From assembly GCA_963841435.1 (NCBI GenBank), contig CAWJCS010000003.1:960001-1024000 (forward strand): DNA of 64,000 nucleotides. Reading direction: 5' to 3'. Numbering within the stretch: position 1 is the stretch's first letter; every line of letters starts with the position of its first letter. Shown in pieces: positions 1-64,000 of the stretch. The position numbers and the translations under genes were made by a program. Source of the DNA: an uncultured delta proteobacterium. GTDB taxonomy: Bacteria > Myxococcota_A > Polyangia > Polyangiales > Polyangiaceae. The notes beneath the pieces are model-generated. The model was not told where the DNA came from. It was given only the letters and a program-made list of their open reading frames with translations, and did not search any database.

Positions 1-1479
1 AACGCCGCGACGCGAGGGCGTAACCGTAGAGGAAGGGCTTGAAGGACGAGCCTGGCTGACGGTGGGCATGGAGCGCGCGGTCGAGACCGCCCACGACGGC
101 GTCGTACCCGCCCACGAGCGCGCGGATCTCGCGCGTGCGCACGTCGATGGCGACGAGCGCTGCTTCCGGCCCGAGCGCGAGCCGGCAGCTCGCAGGCGGC
201 GCTTCGGCCCCCGCGAGCTCGCCGTCGGGCACGACGCGCAACAGCGCGCCCACGCGGGTGAGCTCGCTCGGCGGCAAGCGCTTGGGATCGAAACGGCTCT
301 CGAGCCGCAAGAGCACGCGACAGCGCGAGCCGCCAACGTCAACGTCGAGGCTACCGGCGGTATCGTCGAGGGCGACGACGCGCCCGACGGCGGCGTGAGC
401 GGGCCTCGGCGGCTCCGTCGCCGGCTTGCCCCAGAGCCGCCGCGTCTCGGCCGTGAACGGCGCCTCGAGCTTCTGACGATGCGCGTAGGCGTCGAGCCCC
501 TCGCGCACCGCCTGCCGCGCCGCGGCCTGCAAGGCCGGGTCGATGCTCGTCGTGACGACGTAACCGCCGCGCTTGGCACGAGTCCCCGCGATCTCGGAGA
601 GCACGCGTTCGACCTCGGCGACGACCTCGGGCGCGAGCTCCGAGTCCGCATCGAACGCGGGGGCGAGCGGTGCCGGCGCGTCACGGGCCCCCTGCCACAG
701 ATCGCGGGTGATGAAGCCCTTCTCGAGCATCTGGTCGAGCACGTAGCGCCGGCGCGCGAGGGCGCGGGCCTCGTCGCGGCGCGGCGAAAAACGCTCGGGT
801 GCCGCCACGAGCCCGGCGAGGGTCGCCGCCTCCTTGAGATCGAGGTCGCGCGCCTTCTTGCCGTAGTAGTAGCGCGCCGCTTCCTCGAGACCGTAGCGCC
901 CGTGGCCGAGGTAGATGTGATTGAGGTAGAGGCCGAAGATCTCGTCCTTGGTGAGCGACTGCTCGAGGCGGCGCGCGAGGATCGTCTCCTTGATCTTGCG
1001 CTCGTAGGTGCGATCGGCGTCGAGCACGACGTTCTTGATGACCTGCTGCGTGATGGTGCTCCCGCCCTGGCGCGTGTGGCCCGCGCGCAGGTTCGCGACG
1101 AGCGCGCGCAGCATGCCGACGTAGTTGAGCCCCGCGTGCTCGTAGAAGCTCGCGTCCTCGGCCGCGAGGAAGCAGAGCTTCACGTGCTCCGGGATCTCCG
1201 AGAACGGAATGACGGTGCGGCGCTCGATGAACAAGCTCGCGAGCAACGAGCCGTCGCGCGCGAGCACGCGCGTGACCTGCGGCGGATCGTAGCCGCGTTT
1301 GAGCTCGGCGACGCTCGGCAGCCCGCGCTCGTAGTGCTCGACGACGATGACGACGGCGAGCACCGCCGCGAGAAACAGCGTGAGCAGCGTGAGCCCCGTC
1401 CAGCGCAGCACCGAGAGCAGGCGTTCACGCGTACGGCGCGCCGGGGGCGCGGCCTCCGAAGGAGGCGACTCTTCCGTCA

Positions 1480-1480
<1 letters not shown>
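1..1480 (-). CDS. mrcA: Class A penicillin-binding protein (PBP1A family, transglycosylase-transpeptidase), runs off window start
   Basis: Manual minus-strand translation from ATG at 1480: TM helix, then AAEDASFYEH, QGGSTITQQ and RKIKE transglycosylase motifs, and RQPGSSFKP (SxxK) near the window edge. Missing from the ORF track because it has no stop in the window. Confidence 0.92.
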
Positions 1481-2547
<1,067 letters not shown>

Positions 2548-3028
2548 CCGGATCTCGATGAATACCAAAAGATCCCGGCGCGTACGAGCACGACCCGCTA
2601 ACGCGGCCCGGATCGACGATCGGCCCGCTGGGCGGAACCGCCGCGGCCGGGAAGCGTCCGCAAACCCGAGCGCGCGCCCGAGCTCGTGCAACGACACGTC
2701 GCGCCACGGCGCGACGGGCAGGGACGCGGCAGTGGTGGGATCCAATCCTGCTGATCCCGGCCGAGGTCCGAGCAGCGAGTCCGCTTGCATCGTTCGGCCG
2801 ATCGTCGGGCCGTGCTCGGACGGCGCTGCTCGAGCGCGCCGGGCAAGGGGCGACTGAGGCAACGCGAGCGAAAAGGGCTCGGGGGGAGCCGCTCTGCGCA
2901 AGGCGCCCGCTGCAGGGGCACGGGGTCCCTGGTATGCTCGACTCGTGTCGCTGCCTGACGAGCTCACGCCTGCGGAACGCGCCTGGATCCTCGAGCGGCT
3001 CACGGGTTCCCGGTCCTAAGAAAACGTC

Positions 3029-3808
3029 ATGACCGAGATCTTGCGGAGCGAGCTGCTCACCGCAGCCGGTTTTCGGCACGCGTTCTTCACGCGGGCGGGC
3101 GGCGTCTCGACGGGACCGTACGCGAGCCTGAGCTTTTCGGTGGCGGTCGGTGACGCACCCGAGGCCGTCGCCGGAAATATCGAGCGCGCTGCTCGCGAGC
3201 TCGGTGTGTCGAAAGAGCACGTTTACTTTCTGTCACAGGTGCATGGAAAAGAGGTCGTCGAGATCGACGGGCGCTCGCCGCGCGAAGAGGTGCTCCGGCT
3301 CGAGGCCGACGCGCTCGTGAGCTCGAACCCGGAGATTGCCTGCGGCGTGCGCAGCGCCGATTGCGTGCCCATCTTGCTCGGCGACCCCCGCTCGGGCGCG
3401 GTCGGGGCCGTGCACGCGGGGTGGCGCGGCGTCGTGCGCGGCGTGGTCGAAGCGGCCGTCCTTGCGCTGCGCCGGCGCGCGGCGGGCGAGGGTCGCCTGC
3501 TCGCGGCGATCGGGCCGCACATCCGCCAAGATGCATTCGAGGTGTCCGAGGACGTCGCGGTCGAGCTCGAGAGAGCGTCTCCCGTGGCGGGCGCCGTGCG
3601 GCGCGGCGCCGGAAAGCCGCACGTTTCGCTAGCGACAATCGTGCGCGCCCAGTTGCTCTCGTCCGGGCTCGCTGTAAGCGACGTGGACGACGTGGGGGGC
3701 TGCACGGCGAGCGAGCCGGCTCGATTCTTTTCGTTTCGGCGCGATGGCCGGGTCGGCGGGCGCCACTTGTCCGCGATCGTGGCGCTTTCGGGACAACCGC
3801 GAGCGTGA
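3029..3808 (+). CDS. pgeF: Peptidoglycan editing factor / YfiH family purine nucleoside phosphorylase-like protein
   Basis: FFTRAGGVS, QVHG, SADCVPILL, HAGWRG, IGPHI and FFSFRR motifs. Confidence 0.9.
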   Translation: MTEILRSELLTAAGFRHAFFTRAGGVSTGPYASLSFSVAVGDAPEAVAGNIERAARELGVSKEHVYFLSQVHGKEVVEIDGRSPREEVLRLEADALVSSNPEIACGVRSADCVPILLGDPRSGAVGAVHAGWRGVVRGVVEAAVLALRRRAAGEGRLLAAIGPHIRQDAFEVSEDVAVELERASPVAGAVRRGAGKPHVSLATIVRAQLLSSGLAVSDVDDVGGCTASEPARFFSFRRDGRVGGRHLSAIVALSGQPRA

Positions 3809-3877
3809 GGCTCACCGCGGATCTTGCGCGCGACATCGACCCCGGCAATGATTCGGACGCTCGGAGCCGATTTTTCA

Positions 3878-5650
3878 ATGCTTCTCGTCAAGTGCGACCG
3901 CTGCGGGGCAAGCTACAAGCTCTCCGACGATCTGTTTCGTCGCAAGGCTGCAGGCTACGGCGTCGTCGTCACCTGTCGACGCTGCAAGCAAGAGATCCAC
4001 GTCGACGAGCATGGCGTGCGGTCAACGTCGGCGGCAGACGCGATGACCGAGTCCGCCGCACCCGACGCCGTGGGCGCAAAGCCGCCCCCGCGACCCCGAC
4101 CCGCTTCGCCCGAGCCGCCCAAGGTCGCGACACGTCCGCTGCCACCGCGAGTTGCCGGCGGACCGCCGCGCCCGCACACCGGCGCGACGGCCGCGGCGAT
4201 GGCACCGCGCCCCAACGTGAGCCGTGGACCCATGCGGCCCGCGCCGAAGCTCGTCGCGCTGTCGCCAGGGCTGCTCGGCGCCGACTCGCCGAGGCCGCCG
4301 CCCGTCCAGCCGAAGCCCGTCGCAATACAGCCGCCGACGCAGCCCGCAGCAACGGCCGAAACCTCGTCTCCAGACTCCGCGGCAGTGACGCCACGTCCGC
4401 CCTCCTCCGCCGCCGACTCGGAGATCCCGGTCGCATCGTCGGATTTCGTTTCGGATCCGGAGCCCACCGCCCCGCTGGACTCGAGTGACTTTCTCACCGA
4501 GTCGGCGCCGAAGGCCGGCGCCAAGCCGCGCCTGCCGGAAGCCCCGACCGGAAGACACCCGCCTTCGCTGATTTTTCACCCCGATCCCGAGCCCGAGCCG
4601 CCGAGCACGAGCAGCGCCCCCAAGCTCGAAAAGCTCGTCCACGATCTCGCGCCGCCGCGCAAAAAACCCGGCCACCCGCCGCGCCGCCAGCTTCCCTCCG
4701 GCGATCTGTCCGAGGACTTCATGAGCGCCGATCTCGGTTTCGAGGGGCCCGCGCTTCGACCGCCCGACGCCGACTCGCTCCTCAAGGCGCCGGTGTCGTC
4801 GCGTCCCGCCGCGAGCGCTGCTTCCGCCGCGAGCGCTGCTTCCACCGCAGCCGTCGCCAAGCCGCCCGAGTCGAAGCCCGCGGCAAACAAGTCGGCGCAG
4901 CCGGTCGCCGTCAAGAGCAAGACAGAGAGCGGCTCGGGTCGCGGTTGGATCGCGCTCGTCGCGCTCCTGCTGCTCGGCGTGGGTGGCTACGCGTTCCGCG
5001 ATCGCCTCGGGGGCGGCGGCTCGCGCGAGGCCGAGCCGACTCCCGAGGTCGCAGCCGCGCCCGAGCCCGCACCACCTCCCGAGCCTGCCGCGACAATCCC
5101 AGCCGCCGCCGAGCCCGCCGAGTCGGCACAAGCCGCGGCCGAGCCGGGCGCCGCCGAGCCCGCGACGGCGACGGCCGAAGCACCCAGCGAAGCGCCGGCT
5201 CCTGCGACGCCCGCCGCGACGTCCATCGCGCGCGCCGAGGCGAGCCCCCAAGCGACGGCCGCCACGCGCCCCGCGAGCGACACGACCGTCGCTGCCGCGC
5301 CTGCCGCCACGCAAAAGGCCACTGCAACGCCCACCACGGCCGCGCCGACGAACATCGAGCCGCGCCCGAGCGTCGGCAGCGAGCCCTTCAACACGGCGGC
5401 GGCACGCAGCGCGCTCGAAGCGGCGGCGGGGCAGGCCTCGAGCTGCCGCAAACCAGGAGATCCGAGCGGCATCGCCGTCGTTGTGATCACGTTCTCGCCG
5501 ACGGGCCGCGTCACCACGGCAACGGTCAACGGTCCGCCGTTCGCTGCCACGCAGACGGGCGGCTGCATCGCTTCGACGCTACGCAAGGCGCGCGTCCCCG
5601 CGTTCGCCGGCGACATGGTCACGGTCAAGAAGACGGTGACGATTCACTAG
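3878..5650 (+). CDS. MJ0042-type zinc-ribbon protein with Pro-rich linker, TM helix and C-terminal periplasmic TonB-like/AgmX-like domain
   Basis: N-terminal CDRC...CRRC, long Pro/Ala region, TM (WIALVALLLLGVGGY), C-terminal domain with a Cys pair (SSC...GGCI) typical of myxobacteria. Confidence 0.75.
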   Translation: MLLVKCDRCGASYKLSDDLFRRKAAGYGVVVTCRRCKQEIHVDEHGVRSTSAADAMTESAAPDAVGAKPPPRPRPASPEPPKVATRPLPPRVAGGPPRPHTGATAAAMAPRPNVSRGPMRPAPKLVALSPGLLGADSPRPPPVQPKPVAIQPPTQPAATAETSSPDSAAVTPRPPSSAADSEIPVASSDFVSDPEPTAPLDSSDFLTESAPKAGAKPRLPEAPTGRHPPSLIFHPDPEPEPPSTSSAPKLEKLVHDLAPPRKKPGHPPRRQLPSGDLSEDFMSADLGFEGPALRPPDADSLLKAPVSSRPAASAASAASAASTAAVAKPPESKPAANKSAQPVAVKSKTESGSGRGWIALVALLLLGVGGYAFRDRLGGGGSREAEPTPEVAAAPEPAPPPEPAATIPAAAEPAESAQAAAEPGAAEPATATAEAPSEAPAPATPAATSIARAEASPQATAATRPASDTTVAAAPAATQKATATPTTAAPTNIEPRPSVGSEPFNTAAARSALEAAAGQASSCRKPGDPSGIAVVVITFSPTGRVTTATVNGPPFAATQTGGCIASTLRKARVPAFAGDMVTVKKTVTIH

Positions 5651-5666
5651 GGTTCTTGGGAGGTCG

Positions 5667-6110
5667 AGCGGCGGCCGTTCCGGCGGTTTTGGTTTGGGCG
5701 CGGCCGCCCGCGACGATCGTGATCTGGTCTTCCAAGACCGAGATGTCGTTGCAAGAGGGGGCTCTCGTGCCGCGTGATCCCGCGACGTTGGGAGATCGGT
5801 CACTCGAGGCGAACCGCCCTGCGACTCTGGCAAGCCCAAGACAGCCGGCGGCCGTTCCGGCGGTTCTTTGGTTTGGGATGTGGCGACTCGTGACGATCGT
5901 GATCTGGTCTTCCAAGACCGAGATGTCGTTGCAAGAGGGGGCTCTCGTGCCGCGTGATCCCGCGACGTTGGGAGATCGGTCACTCGAGGCGAACCGCCCT
6001 GCGACTCTGGCAAGCCCAAGACAGCCGGCGGCCGTTCCGGCGGTTCTTTGGTTTGGGATGTGGCGACTCGTGACGATCGTGATCTGGTCTTCCAAGACCG
6101 AGATGTCGTT
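5667..6110. repeat. 180-bp tandem repeat, about 2.5 copies, with palindromic core
   Basis: 5712-5930 is identical to 5892-6110. The first partial copy (5667-5711) is diverged. Core GACGATCGTGATCTGGTCTTCCAAGACCGAGATGTCGTT occurs at 5712, 5892 and 6072. Confidence 0.97.
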
Positions 6111-9100
6111 TAGGGAAACGGCGGGCCCTGGGGGGCTGTGGTCGTCGATGTGAGGTCTTTGGGTGGGGCGTCGCGGGCCATGACCTGCGATGCCGTCGTC
6201 AGGATGTCGGGCTTGACGGCGATGTCGAGCTCTCGCCCGCTCACCGAGCCGTGGCACCCGGCGCAAAGGCCCCCGAACAGGTCGCGACGGAAGCTCTGCC
6301 GCGCGTCCTCACCTGGATAAAACTGCGTCTCCTCGCGCTGGGCGTGTGCGGACGGGCCACTGTCCGTCGCAAGCTTCACGCTCGCCTCGAGCATGACGGG
6401 CACGCCGCCCGGCACGATCATGCCCGCCGACGAATCGGCCTGCACCGGCACGTTGCCGAGGAACTGGCGGCGCGTGTAGAGCTGCCCGTACTTGTCGTTG
6501 ACGACGAAGCTGCCTCCCGACGCGAAATCGACCACGCCCTGATCCGGCGGCAAGCTCTCCCACACGCCGAGGCGCGGCCCCGAGGGGATGGGCCTGCCCG
6601 TTCTCGTGTTCTGGAACAGCAGGCTCTGGAGCACCCCGACGTCGAGAATCGTCACGCGCGCCTTCGTGCCCGGGCCGATGGTCGTCGCGGCGTTCGCCTC
6701 GTCGTAGCGCGAGCGAAAGACGCCCGAGTTCTGCTTCGCGTAGACGGCGGCGGGCCAGAGGCAATCGCGGCTCCCGTCCGAGACCAGCGTCGTGCGCCCG
6801 CCCGTTTCCGGATCGACGACCGCGATCTCGAACTTGCCGGAGAAGGCGTCGAGCGCCGTCACGGTGGGCGCGTAGCTCACGAGCAACCGGCCGTCGGGAA
6901 GCGGCGAGGGGTTGCGGTAGGCGCCCTGCGTGCCGGAGAGCTTGCCCGTCGCCGCGCCATCGACGAGCGCGAGGGAATGCTGGAAAAAGTCGGGGCTCGG
7001 CTTGCCGATCGCCGTCGGATCCACCGTGTAGTCGTCCGGATCGGCGCTCGCCTGATCGATGCCGATGCTGCGGTTGACGACCGCGAGCGCGCCCGCACCC
7101 CGCTCGGCGCCCTTGTCGCTCAGAATCATCGCGAGGTTCTTGTCGGCGAGCTCCACGACGTCGGTCAGCTGCGTAAAATCGATGGTGCTGCGCTGGCCGA
7201 AGAGCGGGTGGTAGTCGCCGCCGTCCAGATTGATGCGGCGACCCGCGAGCTGGTAGAAATCCGGCGCGCGCTTTTCGGTCGTGAAGATCACGCGCCCGTC
7301 GCGCATGAACGACGGCAAGAGCTCCTGGTTCGTGAGAAACGTCAACTGGCGGATCTTGCCGCCCGTCTCACGAACGTAGAGGTTGGCGTTCAGCTTGCTC
7401 GGATCGGCGGGCGTGCGCTGCGGGCCCGAGTAGCCGATCTCGTCGACGTTCGTGATGTTGCCACGCGTCGAGACGAAGACGATGCTCCCGTCGGGAGCGA
7501 AAGCGGGATCGAAGTTGTGGACGAGCGCGCCGTTCGCGAGCACCGGCCGGCCCGCGTCGTCGATGGGAGCGGCCTCGATGGCCGGATCGAGAGCACAGGC
7601 GCCGCCGTCAACGACGTAGACGTGGAACGGATCGTTTGCGCCGCTACGCGCCGCGAAGGCGATGCGATTGCCGTCCCAGGAGACGGCCGGGCGGCGCGCA
7701 TCCGTCGTCGCTGAGTCGAGACCGCAGAGAGCGCTCAGGCTCGTCTCGGCGCCGGTCGAGAGCGTGCCGTCGGTCGCGCGCGATAGCGCGACCTCGACGA
7801 CCTCGGCGCCGGGCCGGTAGGTCGCGAAATCCTGCGGCAAGTCCGCATCGGCGGGCGCCGGCGCGCGCACGAAGGCGAGCGCTCCGAGCGGCGTGCTCGT
7901 GCCCATGCGCGCCGTGCGTTCGAGCTCGAACCAGCGGCGCACCACGCAGTACGGCCGCTGCTCGTCGAGCGGCCCCGTCTCGGCGGCGACGGGATCGCAG
8001 ACGTCGTCGAGCTCGGCCGGTCCGAACAGATTGCCCCCGCGGTGGCGAATGCCGCCCGCCGATGGCGACAGGTTCTTCCTGATGAGCCGGCTCGCGTTGG
8101 GATCGGGCGACTCGAGCGCGAGCTGCTCCAGCGACAGCTCGTAGTTCTTGCGCGTCGCCGGCAGACCGAAGTGCCCACCCGCGCCGCCACGCAACCGGTA
8201 GTCGTGGAACATCGACGGCGAATGGCAGCCGAGGAACATGCAGCCGCGCTTGACGAGCATCGGCTGCACACGGTCGGCGAAGAACATGAAGCCGGGGTCG
8301 GTGGGCACGCGAGTGGGCCCGCCTTTTTCGGCGGCCCAGGCCTCGAGGGCCACGTAGCCTTGGTCGTCGCGCGAGGCGAACACGGTACCGCCCTCGTGGA
8401 AGCTGCCGCCCGCGTCGCGGGACAGGGCGCGCCTGAGCATCTCGCTCGACGACGTGTTCGCCGAAACGTAGTCGGCGAACACGAAGTAGTTCCAGCGCAC
8501 CTGCTCCGGGCTCGCCCCGCAGGTAAGGTGCATGACGTTGGCGCGCGCGCCGTGGCAGTTGCCGGCCGCACAGCGCCCCGCGATGACGGGCTCGACGCGC
8601 GAGACGAACGTGCCGTAGTCGGGAGCCGCGGGGTCGACCGAGCCGTCGAACGCGGGGTCGTTGCCGATCAGCTCCGTGCAGGGGTCGAGAGCGGGGCGTC
8701 GCTCGGCGGGCTTTGCGTTGTTCTCGGCGGCGCCGTTGTCGATCCAGGTCTGTAGTGTCGTGAAGGTCGCGCTCGTGAAGTCGATCTGCGAGCGGCCCGC
8801 ATGCGTCACGTCGGTCGTGATGAGCACCGGGGGCGCGTCGTCCCACTTCGACAGCGAGATCTTGTAGGGGGGGACGACCTTGAGCAGCAGCCCCGGCACA
8901 CCGTACGGCCCGTAGTCCACCAACAGGTCGCGCCGGAGGTTCAGCGTGTCGTAGGTCTCGGTGCTCAGGTTGCCGAACGCGTTGCCACCGGGGTCGGCGA
9001 CGTGGCAGCTCGAGCGCGTCGGGCTGATCGAGCAGTTGCCGTGCAGGACCGGACCGATCTTGCGATCGTAAAAGGTGGTGCGCTCGGGCTGCTCGTCCCG

Positions 9101-9160
9101 CTGGCAACCGATCCCACCGAGGCCCACGGCGAGGAGCACAAGGGCGCGCGCTCTCTTCAC
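6110..9160 (-). CDS. Multiheme c-type cytochrome lipoprotein with TolB/PD40-like beta-propeller and HzsA-like middle domain
   Basis: Lipobox GIGC. Heme-like motifs CSISPTRSSCH, CAAGNCH, CMFLGCH, CAGCH. Propeller blades PAVSWDG, PAFAPDG, PSFMRDG, PSPLPDG. LGNVPVQADSS..VPGGVP segment. Confidence 0.75.
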   Translation of the reverse strand: MKRARALVLLAVGLGGIGCQRDEQPERTTFYDRKIGPVLHGNCSISPTRSSCHVADPGGNAFGNLSTETYDTLNLRRDLLVDYGPYGVPGLLLKVVPPYKISLSKWDDAPPVLITTDVTHAGRSQIDFTSATFTTLQTWIDNGAAENNAKPAERRPALDPCTELIGNDPAFDGSVDPAAPDYGTFVSRVEPVIAGRCAAGNCHGARANVMHLTCGASPEQVRWNYFVFADYVSANTSSSEMLRRALSRDAGGSFHEGGTVFASRDDQGYVALEAWAAEKGGPTRVPTDPGFMFFADRVQPMLVKRGCMFLGCHSPSMFHDYRLRGGAGGHFGLPATRKNYELSLEQLALESPDPNASRLIRKNLSPSAGGIRHRGGNLFGPAELDDVCDPVAAETGPLDEQRPYCVVRRWFELERTARMGTSTPLGALAFVRAPAPADADLPQDFATYRPGAEVVEVALSRATDGTLSTGAETSLSALCGLDSATTDARRPAVSWDGNRIAFAARSGANDPFHVYVVDGGACALDPAIEAAPIDDAGRPVLANGALVHNFDPAFAPDGSIVFVSTRGNITNVDEIGYSGPQRTPADPSKLNANLYVRETGGKIRQLTFLTNQELLPSFMRDGRVIFTTEKRAPDFYQLAGRRINLDGGDYHPLFGQRSTIDFTQLTDVVELADKNLAMILSDKGAERGAGALAVVNRSIGIDQASADPDDYTVDPTAIGKPSPDFFQHSLALVDGAATGKLSGTQGAYRNPSPLPDGRLLVSYAPTVTALDAFSGKFEIAVVDPETGGRTTLVSDGSRDCLWPAAVYAKQNSGVFRSRYDEANAATTIGPGTKARVTILDVGVLQSLLFQNTRTGRPIPSGPRLGVWESLPPDQGVVDFASGGSFVVNDKYGQLYTRRQFLGNVPVQADSSAGMIVPGGVPVMLEASVKLATDSGPSAHAQREETQFYPGEDARQSFRRDLFGGLCAGCHGSVSGRELDIAVKPDILTTASQVMARDAPPKDLTSTTTAPQGPPFP

Positions 9161-9272
9161 GGTAGCCTCATCCTAACCGCCACGACGGCGCGTGGCCACA
9201 CGCGTCTCGCGCCACCGTCACGGCCCACGACCCGGAGGTCGTCCATCCACCGCGAGGGTGGCGTCAACGCAC

Positions 9273-10211
9273 CTACATCCGAGCGAGGGCGACCCGCGCG
9301 GCGTCACGCACGAAGGAATCGGGGTCGCCGAGGGCCGCGCGCACGGTGTCGAGAGCGCTGGGATCGGCAATCTGGCCGAGCGACCAGACGGCGGCCTTGC
9401 GCACGCTCGCGTCGGGTTCGTCGGCCGGTGTCGTGAGCGCCATCAGGCCGTCCACGGCGTCCCCGACGCGCATCGTGCCGATCGCGAGCACGGCAGCGCG
9501 CCTCACGTCGACCGAATCGTCGCCGATGCGTTCCACGACCGCTTCGACGTCATTGAACGCATTGACGCGCGTCGAGGCTTCGACGGCGGCGAGCCGCACG
9601 CGAGCGTCCTCGTCCGACATCGCGAACGACAGCTCGTCGTTCGGACCCACGCTGCTCAGGCGCTGCAACGCCCGAACCGAGGCCTCGCGCACCACGGGCG
9701 ACGCGTCGTTGCGAATCGCCGCGGCGAGGTACTTCGCTCCCGAGAGCGTCAAGAACTCGCCGAGCGCGCTCGCTGCGTGAGCACGGCGCGCTTCGGTCGC
9801 GGAGGCGTCACCGAGCGTCGCGGCGACCTCGGAGTACACCTGGCCGGGGCCGAACACGCCGAAGATGCGCCGCCTCAGCCACCAGGCCGCGATCTCGCGC
9901 GTCTTCGCGTTGCCGTCGTACAGCAACCCGGAGACCAGCGAGATGCACGAGAGGCACTCCATCTTCTCGCCGTGCTCGAGCACCTGCCAGATCTTGGTCG
10001 GTGCCACGACAGGCTTCAGATCCTTGCCGAACATCGACCGGATCACCTCCGGCGAGCTCACCGACTCGAGCGAGGAGCTTTGGAGGTTTTGGTAGACGGC
10101 GGCGCGCCCCGAGTGGGTGCTCTGATCGTTGTCCGCGTGCGCAGAGGACGAGACTGCCGCGAGGCCGAGTGCGGCCGCGCTCACCAGAAAGCGTCGAAGA
10201 ACGTTGTCCAT
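9273..10211 (-). CDS. Exported HEAT-repeat protein
   Basis: Signal peptide ending SAHA. Repeated D.S.VR..A..ALG motifs. N-terminal ECLSC. Confidence 0.85.
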   Translation of the reverse strand: MDNVLRRFLVSAAALGLAAVSSSAHADNDQSTHSGRAAVYQNLQSSSLESVSSPEVIRSMFGKDLKPVVAPTKIWQVLEHGEKMECLSCISLVSGLLYDGNAKTREIAAWWLRRRIFGVFGPGQVYSEVAATLGDASATEARRAHAASALGEFLTLSGAKYLAAAIRNDASPVVREASVRALQRLSSVGPNDELSFAMSDEDARVRLAAVEASTRVNAFNDVEAVVERIGDDSVDVRRAAVLAIGTMRVGDAVDGLMALTTPADEPDASVRKAAVWSLGQIADPSALDTVRAALGDPDSFVRDAARVALARM

Positions 10212-10238
10212 GGCTTTGCCTCAAATCTCCTTGGGGAC

Positions 10239-12566
10239 CTAGTACTGGCTCCCGCCGCCGCTGACGGGGTCGTTCGCGAACGGAACGAAGTCGGTGTTCT
10301 GACGGGAGTAGTACTGCCCGCCCATGTCGATGGCGCGAATCAGCTTGGCGAGCTCCTCGCGCGTCAGGCCCACCTCGGCCGCGTGATCCCAGCGCGTGCC
10401 CGCGATGGTGCCCTTGTTGTCGTCCACGGGGAACGGCTGGCCGAGCGCCCAGGCGTACTCGCTCGGGTTGCCCTCGGCCGCGACGTTGAGGACCTCGATC
10501 ATGCGGCTGTGGCGCGCATCGCTCGGCACGGCCCAGCGCGGCGGGACCGTACCGGTCACCATCGCACCGTCGAGGTTCATCTCCATCTGCAGTGCGGCCG
10601 GGTAGAACAGCGACACGTAGGAAGCCGGCCAGGCGCGCGTCTCGCGATCGTAGGTCACGGTGATCTCGCGGCTCGAGAGGTCGAGGCGCGGGATGTCGTA
10701 GGTGTCGGTGACCTCGCCGGTGACGGCGTCGGTCATCGTCACCTGGTAGAACTCCTGCGCCTTACTGCCGTTCGTGGTCTCGTTGTGGCACTGGACGCAC
10801 TTGGCATCGAGCAGCGCCTGGATCTCGTTCGCGTTGCCCGCCTTGGCGTAGGCCCAGGGGTACTCGACGCGATCGGCAACGGCGAGGTTGAACGGTTCGG
10901 GGTTGTTGCCCGCCGCGATCGTGAGCTGCTGGTCGGCGGGCAAGATCGCCTTGGTGCGATCCTCGTGGCAGCCGCCGCAGATGCGGCCCTCGCCCGGCAT
11001 CCCCTGAATCCAGGTGGTCTGGCTGCGAATCGACAGACCGAAGCGATCGATGGGCTGCAGGTGCATCGGCACGTAGGGCGGCACTTCCGCCATCCAGGAG
11101 CCGTCCTCGTTCACGCGAGCTTCGCCGAGCATCGCGGCTCCCTCGGCCATCGTCAGGCCGAACATCGTGGCGCCGGGGGCGGACTCGGTGGAGAAGCCCT
11201 CGATGATACGCACCTTCACGGCATCGCCGAGCGCGCGATCCATCGGCGTCCCGGCGGGAAACTGCGCGCCCTCCACGGTCTCACCGTGGCGCGCGTAAAG
11301 CGAGGTCTGCGTCACGTCGATCGAGCCGACGATGGCCGGCTTCGAGTCGTCAACCGTGTCCTGCCGGGTCGGCAGGATGGCGGGCTCGTCGCGCGCGACG
11401 ATCGGCCGGGCGTAGATCTCCCAGCTGCCTTCCCAGTTCTTCACGAGCTGGTTCTCGCCGCTCTTGGTGTCGTAGACGTAGATGCCGTAGTCGGGCGGCG
11501 TGAGCTCGAACTCCATCGTGTCGTTGACGACGCCCGGGGCCCACGAAACCAGCAAGCGACCGTCGGGCAGCATCGCGGGCGAGCGGTAACGACCGACGGG
11601 CGACGGGCCGTCACCCGTGGGCACGAGCGGCGTCACGAGCGAGAAGGCGTCCTCCTTTTCCTCGTCGACACGCAGCGCGTCAGCGGCGCTCCGGGCGTCG
11701 TAGCGGAACAACGAGCCCGCCTGGATGGTGTTCTCGCGATTGGTGACGACGCCGTAAAAGACGTTGGGCGTCGTGCCCTCGGTGACCTGCACGAGGGAGT
11801 TGCCCGGCTTGCCGTGCTGGCCGCCGAGCGCCGTCATCTGCGTGCAGTCCGGGTTCATCGCGAAGAGCTTCACGTCGTTGACGTTCTCGAGGTGCTCCCA
11901 GCGCGAGAAGCCCACGCGACCGTCGTCCATCGAGAAAAGCGTCACCGTGTGCGACAGATTCTGCGAGCAGAGCTTGCGATCCGCGTCGCCGCCGTCGAGC
12001 GAGACGGACCCGAGCTGGGTCACCACCTGCGAGTGGTTGTACTCGTCGGCGCGCGTGCCCATCTGCGTGTAGCCCTGGTTGGTCACGAACACGATGCGGT
12101 TGCCCGTCGACCAGATGGCATTGATGTCGTCGTAGTTACCGAAGGTGAGCTGGTGGATCTCGCTCTCGCCTTCGGCGAGGCTCGCCCAGTACACGTGGTA
12201 CCGATCGCTCGCCTTCGTCTTCATCGTGAAAAGGACGCGGGTCGCGTCGTAGCTCACGTCGACGCTCGAAACGTCCGCCTCGGGGTAGCCGGCGATGAGG
12301 TTCGTGATGTCGCCCGTCCTGAGATCGAGCACCTCGAGCCGCCCACCGGGCTCGTAGCGGCCGTAATCCATCACCTGGCCCATGCCGCCCGCGACGTCGA
12401 TGGCGGTCACGTCGCCGTTGCCGTCGAGCACGGTGTGCTGGCGCACGGCGTAGACGATCCGACCCACGTCGTTTTTGCCCTGATCCTCGGTGGACGTTTG
12501 CCCTGAGCACGCGGCGAGGCCGAGCAACGTCAGGATCGGGAGCGAGGTCTTGAGCGAGCGAACCAT
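10239..12566 (-). CDS. HzsA-related (hydrazine synthase alpha-like) diheme beta-propeller lipoprotein
   Basis: RBS TAAGGAG before ATG 12566. Lipobox LAAC. Propeller repeats, then LGEARVNEDGSWMAEVPPYVPMHLQPID...WIQGMPGEGRICGGCHE (HZS-alpha middle-domain pattern), then a second motif CVQCH. Confidence 0.82.
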   Translation of the reverse strand: MVRSLKTSLPILTLLGLAACSGQTSTEDQGKNDVGRIVYAVRQHTVLDGNGDVTAIDVAGGMGQVMDYGRYEPGGRLEVLDLRTGDITNLIAGYPEADVSSVDVSYDATRVLFTMKTKASDRYHVYWASLAEGESEIHQLTFGNYDDINAIWSTGNRIVFVTNQGYTQMGTRADEYNHSQVVTQLGSVSLDGGDADRKLCSQNLSHTVTLFSMDDGRVGFSRWEHLENVNDVKLFAMNPDCTQMTALGGQHGKPGNSLVQVTEGTTPNVFYGVVTNRENTIQAGSLFRYDARSAADALRVDEEKEDAFSLVTPLVPTGDGPSPVGRYRSPAMLPDGRLLVSWAPGVVNDTMEFELTPPDYGIYVYDTKSGENQLVKNWEGSWEIYARPIVARDEPAILPTRQDTVDDSKPAIVGSIDVTQTSLYARHGETVEGAQFPAGTPMDRALGDAVKVRIIEGFSTESAPGATMFGLTMAEGAAMLGEARVNEDGSWMAEVPPYVPMHLQPIDRFGLSIRSQTTWIQGMPGEGRICGGCHEDRTKAILPADQQLTIAAGNNPEPFNLAVADRVEYPWAYAKAGNANEIQALLDAKCVQCHNETTNGSKAQEFYQVTMTDAVTGEVTDTYDIPRLDLSSREITVTYDRETRAWPASYVSLFYPAALQMEMNLDGAMVTGTVPPRWAVPSDARHSRMIEVLNVAAEGNPSEYAWALGQPFPVDDNKGTIAGTRWDHAAEVGLTREELAKLIRAIDMGGQYYSRQNTDFVPFANDPVSGGGSQY

Positions 12567-12618
12567 GGTCAGACTCCTTACGGGGGCCCAGGGCAGGCTA
12601 AGGGCCACCCCCAGCTGT

Positions 12619-12634
12619 TGCAGCTCTTGGACCA
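12619..12634 (-). promoter_or_regulatory. Putative sigma54 -24/-12 promoter for the HzsA-like operon
   Basis: Minus strand TGGTCCAAGAGCTGCA = GG-N10-GC, about 50 bp upstream of the start. IHF-like AT-rich site TAACTATCTGAAAT just upstream (about 12650-12663). Confidence 0.6.
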
Positions 12635-12793
12635 CAAAACATTCCCGTGATTTCAGATAGTTACAAGCTGGCACGCGGGGCCCCGGCCCCCGAACGACGC
12701 CCCGAGCCGGGGGCGGGTTCCCCCAAGGTCGGAGCGCGCGGAGTCTCGGCCCGCTTTGCCGGCCGCGCCGTCGAGGGTAGTTGTTCGGCCGTT

Positions 12794-13459
12794 TTGGAAG
12801 GCGTGAAGTTCGACCAAGCCGGGCTCGTACCGGCGATCGCCCAGGATCGCCTCACGGGCGCCGTGCGCATGGTGGCGTGGATGAACCGCGAGGCGCTCGA
12901 GCTGACGCTCGCCACGGGGCGCGCCACTTTCTTCAGCCGTTCGCGCAACGCGCTCTGGGTGAAGGGCGAAACGAGCGGCCACACGCTCCACGTCTCGGAG
13001 ATCGTCGCCGATTGCGACGGCGACACCCTGCTCTTGCTCGTCGACCCCGAGGGGCCCTCTTGCCACACGGGGCGACCGACCTGCTTTTTCCGACCGCTGT
13101 CGACCGACGGCCTGCGCGAGGCGCCGCGCGAGTCGTTGCCCTACCTCTTCGAGCTCGAAGCCGTGATTGCGGAGCGCGCGAGCTCGACAGCCGAAAAGAG
13201 CTACACGCGCTCGCTCCTCGACAAGGGGGCCGCGGGCATCAATCCGAAGATCCTCGAGGAGGCCGGCGAGCTCGCCCAGGCGATCGAGGGCGAAAGTGAC
13301 GAGCGGGTGGCGAGCGAGGCCGCCGATCTGCTCTATCACGCGCTCGTGGGCCTGAAGCTCAGAGGCGTCTCACTGAGAGAGGTCGTCGAGAAGCTCGCGC
13401 TGCGCTCGCAGACCTCGGGCCACGCCGAGAAGGCCGCGCGCGCGCCCAAGCGAGACTGA
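12794..13459 (+). CDS. hisIE: Bifunctional phosphoribosyl-AMP cyclohydrolase / phosphoribosyl-ATP pyrophosphatase
   Basis: [31 protein letters not shown] and E.ADLLYH motifs. Start codon uncertain. Confidence 0.95.
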
Positions 13460-13633
13460 GCGGCGCCGCGACCCACGGGGCCGGGAGCCGCTCGGCGCCG
13501 TTCGGCGGGCGGGCGCGGGTGGCGCGCTTAACGAAGTGGTGCGGAAGGCGCATGCGCGCGCCGTTTTTTCCTTGGGGTTCATGCAGTTTGACCCTGCTCG
13601 CGGCGAGCGAGTATCGTCATGGGCCCGGCGACG

Positions 13634-15730
13634 ATGAACAAAAAGGTGTTGATCTTCGAGAGCGACGCCGCGTTCGCGGAGGAGCTTCGCTCGGGATTCG
13701 CGGGCATTGGCTGCGACGTGTCGGTGGTGGACGATGCGACGCAGGGGCTGCAGGAAGCAGCCCGCAGTCGGCCCGACCTGATCGTGCTCGCCGTGGAGCT
13801 GCCGCGCAGCAACGGCTTCTCGGTCTGCAACAAGCTCAAGCGCGACGCGGGCCTGCAATCGGTTCCCGTGCTCATCCTGAGCCGCGACTCGACGGACGAG
13901 ACGTTCGACCAGCACCGACGCCTCAGGGGGCGTGCCGAAGACTACATCCACAAGCCCGTGAGCTTCGGGGATTTGTTGGCACGGGCCCAACAGTTCACCT
14001 CGCTCGCGGCGACCCCGTCGGGACCCGGCGAGTCGGCCCCCGAGAGCACGGCGCACGTGACCGACGACGAGCTCGTCATCGATTCGATTCCGCCGCCGGC
14101 CGTCGAGGAAGAGGAGGTGCTGATCGCGCCGCCCAGCATCGCGCCGCTGAGCGGGCCACCCGTCACGGTCGAGGACCTCGAGATCCTCAGCGAGACACCG
14201 CCGCCACCGGCCTCGATCGAGGAGGTTTCGCTGGCTCCGCTGCCGCTCGAATCGGACGAGCCGATGGAAATCGTGAGCGACCCGCCCCCCGCCGAGGACG
14301 CACCCGGCTTCGTCGCGGGCAGCGAACTGCCGACGAATTCGCTCGTGGCGCCCGCGAGCGTTGCGCCCTCGGCGCGACCGCCCTCGCTCGGTCCGGCGTC
14401 CGCGCGCCGCCCGTCGGAAAGCGTCAACATGGCGCGCCTGCGCGAGCAGGTCGAGCGCCAGCGGCAGCGGCTCGCGGAGCTCGAGGAATCCGAGCGCGCG
14501 GCGCGAGCCCGCGCCGACGAGCTCGACGAGGCACTCCGACGCGGCGCCGCCAAGGACGCGGAGGTCCAGCGCCTTCAGCGGGATCTCGACGAGGCCAAGG
14601 CCAAGGTCGTGTCCGGCAAGTCGTCGGGCTCCGCGCGCGAGTTCCTCGATCTGAGGGAGCAGCTCAACCGCAAGGACAAGGAGATCCTCGAGCTCAGGGA
14701 TCAGGTCACGCATCGCGACAAGGAGCTGCTCGCGCTCAAGGATGGCGCGCTCGCGTTCGAACGCCAAAAGGCGGATTTTTCCGATCGCGTCCTCGAAGCC
14801 GAGCAGCGTCTCACCGAAGCGCAGCGCCGCGAGGAAGCCGCCAAGGAAGACAAGGAGCAGGCGACCAAGCGCGCGGAGGATTTCCGGCGCAAGACGGAAA
14901 AGCTGAAGAGCGACTTCGAGCTGCTCTCGGGCGAGCTCTCCAACGACCGCGCCGCGCACCAGGCCGAGCTTGCCGAGCGCGACGCCCGCGAGGCCGCGCT
15001 GCGCCAGGACCTCGAGGACGCGAAGAAGAAGGCCGAGGCCGAGCTCGAGGCCGCCGTCCAGGCCACGGAGGACCAGGGGCAGCAAAAGCTGGACGAAGCG
15101 CTCGCCACCGCACGGACGGCGGCCGAGGAGGAGCGCCGCGCCGCCATCGAGACGGCGCGCAGCGAGGGGCAGGCTGCGGCCACCGAGGAGTTCGAGACCA
15201 AACGGCAGGCGCTCGCGCGCGCCCACGACGAGGCGGTCTCCAAGGTGCGTGCCGAGCAGGCGCAAGCGCTCGGCGAGGTCGAACAGAAGTCGGCGGCGAT
15301 GGTGGCCGAAAGCCAGCGCGAGCTCGAGCAGCGTTCGCGCGAGCTCGAGGAGAAGAACTCGCGCGTCGCGAGCCTCGAGAGCGAGCTCGCCGAAAAGGCG
15401 ACCGCGCTCTCGGAAGCCAACGAGAAGCTCGAGCGCCTCGAACGGGAGCACTCGCGCGTGAGCACGGAGCTCGGCGAGGCGACGAACGAGCTCGAAGCCT
15501 TCCGCGACACCTCCGCTCAGCGCGCCAAGGCCATCGCGAAGCTCGAGGCGGACGTCGAGGCTGCGCGGACGGCTGCGATGGCCGCCGAGCAGACCATAAA
15601 GGCCACGGCGGGCGAGCTCGCCAAGGTCCGATCCGACCAGCAACAGAGCCGCGCCGCGCTGGAGGGCGCGAAGGACGCGCTCGCCCTCGCGCTCGTGCGC
15701 GTCGAGCTCGCCCAGGGTACGGGCGAGTAG
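13634..15730 (+). CDS. FrzS/AglZ-like pseudo-receiver domain + Pro-rich linker + long coiled coil
   Basis: KKVLIFESD...PDLIVLAVEL...NGFSVCNKLK...QHRRL...DYIHKP resembles the M. xanthus FrzS receiver. Ala replaces the phospho-Asp. Long heptad-rich C-terminus. Confidence 0.8.
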   Translation: MNKKVLIFESDAAFAEELRSGFAGIGCDVSVVDDATQGLQEAARSRPDLIVLAVELPRSNGFSVCNKLKRDAGLQSVPVLILSRDSTDETFDQHRRLRGRAEDYIHKPVSFGDLLARAQQFTSLAATPSGPGESAPESTAHVTDDELVIDSIPPPAVEEEEVLIAPPSIAPLSGPPVTVEDLEILSETPPPPASIEEVSLAPLPLESDEPMEIVSDPPPAEDAPGFVAGSELPTNSLVAPASVAPSARPPSLGPASARRPSESVNMARLREQVERQRQRLAELEESERAARARADELDEALRRGAAKDAEVQRLQRDLDEAKAKVVSGKSSGSAREFLDLREQLNRKDKEILELRDQVTHRDKELLALKDGALAFERQKADFSDRVLEAEQRLTEAQRREEAAKEDKEQATKRAEDFRRKTEKLKSDFELLSGELSNDRAAHQAELAERDAREAALRQDLEDAKKKAEAELEAAVQATEDQGQQKLDEALATARTAAEEERRAAIETARSEGQAAATEEFETKRQALARAHDEAVSKVRAEQAQALGEVEQKSAAMVAESQRELEQRSRELEEKNSRVASLESELAEKATALSEANEKLERLEREHSRVSTELGEATNELEAFRDTSAQRAKAIAKLEADVEAARTAAMAAEQTIKATAGELAKVRSDQQQSRAALEGAKDALALALVRVELAQGTGE

Positions 15731-15731
15731 C

Positions 15732-16496
15732 TCAGTCGGCGCGGCGAGCCCGCGTCGCCTCGATCAGGTGGAACTGGCGTGGCCTGAGCGGCCACACGAA
15801 GTAGGCATGCGGCCGCTCGGCGGGGAAAAATCCCCCCGTGAGATGATCGATGAGCACCGCCTGGCGCTTGGCGATCCCCCCGGCCTCGTCTTCGAAGACG
15901 GGGTAGAAGTGCTCGAGGATCTCGGCGTCGTCGAGGCGGCGATCGGTGTCGACGCGGACCTCGAGCGCAGGCTCGATCTCGCCCGACACCCGATCGTGAA
16001 AGCTTGCCCACGAACGCCCCTCGGTCGCCCGCCGAACGGCGTCGCGGATCTTCGCGAGACGCGGGTCGCCGTCGTCGGTGGTCTCGAGCAGGACCCTGAG
16101 CTGGCCTATCACGTTCGAAAACAGGATCGCCGCGTCACCCTCGGCCCTGAGCAGCTGGACGAGCCCCGCGGGATCGGCGAGCAGTCGATCGTCCCTGACG
16201 AACCGGAGCCGCGGCCGGTGCTCGAGCGGCGCCCGGGCGAGCCTGCGCCGAAACAGCACGTGAGCAAGCGGATCCGGCTCGAGGCACACGACCTCGTCGA
16301 AGCGCTCGTAGAAAAAGGGCTGCACGCACCAGCCGCCGCTCGGCCCCACGACGACGAGCTTCTGCTCGGGTGGCTCCCAGGCGTAGAGCCATTCGGCGAG
16401 CGCGAAGCGAAACGGGGCCCAGAGCGTCTCCGCGTAGCGAAACCCCCGCACGTGGTAGCGCAGGCCGCCCGCGGGATTGGTGAGCGAAAAGCTCAC
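15732..16496 (-). CDS. Hypothetical protein, possible SAM-methyltransferase-like fold
   Basis: Overlaps the upstream gene (GTGA). VVVGPSGG followed by VVCLEPD resembles Rossmann MTase motifs I/II. Confidence 0.55.
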   Translation of the reverse strand: MSFSLTNPAGGLRYHVRGFRYAETLWAPFRFALAEWLYAWEPPEQKLVVVGPSGGWCVQPFFYERFDEVVCLEPDPLAHVLFRRRLARAPLEHRPRLRFVRDDRLLADPAGLVQLLRAEGDAAILFSNVIGQLRVLLETTDDGDPRLAKIRDAVRRATEGRSWASFHDRVSGEIEPALEVRVDTDRRLDDAEILEHFYPVFEDEAGGIAKRQAVLIDHLTGGFFPAERPHAYFVWPLRPRQFHLIEATRARRAD

Positions 16497-17254
16497 TCCG
16501 ACCGTTCCAGCTCGCCCTCGAACGGCACCCAGCGACCCTCCAGCAACCGCTCGTGCGGGACGAAGCGAGCCTTGTAACGCATACGCTCGCAGTCGCCGAT
16601 ATAAAGGCCAAGGTAGAGGTGCCGGAGGCCCAGGCTCTTGCAGAGCTCGACCTGCTTGAGGATCGAGTACGTGCCGATGCCGAGGCTCTCGAGCTCGGGA
16701 TCGTAGAAGCAGTAGACCGCCGACAGCGAATCCTCGGCCCGATCGACGAGCGCCACGCCGACGAGCTCTCCGTCAACGGTGTAGCGGAGCTCGAAGCTGT
16801 CGCAGCAGGTCATGACGAGAAACTGGCGATAGCCCGCCAGGTCGATCTCCTGGTCGCCGAGGCCGCGCAGCTGCTTGTGCCGGTTGTAGAGAGCGACGCG
16901 TCGCTCGTCGAGCAGCGGCGGCCCCATCTCCACCGAGAGCACGCGAGCGCCGCGAGCGAGCGCGCGGCGCTGCGAGCGGTTGGCCCGGAACTTTTGTACG
17001 TCGAGCCGGATGGGCTCGCAGGCGCGGCAGCTCGGGCACGCGGTACGGTAGAGGAACATGCCCTGGCGGCGGTCACCCGCCGCCAGGCGCTCGTCGAGCT
17101 CGTCGCCGGCGAGGCGTCGCGACGGCACGCGCAGGGGCAGCACGGCCGTACGACCCGTCACGTAGGGGCAATCGTGCGGCTCGTCGTACACGACGATCTC
17201 CGGGGGCGTCCCCGGGATCACGCGCGGGGGTACGACGGGGCTCGCGCGGGTCAC
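16493..17254 (-). CDS. Arginyl-tRNA-protein transferase family (Ate/Bpt)
   Basis: CPY, GDRRQG..YRTAC.SC.AC.PIR, LSAVYCFYDP, SLGIGTY, YLGLYI.DC..M.YK motifs. GTG start overlaps the cdd stop. Confidence 0.9.
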   Translation of the reverse strand: MTRASPVVPPRVIPGTPPEIVVYDEPHDCPYVTGRTAVLPLRVPSRRLAGDELDERLAAGDRRQGMFLYRTACPSCRACEPIRLDVQKFRANRSQRRALARGARVLSVEMGPPLLDERRVALYNRHKQLRGLGDQEIDLAGYRQFLVMTCCDSFELRYTVDGELVGVALVDRAEDSLSAVYCFYDPELESLGIGTYSILKQVELCKSLGLRHLYLGLYIGDCERMRYKARFVPHERLLEGRWVPFEGELERSE

Positions 17255-17661
17255 GGCTTCGGCTCCAACACGAACGGTTCGGGTAGAAGCGCCGCGAGCG
17301 TCATCGTCCGGCGACCGGAGGGGCCCGCCACGGTGACCTCCGCATCGTGCCCGAACTCGTGCAGCACCTGACGACAAAGACCGCACGGCATGACGAGCTC
17401 GGGGCCCTCCGCGTACACGGCCACGCGCTCGATGGCTCGTTCGCCTGCCGCGACCATCGCGGCCACGGCGGAGCGCTCCGCGCAGAGCGTCGCCCCGTAG
17501 GAGGCGTTCTCGACGTTGGCACCAACGTACGTCTCCCCGCTCTTGCTCACGATCGCGGCCCCCACGCTAAACCCGGAGTAAGGTGCATAAGCGTGCTCGC
17601 GCGCCCGGCGGGCCGCCTCGACGAGCGGATCGACGCGCTCGGAGGCGACGCCGTCAGTCAT
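17251..17661 (-). CDS. cdd: Cytidine deaminase
   Basis: AYAPYSGF.VGAA, GANVENASY, CAERSA and PCGLCRQ motifs. Confidence 0.95.
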   Translation of the reverse strand: MTDGVASERVDPLVEAARRAREHAYAPYSGFSVGAAIVSKSGETYVGANVENASYGATLCAERSAVAAMVAAGERAIERVAVYAEGPELVMPCGLCRQVLHEFGHDAEVTVAGPSGRRTMTLAALLPEPFVLEPKP

Positions 17662-18481
17662 GGCCGAGCTCCTGCTTCATGCGCTCGATCCAGCCGCCGA
17701 GCAGGCGGCCGAGACGATCGCGCGCCGCGGCGCCCGTCGCCTGCACCTCGGCGTGATCGAGCGGCCGATCGCCGAGGCCGGCAGCGACGTTGGTGACGAC
17801 GCTCACGGCGCCGACACGCACGGCGCATTGCCGGAGCGCGATCACCTCGAGCACGGTGCTCATGCCCACGGCATCGGCGCCGAGCGTGCGCAACATGCGG
17901 ACCTCGGCGGGTGTTTCGTAGCTCGGCCCGAGCAGCCCCGCGTAGACCCCCTCCTCGAGCGTGATCCCCTCGGCTCGGGCGGCGTCGCGTGCGAGACCCG
18001 CCAGTATGGGATCGTAGGCAGCCGTCATGTCGGGAAAGCGCGGCAGCCCCTGGCTGGGACCGACGAGCGGATTCATCCCCGTCAGGTTGACGTGATCCGT
18101 CACGAGGAGCAACGCACCCGGCGAAAGCCCCGAGCGAATGCCTCCCGATGCGTTGGTGAGCAGGACGACGCGACAGCCGAGCTCCCCGAGCAAGCGGACG
18201 CCGAACACGACCTCTTCGGGCGCATGACCCTCGTAGAGGTGGACCCGCCCCGACAGGCACGCGACGGGCACCCCGCGAAGCCGCCCCGCGACGACCTCGC
18301 CCGCGTGGCCCGGCACCTTCGGGACGGGCATGCCCGGCACGTCGGCGTACGGCACCTGCTTTGCCCCCTCGAGGGCGGTGCCGAACGCCCCGAGCCCCGA
18401 GCCGAGCACGACGCCCACGAGCGGCCGTTCGCCGAGCCTTTCACCGAGAATTCGAGCGGCTGCGGCAGGCCTGGCGCTCAT
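17654..18481 (-). CDS. punA: Purine nucleoside phosphorylase (trimeric PNP I type)
   Basis: VLGSGLG, GRVHLYEG, TNASGG, GPSYETPAE, VGMST and VTN motifs. Confidence 0.92.
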   Translation of the reverse strand: MSARPAAAARILGERLGERPLVGVVLGSGLGAFGTALEGAKQVPYADVPGMPVPKVPGHAGEVVAGRLRGVPVACLSGRVHLYEGHAPEEVVFGVRLLGELGCRVVLLTNASGGIRSGLSPGALLLVTDHVNLTGMNPLVGPSQGLPRFPDMTAAYDPILAGLARDAARAEGITLEEGVYAGLLGPSYETPAEVRMLRTLGADAVGMSTVLEVIALRQCAVRVGAVSVVTNVAAGLGDRPLDHAEVQATGAAARDRLGRLLGGWIERMKQELGHD

Positions 18482-18550
18482 GCCGGCTCCAAGCTATGGT
18501 CCCGCCCCCTGTCGCCCAGCCCGATAAGGTGCGGGCAGCGAGAACCCTGC

Positions 18551-18892
18551 ATGGCCAGCAAGTTCGCCCAGTTCATCGAAGATAACAAGATCGACCCGCG
18601 CCGCCTGCTCGTGGTCTCCAAGCGCATCGAGCGCCTCGGTCCCCCCGACCGTCGCATCAAGCTCGACAAAGCGCGCGCCAAGAGCGCGGGCGCAACTCCT
18701 GCGCCGGCCGAAGGCGAGAAGGTGGAGCCGAAAAAGCCGAAGTCCGGCAGGCCCGTGACGCCGCGGCTGTTCGACGCCGCCAAGAACGGCAAGCCCGTGG
18801 CCGCGCCCGCCAAGACCCGCCTTCTTCGCGCCGTCAACGGCGTCCTCACGCAGAAGAAGAAGCCGGCCGTCGATTTGCGCACGCTCTTCTGA
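18551..18892 (+). CDS. Small Lys/Arg-rich hypothetical protein
   Basis: ATG 18551 (MASKFAQF...), high-GC3 codon usage, 113 aa, very basic. Confidence 0.7.
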   Translation: MASKFAQFIEDNKIDPRRLLVVSKRIERLGPPDRRIKLDKARAKSAGATPAPAEGEKVEPKKPKSGRPVTPRLFDAAKNGKPVAAPAKTRLLRAVNGVLTQKKKPAVDLRTLF

Positions 18893-19073
18893 GCGTTCGG
18901 CCGCGCGCCGCGGCAGACAAAGGCTGAAAGATCCGGGAGGCCCGTGCATCCAACCTCCCGTGGCCCCGGCCTTCGCCCTTGCCTACCCGCTCCTACCCGC
19001 GCGGCTCACTCCGTTCGGTCCGCCGGTGGGCGCGGACGAGCGGGGAGCGCGTGCGGGCGCTAGTCTTGGACGG

Positions 19074-19700
19074 GTGAGCGTTTCCGGGGACCTCCTGTCA
19101 CGCTGCCAAGCTTCGGACCCTGCCGCCTTTCGCGAGCTGTTCGAGACGCACCGCGTCGAGGTCACGCGTCTCGTGTTCCGCATGACGCACGGCAGCGGCG
19201 ACCTCGAGGATCTCGTGCAAGAGGTGTTCGTTCAGGTCCATCGCAGCCTGCCGTCGTTCCGCAGCGAGGCGCGCCTCTCGACGTGGATTCTTCGTATCGC
19301 CGTGAATGTCGTGCTCATGCACCGTCGCGCGGCGCGCACGCGCCCGCTGATGCTCGTGAGCAAGGGCGAGCCGTCGCTCATCGACGACGCAGGGCCGCCC
19401 GACGAGCAGGTGTCTCGGCGGCGCCGCATCGAAGCGCTCTATCGCATCGTCGATCGTTTGAGCGAGAAGAAGCGCACGGTGTACGTGCTGCACGAGCTCG
19501 AGGGTCTGTCACCCCATGAGATTGCCAAGATCCTCGGGTCACCCGTGCTGACCGTCCGCACGCGGCTCTTCTACGCGCGGCGCGAGGTGCTCTCCCTGCT
19601 CTCGAGCGAGCCCGCGCTCCGCGCCATCGCCGACGGCCTCGGAGCGCCGAGCTCCGATCGACCCGGTGCGGGACGCGAGCCGCACAAGGAGCCCGCTTGA
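19074..19700 (+). CDS. ECF sigma-70 factor
   Basis: EDLVQEVF, F...A.LSTW..RIAVN, region 4 LHELEGLS..EIA.IL...TVRTRL. Confidence 0.92.
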   Translation: MSVSGDLLSRCQASDPAAFRELFETHRVEVTRLVFRMTHGSGDLEDLVQEVFVQVHRSLPSFRSEARLSTWILRIAVNVVLMHRRAARTRPLMLVSKGEPSLIDDAGPPDEQVSRRRRIEALYRIVDRLSEKKRTVYVLHELEGLSPHEIAKILGSPVLTVRTRLFYARREVLSLLSSEPALRAIADGLGAPSSDRPGAGREPHKEPA

Positions 19701-20803
19701 ACCGCCAGCGCGACGCCCGGGCGCTCCGCGCCGTCCTCGAGGAGGCGCGTGCCGAGCGCCCCCCCGAGATCGACATCGCACGCATCGAGCGCACGCTCGA
19801 GAGCTTGCCCCCGCGCTCGGTACCACGGCCGTCGCTGCATTTCGGCAGGCGACTCTGGCTCGTGCCTGCCGCCGTGGCCGCGCTCGCGGGGCTCGTCTAC
19901 CTGGTGCGACCCGCGCCCATCTCGGCGCCCGTGCCCGCGCCGAGCGCAGCGAGCGAGCGTCGCGGAGCGACCGACGGCGACACGCTCGCGCCCGGCAGCG
20001 TCGTCGCGGCGGCGGACGAGCCGCGCGTGGTCGCACACGCCGGGCGCGTCACGTGGACGCTCGAGCCGGGGTCGCGCGCCACGCTCATCAGCGCCGGCGA
20101 CATGGTGACGGTGCGCCTCGAACGCGGCGCGGTGTCGGCGCGCGTCGTGCCGAGCCTGCGTCCGGAATCGTTCGCGATCGAGGCGCGCGAGCTGCGCGTC
20201 GCCGCCCACGGCACGGCGTTTCGCGTGGCGCTCGCCGCCGACAGCGTCAACGTCGCCGTGACCGAGGGCACGGTGCTCGTCGGCCCGCGCAGCCAGCCCG
20301 GCACGGGGCATCTGCTCACGAGCCCGGCCGCGGAGCACTTCGCGCCGCCCCACCCCGGCGACGAGCCCGCCCCGAAGCGCCCGAGCGCGCGCGCGCCCGT
20401 CTCCACGGCGCCGAGCGCCCCCGAAGAACCCTCCGCCAACAGAGAGGGGAGCGAGGCGGCCCGGAAGAGCGACGCCGACACGCACGAACCCGGCCACGTC
20501 GCCGAGCGCCCGGTGGTGCCCGAGCCGTCGCCGGGAGCCGTTGACACCGCGACACTCCACCTCATCGAGCTCACGTCCGCATGCTTCCGGCAGCGCACCG
20601 TCGCGGCCCAACTGCCGAGCGGCGCCGCGCAGACCACGCTGCGCTACCAGTCGCTCCCGAACGGCTCGATCGCGGGCGTGCAATTTTCGCCACGGCTGCC
20701 GAGCGGCGTCGAGCTCTGCGTTCGTGACGGCGCGCGCTCGCTGCACGCGCCCGTCTCACCGAACGGCCTCGAAGTATCGCGCGCCATCGTCCTGTCGCGC
20801 TGA
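19697..20803 (+). CDS. FecR-domain anti-sigma factor
   Basis: Overlaps the sigma gene. TM helix, then RLERG, V.AHGT.F.V and V.VTEG.V FecR motifs. Confidence 0.85.
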   Translation: MNRQRDARALRAVLEEARAERPPEIDIARIERTLESLPPRSVPRPSLHFGRRLWLVPAAVAALAGLVYLVRPAPISAPVPAPSAASERRGATDGDTLAPGSVVAAADEPRVVAHAGRVTWTLEPGSRATLISAGDMVTVRLERGAVSARVVPSLRPESFAIEARELRVAAHGTAFRVALAADSVNVAVTEGTVLVGPRSQPGTGHLLTSPAAEHFAPPHPGDEPAPKRPSARAPVSTAPSAPEEPSANREGSEAARKSDADTHEPGHVAERPVVPEPSPGAVDTATLHLIELTSACFRQRTVAAQLPSGAAQTTLRYQSLPNGSIAGVQFSPRLPSGVELCVRDGARSLHAPVSPNGLEVSRAIVLSR

Positions 20804-20836
20804 GAGCGCCGGACGGGTTCGACGAATCTCGGGCGG

Positions 20837-21223
20837 CTACTCGCGCGTCAGCACGACGGCGTGCGCCGAGTCGATCATCCAGCGCATGCTGCGCTCGTCG
20901 TCGAGCACGAGGGCGAGCGGGTCGAGCTTGCCGTCGGGGCGCTCCACCGCAAGCTCGACGCGCGTCCCGCGGGCCGACGCGATCCGGTAGGGCGCGGAGC
21001 GAGGCTCCTCGGCGGGGATGGCGACGGTGATCTTCTGGCCGGAGAACTCGAAGAGCACACCCTTCGCCCACCCCGTGGCCGCGGCGACGTCCCGCTGCTC
21101 GAAGCTCTCGACGCCGGAGCCGAGCCAGCGGCCATCGAGCTTGCGGGTCAGGGGGTTGCCGCAGCCGGCGGTGGCGCAGACGACGACGGCCAGCAGCGCG
21201 GGCTTGCGAGCAAATGGGGACAT
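20837..21223 (-). CDS. Small lipoprotein (lipocalin-like beta-barrel?)
   Basis: Lipobox TAGC, then L.G.W motif and beta-rich body. Confidence 0.65.
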   Translation of the reverse strand: MSPFARKPALLAVVVCATAGCGNPLTRKLDGRWLGSGVESFEQRDVAAATGWAKGVLFEFSGQKITVAIPAEEPRSAPYRIASARGTRVELAVERPDGKLDPLALVLDDERSMRWMIDSAHAVVLTRE

Positions 21224-21281
21224 GAAGGGAATGGTAAGATAGACACCTACATGAGACCACATTTGTGGTGGCCAAATTCGT

Positions 21282-22232
21282 TCACAAGCAGCATCTTACG
21301 CCTATACTGTAATCAAAGTACTCCTGGGGGTGTTGCGTGATCCGGGCGTCGCAGCCGTCCACGGTCGCTCGCGAGAAGAAGCCGCCGACGAAGGCCCCGG
21401 AAGGCTCATCCACCCACTCATCGAGGTTGCCCACCATGTCGAAGACGGCATCCCCGGACCAGTCGCTCCGGCAACGCGCGCTCTCCCCGGTTCGGCGCAG
21501 CAAGGGTCCCTCGGCACCCGCAACGAGGTTCAGGCGCGGATCGAGGTGATGGACGGACGCGTTGCCGTAGAGCACGTCCGCGGGGTGCGCTTCACGGCCG
21601 ACGTTGCAGACGCCGGGCTCGTAGCGCTCGCCGTAGGGAAACTTCCGTCGCTCTTCGCCACGGCACGCATCAATCCATTCGGCGAGCGTGCAGAGGCGTT
21701 TGCCGGCCGTCGCGCAGGCACGGGCCGCGAGAATGCCGCTCACGTAACCGTTCGGAATCGCTCCGGCGCGCGACTCGGCGCGCGGCACGAAGGGCTCGTT
21801 TTGCTCCCAGCCGGGCAGGAGCGGCAGCCTGGGTGCCGCCGCGGGCACACCCTCTCGAAAGAGCTCGAGCGCCCGCAGCGCATCGCTGCGACTCGGGGCG
21901 AAATAGGGCGAGATCGACCTTCCCAGGCGAGCATCGACGAGCACGTCTTCGTAGCGGTCGACGCAAAAGCGCCCCGCGGCGAAGACCATGTCGGCGGGAC
22001 AGCGCCCACCGCGGGGACCCACGGGGAGGCGCGGCGGGCCTTCCGAGCCCCCGAGCACGCTGTCACCCCCGTCCGGCAGGTAGAGCACCGCCGGGGGACG
22101 CGCCTTGGCTGCACCAGACGACGCGCTCGGAGATCCGCGGGTCGCGTCGTCTTCGGAGCGCCGGCAGGCGGCGAGAGCGAGCAACGCCGCGAGGGCGAGC
22201 GACGCGCGCCCGAACCCGCCGCGGGGGATCAC
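21282..22232 (-). CDS. FGE/SUMF1-sulfatase-domain lipoprotein
   Basis: Lipobox LAAC; CPADM, FCVDRYE, GKRLCT..EW, DMVGNLDEW and GVRCC motifs. Confidence 0.88.
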   Translation of the reverse strand: MIPRGGFGRASLALAALLALAACRRSEDDATRGSPSASSGAAKARPPAVLYLPDGGDSVLGGSEGPPRLPVGPRGGRCPADMVFAAGRFCVDRYEDVLVDARLGRSISPYFAPSRSDALRALELFREGVPAAAPRLPLLPGWEQNEPFVPRAESRAGAIPNGYVSGILAARACATAGKRLCTLAEWIDACRGEERRKFPYGERYEPGVCNVGREAHPADVLYGNASVHHLDPRLNLVAGAEGPLLRRTGESARCRSDWSGDAVFDMVGNLDEWVDEPSGAFVGGFFSRATVDGCDARITQHPQEYFDYSIGVRCCL

Positions 22233-22450
22233 TTGCCGCGGTAGACGATGAGCCCGTGGCTGAGGTCGTAGGGCGAGACGGCGACGCGCACCCTGTCGCC
22301 CGGCAGCACGCGGATGTGATGACGCCGCATGCGACCCGAGAGCTGAGCGCGGACGATCGCTCCACCCTGGTCAACCTTGATGTTGTACTGGCCGCCGCCG
22401 AGCGCGTCCTGAATCACGCCTTCCATCTCGAGAAGATCACCCTTGCTCAT
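22229..22450 (-). CDS. infA: Translation initiation factor IF-1
   Basis: SGRMRRHHIRVLPGDRV.V.VSPYDL..G.IVYR. Confidence 0.96.
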   Translation of the reverse strand: MSKGDLLEMEGVIQDALGGGQYNIKVDQGGAIVRAQLSGRMRRHHIRVLPGDRVRVAVSPYDLSHGLIVYRGK

Positions 22451-22575
22451 TTGTTTGTCGGCAGCCCAGCGCTCTCGGGCGAGGCGGGCGGAAGGATACA
22501 TACAAAGCAGCACTCGGCAAGGACAACCCCACCCCGGCATGGACGTAGCCCACCTTCGCGTGGTCTACCTGACGC

Positions 22576-23766
22576 GTGACCCCGGCCCCTCTCGCTCGGT
22601 TGCTCGCCCTGGCGGGCGCCCTGCTCGCGGCCGGCTCGGCGCTCGGAGCACGCGGCACGGCACGCCAGGCCGGCATGCACGTGGGGCCCGGCCCGACCGG
22701 CTGGGCAGCCGCGGGGGTGGGCGCCATCCGCGGCATCACCGTCGGTCCCATCGAGAGCAGCCTGCACCCGGGCAAGGGCTACGGCAGCGCCCCCTACGAA
22801 CGCACGCTCGACGAGTCCCAAAGGCTCGGAGCGACCTGGGTGAGCCTCACGGTGTTCGGTCGCGTGGCGGATTTGAAGCCGAGCGCCGTGTCGCCGACGT
22901 TCGAGGCGCCCTACGAAAAGAACCGCGCCGACGTGCGCCGCGCCGTCAGGAGCGCGCACGCGCGGGGGCTCAGGGTGTTCCTCGTGCCGCATCTCTGGGT
23001 CGAGTCGGGCGGCTGGCGAGGCGAGCTCGACCCCGGCGACGACGACGCGTGGCGCGCCTTTCGGGAAAGCTACCGCTCGTTCTTGCTCGGATGGGCCGAC
23101 GTCGCGCGCGAGGCCGGCGTCGACCTGCTGTCGATCGGGGTGGAGCTTCGAAGCTGGCTCACGACGACGCACGCCGCGGGGTTCGTCGACCTCGTGCGCG
23201 AGGTCCGTGCTCACTACCCGGGGCTTCTGACGTACGCCGCGAACTGGGACGACGTCGACGACACCGTGATTCTCGGCGAGCTCGATCTCATCGGTGTGAA
23301 CGCCTTCTTCCCGCTCACCGACAAGCCGAACGCCTCGATCGGCGACCTCATCGAGGGCGGACGGCGCGTCGCCGCGGAGCTTTCGACGCTTGCCGAACGG
23401 TGGCAAAAGCCCATCCTCCTGACCGAGTTCGGCTACACGACGCGCGCCGATCCGGCGCTTCGACCCTGGGAATGGCCGGACGGCATGACCAACGTCGTCG
23501 TCGACGAGGCCGCGCAGGATCGCGCCTACTTCGGGCTGCTTTCGCCGCTGCTCGACGAGCCGTGGCTCGCGGGGGCGTTCTGTTGGCGCCTGTACGCCGA
23601 CCCGGACGACGTGTCGCAGGAGGCCGCCTGGGGCTTCTCACCGCGCGGCAAGCTGGCGGAGCTCACACTGCGCGACGCCTACCGCGCGCGCTGGGCATCC
23701 GACGGCACCTGGCCGCTCGGCGGCGCGCTCGTCCGCTCGGCGGCGGGCGAGCCAGGCGTGTTCTGA
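22576..23766 (+). CDS. Glycoside hydrolase, GH113-like TIM barrel
   Basis: Signal peptide; GLRVFLVPHL, SIGVEL, LTYAANWD, IGVNAFFPL and KPILLTEFGY motifs. Confidence 0.8.
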   Translation: MTPAPLARLLALAGALLAAGSALGARGTARQAGMHVGPGPTGWAAAGVGAIRGITVGPIESSLHPGKGYGSAPYERTLDESQRLGATWVSLTVFGRVADLKPSAVSPTFEAPYEKNRADVRRAVRSAHARGLRVFLVPHLWVESGGWRGELDPGDDDAWRAFRESYRSFLLGWADVAREAGVDLLSIGVELRSWLTTTHAAGFVDLVREVRAHYPGLLTYAANWDDVDDTVILGELDLIGVNAFFPLTDKPNASIGDLIEGGRRVAAELSTLAERWQKPILLTEFGYTTRADPALRPWEWPDGMTNVVVDEAAQDRAYFGLLSPLLDEPWLAGAFCWRLYADPDDVSQEAAWGFSPRGKLAELTLRDAYRARWASDGTWPLGGALVRSAAGEPGVF

Positions 23767-23822
23767 CCCGTTCGGCGAGCGCTCGGCACGGGACCGTCGT
23801 CGCCGGTGTATCATGGCGCACG

Positions 23823-24905
23823 ATGCGAACGTTGGCCCGACACGTCCTCGCCGGCACGGTGCTCGCGATGACGAGCTGCGGGAATAGCGAAACGCCTGGC
23901 GTCGACGTAACGGGCGGACGAGCGGGCAGTGCGGGCACGGCAGCCATGGCGGGTGAGAGCACGGCGGCCGGAACGGCGGGGTCGGCCGGGGCCACGGGGG
24001 GAGACGCGAGCGGGCGCGGCGGCGCAACGGGTGCCGGAGCGGGCGGCGGCGGTAGCACGGCCATTGCGGGCCGCGACAGCGGCGGCGCTTCGTCTGGCGG
24101 CGCTTCGTCTGGCGGCGCTTCGTCTGGCGGCGCTTCGTCTGGCGGCGCTTCGTCTGGCGGCGCCGCCGGAATGGAGCCCGAGGGCGGCTCCGGCGGCGAC
24201 TATTGGCAGCCGACCGCCGGTCTGAGCTGGCAATGGCAGCTCTCGGTGCCGCTCGGCGACGTGCTTCCAGTTGACGTTTACGACATCGACTGGGAAAGCG
24301 ACGCGAGCGACGTTGCGAAGCTCCACGCGCAAGGCACGAAAGTCATCTGTTACGTGAGCGTCGGCAGCTGGGAGGATTTCCGTCCCGACAGCGACCTCTT
24401 TCCCGCAGCGGTGCTCGGCAACGACTACGACGGCTGGCCCGGCGAGAAGTACCTCGACATCCGGAGCGACGAGACGAGGGCGCGGATGCTCGATCGCTTG
24501 GACGCGTGTCGCTCGAAGGGCTTCGACGCCGTCGAGCCGGACAATATGGACGTCTTCGAGCTCGGTGCCGAGTCGGGCTTTCCGCTCACCCGTGCCGACG
24601 GCATCGATTACGCCAAGTGGCTCGCGGACGCCGTGCACGCGCGCGGCATGAGCATCGGCCAGAAGAACACGGCGAGCCTCACGGACACGCTCGAGCCTCT
24701 CTACGACTGGGCGCTCACCGAGAGCTGCTACTCCGACGGCAACTGGTGCAGCGACCTGCTCGCCTACGCCACCGACGACAAGCCGGTGTTCATGTGCGAG
24801 TACGAGCCCGCGAGCTTCGTGGACGCCTGCTCCGCCTGGAGCAGCCGCTACAGCCCCATTTTGAAGGACCTCGATCTCGGCGAATACGTCTCGTTCTGCC
24901 CGTAG
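23823..24905 (+). CDS. GH114 endo-alpha-1,4-polygalactosaminidase lipoprotein
   Basis: Lipobox MTSC, Gly linker, then WQWQL, VICYVSVGSWEDFRPD, KGFDAVEPDN and GQKN motifs. Confidence 0.9.
   Translation: MRTLARHVLAGTVLAMTSCGNSETPGVDVTGGRAGSAGTAAMAGESTAAGTAGSAGATGGDASGRGGATGAGAGGGGSTAIAGRDSGGASSGGASSGGASSGGASSGGASSGGAAGMEPEGGSGGDYWQPTAGLSWQWQLSVPLGDVLPVDVYDIDWESDASDVAKLHAQGTKVICYVSVGSWEDFRPDSDLFPAAVLGNDYDGWPGEKYLDIRSDETRARMLDRLDACRSKGFDAVEPDNMDVFELGAESGFPLTRADGIDYAKWLADAVHARGMSIGQKNTASLTDTLEPLYDWALTESCYSDGNWCSDLLAYATDDKPVFMCEYEPASFVDACSAWSSRYSPILKDLDLGEYVSFCP
24081..24163 (+). repeat. 15-bp perfect coding tandem repeat (GGCGGCGCTTCGTCT x5.5)
   Basis: Five identical copies encoding GGASS. Confidence 0.95.
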
Positions 24906-24993
24906 AGCCAGATTCCGAGAGAGGTGTGTCCGGGTGAATGACGCGGGGGCGGGCCGGGCGCCACGGGCCCCGGCATGGGCTCGTGGCCGCGCT

Positions 24994-25692
24994 TCAGCAG
25001 CCCGCGTTGAACGGGCAAGGCCAGGCCGTCTCGCTTGCGCACGACCAGTGGCGAGCGCCCATGTCGTTCGGCGGCTGGCACACGCAGTAGCCCGTCTTCG
25101 AAGATCCGCCGGAATCGAAATAGCTACCCTCGAGGTTGCAGAGCGTGCACTCTGCAACGTCACAGTCGTCGCCGGACTGGGGCGCGGCGGTCGGGCAGAC
25201 GCTGGTGTCGATGGCGTCGGGGATCTTGAAGCAGGAGTAGTCGCCCTCCACCGGGAAGCTGCAGTCGCCTTCGGCATAGACACCCGAAGTACACGTCTCC
25301 GGCTTCCAGCCGACGGAGGTTGGCCCGCAGGCCCGGTAGCAGAGCTGTACGTCCGAGGCGGTGCACGCGACGCCCTTCTTGATCTCGTCACCGGCCGCGG
25401 TGGGTCCCGCGCTGCAGGGGGGCATGAAGCTCTGGGCATCGGTGCCTCCGGAACCCCCCGTGGCGTCCGAGCCGCCCGTGGCGCCGGAGCCGCCCGTAGC
25501 GTCCGAGCCGCCGGTGGCGCCTGAGCCGCCGGTGGCGTCCGAGCCGCCCGTGGCGTCCGAGCCGCCCGTGGCGCCGGAGCCGCCCGTGCCGCTGGCCCCG
25601 TCATCGGAGGACGCATTGTCGCTCGAGCAGCCGGAGGCCAGCCCGAGGGCGAGGGTGAGAGCGAGAAGGAGAGAAGCGTGTCGGGTGCTCAT
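24994..25692 (-). CDS. Cys-rich lipoprotein with TGGS(D/G)A repeat linker
   Basis: Lipobox ASGC, 18-bp degenerate repeats at about 25440-25590, many Cys in the C-terminal domain. Confidence 0.8.
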   Translation of the reverse strand: MSTRHASLLLALTLALGLASGCSSDNASSDDGASGTGGSGATGGSDATGGSDATGGSGATGGSDATGGSGATGGSDATGGSGGTDAQSFMPPCSAGPTAAGDEIKKGVACTASDVQLCYRACGPTSVGWKPETCTSGVYAEGDCSFPVEGDYSCFKIPDAIDTSVCPTAAPQSGDDCDVAECTLCNLEGSYFDSGGSSKTGYCVCQPPNDMGARHWSCASETAWPCPFNAGC

Positions 25693-25734
25693 GGTGATCG
25701 CCCGCCAAATGCGCGAGGGGGCCCGATCGATCAG

Positions 25735-25750
25735 GCAATCTGCAGGCCAA
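25735..25750 (-). promoter_or_regulatory. Putative sigma54 promoter
   Basis: Minus strand TTGGCCTGCAGATTGC (GG-N10-GC), about 45 bp before ATG 25692. Adjacent inverted repeat ATTTCA-TT-TGAAAT at 25750-25763. Confidence 0.6.
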
Positions 25751-25879
25751 TTTCATTTGAAATCAAACTTTGTGGGGTGCCGGTACAAGTGGGGAGCCTC
25801 CACGACCAACGGTCGCGGCGACGCGACGCGTGCCGATGGCGCGCGACGCCACCCGTCGAGGAAGGCGTCGCGGGACGGT

Positions 25880-26026
25880 CTGAATCAAGATGCCGGCGTC
25901 GGCGACCCGTAGCTCCGCCTCCCGCTCGAACACTTTGCACGAGAACCCGGCGAGCCTGAGCGCGCGAGCGAGAGCCAGGCCGCCGATGCCTGCGCCACTG
26001 ATGAGGATCTTGCCGTCCCGTTGCAC
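25880..26026 (-). pseudogene. N-terminal fragment of an FAD-dependent monooxygenase
   Basis: KILISGAGIGGLALA..L...G....VFER dinucleotide-binding motif; similarity is lost after about 50 aa. Confidence 0.75.
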
Positions 26027-26166
26027 GAGGGTCTTTCCAGGTGAAGGTGGTTCTAGCCTTTCACCGGGGAGTCGCGCGGACCTTGGCCCACCTTGGCCTG
26101 CTCGGCTTGGTCAGCGTACACTTTGGGTGAGGTCGGTGGACGAGGCGACGTACAGTGGGAGGTGCC

Positions 26167-26920
26167 GTGAACTTTCTTGGATCCATAACGATAGGCGTGG
26201 TGGTTCTGGGGATGGCGTACGGCTGTGGCTCCGACGACGACAACCGCGGTGGCTCGTCGGGCGGCATGGGCGGCGGAGAGGGGGGCGGTCCCTCCAATCT
26301 TCCCGAAGGCTGTGACTTTCTCGCCGGGAAGGAGCCTGCACCCGTCTGCGGCAGCGGTGTTGCTTGCGAGCAGGTTCGGAGCGAGACAACGGCGCGCTTT
26401 TCAGCTGAACCTCGCGGACTCCTTTACCGACGACGACGGGAACGACGTGCCCTACTCCGAAGAGGAGCTCGGAATGCGCCTCCAATGCTTGACGAGCTGG
26501 CTGACGGGAATTGGTTTGGAGCCGGAGGTGCTGACGAATCTCCACATGGTGATCGTGAATGCGACCTTCGCAGTGCTCGAGCCCGTGCTCGAGAGCGCCG
26601 TGCTCGACAGGTACTGGATCGACTGCGAAGGCGGCGACTGCAGCTACTGCCACGAGCTGGACGAGTCCGATTGTGCCGAAGATGCATTCTGTGCGCCGTA
26701 CCTCGGGTGGCCGATCGACGAAGAACGCCAGTGCCTGAACCAGGCGTCGTTTGCGACCTGCGCTGGCGCCCACCAGGGGTGCGCTACCGCCGCCAGCCTC
26801 CAACGCGACGAAAACGGTCAGTGCTGGTGGTTTCCCAATCGCTGCGTGCTCGTCCACCTGCAGAGCGACGCGACCTGCGGGGACGAGGAAGCCGATCCTC
26901 CGCCGGATTGCGGCAGCTGA
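26167..26920 (+). pseudogene. Cys-rich lipoprotein, frameshifted near 26395
   Basis: Lipobox AYGC and Gly linker in one frame. The Cys-rich C-terminal part (QCWWFPNRC) is in another frame. Confidence 0.65.
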
Positions 26921-26960
26921 GCGACACGCGTCCCGCGCGAGCCTCGAGCGCAGCGTGGCC

Positions 26961-28020
26961 TCAGCGAGAAAGCTTCTCGACCTCCGCGCGCCGGAAACCG
27001 GAAGGGTAGCGACCTAGGTAGTCGCGGGCTGCGGATTGCATGGCGGCGTCGTCGCCGGCGCGCCTGAGCGACAGCACGCGCAGGTACGCGGCGTCCTCGG
27101 AGAGCGCATCGCGCGGGTGCTGCTCGAGGAAGCGGCCGAAGCGCATGGCCGCGTCCTTGAAACCGCCCTCTTTGAAGGACGTTATCGCCGCTCGGAACTC
27201 TGCGGAGGCCGCCGCCGGCATGCTCGCGCTGTGAGCCAAGTCGCTGGAGGGGGCCGCCTCCGCACGGCCGGGTGAAGCAAGAAGACGCGGCGCCGTCGCG
27301 GTCGCGCTCGGCCGGACGGGTGCGTCCGGCTCGGGGCGTAGCGCGCTGCTCGATGGGGGCGGCGCGACAGCCCAGTGCTCTCCCGCTGCGAGGGAGACGA
27401 GCGGCCGCCCCCGAAGCCTCAGGGTCACTCGCCCCTCTTCGACCTCGACGCGTGTCGTCCGCCGCGCCTCGACCTCCACCGTGAAGATCGTCCCCACGTC
27501 CTCGAGCTCACCGTCGGGCAAGATCACGAGCAACGGGCGCTCGCCCGGCCGTTTCGCGACCCGGATGCGAAGCTTGCCGTCCTCGAGCCTGACGAACCGA
27601 CGCTGATGCTCGATGCCCTGAACCAGTTGGCTCCCGCCTCGGGGTTGACGCTGACGTGCGAAACGAAGACGGGAGGTACCGCGGGCCGCACATCCAGAAG
27701 AGGAAGAGCCCCAAACCCAGTGAGGCGGCGGCGGCGAGCACGCCGACTCGACGCCACGCGCGCGTCGGCGAGCGCTCGGTCGTCAACGCGTCGTCGAACG
27801 CCGCGAGCAGTCGTGTTCGCTCCTGGCGCACGCGAAGCTCGTCGGCGCTCGCCGGGTGGCTCGCGCGCAGCGCATCGCCGAGCGTCGCGAGCCATTCGGC
27901 CTCGCGCGAGCAGGCCCCGCACTGCGCCAAGTGGCGCTCGAAGCTGACGCGTTCGACGCCCGTGAGGCGTCCGCCGCGCAGGGCTTCGACCTCGAACTGC
28001 CGAGGGCAAGGCGGGGTCAT
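26961..28020 (-). pseudogene. Zinc-finger (HxxxCxxC) + FecR + TPR-like anti-sigma factor, about 2 frameshifts
   Basis: HLAQCGAC and TM in frame 1, linker in frame 2, LPDGELEDVGTIFTV...VEVEEGRV and F...HP....EDAAYL in frame 3. Confidence 0.8.
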
Positions 28021-28592
28021 GGCTTCTTGCCCCCGAGCGCCTTGCGCAGCTCGCGTCGCGCTGCGTGCAGTCGCGTCCACACGGTGCCCACGGGTACCCC
28101 GAGCGCTGCCGCGATTTCCGGACAAGTGAGCCCCTCCACCTCGGCGAGGAGCAGGGTGATGCGCTTCGCCTCGGTGAGGCGCAGGAGGGCGCGGTCGAGC
28201 TCGCTTCGCGCATACAATGCAGCACGAGGATCCGTGCTGGTCGAGCGAAGCGCGCCGAGCGAGCTCAGCACGGAGAGGAGGCGCCCAAGAGCGCTGCGCC
28301 GCCGCTTCACGTGCTGGACGGCGATGCCCATCAGCCACGGCCGACACGATGGGCGCCCGTCGTAGCGTGCCGCGCTCGATGCGGCGGCGAGGAACGTCGC
28401 GTGCACGAGGTCATCCACGTCCTCGGCATCGGCAGTGAGTCGGGCGACGAAGCGCCGGAGGGGATCCTGATAGCGGTCGTAGAGCTCGCCGAGCGCGCCG
28501 ATGTCACCCGCCGCGAGCCGCGTCATCAGCTCGGGGTCCGGCGTCCGTTGCCGCTCGGGAAGCGCCAGAAGCTCGTTACGCTCGATTCTCAT
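28017..28592 (-). CDS. ECF sigma-70 factor
   Basis: DDLVHATFL, YDGR...PWL.GIA and VEGLTCPEIAAALGVPVGTVWTRLH motifs. Confidence 0.9.
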   Translation of the reverse strand: MRIERNELLALPERQRTPDPELMTRLAAGDIGALGELYDRYQDPLRRFVARLTADAEDVDDLVHATFLAAASSAARYDGRPSCRPWLMGIAVQHVKRRRSALGRLLSVLSSLGALRSTSTDPRAALYARSELDRALLRLTEAKRITLLLAEVEGLTCPEIAAALGVPVGTVWTRLHAARRELRKALGGKKP

Positions 28593-29579
28593 CGCGTCCC
28601 CACCGTTGCGCCGAGAGCGAGCCCCATGACCCACATCGGCGGTAGCGGCGGACCGAAGCTCGCGTCGGACTGCGGCGGTCCCACCTCTCCCTCGATGCCG
28701 ACGAAGCCACGTAGCACCGAGCGCTCGGCGAAGCCCATGTGGCTCTTGACGAGCAAGCGGGGCACGACGCCCGTCATCGATTGCCTGCGAACGCCGGCGG
28801 GCCCCGTCTCGACGCTGGATTCGGACTGGACCACGACCCCGGGCCCCGCGATGAGATCGAGCGACACCGCGTCGAAGCGGAGCCGGCGGCCGATCAGTCC
28901 GGCGACCTCGAGCGGCGCGCTCGGCTCGGCCGTCTCGGTCACGTAGCTTTGCGCCGAGAGCTCGAGGCCGGCAAGCCAATCCTCGACACGAAAGACAGGC
29001 AGTACGGCGAGTCCGAGTCCGTACTGGCCATCACCTGCACGTGCTGAGGTGACGACGGAGAGCTCGAAGCCGAGACGTTCGGCCGACGCGCCGTGCCGCG
29101 CGGAGCGGTCGCGCTCGGACGCCGCGGCGGGCGCGAGCGGCTGGATTTCGAGGCGAAATGGTCGTGGCCGAGAGGTGGACGCGGGCTCGGACGCCCGGTT
29201 CTCCGTCGATGAACGCGGCCCCTCGACGACGCCGGACGTTTCGGGCGCGTCCCCTTCGCGTGGCACGAGCAGCAATGCCTTGAGCACGGCACACTCTCGC
29301 CGAGTCAACCGAGCAGGACGCATGCCTGCGTCGGCAAGCCTCACGCCCACCGGATCGCGGCGGGGATCGTGCCGAGCTTGACCTCGACGCAGGTGTCGAT
29401 GTCCTCGTGGGCCGCGAGCGCGCTCCGAACCTGCGTGGGCAGCTCCGGAAAGCGGCCGAGCACCTCGTCATCGGCCACGACATCCTCGGCGCACAACCGG
29501 CCCGCGCGAGGGGGTGCGCGGGCGCCGCGCGGAAAGCCCCGCCGGCGAGGCACAGGCAGGTGATGCAGAGCGGCAACAT
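28589..29579 (-). pseudogene. Exported protein with C-terminal beta-barrel-like part, at least 2 frameshifts
   Basis: Signal-like MLPLCITCLCL; coherent segments in three frames; overlaps the sigma start. Confidence 0.55.
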
Positions 29580-29643
29580 GGAAAAGGGTCTCGCCCCCAT
29601 TCTTGCCCAAGAAGCGGATCCTTCACGCTATCTCGAGCGGGCC

Positions 29644-32019
29644 TCAGAAAATTGCTTCGAGGCCGACGCTCGGGAGCGTGAGCGGGCCAACCTCGCCGCG
29701 CTTGCATTCCGTGCTGTAGCTCTCCGGGGTCAGCTCCCCCCGGCAGTCCATCCCTAGCGTGTTGGCTTCCTTTTCGAGCGTCACGTTCTGCCCTTCGAGC
29801 ACGAACGCGAGCCACCGATCGCTTCCGAGCTTCCAGCGTTTCTCGAGGCGCACGTCAACGCGGTAAAAGGCCGGGTCACGGTGGTTCTTGTAGCGGCGCA
29901 CGGGCACACGCCGGCCATGTTGAGACGGAAGCCCGGTAACCACGACGCGCCTGTCGCCGCGAGCGACCGACTCGTACCCGAAAGCGCCGCGCTCAAACGG
30001 CGCCTGAGCGAAGCGCTGGGTACGATCGCGACGGCGTCGCCTCCCTCGAGCGCCACGAAGTCCGCCTCGCGCACCGAGCGGGAGAGCGTGTACGAAAGCA
30101 TACGGCTCAGCCGCGGCGTGACCGAGCGCGTGACGAGCAGCTCGGGCCCGTGGGCATGACCACGCACGGGTGCAAAGCTCGGGCAGAAGTACGGATCGTT
30201 CGGCTTCGGGCCCTCGCCGCTCGGCGCGCTCGGCGGCTCGAATCTGAAGGCAGCTCGCCGTGAAATCCGTGAGCCCGGTCGAGCGTGTCAGGAACACGGT
30301 CGCGGTCGCCACCACTCGTGCCGGCAGCGTGAGCTCGAGCCCCTGGCTCGCCTGGATCACTCGCTGCAGCTCGCTACTTTGGCCCGGAAACCCGGCGCCG
30401 GCACCGACGACGGCAGGTAGCTCGCCCACGCTCAGCGTGGGGTACTGGTGGGCGACGCCGAAGCTCGAGAGGAGCGCAACGGACGGTGTCGCCGCGACGC
30501 GCATCGAAACGCGAGGGTCAACCGCCGCCACGGTCGTCTGCAGGCGCGGCTCGCTCGAAGTCGCACGTGCCGTCGAGTCGAAGATCGTGACACGAGCGCC
30601 GGGGACGACCTCGATGCGCGATCCGAGTTGCGCGACCAGGTCGAGATAGGCGGCGGGCGTCAGGTTCGTGCGGGGCGGATAGACGCTCGAAGGCACGACG
30701 GTCTGGTTCGGTTCCGCGGGCGCCTCGAGCCGGAAGCCGTAGACCTCGAAGCGGCCCTCTCCACCGGTACGCAGGCGTAGCCACGGCGCGAGATCCTGCT
30801 CGAGCTCGAGGCGAAGCGCTACCGAACGGTTCGTGAGATACGCGGGGTTCGAGCCCTGCGAGTCGTAGCCGAGGGTGGCCCCGATACGGAATCTTCCCGC
30901 GTCCCACGCGTGGTCGTAGCGCAGGTCCACGCGGTGAAAATCGGAGACCAGGTCCTCAATCGTCGCGCCCGAAGGCTCCTCGTGCGCGAGGTAGTCGTGG
31001 CTGCCGAAAGCGAGCAGGCCGAGCGTGCTTCGCTGTCCGACGGCCAACGTCACCCGCGATTGGTAGTCCCAGTACCGGATACGAATGTCGGAGTTGGCGC
31101 TCAGGACCGCTCCCGGAAAACCGTAGCGCCCGGCGACGAGCGCCGTCGCCCGGTCACCCGCGAACGGAGACTCGAGGAGCGCACCGGCGTAACGAGGCGC
31201 AGGCTCGCCTCGCCGTGCGGTCTCGCCGCCGGAGCACGCGTCCGCCCAGCCATGACACCCCCCGCGACGCCACCGTAACTTGCCGGTGCAGCCGCCGGAT
31301 AGAAATCCAGGCTCTCGACGAGAGAAGGGTGGATCACGCCGGGCCCGAGCCCGAGGTGAAACAACAACGGGACGCGTATCCCGTCGAGGAAATACCCGTT
31401 GTCGTTCGGAGGCGCTCCGCGCACGTAGAAGTACGGCAAGCCGCTCAGCGTGGGGGTCACGCCCGGCAGCACCTCGACGGCGCGAAACGGATCGCCGAAC
31501 GCGCCAGCGAAGTGCCGCTTCACAGTGGCAGAAAGCGGGTCGGCGTCACCGATCGCCCGGCGCTCGCCGTGCACCGTCAACCTCCGCCTCCGCACCGACC
31601 TCCGCCTCGCCAATCGCCGCACGCGGCGGCGCGGACTCAGCCGAGGTCGTGGCATTCGTTGCGGCGGGTGGCGCGGCAGGCGCGGCGCGGTCCCCTTGCC
31701 GAAACCCGACGCGCGCGCGGATCCACGCCGCAACCGCGGCGTCGCCGCGCCGGGCCGGCGTGAAGCGCCACGTGAGCACGGCGCGGCGCGCTTGCTCCGC
31801 GAACGGCGGCGCCCCTTCGAGCACGCGGACCGCTCCGACGCTCCCGTCCTTCTCGACCAGAAGCTCGAGCACGACGCTTGCCTCGCCCTCGGCGCCGCTC
31901 GGGTACGGCACGTCCGTGCTCCCGAGCACGACGGGAGGCGCGAGCGCGCTCTCCGCCGCTCGCGCCTCCCCGATGGAACAAAGGCAGCAGACGAAGACGA
32001 GAAAAAGGAGCCGCGTCAC
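29644..32019 (-). pseudogene. TonB-C-domain / TonB-dependent receptor fusion, multiple frameshifts
   Basis: TonB_C (V..DGSV..V.V......F...A..AV..WRF.PA), plug motif GAFGDPFRAVEVLPGV...VRG...GYFLDG, C-terminal LPSVGLEAIF ending in Phe; pieces lie in different frames. Confidence 0.85.
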
Positions 32020-32459
32020 GCCCCTATTCACGCGGCGGCGCGCCCACCCTTTGCGCTCTTTTTCGACGAGGTCTCGGGCCGAGGATGCGCTCGTTGCTGG
32101 CGGGCATGAAGCTTCGGTGAGCGTGGATGTTTGTGGTGACGCGAGTTGATCGGCGGCGACGTGACGCTTCGCGAGCGCGCGCCGCAACCGAGCGCGGCTG
32201 TGTGCGCGAGTGCTGGTGGTCAGCATGGCGTCGTGGTGCTCGCTTCGCTGTCGTGCATGCCGTGCTCGTGGTCCGCGTGCCCCGCACCCGGGTCGGGCCC
32301 GAGCTGGGCGACGGAAAACCGCAGGCCGAGTACGCAATTTCGAGAATCGCGGCGCCCGCGCCGGTTTTGTCGACCGCGCGGCCTGGCACCGAGCGGCTCC
32401 TCACACTATTCCCACTGCACTTGCGTTCGCGAGTGCTTCCCATGCCCGCTCTGTCGCAC

Positions 32460-33479
32460 ATGTACCGAAATTCCTCGCCGCTCCAATTCGGGCTCACGGT
32501 TTGCAGCCTCGTTGGCGCGGTGCTGGCGACGGCGTGCAGCAGCGACACGGGCGTCACGACCGGCATCGGCTCGGGCGGCACGGGCGCCACGCTGGGCTCG
32601 GGAGCTGCCCCGAGCGCCGGCATGAGCTCCGCCGGCACCGGTGGCGCGCCGGCCGGCTCGGGCGGCATGACCATCATCGACGTGGGAGTCTCCGGCTCGC
32701 CGACGACGGGTGGCGCGACCTCAACGGGCCCCACGGGCTTCCCGGATGGGTTCACGCCCGCAACGCTCGGCGGCTACAAAGTCGGGGATCCCATCACCGA
32801 TGCCACGACTCAACCGACGCCCACGACCGACTCCGGCTGCGGGACCACGATCCTCGCCGTGATTCGCGATTTTCAAGCCGACGGCGTGAACTTCGAGAAC
32901 CCGGACCTTTCGAACAGGAGCACCGACGACCTCGGCATCGTCGAGACCACGCTCGGTCCCGATCTGAAGCCGGTCTACGCGCACCCCGGAGCCACGACCG
33001 TCACGGTTTACGACGGCGTCGGCTTCGACACGTTCTTCCGAAACACGCCGGGCACGAACCAGCCCTTCGTCTTTTACATGTACTTTGCGCCGAACGGGAA
33101 CGTGTCGAGCTTCTCGAGCAACGCTTTCTACCCGCTCGACGATCTCGGGTTCGGCAACGATGGCAGCGACGGCCAGCGCACGATGCACAACTTCCACTTC
33201 ACGACGGAAATCCACACGACGTTCCAGTACCAGGGCGGGGAAACCTTCAGCTTCAGCGGCGACGACGACGTGTGGGTGTTCATCGACAACCAGCTGGTCA
33301 TCGATATCGGGGGCGTTCACCAGGCCGAAAGCGCCTCCGTGAATTTGGACATGCTCGGGCTCACCCAGGGTGAAATCTATCCGTTCGACATGTTCCAGAC
33401 GGAGCGCCACACGACGCAGTCGAACTTCCGCGCCGACACGAACCTCGCGTTCGTCAACTGCGGAACCATCGTGAGGTAG
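32460..33479 (+). CDS. Fibro-slime (PA14-like) domain lipoprotein
   Basis: Lipobox ATAC; IRDF, HNFHFTTE, F.FSGDDDVWVFI, DIGGVH and ERHT..SNF motifs. Confidence 0.92.
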   Translation: MYRNSSPLQFGLTVCSLVGAVLATACSSDTGVTTGIGSGGTGATLGSGAAPSAGMSSAGTGGAPAGSGGMTIIDVGVSGSPTTGGATSTGPTGFPDGFTPATLGGYKVGDPITDATTQPTPTTDSGCGTTILAVIRDFQADGVNFENPDLSNRSTDDLGIVETTLGPDLKPVYAHPGATTVTVYDGVGFDTFFRNTPGTNQPFVFYMYFAPNGNVSSFSSNAFYPLDDLGFGNDGSDGQRTMHNFHFTTEIHTTFQYQGGETFSFSGDDDVWVFIDNQLVIDIGGVHQAESASVNLDMLGLTQGEIYPFDMFQTERHTTQSNFRADTNLAFVNCGTIVR

Positions 33480-33480
33480 C

Positions 33481-33507
33481 ACGAACGGCGCGCACGGCGC
33501 CGTTCGT
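33481..33507. terminator. Perfect 11-bp hairpin between convergent genes
   Basis: ACGAACGGCGC-GCACG-GCGCCGTTCGT; no U-tract. Confidence 0.6.
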
Positions 33508-33519
33508 CCGTGGCCTCAC

Positions 33520-35787
33520 TCAATACGGCACCGCCGCCTCGGGCGGTACGGCGGGCAACGCGAGGTCGAGGTACGGCACGGCGTCGGCACCGCCCTCGAG
33601 GTAACGGTAGCGCGCAAAGTTACTGACCACGCGCTCGACGTACTCGAGCGTCTCGTCGTACGGGATGCGGGCGAGGAACACGTCGAGCGGGATCGTCGGG
33701 GCGTTTTCGAGCCAGCGCCGGACGGCCGTGGGCCCGGCGTTGTAAGCCGCGAGCGCGAGCGGCACGCTGCCGCCGAACGCGTCCATGAGCTTCTTCAGGT
33801 AGCGCGAGGAGAGCTCGATGCTCACGCCTGGCTCGACGAGGCGCGCCTCGTCGTAGGGGCGGCCGTGCTCCTCGGCGACGCGCTCGGCCGTGCGCGGCAT
33901 GAGCTGCATGAGGCCCCGAGCGCCGACCGGCGAGCCTGCGCCGACGCGAAACGCGCTTTCCTGGCGCATGATCGAGTAGAGCAACGCTTTTTCCACGCCG
34001 ACGGCCTCGGCGGTCTTTCGCGTGGCCTCGGCAAAGGGGCGCGGGTAGACGCAGTCCCACTGCCAGCGCGTCGCGGGGGTCGGCGCTACCATGAGGGCGC
34101 CCTGCGTCACCGAGGTCTGTGCGAGCTGGTAACGCCGCGCCGCCGTGTCGAGCAGCCCGTACATCGTGCACAGCGCCTCGCCCGAACGCGCCCCGAAGCG
34201 CGCGAGCCCGCGCTCGGACGAACGGAGCTCGGCCTCGGCATCGCGATCCAGGCCGAGCTCGTGGAGCAGCGCCACTTGCGCCGGCAGCTCGACGTCGAGC
34301 GGCCGCGGCTCGCCCACCTGGGAGCCCGGCGGGATCACGGGCGGCAGCGTCACGCCGAGCTGCATGAGGCGCGCCGTGCTCGCGAGCGCAGCGTACGTGA
34401 GCGGCTGGTCGCGCACGACGCCACGAAAGAGCTTCTCGGCGCGCTCCGTCTCGCCCGCACCGGCGCGTGCGACGCCCTCGAGGTGATGCAGACGAGCGGC
34501 GCGTCAATCGTCGCGCTCGCGGCGAGCGAGCGAAGCGAACGTGGAAGCCGCCGCCGCAGGCCGCCCGACCGCGAGGCTTGCCACGGCGCGCTCGTAGAGC
34601 GAATCGACACGAGACCGCGCTCGCAGGCCGTAGCGCGAAAGGTAGCTGTCGTACGCCTTGATGGCCTCGGCGAAGGCACCGCCGGCGTAGTGCGTCCGAG
34701 CGAGCAGGTACGTCGCCTGCTCCGCGAACGGCGACTTCGCGAAGCGCGTCGCAACGTTCTTGTAGGCGCGCACCGCTGCGGCGTCGTCCTGAGCGCGCGC
34801 CAGCGACCGCGCGGCGTAGAACGCGCACTCCGCGGCGTCGACGCCGGGCCCCTTGCTCGCGCGTGTGAAAAGCTCGCTCGCGCGCCGGTAGTCCGCACGC
34901 GAGTAGTAGAGCCCGAAGGCACGAGCGCGCTCGATTCGAGCACGTGAGAGCGCGGGACCCGGCGCCTTGTCGAGACGCTCGAGCTCGGCTTCGACGCGCA
35001 GCCGTTCCCCGGCACGACCGAGCGCAAGCGCGCGCCCGAGGCGCTCCTCCTTGTCGAGCGCCTTGGACGGCACGAGCGCCGCGAGCCGCGTGTCGGCCTC
35101 CTGCGAGCCGACCGGATCCTCGAGCGCGAGCCAGCGCAGGTCCTGGGCGGCTTGCTCCTTCTTGCCGGCGCGCGCCGCGACCCTCGCGCGCAGATCGCGT
35201 GCTCTCGACTCGAGCGATCGCTGCCGCTTGCCGCCGAGCGCGCGAATCACTCGCGTGCACAGGGCGATCGCGCGGTCGAGCTCGCCCGTTTGCTCGCGCG
35301 CCGCCGCGGCCGAAACCTGCGACTCGAGACCCGATTGACCCTCGAAGTATTTCGCGGCGTCCGCATAAGCGCCGCTCCCGAGCGCGGCGTCGGCGCGCAG
35401 CTCTTCGATGTGTGGAGCGAGCGCGGGCAGGTCTTTCTCGAGGCCCGCCAGTAGCTCGAGAGCGCGGCGCGCGTCGCCGAGCTCGAGAGCGGCTCGCGCG
35501 CGCGCCAGCCTGAGACCGGGCTGCTTGTCGAGATCGGAGACGGCGTCGAGCGCCTGGGCGGCGTCGGCGTAGCGGCCGGCCCGGAGCGCCGCGACCCAGG
35601 CCCCCTCGTCGGCGTTCGACGCCGAGTCCGGCGACGCGGATGCCCGGCCCGTGGCGCTCGCGAGCCGCGTGGCCGCCTCGGCGCTCTGCCCCGAGACCGC
35701 GAGGCGAGGGCGCTCACCCGAGCCTCGGCGCTCGCAAGCGGAGCCCACGACGACCAACGCGAGGAGCAGAGCGACAGGCCGCCTCAC
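33520..35787 (-). CDS. TPR-containing soluble lytic transglycosylase (Slt70-like) lipoprotein with one in-frame TGA at 34504-34506
   Basis: Two ORFs in the same frame, joined through ERDD*RAARLHHLEG. C-terminal RQES, GARGLMQLMP, AYNAG and IPYDET motifs. Confidence 0.85.
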
Positions 35788-35886
35788 GCACCCCCGTTAG
35801 CATGCTCGCGGCGACGCACCCAGCGCGCCGGCACGACGCCGGCCAAGGGGCGCTCGCAGCCCCCCCCGGCGCTATCCTCGTGCTCG

Positions 35887-36204
35887 GTGAGCACTCCCAA
35901 GGTTTCGCGCGTGACGGTCGTCCTCGGCCTCCTGTCGCTTCTCGTCCTCGGGGGCGCGCTCGTGACGCTCGGCGTCGCCATTGCGCCGCTCGGCGGCCCA
36001 TTGCCGGAGAGCGGCGCGCACGGCCCCGGCAACCCGCGAGGACGCTACCAGGCCGGCGACAACGTCGATGTCTGGCACGCCGGCAAGTGGTACCCCGGGC
36101 GCATCCAGGCGGTAGGGACCGACCACTACTTCATCAACTACGACGGCTTCTCGATCAGCTGGCACGAGTGGGTCGACTCGACTCGCCTGCGTCCGCGACG
36201 CTGA
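35887..36204 (+). CDS. Small membrane-anchored Tudor/chromo-barrel-like protein
   Basis: N-terminal TM, then GDNVDV...GKWYPGRI.....YFINYDGF...WHEWV...RLR. Confidence 0.7.
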   Translation: MSTPKVSRVTVVLGLLSLLVLGGALVTLGVAIAPLGGPLPESGAHGPGNPRGRYQAGDNVDVWHAGKWYPGRIQAVGTDHYFINYDGFSISWHEWVDSTRLRPRR

Positions 36205-36222
36205 ACGGCCGAGCGCGGGCGC

Positions 36223-36747
36223 TCACCAGCCGAACTGGTATTCGGCTCTGAGCAGCGCGGCCGCGCAGGAAGCGGGCTCGCTCAGCGTGTAGTCGAGCAT
36301 GCCCGCGAGACCGAGCCCGAAGTGACGCGTCACCGCCCAATCGAGCCCACCGATGAGCCCGAGCGTGGCCTGCGCCCGCGAGAATGGCGCCACGGGCTCG
36401 GTGACGCCGAGAAAGCCGGTCGTGACGCCGAAGTAAGGGATCCATTCGATGATGTCGAGCTTGTACGCGAGGCCGACCTTGGCAGCGTAGAACGTCAACG
36501 TAACGGCGGCCCGAGCGCTGCGCGCGCCGAGCAATTCGAGTCGCACGTCGAAAACGTCGGAGACGCCGTACGCCGCGTGGAGCCCTAGCGCCGGGCCGAG
36601 CTCGTAACCGTCGCTCGCCGTCACGATGCCCCCGCCGCCGCCGAAGTGCCATTGCCGCTCGAACGCGTGAGCCGAAGGTGACACCACGCTCACGACGACG
36701 AGCGCGGCGAGCGCGAGGGCGGCACGAAGGCACGAAGAGTGTTGCAC
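36223..36747 (-). CDS. Small outer-membrane beta-barrel protein
   Basis: Signal ending SAHA, alternating beta-strands, IPYFG, C-terminal EYQFGW. Confidence 0.7.
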   Translation of the reverse strand: MQHSSCLRAALALAALVVVSVVSPSAHAFERQWHFGGGGGIVTASDGYELGPALGLHAAYGVSDVFDVRLELLGARSARAAVTLTFYAAKVGLAYKLDIIEWIPYFGVTTGFLGVTEPVAPFSRAQATLGLIGGLDWAVTRHFGLGLAGMLDYTLSEPASCAAALLRAEYQFGW

Positions 36748-36775
36748 GGCGCGTTCGGGGGGCTCGGGGGTAGTG

Positions 36776-39010
<2,235 letters not shown>

Positions 39011-39051
39011 TACCCCGTCGCGGCACGCCGCCGAGGAAGACCGGACGCGGC

Positions 39052-39318
39052 TCAGCCGTGCAGGTAGACGGCGAGCGCCGCGCCGGCCACGCACAGGGCG
39101 AGCCAGACCGCGGAGCTCAGCCGTCGGCGGGCCGCCCGCGCCCCCGGCTCGAGGGAGGCCGGGGGCGGCTCGAGGGGCGGGACCGTGATGGGCCCGAGCG
39201 CCATTTCGGAGGGAGGCGGCGGCAGCGCGGCGGCGCGCGGAGACGGCGTCGGATCGAGCTCACGCGTGAGCGGCATGCTCGGACGCTCGGATTCCAGGTC
39301 GGCGGAGGGCTCTGCCAT
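39052..39318 (-). CDS. Small Pro-rich protein with C-terminal TM
   Basis: ORF with ATG start and C-terminal hydrophobic helix preceded by RRR. Confidence 0.5.
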   Translation of the reverse strand: MAEPSADLESERPSMPLTRELDPTPSPRAAALPPPPSEMALGPITVPPLEPPPASLEPGARAARRRLSSAVWLALCVAGAALAVYLHG

Positions 39319-39618
39319 CGCAATACCGTCAACGGCTCGATCGTCCCCAGGGTGTAGGGGTCTGCACAGGTATCTGACGCTCAGGCGCTAAGGGCTCGGA
39401 TCCGCGGGGTCGGGCGCCCGCCCACGGGTGGGCCCGAAGGCCGGTCGCCGCGGAGACGGCCTCCATGGCGCGCCGCGGCCGCCCCGCGACCTCTCGCCGA
39501 CGCGACGAGCAGCGCGCGTGCAAGCCCTTGCACGACGCCAGCGCAAGCGGCTGCACCGAAAGCCGGCGTGACGCGCGCTCGAGCGCGGATCTCGCGTGAT
39601 TTCCGGCACTGCGCGCCG

Positions 39619-39634
39619 CGGCACGCTTGCTGCA
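39619..39634 (+). promoter_or_regulatory. Putative sigma54 promoter
   Basis: CGGCACGCTTGCTGCA = GG-N10-GC, about 40 bp before the GTG start. Preceded by CGTGATTTC, as at 12646. Confidence 0.6.
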
Positions 39635-39675
39635 CCAAGGACGCGCTGATGGCCCACAACCCGAGGACTTCAGCC

Positions 39676-41286
39676 GTGAAAAAATCGCTCAGCTCCCTTT
39701 CCTTCGTCGCTCTCACCCTCCTTGCCGCCACCGGCCATGCTGCGCCGGCGGACTCGGAAGAGCCGATCGCGCCGCCGGTCGCAGCGTCGGGATCCGGCGA
39801 CGCCAACGACGCCGCCGCCTGCGACACGGTGCTCCTGGATGCCGAGCAGAATCCCGACTTCGACGAGATCGTCTTCGCGACGTACCCGGAGCTCGTGGGC
39901 CGCGGCGTCATCGAGGCACTGCAGTCGGGCAATCTCGCCGAGACGATCGCTCTTTCTTTGAACTCGGACGGCGACGAGCTCGTGCTCGATCTCGGTGGCG
40001 AGCTCTACCTGCCGGTGCCCGAGCTTCCGGTCCTTTCCCTCGGCGGCGAGGTCGAGCTCGAAGCGTCGCTCTCGCGGCACGTCCTTCCCACCGGCGAGAC
40101 CGTGTACGAGCTCAAGGGCGACGCCGACCTGCTCGGCGCCGGGCAGGCGTCCGTAGGCATCGCCGGCGGGGCTGTCGGTGGCGCGGAAGCGGCTTCGGTC
40201 ATGTGGCGGTTTTCGAGCCCGGTCGAGCTCGCCCAGGCCGTGCAGGCGCTCGCGGTGCGGGCAGCGCTCGGGCCCCATGTCGGGCCTGCGATCGGCGACT
40301 TGAACCGCCAGATCGCGGCCGTCGACCGCGCGCTCGCGCCGCTTCGTACGGTGCGCGCTCATTTCGTCGGCTGGCTCGCGAGGTTCTTGCCGAGCTCGGT
40401 CATCCAGAGGCTCGAGGCGCTGAATCGCTCGCGCCAAAACCTCGTCCGGGCCGTGACTCGGGTCAACGAGCTTCGCACGGCGCTCACTCGCGACGAGCAA
40501 TCGTTCGCGGAGCGGCCCACCTACGTCGAGCTCGAGCTCGGCGTCGAACGAAGCCGATCGCTCGGCGCGAAGCTCCTCGAAGCGGGCGGCCAGGGCGCCG
40601 GCACCATCGGCATCGAATGGGAAGGCAGGCTCGCGCCGTCGATCTCAGTGCTCGCCACGGTGCGTGGCGGCGTGCCCGAGGATGCCGAGGTCACGCTTCA
40701 CATCAAGAACACCCAGAGCGTGAACGCCGGCGTGCTCGCGTCGCTCGCCGTCAACGTGGAAACCGAGCTCGAGGTCTCGGGGAAGGGCATTTTCACGACG
40801 AGCGGATTCGAGATCGAGGAGGCGAGCGACGTGGTAGAATTGTCGGTGGATCGCGGGTACAGCCCCGCCGCGTGGGCCGTCGTCGGCGCGCAATACGCCG
40901 CCGGTCGCAGGACGAGCGCTTTCACGTACCTTTCGGAGCTCTACTCGCTCGGCACCGCGGGCATCGAGGCGCTCACGTCGGGAGACCCGTCGCTTTCGGC
41001 GGGGCTACTCGCCCAGCTGCCCGTGAGCTTCGAAGGGCAGGCGCGCATCGAGCGCGGCGGGTACGTCGGGCTCACCCTGCAAGCGGGGCAGAGCTGGTCG
41101 AGCGCCGGGCTCCACGCCGCCTTCTTCTGGACCGATCAAGGGACGACGAGCTCGTTCGAAGGTCCGCCGAGCGTCGCGGAGCTCGCTCCGTTGTTCACGA
41201 TGGGCGAAGCGGAACAGCGCATCCAGGACTCCATCGATCTCTTGAACGCCGTCGCGGTGGAGCTCGGTACCGACCCCCTGCTCTGA
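39676..41286 (+). CDS. Secreted hypothetical protein (beta-rich with central amphipathic helical insert)
   Basis: Signal MKKSLSSLSFVALTLLAATGHA; strong GC3 bias; no recognised family. Confidence 0.75.
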   Translation: MKKSLSSLSFVALTLLAATGHAAPADSEEPIAPPVAASGSGDANDAAACDTVLLDAEQNPDFDEIVFATYPELVGRGVIEALQSGNLAETIALSLNSDGDELVLDLGGELYLPVPELPVLSLGGEVELEASLSRHVLPTGETVYELKGDADLLGAGQASVGIAGGAVGGAEAASVMWRFSSPVELAQAVQALAVRAALGPHVGPAIGDLNRQIAAVDRALAPLRTVRAHFVGWLARFLPSSVIQRLEALNRSRQNLVRAVTRVNELRTALTRDEQSFAERPTYVELELGVERSRSLGAKLLEAGGQGAGTIGIEWEGRLAPSISVLATVRGGVPEDAEVTLHIKNTQSVNAGVLASLAVNVETELEVSGKGIFTTSGFEIEEASDVVELSVDRGYSPAAWAVVGAQYAAGRRTSAFTYLSELYSLGTAGIEALTSGDPSLSAGLLAQLPVSFEGQARIERGGYVGLTLQAGQSWSSAGLHAAFFWTDQGTTSSFEGPPSVAELAPLFTMGEAEQRIQDSIDLLNAVAVELGTDPLL

Positions 41287-41311
41287 GCGCTCGCGGTCGT
41301 GCTCGAAGCGC

Positions 41312-41416
41312 GGCGACGCACCCCGGCAGGGGTGCGCCGCCGTTTTCGCGTCACCGGCGCGCCTGCTTGGCGACGCACGCTCGACGGCGTGCGTCGCCGT
41401 TCTCCTGTCACCGGCA
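41312..41416. repeat. Two tandem REP-like hairpin units between convergent genes
   Basis: GGCGACGCAC-loop-GTGCG(T/C)CGCC followed by GTT.TC..GTCACCGGC, at 41312 and 41369. Confidence 0.7.
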
Positions 41417-42517
41417 CCCGGTGCTCGGCGGGTCGATGTTGACGCAGCGCTCGCGCGGCGCGAGCGACCAGGCGCAGTAGTCGAGGTGGACGATGCCCGT
41501 GACGCTCACGAAGTGCGTCGGGTAGGGGAAGCTCAATGACTTCTGGGGATCGCCCGGGCCGCCCAGCGAAAGATCGCCGTACCCCACGTCGTTGGTCAAC
41601 GGGAGCGCCGTTTCGGCGAAGCGGATGACGCCGTAGGGGCCGACCACGTCCTCGCCGCCGTCGTCAGGGAGGCCGTTCACGTCGGTGAGGCGCACGAGGC
41701 CGCCCGCCCAGCGCTGCACGAACGCGGCGTCGTCGCCCGCCGCCAGGTGATCGGCGTCGGCGCGCGAGAGCGGCACCGCACTTGGCGGCTCGCCGTGGCC
41801 ACCCAGCGTGACGGGGCAGCTCGCCTCGACGAGCAGCTGGGGTGACGCCACGGTGCCGGAGCAGCTCGACGGCGCGTAGCTCGAGAAGCGGCCCGCGGCC
41901 GTCACGCGGTCGCCCGGTCGAACCTCGTCGGGGATGCCGTCGGAGCCCGGCACGCAGGGGTCGCCGTCGAGCGCCTCGTCGCCGTAGGAGACGAGCAAAA
42001 AGCCGCGCGGTCCGTCGTCGCCAGCATCCGCTCCAACGTACGCGCCGAAAAGGCAGCTGCCGGAGCTCGCGTGGCTCACCAGAAACTTCTGGCTCGTTGC
42101 CACGGCGTCGATGGCGGCGCGCGCCCCGAGCCGCACCTCACCGCGGCGTATCTCGTCGAACGTCACCGGCTGCGCGTCGCAGTAAACGACGGCACCCTCT
42201 CCCCCCGCAGCAGCGTCCTCGAACGCGCCAGGATCGCCGCCGGCAGACGACGCGCCGCCGCGCGCGGACGCACCGGTAGGCGCACCGCCGCCGGCATTCG
42301 TGCCGGCGCCACCGCTCGACGCCGTCACCCCCGCGTCGCGACCAGCCCCCGCGCTGCCGACCATGGCGTCCAGTCCCGCGGGTGATCCGTCGCCGGGCTC
42401 GACCGCTGCGCCGTGCGAGCCACCCGCGCCCGCGGGGACCCACGCCGCGTCCGGCTCGACGCGGCACCCGGCCGCCACGCCGACGAAGGCAACGACGAGC
42501 CACGCGCGCTTTCGCAT
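41408..42517 (-). CDS. Lipoprotein with Gly linker and probable tandem OB-fold-like domains
   Basis: Lipobox AAGC; V.PGD.V.A.G, LVRLTDV, VTGIV and LAPR motifs. Confidence 0.7.
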   Translation of the reverse strand: MRKRAWLVVAFVGVAAGCRVEPDAAWVPAGAGGSHGAAVEPGDGSPAGLDAMVGSAGAGRDAGVTASSGGAGTNAGGGAPTGASARGGASSAGGDPGAFEDAAAGGEGAVVYCDAQPVTFDEIRRGEVRLGARAAIDAVATSQKFLVSHASSGSCLFGAYVGADAGDDGPRGFLLVSYGDEALDGDPCVPGSDGIPDEVRPGDRVTAAGRFSSYAPSSCSGTVASPQLLVEASCPVTLGGHGEPPSAVPLSRADADHLAAGDDAAFVQRWAGGLVRLTDVNGLPDDGGEDVVGPYGVIRFAETALPLTNDVGYGDLSLGGPGDPQKSLSFPYPTHFVSVTGIVHLDYCAWSLAPRERCVNIDPPSTGCR

Positions 42518-42666
42518 GCGAGCTCCATCGGCTCGCGGCGCGGGTCAGTTGCGGCCCGGCGCCGTGCCCACCCCCAAAATCAAAAAGGGCACTCGCGGTC
42601 GTCGCTCCGCGGAAAGTCGGCGCGTGCTCTCGTGCGGCCGCTCGGCGCTGGGTCCGCCTTTCGGGG

Positions 42667-43899
42667 CTATTGCTCGGTGACCGCGCCCTTGTCGAGGCCG
42701 AAGCCCTCGTGGAGCGTGCGGACGGCGAGCTCGGTGTACTTCGCGGCGATGATGCAGCTGATCTTGATCTCGCTCGTGCTGATGGCTTGGATATTGATGG
42801 CCTCGGCGGCGAGCAGGCCGAACGTCTTCGAGGCGATGCCGGCGTGCGAGCGCATGCCGAGACCCACGATCGAGACCTTCGCGATGTCGGGGTCGTATTC
42901 GACGGTCGCACCGAGCTCGGACAAAAGGCTGTCGAGCACCTCCTTCGTGCGAGAAAGATCGGTCTTGGTGACGGTGAAGGTCACGTCCGTGGTGGAGCCG
43001 CCACCGCGAGAAGGGCTCTGGATGATCATGTCGACCGAGACGTTCTTCTCGGCGAGCAAGCCGAAGACCTTGGCGACGACGCCCGGCTTGTCGGTGACGC
43101 CGATGAGCTGCACCTTGGCCTCGCCCTTGTCGTAGGCGATGCCGCTCACGACCACGGCTTCGAGCCCCTCTTCGCTGACCACCATCGTGCCCTGGCGATC
43201 GTTGAACGACGAGCGCACGTGCACCGGAACTCCGTACTTCATGGCAACCTCCACCGAGCGGATCTGGAGCACCTTGGCGCCGAGCGACGCAAGCTCCAAC
43301 ATTTCTTCGTAGCTGATGCGATCGATCCGGCGCGCCGAGGGGACCACGTTCGGATCGGTCGTGTAGACGCCGTCGACGTCCGTATAGATCTCGCAAACGT
43401 CGGCCTTTATAGCGGCGGCGATGGCGACGGCCGTCGTGTCGGAACCGCCACGGCCGAGTGTCGTGATGTTGCCGTCGACGTCGATGCCCTGAAAGCCCGC
43501 CACGACCGCGACGTTGCCGTTCTTGACGGTTTCGGTGAGCTTGGCGGCGTCGATGGCGTGGATGCGCGCCTTGGTGAACGCACTGTCGGTGCGGATGCGC
43601 ACCTGGTGGCCGAGCAGGCTGCGTGCCTTGCCGCCGAGCGACTGGATGGTCATGGCGACGAGCGCAGCGCTCACCTGCTCACCCGTCGAGGCGAGCACGT
43701 CCATCTCGCGCGCCTCGGGCACGGGTGCGATCTGGTGCGCGAGGCCGAGCAGCCGGTTGGTTTCGCCCGCCATGGCGCTCACGATCATGACGACCTCGTT
43801 GCCCTCGCGCTGCGTGCGGAGCGCGCGCTCCGCGACGTTCTTCATGCGCTCGAGGTTACCGACCGAAGTACCGCCGAATTTCTGGACGACGAGTGCCAA
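42667..43899 (-). CDS. lysC: Aspartate kinase
   Basis: [30 protein letters not shown] motifs and two ACT domains. Confidence 0.96.
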
Positions 43900-44136
43900 A
43901 GCCCCGGCCCCCTACCCCTCGGTGAGAGGCGCGTCAATCCCGCGCCGGCGCCCAACGGCCCCTTTTGCCAGGGGAAAATGCCGCCTGTGGCCGCGCGCCG
44001 AGAGCGGGGCGCCGCACGTCGAGCGCACACCGTTGACCAAGGTCGTCCCGACGACGAGCTCGCCGGTGCGGACCGCGCGGGGCGGACACGCGGCTCGGCG
44101 TCGCCAGCGGCGGACACGGGGAGTATACGAGGGGGC

Positions 44137-44484
44137 ATGACGCCCCTCGGCCACTACGTCGTCGAGACACTCGTCATGTTGACGGGCGTGGCCGCGCTCG
44201 CGGTGCTCCTGCTCACCATTGGCCGGCGCCTGGGCGTGGGGCGACCGAGTGGGCCGCTCGAGCTCGTCGGGCGCCTGCCCCTCGATGGGCGCCGGGCGGT
44301 GTATCTGGTGCGCGTCGGAGAAACGGTGTACGTCGTCGGGGCGAGCGAAAGCGGCCTGACGAAGCTCGGGGAAGTGGACAAAGATGGGCTCGAGCTACCC
44401 AAGGGAGACAAGGTTCCTCGGTCGTTCGAGAGCGTGCTCGGGCGCGTGCTTTCGAAGCCCGCTTCGCCTCCGCCCGGTGGCTAG
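44137..44484 (+). CDS. fliO: FliO/MopB-like protein
   Basis: N-terminal TM, then L.LVGRLPLD.RRAVYLVRVG....VVG.SE pattern; overlaps the next gene. Confidence 0.75.
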   Translation: MTPLGHYVVETLVMLTGVAALAVLLLTIGRRLGVGRPSGPLELVGRLPLDGRRAVYLVRVGETVYVVGASESGLTKLGEVDKDGLELPKGDKVPRSFESVLGRVLSKPASPPPGG

Positions 44485-45220
44485 CGCGCTCCTCGCGTTG
44501 ACCGGTGCGCTGCTGAGCCCGGCGCTCGCGCGAGCTGCCGAGCCGCCACTCGCCCCCGACCTCCTGTCGCGCCCGCTCACACTGATTGTCGCGATCGGCC
44601 TTGCGACGCTGTTGCCGTTCGCGTTCATGACGTTGACGGCGTTCGTGAAGATTTCCACGGTGCTGCAGATCGTCCGCGGCGCCATCGGCGCGCAGAGCGT
44701 CCCGACGAACACGGTGATCATGGCCTTCGCCGGCGCGCTCACCGTGCTCGCCATGGCTCCCGTGGGCTCGCGCATCGCCGAGCGCGCCAAGCCGCTCTTG
44801 GGCGCCGATGCCATGAGCGACAGCGCGCACTTCATCGGAGGCATGCTGGAGGCCACGGGCGAGCCGCTCCGCGCGTTCCTCAAGGCGAACGCCAGCGCGC
44901 GCGAGCGTGCTCGCTTCTACGAAATCGCGCGCACGGCCCGCCCCGAACCGGAACGCGCCGGGGTCGGCCGCGACGACATCGTCGTGCTCGTACCGGCCTT
45001 CGTCGTGAGCGAGCTCATCGAAGCCTTCGCGCTCGGGTTCGCCCTCTACCTGCCGTTCCTCGTGATCGACCTCGTGGTCTCGAACGTCCTTCTGGCCCTC
45101 GGCATGCAGATGATGACGCCCGGGCAAGTGAGCTTGCCGTTCAAGCTCCTCTTGTTCGTCGCGATCGACGGCTGGGGGCTGCTCGCGCAGGCGCTCGTGA
45201 CCGGGTACAAGGCCGGTTGA
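44477..45220 (+). CDS. sctR: Type III export apparatus FliP/SctR family protein
   Basis: TAFVKI..V..IVR.AIG.Q.VP, LVPAF.VSEL..AF..GF..YLPFLVIDLVVSNVLLALGM.M and LPFKLLLFV..DGW motifs. Confidence 0.9.
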   Translation: MASALLALTGALLSPALARAAEPPLAPDLLSRPLTLIVAIGLATLLPFAFMTLTAFVKISTVLQIVRGAIGAQSVPTNTVIMAFAGALTVLAMAPVGSRIAERAKPLLGADAMSDSAHFIGGMLEATGEPLRAFLKANASARERARFYEIARTARPEPERAGVGRDDIVVLVPAFVVSELIEAFALGFALYLPFLVIDLVVSNVLLALGMQMMTPGQVSLPFKLLLFVAIDGWGLLAQALVTGYKAG

Positions 45221-45386
45221 CCGTTCCTGCCGGGGGGCGGCCCCCGAGCCGGGCCCCGCGGTCGAGGGTGGGGGCCATGGGCGGGGCGAGTCGGCTGGGG
45301 GTCTGCGGAGGGCTCCGGGAATAGCTCGCCGAGTCGCCGGTTTCAGGGCGTGCTCGACTCTCACAGCAGGAAGGCCCCCCCTTTGG

Positions 45387-45414
45387 TTGACAGGGATCCC
45401 CGCGAAAGTAGGAT
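45387..45414 (+). promoter_or_regulatory. Putative sigma70 promoter of the ABC operon
   Basis: TTGACA-N16-TAGGAT about 90 bp before ATG 45503. Confidence 0.5.
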
Positions 45415-45502
45415 GCCGCCGCCCGAAGGACAGGTCCCCAGCGTGCGGGGATGCTGCGAAGATCCGGGCGAGTTTTTCGAAAGCATCGTTGAAGGAGGTC
45501 GG

Positions 45503-46743
45503 ATGACAACCGACGTCATGATCCAGGCGAGCGGCCTCACCAAGCGGTTCGGCTCAGTGCGCGCTCTCGACAAAGTAAATTTCGAGGTCAAGCGCGGCGA
45601 AGTGGTGGGCTTTCTCGGACCGAACGGCGCGGGAAAATCCACCACCATGCGCATCCTCACCTGCTACATCGCGCCGAGCTCCGGCGCGGCGAAGGTGCAT
45701 GGACACGACGTGTTCGACGAACCGCTCGAGGTTCGGCGGGCGCTCGGGTACCTGCCGCAGCGCGCTCCGCTCTACACGGACATGAACGTGTGGGAGTACC
45801 TGAAGTTCGTGGCCGAGATCCGCGGGCTCGACGAGGGGCTCTTCAAGAAGCGGCTGAAGAAGGTGGTGGAGGTCTGCGGCCTCGCGCAGTCGCTCGGCAA
45901 GCAGATTGGGACGCTGTCGCACGGCTATCGCCAGCGCGTCGGCCTCGGCCAGGCGCTGATCCACGACCCGCCGATCCTCGATCCTCGACGAGCCGACGAG
46001 CGACCTGGACCCCAACGAGAAGGCCGAGGTGCTCCGTTACATCAAGGAAATCGGCAAAGATCGCACCATCTTGCTCTCGACCCACAACCTCGCCGAGGTC
46101 GAAGAGGCCTGCGCGCGAGCCATCATCGTGAGCAAGGGGCGCGTCGTCGCCGACGGCCCGCTCGATAGCATCCGCGCCAAGACGGGCAGCCTCCGCTACG
46201 TCGTCACGCTCGACGAGAAGAACGCCGAGGCCGGCCGCAAGGCACCGTCGGCGAGCGAAGCGCAGTCGGCGCTCGGCGGCCTGCCGGGGGTTCGCACGTC
46301 GCGCGAGCTGCCGACCGACGAGACCGCTCACAAGATTCGAGCTCGTCGGCCCGCAGGATTCCGATCTTCGTGCCGAGATCTTCCGCCTGGTCGTGCAGAA
46401 GGGATGGACCTTGCTCGAGCTTCGGCGCGACGCCCAGTCGCTCGACGCCGTCTTCCGCGATCTCACGCGCGGCGACGAGCGGGCCGATCGCGGCGACGCG
46501 TGGGCGGCAGCGCACGCCGCTCCCGTCGAGGATGACGACGAGGACGAGGACGAAGACGAGGACGAAGAGCAAGACAAAGAGCCCGAGGCCGCGCCCGCGA
46601 AGAAAGCCGCACCCGTCAAGGGCGGTAGCGACGAGGACGAGGACGAAGACGACGAGGATGACGACGACGAGGATGACGACGAGGACGAGGATGACGACGA
46701 GGATGACGACGCCGACGACGACAAGTCGGAGCGAAAGGGCTGA
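45503..46743 (+). CDS. GldA-like ABC ATP-binding protein with acidic C-tail; two apparent +1 frameshifts (about 45980 and 46335)
   Basis: GPNGAGKST and LSHGYRQR. Walker B ILDEP is restored by removing one base in CTCGATCCTCGAC; a second extra base lies in AAGATTCGAG. Confidence 0.85.
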
Positions 46744-46746
46744 GCC

Positions 46747-47484
46747 ATGTCGCCGATGCTGATCATTGCCAAGCGGGAGTTCCGCTCGAACTTCGACTCA
46801 CCGCTCGCCTACGTGGTCATCTGCCTGAGCTTCCTCGCTCTCGGGCTCATGTTCTTCTTCCTCCGGGGCGGCTTCTGGCAGGTCGATCACGCCACCGTCC
46901 AGAAGGTATTCGAGTACACGCCCACGGGGCTGAGCCTGCTCGTCGTGCCCGTGGTCACGATGCGGCTCGTCGCCGAGGAACGCCGTAGCGGCACGCTCGA
47001 GATGCTGATCACGCTGCCCGTGAAGGACAGCGATGTCATCGGCGGGAAATACCTGGGCGCCCTGGGTCTCGTGCTCGTGCTCGTGCTCGCGACGGCGTTC
47101 TACCCGCTCGCAATGTTCAAGTTCCCGTGGAACCTCGGGCCGCTCGACACGGGCCCCGTCGTGAGCGGCTACCTCGGGCTTTTGCTCTTCTCAGCGGCGG
47201 CGGTCGCCGTGGGGTTGCTCGTGAGCTCGTTCGTCGAGAGCCAGGCCGTCGCATTCTTCATCACGTTCTTCGCCCTGGGCGCCCTCTGGTGGTTCGACGA
47301 CATCGCCGAGGCGATCGGCGCGGGCTGGTTCGCGGGCGCGCTGCGCTACGTGAGCTTCCAGACGCGCCTGAGCGGGTTCTGGCGCGGCCTGGTCGATACG
47401 CGCGACGTCATCTACTTCTTGAGTGTCACGGCGATATCGCTCGTGATTTCCTTCAGGGCGCTCGAGCGCCGCAAGTGGTCCTGA
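46747..47484 (+). CDS. GldF-like ABC-2 permease
   Basis: KREFRS.F.SP.AY, TMRLVAEERRSGTLEML.T.P and GLVDTRD motifs. Confidence 0.9.
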   Translation: MSPMLIIAKREFRSNFDSPLAYVVICLSFLALGLMFFFLRGGFWQVDHATVQKVFEYTPTGLSLLVVPVVTMRLVAEERRSGTLEMLITLPVKDSDVIGGKYLGALGLVLVLVLATAFYPLAMFKFPWNLGPLDTGPVVSGYLGLLLFSAAAVAVGLLVSSFVESQAVAFFITFFALGALWWFDDIAEAIGAGWFAGALRYVSFQTRLSGFWRGLVDTRDVIYFLSVTAISLVISFRALERRKWS

Positions 47485-47506
47485 GCGGGATCCTTGGAGA
47501 CTGACC

Positions 47507-49351
47507 ATGGCTACCGAAGAGCAGAAGAGAAGAGTCGCCGCCCAGGCAGGCCTATACGTGGCCGTCATCGCGGCCATCGTCATCGTGGTGAACGTGCTCG
47601 CCTCCAAGGTCTACGTCCGAAAGGACATGACCAAGACCGAGCGCTACACGCTGAGCCAGGGCAGCGGGCACCTTTTGACGACGCTAAAGAGCCCCGTCCA
47701 GGTCGATGCCTACGTGAAGAAGGGCCTGCCGCAGCTCGACGCCTTCGTCGGCGACCTCACGGACCTCTTGCAGGAGTACCAGGCCGCCGGGAAGGGCAAG
47801 TTCAAGTTCACGTTGATCGAGCCCAACACCGACGATCTGCGTAGCCAGGCGAAGGAAGCGGGCCTTCAGGAGCAGCCCTTCGTCGATCCGAGCCAGACCG
47901 GCGAGGACCAGGCGGCCATCGCCCAGGGCTACATGGGCCTCGTCTTCAAGTACGGCAGCGAGAAGGCGGTGATTCCCTTCTTGAACCCCTCGCAGTCCGA
48001 GGGCCTCGAGTTCTGGATCACCAACAAGATCCGCGAGATTCGCGACAAAGCCGACGACATCAAATACCGTATCGGCGTCATCACCGACAAAGACGAGCTC
48101 AAGCTCTCCGATCAGAACCTGGTGCCGAAGCAGGGCCGCGGGCAGGGCTCGCCGAGCATGCAGAGCATCATGGAGCAGGCGTTCCCCTTCTACAAAGTGG
48201 AGGAGGTGACGCTCAAGGAGGGCGAGCCGATCGACGACGGCTTCTCGGGCCTCATCATCACGCAGCCGCGCAAGGACTACACGGACAAGGAGCTCCGGCG
48301 CATCGACGAGTTCTTGATGAAGGGCAATAAATCGCTCGTCGTGTTCGCTTCCGCGGTGACGCTGAAGCCGCAAGACGCGACCATGAGCGCGACGCTCGAC
48401 CTGCACAACCTCGACAAGCTGCTCTCGGGCTACGGCATCCAGATGAACAAGGACGCCGTGATGGACTTCGGCGCACAGTTTCGTATCGGCGTGATGGTGC
48501 CGAACGGCGGCATGGCGTGGATTCGCCATCCCGGCATCGCCCACGTCGTCAACGACCCGCGACTCGACGACGACGAACGTGCGCTCGACACTTCGTTCCC
48601 GGCGTTCTTCCGCATGGAAGAGGTGATCTTCCCGTTTCCGTCTAGCCTCACGCTGCTCAAGGACAAGCAGCCGAGCGACGTGAAGGTGCAGGTCGTCGCG
48701 CGCACGACGCCCGCGACCTCGGTCGACAAGTCGGACACGGTCGACATGAAGCTTCGCGAGCAGTGGAAGCCCAAGCCGCCCATGGAGCAGCGCATCGTGT
48801 CCGCGGCGGTCACGGGCAAGCTGAAGAGCGCTTTCGCCGGCACGCCGGACGAGGGCATCACGCACCCCGAGCGCGCGCCCAAGGACTCGCGCGTCCTCGT
48901 CGTCTCGTCGAGCCTGTTCCTCACGAACCCCTTCGCCTACGCCGGCAACGGACCGGATCTCGGCGGGCAGTTCGCAATGTTCGGCAACGTCGGCGGCGAC
49001 GAGAACCTGCTGCAGATCGCGCAGCCGTACACGAAGTACCTGACGAGCACGATTCTCTCGTTCAAGAACACGCTCGACTGGATGGCCGGCGACTCGGATC
49101 TTCTCGCAGCCAGCGCGAAGCTCATCGGCGATCCGAACCTCACCTACGCGAGCCTCGCCAAGCCGAAGTTCAAGGCCGAAGACGACGAAGCCGAGAGCAA
49201 GCGCAAGGACGAGGAATACAAGCAATCGCGCAAGCGCTTGCAGCAAAGCGTCCAGTGGACGCTGACCCTCGGTGTGCCGCTCATCTTCGGCGTGTTCGGC
49301 ATCCTGCGCTGGCGGCGTCGTGACGCTCAGCGCGCGATGCTCAAGGTCTAA
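47507..49351 (+). CDS. GldG-like ABC auxiliary component
   Basis: TM, DMTK..RYTLS, periplasmic domain, N..DW..D, C-terminal TM. Confidence 0.88.
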   Translation: MATEEQKRRVAAQAGLYVAVIAAIVIVVNVLASKVYVRKDMTKTERYTLSQGSGHLLTTLKSPVQVDAYVKKGLPQLDAFVGDLTDLLQEYQAAGKGKFKFTLIEPNTDDLRSQAKEAGLQEQPFVDPSQTGEDQAAIAQGYMGLVFKYGSEKAVIPFLNPSQSEGLEFWITNKIREIRDKADDIKYRIGVITDKDELKLSDQNLVPKQGRGQGSPSMQSIMEQAFPFYKVEEVTLKEGEPIDDGFSGLIITQPRKDYTDKELRRIDEFLMKGNKSLVVFASAVTLKPQDATMSATLDLHNLDKLLSGYGIQMNKDAVMDFGAQFRIGVMVPNGGMAWIRHPGIAHVVNDPRLDDDERALDTSFPAFFRMEEVIFPFPSSLTLLKDKQPSDVKVQVVARTTPATSVDKSDTVDMKLREQWKPKPPMEQRIVSAAVTGKLKSAFAGTPDEGITHPERAPKDSRVLVVSSSLFLTNPFAYAGNGPDLGGQFAMFGNVGGDENLLQIAQPYTKYLTSTILSFKNTLDWMAGDSDLLAASAKLIGDPNLTYASLAKPKFKAEDDEAESKRKDEEYKQSRKRLQQSVQWTLTLGVPLIFGVFGILRWRRRDAQRAMLKV

Positions 49352-49379
49352 CCCCTTTTTTTTTCAGGCAGAAGGCAAC

Positions 49380-50570
49380 ATGGCAACGACCGCGGACAAG
49401 AAGCTCTACGCCGCCATCGGCGTGCTTTCGGTGCTCGGGGTGGCCCTCTTCGTGACGAACAAGAAGCAGAAGGAAGAGGAAGCGACCTACACGCTCAGCG
49501 GACAGGAAGCCCAGCTTCCGAAGATCGCCGTGAGCGACGACGACGTGAAGAAGATCGACAAGATCACGCTCAGCAAGGCGGCCGGCGAGGATGGCGGCGC
49601 CGCGACGGAGATCGAGCTCGTGAAGAAGGGCGACGATTGGGAGGTGTCCAAGCCCGTCGAGGCCAAGGCGAACCAGGCGAACGTCAAGAGCCTGCTCGAC
49701 AACCTGAAGACCCTCAAGGTGAGCGAGCTGATCGATCCCGCGAAGACCGGCTACGAGAAGTTCAAGGTCTCGGACACCGAGGGCCTGCATGCCGTGTTCA
49801 TGAAGGGCACCGACACGGCCCTCGATCTTCGCTTCGGTGAAAATGGTGGTCGCGGTCAGATGACTCGCGTGACAGGCAAGGACGGCGTCTATGCCGTCAA
49901 GGGCTACTCGAGCTACCTGTACGACCGCGACATGAAGGGCTGGCGCGACACCGTGATCTTCAAGTTCGAGGAGAGCGCCGTGGCGGCCGCCGTGGTCACG
50001 AACGAGCACGGGACCTTCGATTTCAAGAAGGACGGCGACAAGTGGAGCGCCAAATTCAAGGACGCGAAGACGGGTGCCACCAAGGATCTGGAGAAGTTCG
50101 ACGAAGGCAAGGTCAAGGACATGATCCGCGCCTACAAGACGCTGAATGCCGACGGCTTCGCCGAGAAGGGCAAGACCGACGCGGACCTCGGTCTCGACAA
50201 GCCGACCGCCACGGTGGAGCTCACGCTCAGCGACGGCGCCAAGCGCGAGATCAAGGTGGGCGCGACGGCCGAGGGCACGAGCCGCTGGGTCCGGGCGTCG
50301 GGCGTGTCCGATCTCGTGAGCATCTCGTCGTGGGCGGCGGATTGGGCGCTCGCCGAGCCGACGAAGTTCCAGAAGACCGAAGAGAAGAAGGACGACAAGA
50401 AGGACGCCGCCGAAGACAAGAAGGACGCGGCCACTTCCGCGCCGAAGCCGGCAACGAGCGAAAAGCCCGCGGCACCGAAGCCCGCGGCACCGAAGCCCGC
50501 GGCGCCGAAGCCCGCGCCGAGCGAAAAGCCGGCCGCACCCGCACCCGCACCCGCCGCAAGCGCCGGCTGA
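49380..50570 (+). CDS. DUF4340-type exported protein with PKPAA-repeat tail
   Basis: Duplicated W...P...AN / GLDKP / ...G motifs; customary fourth gene after gldAFG-like genes. Confidence 0.8.
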   Translation: MATTADKKLYAAIGVLSVLGVALFVTNKKQKEEEATYTLSGQEAQLPKIAVSDDDVKKIDKITLSKAAGEDGGAATEIELVKKGDDWEVSKPVEAKANQANVKSLLDNLKTLKVSELIDPAKTGYEKFKVSDTEGLHAVFMKGTDTALDLRFGENGGRGQMTRVTGKDGVYAVKGYSSYLYDRDMKGWRDTVIFKFEESAVAAAVVTNEHGTFDFKKDGDKWSAKFKDAKTGATKDLEKFDEGKVKDMIRAYKTLNADGFAEKGKTDADLGLDKPTATVELTLSDGAKREIKVGATAEGTSRWVRASGVSDLVSISSWAADWALAEPTKFQKTEEKKDDKKDAAEDKKDAATSAPKPATSEKPAAPKPAAPKPAAPKPAPSEKPAAPAPAPAASAG

Positions 50571-50699
50571 GCGTCGCGCCCGGCGCCTTTCGCCGCGCCG
50601 GGCGTGCTCGCCTGGACCACGGCGTCGACCCACGGGCGCGGTGTGAACGCGATGCGCGGCGCTCGCTCACGGCGGCGACGAAAGCACGGTCGGGCCTCG

Positions 50700-50910
50700 A
50701 AGGTGCGACTCGCACCGGTGGCCGCCGACCTAGACTACCAAGGCGTTGCCTGGGTCGGTTTCAACCTGAACCAGGAGCTCGACGCCGACACCTCGGGGAC
50801 GGTGCTCGTCCGCTCGACGAGCATCACCATCGGCTACACGAACAGCGGCGGCTCCCCCCTGCGCGTGCAGCTCGGCGGCCCGAACGCCTCGACTCTCGAG
50901 TCGGATCGTC
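50700..50910 (+). pseudogene. Probable remnant of a carbohydrate-binding-type domain
   Basis: Protein-like island DYQGVAWVGFNLNQ...TNSGGSPLRVQLGGPNA...DR without a convincing start or end; recognised from memory of myxobacterial domains only. Confidence 0.45.
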
Positions 50911-50996
50911 CCGGGCGACGACGTCCTCTCGACGCCGTTCAGCGTGTGTCTGAACAGCGTGCGAGACGGATGAGCCAACGGTGCTAGCCTCGGCTG

Positions 50997-51974
50997 ATGG
51001 CGCGCCGCGAGCCGCCGGGCTCCGAAATCACTCCCGAGGCGCTCTACCTGAAGCGCCGCGAGATCATCAAGAACGGCGCGCTCTATGCGGGCGCTGCCGC
51101 TCTCTTCGGCGGCGGCGTGACGTGGCTCTCGGGCGCGGGGAGGGCGGGAAAGGCCAAGAAGCAGCCCCCCGCCGAAGCCGCGTCGCTCACGATCGCCGAG
51201 CGCGGCAAGTTCGTCGTACCGGAGGCGACCACGCCTTACGACGACGTGACGAGCTACAACAATTTCTACGAGTTCGGCACGGGCAAGGGCGACCCCGCCA
51301 AAAACGCCAATACGCTCAAGCCGCGCCCCTGGACCGTGCACGTCACGGGTGAGGTGAAAAAGGCGCAAACGTTCGACATCGACACGCTGCTCGGCTGGTT
51401 CGGGCTCGAGGAGCGCGTGTACCGCATGCGCTGCGTGGAAGCCTGGTCGATGGTCATTCCGTGGGTCGGCTTCCCCCTGGCGTCGCTGATCAAGCGCCTC
51501 GAGCCCACGTCGAAAGCCAAGTACGTCGCCTTCGAAACGCTGCTCGACGAAGCCCAGATGCCGGAAACGCGCTCGGGCGTGCTCGACTGGCCGTACGTCG
51601 AGGGCCTGCGCCTGGACGAGGCGATGCACCCGCTCACGCTCATGGCCGTGGGCCTGTACGGCAAAATTCTGCCGAATCAGAACGGCGCTCCGCTCAGGCT
51701 CGTGGTCCCCTGGAAGTACGGCTTCAAGGGCATCAAGTCGATCGTGCGCATTCGCTTCGTCGAGAAGGAGCCGGAGACCACGTGGAACCGGGCCGCGCCG
51801 AACGAGTACGGCTTTTACGCCAACGTGAACCCCGCCGTGGATCACCCGCGCTGGAGCCAGGCCACGGAGCGGCGCATCGGCGAGCTCACGCGGCGCCCGA
51901 CGCTACCTTTCAACGGCTACGCCGACGAGGTGGCGTCGCTCTACCGCGGCATGGATCTCGAGAAGTACTTCTGA
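50997..51974 (+). CDS. msrP: Methionine sulfoxide reductase catalytic subunit
   Basis: Tat RR signal; [21 protein letters not shown] and [20 protein letters not shown] motifs. Confidence 0.97.
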
Positions 51975-52594
51975 TGGCGAAAGGCACCATGGCCTGGCTC
52001 AAGCCGGCCGTCTTCACGGGGGCGCTCGTGCCACTCTTCGCGATCCTCGCGCGCGCGGCACGCCACGAGCTCGGGGCAAATCCCATCGCCGAAGGTCTGA
52101 ACAGGATGGGGCTCCTCGCGCTGATTTTCATCTGGCTGACGCTCGCGTGCACACCCGCGAAGATCGCGTTCGGCTGGACCTGGCCCGCGAAGATCCGGCG
52201 CATGCTGGGCCTGTTTGGATTCTTTTACGCCTCGATGCACCTTCTCACGTACGCGGGACTCGATCAGGGCCTCGCACTCGGGAAAATCCTGAAGGACGTG
52301 GTGAAGCGCCCCTTCATCCTCGTCGGCTTTCTCGCCTGGCTCTGCCTCGTGCCGCTCGCCGTGACCTCGACCAAGCGCATGGTGCAGCGGCTCGGCTTCC
52401 GCAACTGGAAGCGCCTTCACCGCCTCGTCTACGTGATCGGCGTGCTCGGCTCCCTGCACTTCTACATGCGCGTGAAAAAAGACGTCACCGAGCCGCTCGT
52501 TTACGCCGCCGTGCTCGCGCTGCTGTTCGCGGCGCGCGTCGTGGATGCGCTCAGAAAGCGCCGGGCGAGACCGGCGGCGTCACTCCAAGCGTAG
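51974..52594 (+). CDS. msrQ: Methionine sulfoxide reductase heme-binding subunit
   Basis: RRMLGL..F.Y...H, PLA.TS and W.RLHRLVY motifs. Confidence 0.95.
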   Translation: MAKGTMAWLKPAVFTGALVPLFAILARAARHELGANPIAEGLNRMGLLALIFIWLTLACTPAKIAFGWTWPAKIRRMLGLFGFFYASMHLLTYAGLDQGLALGKILKDVVKRPFILVGFLAWLCLVPLAVTSTKRMVQRLGFRNWKRLHRLVYVIGVLGSLHFYMRVKKDVTEPLVYAAVLALLFAARVVDALRKRRARPAASLQA

Positions 52595-52679
52595 TTTGCC
52601 AAAAGGCCCGCGAAGCGAAGCGCAAGAATACGACGGCGTTTACCAAAGCTTTGTTGCGCGGGGGGCCGCCTTTGGATGG

Positions 52680-53440
52680 TGGCCGCTTCACCAGTGCAGG
52701 TCCGATCGCCATCGTCCAACACCCCAATGACTTCCGTGGCTCCGTTGTCGCACCTGGCGAGCAGGGGTCCGCCGGAATCTCCCAAGCACGCACCTGTGTC
52801 ACCCAGGCCATCGACGACCACGTACGCTGGCTCGACGCGCGCAATTTCCTCGATGACAAACGCCAGGTTGCCGAGGTCGCCGCTCTCCGTCGTTCCGTAG
52901 CCGGCAAGCTCAACCGGTGAGCCCAGCCACGATTCGTCCATCGGGTTCACACAGGGCTGCAGCGGCTCGATCTCGATCTCGACTTCGGAGAGATCTGAAA
53001 CCTGCAGCAGCCCAACGTCGAGGGTGGGATGCAACCAAGCGGCATCGGGCAGAAGCGCTGGTGCGCTGGGATCGTGCAAGCCCCCAACGACGACGGTCGC
53101 TTGCGGAACTCCCTCCGGCGTTGGATGGTCAAACACACCATCCCGGTCAGCGTCGAAACAGTGCGCGGCGGAAAGAACGAATCCGGGCGCGACAGCGACC
53201 GCGCTGCAAACCGCAGCACCCACGGCTCCTTGGGGCGAAGGAAGGAGTATTGCCACGATGGCGCGCGAACGCGGGGCATCGAGTGATCCGAGTCGGGCGG
53301 CCGACGAGCCACCGACGATGCGAGAAGTGGCGCATCGGGAGCCACCCGTCGCGATGCGCCCGTCGGAGCACGCGAGCAGAAACGCCAGCGGACCTAGGGG
53401 GAACATAAGGCGCAACACGGGACCCGTCAGGCCCGACATC
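52680..53440 (-). pseudogene. Trypsin-like (S1) serine protease, apparently 3'-truncated
   Basis: RIVGG, LSAAHC, D.GLL and CLGDSGGP motifs. After CTGE the frame loses similarity and runs antisense into msrQ. Confidence 0.75.
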
Positions 53441-53483
53441 CCCCTGAGCCACGCGTCTAACAACGAGTGCTGCGGGGGGAACC

Positions 53484-54092
53484 TCACAGGGGGTCGGAGC
53501 GCGCCGAGCCGTCGAGGTTGAGCGAAGCGACCTTGCACGTGACCGGGGGCTCCGTTCCCCCCGGGTCACCCGGCACGACCTTACCTACCAACGGCTGCTG
53601 TGCCACGCTATCCACGAGCATTTCGCCCGTATCCGCCTGAACCGTGAGTGACGGGCGCGTGGCGTCGCCGAGCATTTCGGAGGTCCGCGGCGAATAGCCG
53701 ATTGTCGCCAGCAAATGTAGCGCGGTGGGGGTAACCGATGAATCGGGCACATTCCACCAGCTCACCACAACTGAGGTTGCATCGGGCGCGCCGGGCAGAA
53801 AGAACTGGTCATGGACGCCGCCACCACAGCTATTGCAATCGGGGTTATCGTTGGGGTCGTGGTCAGCGTTGAAATAGTGAGGGCCAGTCAGCAGTTTTGA
53901 GCACGCGTTGGACGTCAGGCATGCACGAACCGACAGCTCATCGGCCACCGAAATCTCCCCTTCCCACTTTGTCGTGCATTCGATGCCGGAGCCGGAGTTG
54001 GCCGGGCGTTCATTCGGGCCACTGCCGCAGCTTGGCAGCACCGCGAGGACGATGGCACATCCAACAACCGTGTGAAATTGACCATAGAGCAT
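53484..54092 (-). CDS. Hypothetical lipoprotein (lower-GC islet)
   Basis: Lipobox LPSC; Cys-containing; lies between two protease genes. Confidence 0.65.
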   Translation of the reverse strand: MLYGQFHTVVGCAIVLAVLPSCGSGPNERPANSGSGIECTTKWEGEISVADELSVRACLTSNACSKLLTGPHYFNADHDPNDNPDCNSCGGGVHDQFFLPGAPDATSVVVSWWNVPDSSVTPTALHLLATIGYSPRTSEMLGDATRPSLTVQADTGEMLVDSVAQQPLVGKVVPGDPGGTEPPVTCKVASLNLDGSARSDPL

Positions 54093-54121
54093 GAAGTGTT
54101 CCTTTCTCCCGAACGGGGCAA

Positions 54122-55358
54122 TCACCAGCACCTCACATACGCGCGGCCGTTGCTGGTCCCGTGATAGCAACTGCCAAACCAGGGCTCAATCCACCACATC
54201 TTGTCGTAGATGCGCGACCAATGTTCGATTTCCCCCGGATTCGGACAATAAGGGTGAGCGTAGAGGGAAGAGAAGACACCGATCGCGACAGGCGTCCAGT
54301 TCGGGGGCTTGCCGATCATGTATGACTGGTTGTTTGCAGGACCACCGGAGTCGCCCTTGCACGCCCCGCGACTGGTTCGTGAAGACATCCATGTGCCAGA
54401 ACGCTGTAGTCTGCGCGCTGACGCCCCCATAGAATAGCCCTCGCCTGCCGACCCCCTGGTTGCCACCGCTGTTGGCGTTCCAGCCGTATCCCTCGATCCA
54501 ATAGGTGTCGTTTACGACGGTCATTTGGTTCAGCATGCGCATCCAGCTCGCCGATGTATTCGCAGGCGCGAGCCAGCTCGAATCTGGAATGACGAGCGCG
54601 AGGTCGTGAGCAATGTCACCGTTGCCCGTGTAACCTGGGTATGGCCATCCCCAGGCATTGTCGCCACTGCCACCGCAATCCCAGTTGATGCAAGGAACCT
54701 CAGGGTGTGTATTGCCATAGTCCACCCGAATATGATAACGCTGGACGCCTTCTGTGGTCGGTAGACAGTGCGCCGCAGTGAGCAGCGCGTACGGACCAAT
54801 AAGGACTCCGCTACAGTAGCTGCCGTCAGTCCGAGTGATTCTCACCGTTGCAGGGTTTTGGAACTCGTAGGACACCGCTACCTTGTCCACGCGCTCGGCC
54901 GAGGGTAGGTCATCGAACTCCTCGTTGTCGGGCGCGTCGCTTGGTGCGGGCTCGCCATACGGTTCAACGACCGGCTGTGCTTCGGCATGCTCCCGGCGCA
55001 AGCGCGTGAATGTCCGCGCATCATCGCAGTTCCTTACTTGTCGCACCCCGCCATTTCTCACTGCAGCCACCGCGTCAGCGTCATCCACGGCTACGCGGTT
55101 TGCCAGCATGTCGTTCATCTTCCCGAACAGGTACCATTCGCGCTCGACCATCTCCTCGCCGCTGTTGGAATCCACGCTCCGCCACTCGGCGCAAACATCC
55201 TCGCCGTACTCGCCCACGAGAGGGTACGCGCGATCGACGAGTTGCCACTGTTCGGGGAGCACAGGCTCTTGTTCCGATCGACCAACGCTACCATCGCTGC
55301 CGCACCCAGCAAGCGCACCCAACACCGCCAAAGCGAACCCGATGTCGTTCACCCTCAT
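54122..55358 (-). CDS. Trypsin-like (S1) serine protease lipoprotein with one frameshift at about 54365
   Basis: Lipobox LAGC; CSGVLI, LTAAHC and HDLAL motifs. CKGDSGGP is in the other frame and is restored by removing one G from a GGGG run. Confidence 0.85.
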
Positions 55359-55646
55359 AGGACCCTCCGCTGTTGATTCAGCCATGACTCTTCCGAAGGT
55401 ATCCCCCCCCCACAGAAGTCCAGCGGATTCGGACGGGCGACACCCGCCGCGGACTACCAACGCGGAGCGCGCGTCGGCGGGTGCAACGTCGGACGATGCC
55501 GAGGTCAAGCGGAATGCGCGCGCTCACGCCGAGGTTCGGATTTTTCGTGCCGGGGAGGGCGACGTAGCCCGCCTGCGGAGAGGAGAGCATCCAGACCCGC
55601 GGCTTTTCGCTGAAGCGCGCCGCAGCGCGCTCCGAGCGCGCGGCGC

Positions 55647-56606
55647 TCACAAGCTGGAAAAGAACGCCCACTCGCGGTCCGCCCAGCCGGGCAGGTGCTC
55701 GTGGGAAAAATCCGGGAAGATGACGCGCGACTTCTTGCTACCGATCTTGTTGTAGGCCGCAAACTGTGACGACGGCGGGCAGATCGGGTCCATCAGGCCG
55801 ATCGCCATCAAGACTTCGGCCTGGATGCGGGGCGCGAGGTGCTGCACGTCGATGTAGCCGAGGCGGCGGAACCACTCGTCGACGCGCTCGTGCGTCGGGT
55901 CGTGGTGGCGGAGGAACGTGCGAAGCTCGGCGTAGGCGTCCTTCGCGAGGTCCATCTCCCAGACGCGACGATAGTCGCTGAGGAAGGGATAGACGGGCGC
56001 GGCCTTTTTGATGCGCGGCTCGAGCGAGGCGCAAGCGAGCGTGAGCGCGCCACCCTGCGAGGCACCGTGTGCGCCGATGCGCTCGGAATCCACCTCGTCG
56101 AAGCCGGCGACGACGGCGAAGAGCTCCACCGTGTCGAGGAAGATGTCGCGGAAGAGGAGCTTGTCGGGCCCGTCGAACAGGCCACGCACGATGTGGCCCG
56201 ACTGCGTGGTACCGCGCACGCCCCCGAGGTCTTCGCTGAGACCGCCCTGTCCGCGGCAGTCGAGCGCCGCAACCGAGAAGCCTGCGCCGACCCAGCCGAG
56301 CTTGCTCACGAAGTCGCCACTGTTCGTGGAGTAGCCGTGGAACTCGAGCAGCGCCGGGCCCTTGCCGGTGCGCTTTCGCGGGCGAAGGTACTTTGCGTGG
56401 AGGCGAGCGCCGTGCACGCCCGTGAAGTAGAGATGAAAGCATTCAGCGAACGAAGTCTGGAGCTCGGCGGGCACGAGCTCGGGCTTCGGGTCCACGCTGC
56501 GCATTTCGGCGAGCGCTCGCTCCCAGTAGGCGTCGAAGTCGTCCGGACGCGGATTCTGGCCCTGGTAGCGCTCGAGCTCCCCGAGGGGCATGTCGATGAG
56601 CGGCAT
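55647..56606 (-). CDS. Acetyl xylan esterase / cephalosporin-C deacetylase (CE7)
   Basis: P.DFDAYW, FHGY, DCRGQGG, GASQGG, D.ICPPS.QFA.YN and HE motifs. Confidence 0.92.
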   Translation of the reverse strand: MPLIDMPLGELERYQGQNPRPDDFDAYWERALAEMRSVDPKPELVPAELQTSFAECFHLYFTGVHGARLHAKYLRPRKRTGKGPALLEFHGYSTNSGDFVSKLGWVGAGFSVAALDCRGQGGLSEDLGGVRGTTQSGHIVRGLFDGPDKLLFRDIFLDTVELFAVVAGFDEVDSERIGAHGASQGGALTLACASLEPRIKKAAPVYPFLSDYRRVWEMDLAKDAYAELRTFLRHHDPTHERVDEWFRRLGYIDVQHLAPRIQAEVLMAIGLMDPICPPSSQFAAYNKIGSKKSRVIFPDFSHEHLPGWADREWAFFSSL

Positions 56607-56676
56607 GGCGCGCGGTGTTAGCACCGTTTTTCCCGCGCGGGATCTCGGCAGGCGCTGTGTTAAGCTCCGCGGCCCG

Positions 56677-59169
56677 ATGCGCGTCTCCTACCGCTGGCTT
56701 TGCGAGCTATTGCCCGATCTCACGCTCTCGGCGACCGAGGTCGCCGACCGTCTGAGCGCCGCCGGGGTCGCGGTCGATCGCGTCGAGCCGCGTGGGACGG
56801 CGCTCGAGGCCGTTCGCCTCGCGCGCGTCGCCCGCGTGGAGCCGCACCCCAAGCGTTCGGGGCTTCGGCTCGTCACGGTGGATCACGGCGCCGGGACGCA
56901 GACCGTGGTGTGCGGCGCGTCGAACGTGCCGGACCCGGGCGGCCTCGTGGCGCTCGCCCCGCTCGGCGCGAAGCTCCCGACCCTGCCAGAGCCGCTCGGC
57001 CGGCGTGAGATCGGCGGCGTCCCGAGCGAGGGCATGCTCGTGAGCGAAGCCGAGCTCGGGCTCGGCGCGAGCGCGTCCGGCATCCTCGTGGCGCCCGATC
57101 TCTCGGGTGAGCCCGGCCTGTCGCTCGCCGAGCTCTGGCCGAGCGCGGTCGATTCGATCCTCGAGCTCGACGTGACGCCGAATCGCCCGGACGCTCTCAG
57201 CCACTTCGGCGTTGCGCGCGAGCTCGCCGCGCTGCTCTCGCTCGCGGCCCCCGCGCGTGACGGCGCGACCATCCCACTGCCGAGCTCGCCCGAGCTCGAC
57301 GGCCTCATTCGCATCGACAATCGCGATCTGGAGCGCTGCCCGCACTACGCCGCCGGCGCCGTGCTCGACATAGCGGTGGGCCCGTCGCCCGCCTGGCTGC
57401 GTTTTCGGCTGGAAAGCCTGGGGGTCCGGGCCATTTCGAACGTCGTCAACGTGACGAACCTGATCTTGATGGAGCACGGGCAGCCCATGCACGCGTTCGA
57501 TCTGGATCACGTGCGAGGCGGGCGCATCATCGTGCGCCGCGCCGAGGCCGGCGAGCCGTTCACGACCCTCGACGGCACGGCGCGCAAGCTCGAGGCCGAC
57601 GACCTCGTGATCGCCGACGGCGAGGGCCCGACGGCGCTAGCGGGCGTCATGGGCGGGCTCGACAGCGAAATCAAGGAGAGCACGCGGCGCGTGCTGCTCG
57701 AGTGCGCGTACTTCACGCCGCGCGGCGTGCGCCGCACCTCGCGGCGCCACGGCCTGCACACCGAGTCGAGCCATCGCTTCGAGCGCGGCGTCGACTACGC
57801 CGCCGTCCCCGCCGTGCTCGAGAGCGCCAAGGCGCTGCTCGCCGAGCTCGCGGGCGGCCGCGTCGTGCACGGCGCCATCCACGCGCGCGGCCCCGTGCCC
57901 GAAAAGCGGCGCATCCCACTGCGCTCGAGCCGGCTCGACGCGCTGCTCGGCGCCCCCGTGCCGTTCGACGAGGCGGGCGCCATCCTCGAGCGGCTTGGCT
58001 TTCCCGTCGTCGCGCGCTCGGCAGCTGGCGAGCCGGCTCGGCTCGAGGTGGAGGCGGTGTCGTTCCGCCCCGACGTGACGCGCGAAGCCGATCTCGTCGA
58101 CGAGGTGGCGCGCGTGCGCGGCCTCGATCTGCTGCCCGAGCGCCTGCCCGCCATCGTGCCCCAGCCGCCGCGCCCCACGGGGGTGCTCGAGCGCCAGGTG
58201 CTCGACACGCTCGCGTCGCTCGGCCTGAGCGAGGCGCTGACCTACGCCTTCGTTTCCCCGGCAGATCTCGAGCGGCTCTCGGCGCCGGCACCGACCGTGC
58301 GCCTCAAGAATCCGCTCGGCGAGGAGCGCAGCGTGATGCGCACGAGCCTCCTGCCGGGCCTGCTCGAGGCACTCTCGCGGGCACGACGCCGCGGCGAGAC
58401 CCGCGTGCGCCTGTTTGCGCTCGGCGCGACCTTCCACGCGCCCGTCACCGAGCCACGCGGCGGCGCGCGACCCCGCCTCGCCGAGGACGTCGGCGCGCTG
58501 CCGAGCGAGCGGCTCGGTGTCGCCGTGGTGCTCGGCGGCCCGCGCCTCGAGCATCTCGCGCTCGAGGCGCCCGAGGTCGATGTGTACGACGCCAAAGCGA
58601 TCGCGCTCGAGCTCGTGGAGCGCGTCACGGGCCGGCACGCCGACGTCCGCTTCATCGGCACGACTCCCGAGACCAGGCATCTGCACCCGCGCGGCGCCGC
58701 GCTCGTCACCGTGGGCGACACCGTGCTCGGCCGGCTCGGTCCGCTGCACCCCGACGTGTGCCAGGCGTTCGAGCTCGGCGGCCCCGCGCTCGTCGTGGAG
58801 CTCGACATCGACGCGCTCGAGGCGCTCGGCAACGTCACGCCGCGCTACCAGCCCATGTCGCGCCTGCCCGCCATCACGCGCGATCTTTCGCTCGTCGTGA
58901 GCGACCGGGTCCCCGCGGGCGACGTCTCGCGCGTGCTCGCGGGCGCGGGCGGCGAGCTCTGCGAGTCCATCGTGGTCGCCGCGGAGTTCCGCGGCGGCTC
59001 GGTCCCCACCGGACAGCGCTCGCTCACTTTTCGCGTCGTCTACCGCGACCCGAAGGCGCGCCTCGACGCGGCGGACGCCCGCACGCTCACCGACGCCGAG
59101 GTCGACGGCCTCGAGGCCCGCATGCTCGAGGCCGCGAAGGCCGAGCTCGGCGCGGCGCTGCGGAGCTAG
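56677..59169 (+). CDS. pheT: Phenylalanyl-tRNA synthetase beta subunit
   Basis: MRVSY.WL, VCGA.N, TPNRPD, GQPMHAFD, RFERG, R.D....DL..EV.R, NPL and RDLS motifs. Confidence 0.97.
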   Translation: MRVSYRWLCELLPDLTLSATEVADRLSAAGVAVDRVEPRGTALEAVRLARVARVEPHPKRSGLRLVTVDHGAGTQTVVCGASNVPDPGGLVALAPLGAKLPTLPEPLGRREIGGVPSEGMLVSEAELGLGASASGILVAPDLSGEPGLSLAELWPSAVDSILELDVTPNRPDALSHFGVARELAALLSLAAPARDGATIPLPSSPELDGLIRIDNRDLERCPHYAAGAVLDIAVGPSPAWLRFRLESLGVRAISNVVNVTNLILMEHGQPMHAFDLDHVRGGRIIVRRAEAGEPFTTLDGTARKLEADDLVIADGEGPTALAGVMGGLDSEIKESTRRVLLECAYFTPRGVRRTSRRHGLHTESSHRFERGVDYAAVPAVLESAKALLAELAGGRVVHGAIHARGPVPEKRRIPLRSSRLDALLGAPVPFDEAGAILERLGFPVVARSAAGEPARLEVEAVSFRPDVTREADLVDEVARVRGLDLLPERLPAIVPQPPRPTGVLERQVLDTLASLGLSEALTYAFVSPADLERLSAPAPTVRLKNPLGEERSVMRTSLLPGLLEALSRARRRGETRVRLFALGATFHAPVTEPRGGARPRLAEDVGALPSERLGVAVVLGGPRLEHLALEAPEVDVYDAKAIALELVERVTGRHADVRFIGTTPETRHLHPRGAALVTVGDTVLGRLGPLHPDVCQAFELGGPALVVELDIDALEALGNVTPRYQPMSRLPAITRDLSLVVSDRVPAGDVSRVLAGAGGELCESIVVAAEFRGGSVPTGQRSLTFRVVYRDPKARLDAADARTLTDAEVDGLEARMLEAAKAELGAALRS

Positions 59170-59200
59170 CTGGGGCCGAGGTCCCAGCCCGACAAGACGC

Positions 59201-59512
59201 GTGAGTCTCGGAAGTACGGAGCACGATCGGTCGAACGGCCCGGTGCGGCTCGCGTTCGTCGTGGCACTGCTTTCGTGCGCGTGCGAGCGCAAGGCACCGG
59301 GGCCCGCCGAGTGCCAAGCGTTCGCGCTCCACGTCGCCGGCATCAACAGCCGTGACGACCTCGAATCGCCACGCGATCGCGAGAAGCTCGACAACCTCAC
59401 GCGCGAGTGCCTCGTCACGCCGTACGACCGCGAGCTCTTGCGTTGTGTGGAGGTGACCAGCCAATTTCGGCTGTGTCAGGTCGAGTACCGCCGCCGGCAC
59501 CCCCAGCGCTGA
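59201..59512 (+). CDS. Small Cys-containing lipoprotein
   Basis: Hydrophobic stretch with CAC, and four further Cys. Confidence 0.55.
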   Translation: MSLGSTEHDRSNGPVRLAFVVALLSCACERKAPGPAECQAFALHVAGINSRDDLESPRDREKLDNLTRECLVTPYDRELLRCVEVTSQFRLCQVEYRRRHPQR

Positions 59513-59540
59513 GCCCACGCCACCATGGGCATGCCGCGCG

Positions 59541-60983
59541 TCAAACGATGCCGAGCCGCCCCAGCAGCGTGCTCCGCAGCGTGCCGTTGGGATCGAGGCG
59601 GCGCTTCATGGCGCCGAGCCGCTCGATGAAGCCGCGGTGCATGTCGCGCAAGAGATCGTCGTCGCAATGGGCTTGCTTGAGCAAGAGCACGCGCACGCCG
59701 AGCTCGTCGTAGGCACGACGGCTCACCTCCGAGAGAAACGCCCGCGCTCGCTGCTCGGTTGCGCCACCGCGCCGCACGCTGAAGCTCGAGGTCAGAAGGA
59801 AGCAGCCCTCTGCCAGCCCCGCGGCACCGTGGAGCGGCCACGCGCAGGGCGGGAGCCGGATCACGTCCTGCTGCTCGAGCCGCGACTCGAGCTCGGGAAA
59901 GTCGTCGAACACCGCGAAGTAGAGGTCCATGAACGCGCGCCGCGCCGAAACGGGCATGACGAACGTCTGGTGGCACACGCCGAGCCACGGGTTGACGCCG
60001 AACAGGCCAAGGAGGCGCGGCACGGTGCGACCGCTCGCGAGGTAGCCCTGCGCGCGGTCGTAGCTCCTCTGGTAGAAGGAAAAACCGTAGGGCGTCGCGC
60101 GAAACTGCCGACCGGGCTCGAACACCAGCGGCTGCAGCCGATGCACGACCCCGGGCAAGCGGTTCGCGAGCGCCTGCGCGACGATGTTGCGCTCGGTCCG
60201 GTCGTCGGTGAGCAAGAGCTCCCGCACGCTCTTGCCCGGCTCGCCTACCCGAACGCGATCGCCGAGCAGCACGCTCGTGCGGCGCCGGCCGAAGAAGAAC
60301 AAGCCGCGACCGAGCGGGTACAGGCCGACCTGGTAGCAAGCTTCGAGTCTCTCGAGCGCACGGTAGCCGCGCGTCGGGCAACGCTCGAGTACGTTGATCT
60401 CCGCGTACTCACCCGGCAAGAGCTGCCGGAGGCAGATCTCGATGTCGAGGATGGCGCCGAGCGCCCCGAACGAGCCGACGACGACATGGAACAGCTCGCG
60501 CTCGAGCCCCTGCGCCGAGCGAGAGCAGCGATGGAGCGACCCGTCGGGCGACAGCAGCGTGAAGGCCCGCACGTAGTCCGCGAAGTAGCCGACCGCATCG
60601 TGCGTGCAGGCAGCGAGCGCTCCACCGAGCGAGATGCGATCGCCCGTCGGAGGATGATGCGGCAGGTAGCCTGGGACGGCGTGGCAGAGCTCTCGGAAGG
60701 TGATCGCCCCGGGCGCGCGGACCCAGAGCTTGCCGTCGGGTGTGGGCTCGAGCAGGGCAACCTGCCCGCCGAACCGTGAGAGTGATACCCCCTCGGCGCC
60801 CTCGGGGGGGATGAATTGCTCGCCGAACGACCGGCGCGAGCCGAGCAGCGTGAGACCGATGCCGCGGCGACGGGCGTCCTCGAACAGCGAGGCGAGCTCC
60901 TCGGGCGCTTTTGGGTAGTGCACGACCTTCTCCGTTGCGTAGAGGCCTCCGGCGCTGCGTAGCGCGTCCGTTCTTCGTTCCAC
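59541..60983 (-). CDS. FAD-binding (PCMH/VAO-type) oxidoreductase
   Basis: G.RRSFG.Q, SLGGALAA..H, LF..VVGS.GALG.I and K...DPNG motifs. Confidence 0.85.
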   Translation of the reverse strand: MERRTDALRSAGGLYATEKVVHYPKAPEELASLFEDARRRGIGLTLLGSRRSFGEQFIPPEGAEGVSLSRFGGQVALLEPTPDGKLWVRAPGAITFRELCHAVPGYLPHHPPTGDRISLGGALAACTHDAVGYFADYVRAFTLLSPDGSLHRCSRSAQGLERELFHVVVGSFGALGAILDIEICLRQLLPGEYAEINVLERCPTRGYRALERLEACYQVGLYPLGRGLFFFGRRRTSVLLGDRVRVGEPGKSVRELLLTDDRTERNIVAQALANRLPGVVHRLQPLVFEPGRQFRATPYGFSFYQRSYDRAQGYLASGRTVPRLLGLFGVNPWLGVCHQTFVMPVSARRAFMDLYFAVFDDFPELESRLEQQDVIRLPPCAWPLHGAAGLAEGCFLLTSSFSVRRGGATEQRARAFLSEVSRRAYDELGVRVLLLKQAHCDDDLLRDMHRGFIERLGAMKRRLDPNGTLRSTLLGRLGIV

Positions 60984-60994
60984 CGGAGAAGGTC

Positions 60995-63229
60995 CTACGA
61001 GAGCGCCAGGCTCGAGCCCTCGGTGCGGACGGTGACCGTCGACCCCGGCGGGTACTTTCCCGCGAGCAGCGCTGCGGCGAGCGGGTCGTGCAAAAGCCTC
61101 GAAATCACGCGCTGCAGGGGTCGCGCGCCGAGCGCTGGCTCGTGGCCGAGCTCCGCGAGCCGATCGCGGGCGGCGTCATCGATGTCGAGCGTGATGCGGC
61201 GCTCGGTGAGCAGCGCGCAAAGCTTTGCGATCTCGAGATCGACGATACGCCGGAGCTCGGTCGGGCCGAGTGGTTTGAAGACGATCACCTCGTCGAGGCG
61301 GTTCAAGAGCTCGGGGCGGAAGAAGTCGCTGAGGCCGGCGAGCAGCGCCTGCTCGAGCGCGTCGCGTGCATCCGGAGCTTCGAAGGCCGCGGGCTCGGCG
61401 GCGAGAATCCGATCGGAGCCGAGGTTGCTCGTGAGGATCACGACCGTGTGCGAAAAATCGGCGAGGCGGCCACGACCGTCCGTGAGCCGCCCGTCGTCGA
61501 GCAGCTGCAACAAGAGATTGAAGACGTCGGCATGCGCCTTTTCGACCTCGTCGAAGAGCAGCACCGAGTACGGGCGTTTGCGCACGGCCTCGGTCAAGAA
61601 GCCGCCCTGCTCGCTATCGGCGTAGCCGGGCGGCGCGCCGAGCAGGCGCTGGGCCATGTGCCGCTCCATGAACTCGCTCATGTCGAGGCGCGTGAGCGCG
61701 CGCTCGTCGTCGAACACCACCTCGGCGAGCGCCTTGGCGAGCTCCGTCTTGCCGACCCCGCTCGGCCCGAGGAAGAGAAACGACCCGATGGGCCGTTCGG
61801 CGTCGCGAAGCCCCGTGCGGCCACGGCGCACCGCGCGCGACACGGCGACGAGCGCCGCGTCCTGCCCGACGACGCGCGCGCCGAGCCGCGCCTCGAGGCC
61901 GAGGAGCTTGTCGCTCTCGCCCTCGAGAAGGCGCGTGAGTGGCACGCCCGTGCGCGCCGCGAGCGTCCGCGCAACGTCCTCCTCGCCGAGCACGATCGTC
62001 GCCGCGGAGGCGGTTCCCGACTCGGCCGCTCCGCTCTCGGCGACACGCTTCGCCGCCGCCGCTTCGTCGATGAGGTCGAACGCGCTCTCGGGCAAGAAAC
62101 GATCGGCGAGGTACCGCCTGCCGAGGTGCACGGCCGCGACGACCGCATCTTGGCCGATCTCGATCCGATGATGCACGGCGTAACGAGAAAGCGCGCCACC
62201 AACGATCGCGATGGCCTCGCCCGGCGAGGGCTCGTCGATGGAAATTTGGGTGAAAAGATGGTATATTTGGGGATCTCGCTCGCGCAAACGCCGCGCACCC
62301 TCGGGGGTCGTCGTGCCGAGTAACACGAGCTTTCCGCCGACGAGCTCCTGGCGCAGGAGATCGGTCGCCGCCGACACGACCGGCGCCTGAGCGAAGAGCT
62401 GGTTGACGCTCTCGATCACGAGCAGCGCACCGCGCCGCGTGACCTGACCGAGCGCGCTCTTCACGCGGGCTTCGACCTCGCTGCGCATCCGGGCGCTCCC
62501 GACGAGCGCACCGGCGTCCATCTCGAAGAGCGCCTGGCTCGGCAGGCCCGCGGGCACGCGCCCGCTCGCCAGGTGCCGCGCCAACAGCGCGACGAGCGCT
62601 CGCTTGCCGACGCCGCGCTCGCCGACGAGCAGCGGATGGCGCTTGTCTCGCCGCTCGAGCACGGTGAAAAGCCGCGAGAGCTCCACCGTTCGCTCGACGA
62701 GCGGATCGCTCGACGAGCGCGCGTCCGCCAGTAGGTCACGCAGCAGCCCGTCGGGCGGAACGTCGTCGGCCGGCGCGGCGGCGATGGCGCGCGAGAGGTG
62801 CTCGCGCAGCGCGCCGGGCACGATGCCGAACGCACCGAGGATCTCGCCCGCGGGGCCACGGATCTCCTGCGTGAGCGCGTGGAGCACGTGCTCGCCACGC
62901 ACCTCGGCCGTGCGGTCCCGGCGCGCTTCGCGCTCGGCGCGTTCGAGCAGATCGAGCATCCGGTCGGAGAGGAACGCCGGCTCCGACGAACGAGGGAGCG
63001 CGGAGAGCGCGCGCTCGGTCTGCGAGGCGAGCTCGGCGACGTTGGCACCGGCTCGCGCGAGGGCGTCCCTGAGCCGCGCGTCACGCTCGAGAGCGCGCAT
63101 GAGCAAGTGCAGGGGCTGCACCTCTCGGTGATGCTCCTCGTCGGCGAGCGACTGAGCGCCGGCGACGAGCGCCTTGGCGTCCGCCGCGTACCGGTCGAGC
63201 GAGATCGTTGACGTGCCGGGCTCGGCCAT
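60995..63229 (-). CDS. ClpB/ClpC-like AAA+ protein with degenerate NBD1 and no middle domain
   Basis: Clp N-domain; NBD1 GERGVGKR / LVIES; NBD2 GPSGVGKT, DMSEF, LFDEVEKAH, FRPELLNR and GARPL. Confidence 0.88.
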   Translation of the reverse strand: MAEPGTSTISLDRYAADAKALVAGAQSLADEEHHREVQPLHLLMRALERDARLRDALARAGANVAELASQTERALSALPRSSEPAFLSDRMLDLLERAEREARRDRTAEVRGEHVLHALTQEIRGPAGEILGAFGIVPGALREHLSRAIAAAPADDVPPDGLLRDLLADARSSSDPLVERTVELSRLFTVLERRDKRHPLLVGERGVGKRALVALLARHLASGRVPAGLPSQALFEMDAGALVGSARMRSEVEARVKSALGQVTRRGALLVIESVNQLFAQAPVVSAATDLLRQELVGGKLVLLGTTTPEGARRLRERDPQIYHLFTQISIDEPSPGEAIAIVGGALSRYAVHHRIEIGQDAVVAAVHLGRRYLADRFLPESAFDLIDEAAAAKRVAESGAAESGTASAATIVLGEEDVARTLAARTGVPLTRLLEGESDKLLGLEARLGARVVGQDAALVAVSRAVRRGRTGLRDAERPIGSFLFLGPSGVGKTELAKALAEVVFDDERALTRLDMSEFMERHMAQRLLGAPPGYADSEQGGFLTEAVRKRPYSVLLFDEVEKAHADVFNLLLQLLDDGRLTDGRGRLADFSHTVVILTSNLGSDRILAAEPAAFEAPDARDALEQALLAGLSDFFRPELLNRLDEVIVFKPLGPTELRRIVDLEIAKLCALLTERRITLDIDDAARDRLAELGHEPALGARPLQRVISRLLHDPLAAALLAGKYPPGSTVTVRTEGSSLALS

Positions 63230-63253
63230 GCGCGGCCCTCGGCTAGCGTCGCA

Positions 63254-63688
63254 TCACGCGGGCCCCGGCGACGGACTGCCAGGCAGCGCCGCCGCGAGGC
63301 CCTCGAAGCGCTCGAGCTCGGGATCCTCGAACTCGCGCTCGCCGAGGAACGCGATGCCGACGACGGCGCGCACGGCTCCGTCGCCGCTGCGCACGGGAAT
63401 GGCGAGCGCGGCCTGCGCATCGACGGCCTTCGCGCCGGGCCGCACGTCGCCCGACGCGTCGGACTTGATGTTGCAGACCGCGACGGAGCGGTTGCGTTCC
63501 CAGGCGAGGCCCGCCATGCCCTTACCCTTGGGAATCGTCTCCGTCACGGCGACCACGGGAGGCGGAATGTTGACGGCGGCTCGCAGGATGAGCTCCTCGC
63601 CCTGCCGGGTGTGGACCGTTCCGGCGATGCCCCCGTGGGCACCGAGAAACTCCTTGAGCCAGCTGAGAAGCTCGGGATCGGTTTGCAT
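63254..63688 (-). CDS. Stand-alone GAF domain protein
   Basis: IPKGKGMAGLAW and AIPV....G.V.AVVG motifs. Confidence 0.8.
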   Translation of the reverse strand: MQTDPELLSWLKEFLGAHGGIAGTVHTRQGEELILRAAVNIPPPVVAVTETIPKGKGMAGLAWERNRSVAVCNIKSDASGDVRPGAKAVDAQAALAIPVRSGDGAVRAVVGIAFLGEREFEDPELERFEGLAAALPGSPSPGPA

Positions 63689-63758
63689 GCGCGGCACGGC
63701 AGAAGCTAGCACGACGGCCCGAGCGCTCAACTTGGACTACGCTCGACGCTCCCGCCGC

Positions 63759-64000
63759 ATGCTGCCCCCCGGCTTCGCCCCGAGCGACGTTCACCGCGAG
63801 CGCTTCCAGGTCGAGCTCGACTACCCGGTCGTCTTCTTGCGCGCTGCGCTCAGGCCGTCGGCGTCCGAGCTCGCCTGGGCGGTGGCGCGCGACGCGCCGG
63901 CGCGGCGGCATCCGGTGTTCGCCGTGCTCGACGCCGGCCTCGTCTCGGCCCAGCCCGCCTTGCCCGGCGCGCTCGCCGCCTACGTCGCGGAGCACGCCGA
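63759..64000 (+). CDS. 3-dehydroquinate synthase-like (AroB/EboD type), partial
   Basis: Manual translation RFQVELDYPVVF...RRHPVFAVLDAGL..AQP.L matches the N-terminus I recall for this subfamily; truncated by the window end. Confidence 0.6.
   Translation, partial: MLPPGFAPSDVHRERFQVELDYPVVFLRAALRPSASELAWAVARDAPARRHPVFAVLDAGLVSAQPALPGALAAYVAEHA

Follow-up and report, generated by a model that had tools for sequence, protein, structure and literature searches.

A myxobacterial locus for HzsA-like proteins and its relatives

HzsA is a signature protein of anammox bacteria, and its origin is debated. The locus described here is that of a Polyangiaceae-like myxobacterium: a 64-kb stretch of DNA (referred to hereafter as the window) encodes a secreted HEAT-repeat protein (P2) between two HzsA-like lipoproteins (P1 and P3), the features of which are listed in Table 1.

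The homologues of HzsA outside anammox bacteria, which the first-pass annotation of this DNA had taken to be unstudied, were the subject of two computational surveys in 2025 (Hagglund et al., PMC12758564; PMC11828985), so that this view is now dated; the text of these surveys available to us reports no biochemical characterization. As far as that text goes, opinion is split, the non-anammox homologues being considered unable to make hydrazine, on the one hand, and counted as anammox potential, on the other (PMC12758564; PMC11828985).

Gene layout and content of the window

The three genes are co-directional on the minus strand, with spacings of 27 bp (P1/P2) and 112 bp (P2/P3), as first described. 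The third-position GC content of the three frames (0.88–0.90) is typical of real genes at the GC content of the window (68–72%). Between P1, P2 and P3, no sigma-70-like promoter or minus-strand terminator was found, and an Rfam scan of positions 5400–13000 yielded no match. The longest P1 frame begins at position 12674; the ATG at position 12566 gives a 775-residue form that is 100% identical to a database protein (P0004) and carries, near its start, the sequence LAAC, a lipobox as judged by eye. The cysteine of this motif (C20) is invariant in alignment A1 and at least 90% conserved in alignment A3.

Only three stop-to-stop frames of at least 150 aa in the whole window contain CxxCH motifs: P1 (two), P3 (one) and a frame at positions 26195–26917 (one). 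No multiheme gene other than P1 is present in the 64 kb (frames of at least 150 aa with at least two CxxCH motifs), and a Pfam search of the 42 other window frames detected no cytochrome family of any kind, the cytochrome c peroxidase/MauG type included. No beta-gamma-like or FG-GAP Pfam family was found in the window, and Pfam matches of neighbouring genes gave no hint of a substrate. The claim that hzsB and hzsC are missing holds within the 64-kb window, in which Pfam and the CxxCH count revealed neither of these genes nor a fused beta-gamma gene.

Table 1. Features of the P1–P2–P3 locus, with positions in the window.
Feature	Position	Strand	Basis
P1, HzsA-family lipoprotein, 775 aa: propeller, HZS_alpha middle domain, two c-heme motifs	10239..12566	-	
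P1 signal peptide with lipobox L-A-A-C (C20)	12507..12566	-	sequence, judged by eye
P1 HZS_alpha middle-domain match, aa 469-535	10962..11162	-	PF18582
P1 heme-1 motif CGGCH, C530-H534, equivalent of HzsA heme alpha-I	10965..10979	-	profile alignment
P1 heme-2 motif CVQCH, C590-H594, equivalent of HzsA heme alpha-II	10785..10799	-	profile alignment
P1 His728, candidate distal ligand of heme 2	10383..10385	-	alignment column
P2, secreted HEAT-repeat protein, 312 aa	9273..10211	-	HEAT_2
P2 family-specific N-terminal block, aa 78-118, LEHGE..EC..C + WWLRRR	9858..9980	-	alignment
P3, second HzsA-like lipoprotein, 1016 aa	6110..9160	-	hhalign, Foldseek
P3 repeat D1, aa 26-160, C43-x8-C52-H53 + H120	8681..9085	-	alignment
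P3 repeat D2, aa 161-285, C197-x4-C202-H203 + H255 (HEGG)	8306..8680	-	alignment
P3 repeat D3, aa 286-420, C307-x4-C312-H313 + H373 (HRGG)	7901..8305	-	alignment
P3 propeller + divergent middle domain, aa 421-965	6266..7900	-	PD40, aligned to P1
P3 CAGCH, aa 966-970, equivalent of P1 heme 1	6251..6265	-	aligned to P1 CGGCH

Conservation in related genomes

Of 490 matching genome stretches, the best 80 serve here as the related loci; all 80 come from metagenome-assembled genomes. Among these best 80, P2 is the next gene after P1 in all 78 Myxococcota loci with room for it, and P3 follows in 69 of the 74 loci with room, counts that uphold the proposed conservation of the gene trio. P3 is absent from five of the 74; these loci retain P2 and sit on two or more branches of a tree with weak support. 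An opposite-strand LMF1-like gene lies between P2 and P3 in two loci (L012 and L013). These exceptions count against the three-chain complex suggested in the first-pass annotation, of which P3 would be no more than a candidate member. Alignment A3 was built from 41 of the 75 clean P1 loci and 14 representatives, A4 from 43 of the 77 P2 loci and A2 from all 56 clean P3 loci; P1 of L047 and P3 of L014 and L076, the frame calls of which had internal stops, were left out beforehand. The cysteines and histidines of the heme motifs of P1 and P3 are invariant across 56–57 sequences, down to 25–43% identity.

Much of this synteny is simple relatedness, given that flanking genes are also widely shared among the best 80 of 490 (hisIE in 64 loci, a response-regulator gene in 61), and the adjacency could be no more than the inherited gene order of one family, with P1, P2 and P3 acting independently. 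Such an explanation seems extremely improbable, however: in L070–L080, the gene set is kept though the hisIE flank of the window is found in only one of the 11 loci (L072), a divergent clade of seven loci within this group keeps it among different neighbours, and P1 and P2 are predicted to bind each other (see below). In this divergent clade, a gene for a DsbD-type thiol-reductant exporter adjoins P1 in all seven loci and an OmpA-family gene is found downstream in four (L073, L076, L078 and L079).

P1, a member of the HzsA family

P1 scores 54.5 bits (E = 1.7e-14) against the Pfam HZS_alpha family (PF18582), above the gathering cut-off of 26.6. The profile of the P1 family matches HzsA in the PDB (5c2v_A) with an E-value of 1.4e-38, in four aligned stretches across the full length, and the best Foldseek match of the AF2 model of P1 (pLDDT 86.6) is 5c2v (TM 0.65/0.65, E = 3.3e-29). 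Pfam, profile and structure thus bear out the first reading of P1 as a propeller with an HZS-alpha-type middle domain and two CxxCH motifs. In the profile alignment, the CGGCH of heme 1 pairs with CSGCH of HzsA, and the heme-2 motif with the HzsA segment DIQPILDAKCAMCH; the residues C530, C533 and H534 of the first motif and C590, C593 and H594 of the second are invariant in 56 sequences. H728, which is at least 90% conserved in A3, shares a column with the HzsA histidine mapped to alpha-His772 (HzsA residue numbers in this alignment were derived by counting, with an offset of +27), making it a candidate for the distal ligand of heme 2.

The HEAT-repeat protein and its predicted complex with P1

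P2 scores 86.1 bits against Pfam HEAT_2 (cut-off 27.7), and its N-terminus, judged by eye, resembles a Sec signal ending in AHA. Residues 128–311 gave profile matches to alphaRep, deoxyhypusine hydroxylase, YibA and a phycocyanobilin lyase (E = 7.6e-79 to 3e-7). It is in this part that P2 resembles the PBS-lyase-type HEAT proteins (alphaRep, CpcE/F, YibA, deoxyhypusine hydroxylase), a family known for protein binding. Unlike these proteins, P2 is secreted and has an N-terminal block of its own, with an invariant CxxC and WWLRRR; the listed PDB profile matches all begin at residue 128 or later, beyond this block, and a feature search (Atlas) with residues 60–135 returned HEAT clusters. L78, E79, E82, C86, C89, R105, W110, W111, R113 and R115 are invariant in 44 sequences, and E79, C89, W110 and R113 lie within the confident predicted interface with P1. 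Membership of the CpcE/F-type phycobilin lyases is not supported, with scores far below the NCBIfam equivalog cut-offs (24.3 versus 330 for CpcE; 35 versus 300 for NblB).

An interaction between the HzsA-like protein and the HEAT protein had been suggested earlier, and it is strongly predicted: the P1–P2 runs gave ipSAE values of 0.88, 0.87 and 0.83, whereas the best of three controls gave 0.00. Of 157 solved complexes, 116 reach the binding mark, as do 2 of 215 mismatched pairs; these figures are a rough guide here, as our own alignments were used. The partners have pLDDT values of 83–89 in these runs, at least 50% of the contacts agree between runs, and the predicted interface comprises 208–215 contacts on folded P1. 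Conserved residues of P2 are not enriched in the interface (18/58 versus 53/190 elsewhere, odds ratio 1.16, p = 0.38), and only 2 of the 96 conserved residues of P1 lie in it; the P1 alignment includes distant members that possibly have no P2. No solved structure of HzsA bound to a HEAT protein is known to us. The very large predicted clasp of P1 by P2 suggests that the two probably form a stable, periplasmic, membrane-tethered heterodimer.

P2 might, alternatively, serve the maturation of P1 and P3 as their dedicated factor or chaperone; it could, for instance, hold the apoproteins while heme is attached at C-x4-CH and C-x8-CH motifs (described below for P3), much as the HEAT-type bilin lyases join tetrapyrroles to cysteines. 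Its gene sits between those of two heme-motif proteins, it belongs to the PBS-lyase/alphaRep HEAT family, with weak matches to CpcE, NblB and a phycocyanobilin lyase structure, and its invariant C86-x2-C89 lies near the predicted interface. However, the lyase scores are far below the cut-offs, P2 is kept in loci without P3, and hence without the unusual motifs, and the size of the interface on folded P1 is more like that of a stable subunit; to our knowledge, there is also no HEAT-type heme c lyase. A maturation role for P2 is, in our view, unlikely, and a stable P1–P2 heterodimer is the reading retained here.

P3, a second HzsA-like lipoprotein

P3 has a lipobox-like GIGC, the cysteine of which (C19) is invariant in 57/57 sequences. 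Its family aligns with that of P1 (hhalign probability 99.9%, E = 5.6e-35; residues 377–1011 of P3 on residues 10–567 of P1), and the best Foldseek match of its AF2 model (pLDDT 85.5) is 5c2v_A (E = 1.6e-20, TM 0.36/0.46). Pfam finds only PD40 in the whole protein (residues 543–567); PF18582 gives no match to P3 at E-values up to 10, and the P3 orthologue P0331 scores 13.1 bits against it (cut-off 26.6). The description of both large proteins as HzsA-like therefore holds strongly for P1 and, for P3, through P1, with weak evidence from P3 alone. Judged by these comparisons, P3 is a distant, diverged paralogue of P1 in which propeller, middle domain and first heme motif are all preserved. CAGCH, its single CxxCH, is kept in 57/57 sequences; the protein stops 46 residues after it and has no heme-2 (heme alpha-II) domain. 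“TolB family protein” and “PD40 domain-containing protein” are names that some sources give to orthologues of P3.

After HzsA, the models of both P1 and P3 match TolB best in structure, and they share the propeller fold of TolB/PD40 proteins (Foldseek E about 1e-10 to 1e-12); unlike TolB, P1 and P3 have heme motifs and a middle domain, and they have no match to the TolB N-terminal domain. Membership of TolB itself is ruled out by a score for P3 of 16.9 bits against TIGR02800 (equivalog cut-off 343). P1 and P3 could still be mainly TolB-type envelope or ligand-binding proteins, with structural, sensory or vestigial heme motifs and no catalytic redox role, and the structural ranking, the names given to P3 orthologues and the OmpA-family gene in four loci of the divergent clade would fit such a role. 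It appears improbable, given the low TIGR02800 score and the invariance of the heme-motif cysteines and histidines, which, at 25–43% identity, indicates that the motifs are not vestigial; no OmpA/Pal gene was found at the window's own locus.

The N-terminal part of P3 had been described as three cytochrome-like domains. The three repeats (D1–D3) stand, and their cytochrome nature is a matter of motif logic only: residues 26–420 gave no Pfam match, and residues 161–420 no match in a PDB sequence search, at E-values up to 10. The motif residues of D1 (C43, C52, H53 and H120) are invariant in 57 sequences, with a cysteine spacing of x8 in 52/57 and x6 in 5/57; the D2 motif is also invariant, with x4 spacing in 57/57, as is the C-x4-CH of D3 (57 sequences). 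The repeats are related to each other according to hhalign (D1–D2, 67.7%; D2–D3, 97.7%, E = 1.8e-12). Comparison with the C-terminal heme-2 domain of P1 gave probabilities of only 0.8–26%, too weak to support descent of the repeats from this domain. In an Atlas feature search with residues 26–420, the top three rows were unnamed clusters (0.92–0.93), and clusters with Cytochrom_C, PSCyt1 or Paired_CXXCH_1 in 16–28% of their members scored 0.90–0.92; these matches are leads only. The pLDDT of the AF2 model falls below 50 at residues 46–50, in the D1 motif loop, and 310–320, which include the second cysteine and the histidine of the D3 motif.

Non-canonical heme c motifs listed in the available text of PMC11492766 are CX3CH, CX4CH, CX11CH, CX15CH and CX17CH. 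D2 and D3 share the documented CX4CH, whereas the CX8CH and CX6CH of D1 are outside the spacings given there (PMC11492766), and none of the papers listed by a literature search mentions “CX8CH”. C-x4-CH occurs at the heme-2 position itself in five distant family members (P0151, P0165, P0233, P0263 and P0264), in P0233, P0263 and P0264 within the HzsA-like context “DFRRD..P(I/V)I..(K/R)C....CH ... VEWVD(L/I)GAQW”; P0151 and P0168 have a module like D2 of P3 at their C-terminus. With two cysteines and two histidines each, the repeat sites of P3 could equally be metal sites instead of heme sites.

Relation to hydrazine synthase

P1 resembles HzsA of Kuenenia stuttgartiensis (5C2V chain A) in its three-part architecture and in having two c-heme motifs in the same order; the full architecture of propeller, middle domain and alpha-I and alpha-II CxxCH motifs is found in P1 and not in P3. 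It differs in its low identity (about 16%), in being a lipoprotein, in its myxobacterial host and in having, as conserved neighbour and predicted binder, a HEAT protein, with no HzsB or HzsC genes in the window. It also has a two-residue gap after CxxCH, at HzsA S590/Y591 in the profile alignment, and so lacks the proximal tyrosine ligand of heme alpha-I (alpha-Tyr591), whereas H728 stands in the column of the distal histidine of heme alpha-II (alpha-His772). The zinc-binding alpha-Cys303 region of HzsA lies outside the stretches aligned with P1. Both proteins score far below the cut-off of the NCBIfam hydrazine synthase alpha equivalog (NF052339, 800 bits; P1 48.7, P3 25.8). That P1 is a hydrazine synthase is ruled out by this cut-off, the missing tyrosine and the absence of HzsBC from the window.

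In the text available, the non-anammox homologues of clades I–IV (PMC12758564) and the cold-seep “HzsA” of 10 phyla (PMC11828985) are, like P1, exported and without Tyr591, and most have two heme motifs. The missing tyrosine is the ground on which Hagglund et al. rejected hydrazine synthesis by other homologues (PMC12758564). A fused beta-gamma homologue is co-located in clades I–IV, together with an FG-GAP protein in clades I–III (PMC12758564), whereas P1 has a HEAT protein for a neighbour, along with a paralogue bearing C-x4-CH and C-x8-CH modules. Alpha-His772 is absent from clade I (PMC12758564), unlike P1, with its histidine in this column. The main text of PMC12758564 does not mention Myxococc-, Polyangi- or HEAT names, Myxococcota are not among the phyla named for the cold-seep “HzsA” in the available text of PMC11828985, and no description of a HEAT-partnered form of HzsA was found in the literature, as far as the sources extend.

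The suggestion of nitrogen chemistry made in the first-pass annotation fares less well, as nothing at the locus points to it and the tyrosine ligand of the HzsA site is absent. HZS-like chemistry (N–N formation, or conversion of hydroxylamine or NO), with P3 or an unlinked protein replacing HzsBC, would be compatible with the full-length HzsA homology of P1, its two heme sites and the histidine in the alpha-His772 column, and P3 would add putative electron-transfer modules. It is nevertheless very unlikely, in view of the gap at S590/Y591, the NF052339 score and the lack of any HzsB/C-like, peroxidase/MauG-type or other multiheme gene in the 64 kb.

Proposed function

The reading to which we would give about an even chance is that the locus represents a branch of the HzsA superfamily specific to Myxococcota, which functions independently of HzsB/C and forms a c-type heme enzyme in the periplasm. 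P2, the secreted HEAT solenoid, would clasp P1; in the place that an HzsBC-type partner takes in anammox bacteria and the clade I–IV clusters, this branch has P2 as its conserved neighbour. Because the HzsA tyrosine is missing, heme 1 of P1 would be a canonical His-ligated c-heme and might be the site of catalysis, with a bis-His heme 2 feeding it. P3 may carry out the same kind of chemistry, its three C-x4/x8-CH modules, each with an invariant distal histidine, forming its own electron wire. A small, diffusible molecule with redox activity (peroxide, NO or hydroxylamine, for instance) is the most likely substrate, and we infer that the product is not hydrazine.

A bolder reading is that P1–P2 and P3 constitute a periplasmic heme enzyme of a new class, in which a HEAT-capped HzsA module without HzsBC, together with P3 and heme bound by it at a C-x8-CH spacing not described before, performs N–O/N–N chemistry on hydroxylamine or NO in aerobic soil myxobacteria. 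We regard it as a long shot; if true, it would reveal the role of the HzsA module before its recruitment to anammox.

Significance

The locus represents a large, well-conserved branch in Myxococcota, with a HEAT protein in place of the beta-gamma partner, and the HzsA module has also been duplicated here into a form with a putative electron wire (P3). A C-x8-CH heme site, if true, would extend the known attachment motifs. Confirmation of the P1–P2 complex and its heme content would open the HzsA module to study outside slow-growing anammox enrichments, and would call for caution in the use of HZS_alpha matches in metagenomes as markers of anammox.

Organization and surroundings of the gene trio

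The trio recognized in the first-pass annotation is real: in the interval 6110–12566, within the first 20 kb of the window, where GC is 66–73%, three frames on the minus strand are marked out by their third-position GC of 0.88–0.90. These frames encode a lipoprotein resembling the hydrazine-synthase alpha subunit HzsA (P1), a secreted HEAT protein (P2) and a second HzsA-like lipoprotein (P3). Only 27 bp separate P1 from P2 and 112 bp P2 from P3, and no minus-strand terminator-like site was found between the three genes. The P1 gene has a longer frame extending to 12674, and the database copy (P0004) is the 775-aa form. The flanking genes are housekeeping genes unrelated to the trio: hisIE and a response-regulator gene, divergent, on the upstream side, and genes for a zinc-ribbon protein and a Cu-oxidase_4 protein, convergent, on the downstream side.

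Where the zinc-ribbon gene and P3 converge, the space up to the P3 stop codon is taken up by a 180-bp tandem repeat (5687–6110; about 2.4 copies, the second 94% identical), each unit of which carries a plus-strand GC hairpin followed by a T-run, and the palindrome GGTCTTCCAAGACC. The repeat had no match in Rfam, and a 39-mer from it is found nowhere else in the window. Among window frames of 150 aa or more, the only other one bearing a CxxCH (26225–26920, plus strand, 231 aa) matched no Pfam family. Other plus-strand genes include an ECF-type sigma factor gene with a FecR-domain gene after it (18960–20803), a FliP-family export-apparatus gene (44384–45220; 193.7 bits), the sole representative of flagellar or type III families in the window frames scanned, and a same-strand run (46747–51974) encoding an ABC-2 permease, an ABC_transp_aux/DUF7088 protein, a DUF4340 protein, a small frame and a molybdopterin oxidoreductase domain protein.

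Coordinates of the trio and of selected features in related genome loci
Feature	Location	Strand	Remarks
P1	window, 10239–12566	minus	775 aa counted from ATG
P2	window, 9273–10211	minus	312 aa
P3	window, 6110–9160	minus	1016 aa
LMF1-like (lipase-maturation-factor) insert	L012, 3888–6248	minus	~790 aa; opposite to P2/P3
LMF1-like (lipase-maturation-factor) insert	L013, 13220–15601	minus	~790 aa; opposite to P2/P3
Divergent-clade neighbour (example)	L079, 8446–10176	minus	
Divergent-clade neighbour (example)	L079, 16500–18751	plus	

Relationship of P1 to HzsA

P1, which has a lipobox at its N-terminus, matches the Pfam HZS_alpha profile at 54.5 bits (cut-off 26.6), as the first-pass annotation had anticipated; its score against the NCBIfam hydrazine_alpha equivalog, 48.7 bits, lies far below the cut-off of 800. 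A profile of the P1 family (56 members) aligns with Kuenenia HzsA (5c2v_A; E 1.4e-38) over four stretches that together take in the propeller and middle domain, the two heme motifs and the helices at the C-terminus. A structural resemblance to Kuenenia hydrazine synthase was also recovered, with 5c2v the top PDB match (E 3.3e-29, TM 0.65/0.65) of the P1 AlphaFold model (pLDDT 86.6, pTM 0.87) and TolB far behind. This TM score is close to the 0.66–0.67 reported for the best RefSeq homologues (PMC12758564).

Both CxxCH motifs are invariant in the P1 family alignment. Past the first, P1 has a two-residue gap relative to HzsA, exactly at Ser590 and Tyr591; these residue numbers were obtained by counting along the printed alignment, with PDB and paper numbering taken to differ by +27. 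In HzsA, Tyr591 serves as the unusual proximal ligand to heme alpha-I (PMC12607021; PMC12758564), and the gap at this position therefore makes an ordinary His-ligated heme most likely at the corresponding P1 site, judging from the alignment. In the heme alpha-II domain, His728 of P1 shares a column with HzsA alpha-His772, whereas clade I non-anammox homologues reportedly lack this residue (PMC12758564).

P2 and its predicted binding to P1

P2 is a HEAT solenoid (Pfam HEAT_2, 86.1 bits), residues 128–311 of which have PDB matches to alphaRep scaffolds, deoxyhypusine hydroxylase, YibA and a phycocyanobilin lyase. Its N-terminus resembles a signal peptide by eye, and residues 78–118 form a family-specific block in which E79, E82, C86, C89, W110, W111, R113 and R115 are invariant.

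The association of P1 with the HEAT protein, one part of the heteromeric complex proposed in the first-pass annotation, is predicted by complex modelling of P1 residues 25–775 and P2 residues 65–312 with custom alignments, which gave ipSAE scores of 0.88, 0.87 and 0.83, versus at best 0.00 for three controls; the score mark was attained in calibration by 116/157 solved complexes and 2/215 mismatches, counts that apply only roughly to custom alignments. The models contain 208–215 contacts, at least 50% of them common to the runs, with partner pLDDT values of 83–89. On the P2 side, the predicted interface takes in the entire concave face, including the N-terminal block, and involves residues 68–130 and 299–311; on the P1 side, it comprises propeller loops, residues 460–471 of the middle domain and residues 609–659 and 759–765 of the C-terminal domain. 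No enrichment in conserved residues was found in this interface, which counts against the binding model. The predictions support binding of P1 to P2, and a P1–P2 heterodimer is a well-supported prediction.

P3 and its N-terminal repeats

Only a PD40 repeat was detected in P3 with Pfam; comparison of family profiles aligned P3 residues 377–1011 with P1 residues 10–567 (99.9% probability, E 5.6e-35), the P3 CAGCH lining up with the P1 CGGCH. HzsA is again the top PDB match (E 1.6e-20, TM 0.36/0.46) of the P3 model (pLDDT 85.5). The heme alpha-II domain is absent, because the protein stops 46 residues past CAGCH. PF26549.1 is tagged on some P3 orthologues in the protein database, including the window's own (P0274); it was not reported for P3 orthologues with the local Pfam copy at E up to 10.

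The first 420 residues of P3 consist of three repeats of about 125–135 aa (D1–D3), related with probabilities of 97.7% (D2 versus D3), 67.7% (D1 versus D2) and 8% (D1 versus D3), and without matches in Pfam or among PDB sequences. Each opens with a helix, after which come Cys-x(n)-Cys-His and, later, an invariant His (H120 in D1, H255 within HEGG in D2, H373 within HRGG in D3). The Cys–Cys-His spacing is x4 for D2 and D3 in 57/57 P3 sequences, and x8 (52/57) or x6 (5/57) for D1. Model confidence is lowest at residues 46–50, inside the D1 motif loop, and 310–320, spanning the second Cys and the His of the D3 motif.

These repeats may be heme modules, since C-x4-CH replaces CxxCH at the heme alpha-II position in five distant family members, in three of which (P0233, P0263 and P0264) it is set in an HzsA-like sequence context, and D2-like modules occur at the C-terminus of two relatives (P0151 and P0168). 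CX4CH is recognized as a heme c motif (PMC11492766); the x8 spacing is absent from the heme c motif list in the available part of that source, and a Cys2His2 metal site in place of heme is an alternative for the repeats. Read as heme modules, they would make P3 a paralogue with unusual putative heme-binding units.

Conservation of the gene set

The P1/HzsA superfamily is large: 2547 clusters reached E 1e-3 or better in an exhaustive search with P1, 90 of them E 1e-30 or better, and a word-indexed search yielded 986 matches, with PF18582 in all 120 matches listed. A genome scan identified 490 related stretches, the best 80 of which, on which the locus counts rest, all come from Myxococcota genome bins, most labelled Polyangiaceae. 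In the Myxococcota synteny survey that the first-pass annotation had proposed, P2 follows P1 in 78/78 of these loci where space allows, and P3 comes after it in 69/74 (4 loci stop after P2 and 2 after P1); all three genes lie on the same strand in 69/80. The five loci with P1–P2 and no P3 within 3.6–9 kb (L044, L046, L054, L055 and L058) sit on two branches of a FastTree phylogeny of P1. A thiolase gene stands at the place of P3 in the first four of these, followed by a GDSL lipase gene in L046 and L054. In L012 and L013, P2 and P3 are kept apart by an LMF1-like gene on the opposite strand, and inserts are also found in L010 and L075.

Much of this synteny is inherited, because hisIE flanks 64 of the best 80 loci. 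Among the most divergent loci (L070–L080), hisIE is present in L072 only, and the gene set is still kept despite the changed flanks. Seven of these (L073, L074 and L076–L080) form a well-supported clade with neighbours other than those in the window: a DsbD-type gene (DsbD_TM plus thioredoxin), divergent from P1, in 7/7, and, 3' of P3, a gene for a 183-aa membrane protein (5 loci), then DUF4398 and OmpA-family (OmpA/TSP3) genes. The 183-aa protein is conserved and multi-helix, with a YFY.FHGDW motif, and Lgt is also nearby in L076 and L079. None of these genes (DsbD-type, Lgt, 183-aa membrane protein, DUF4398, OmpA/TSP3) occurs in the window.

Relation to known systems

Hydrazine synthase is composed of HzsA, HzsB and HzsC, and is thought to reduce NO at heme gamma-I, with condensation with ammonium at heme alpha-I (PMC12607021). 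The homologues of HzsA that Hagglund et al. described from Planctomycetota, Desulfobacterota and others lack key residues and adjoin fused beta-gamma homologues and FG-GAP proteins (PMC12758564), and HzsA-like genes have been reported from 10 phyla in a cold-seep study (PMC11828985). The main-text parts of these two papers make no mention of Myxococcota carriers or a HEAT partner, and no paper on such a system was among those retrieved by literature searches on hydrazine synthase in myxobacteria. Homology to the HzsA family is solid and hydrazine synthesis by it is unlikely; the trio is a new variant, free of HzsB and HzsC, of a known but biochemically uncharacterized superfamily.
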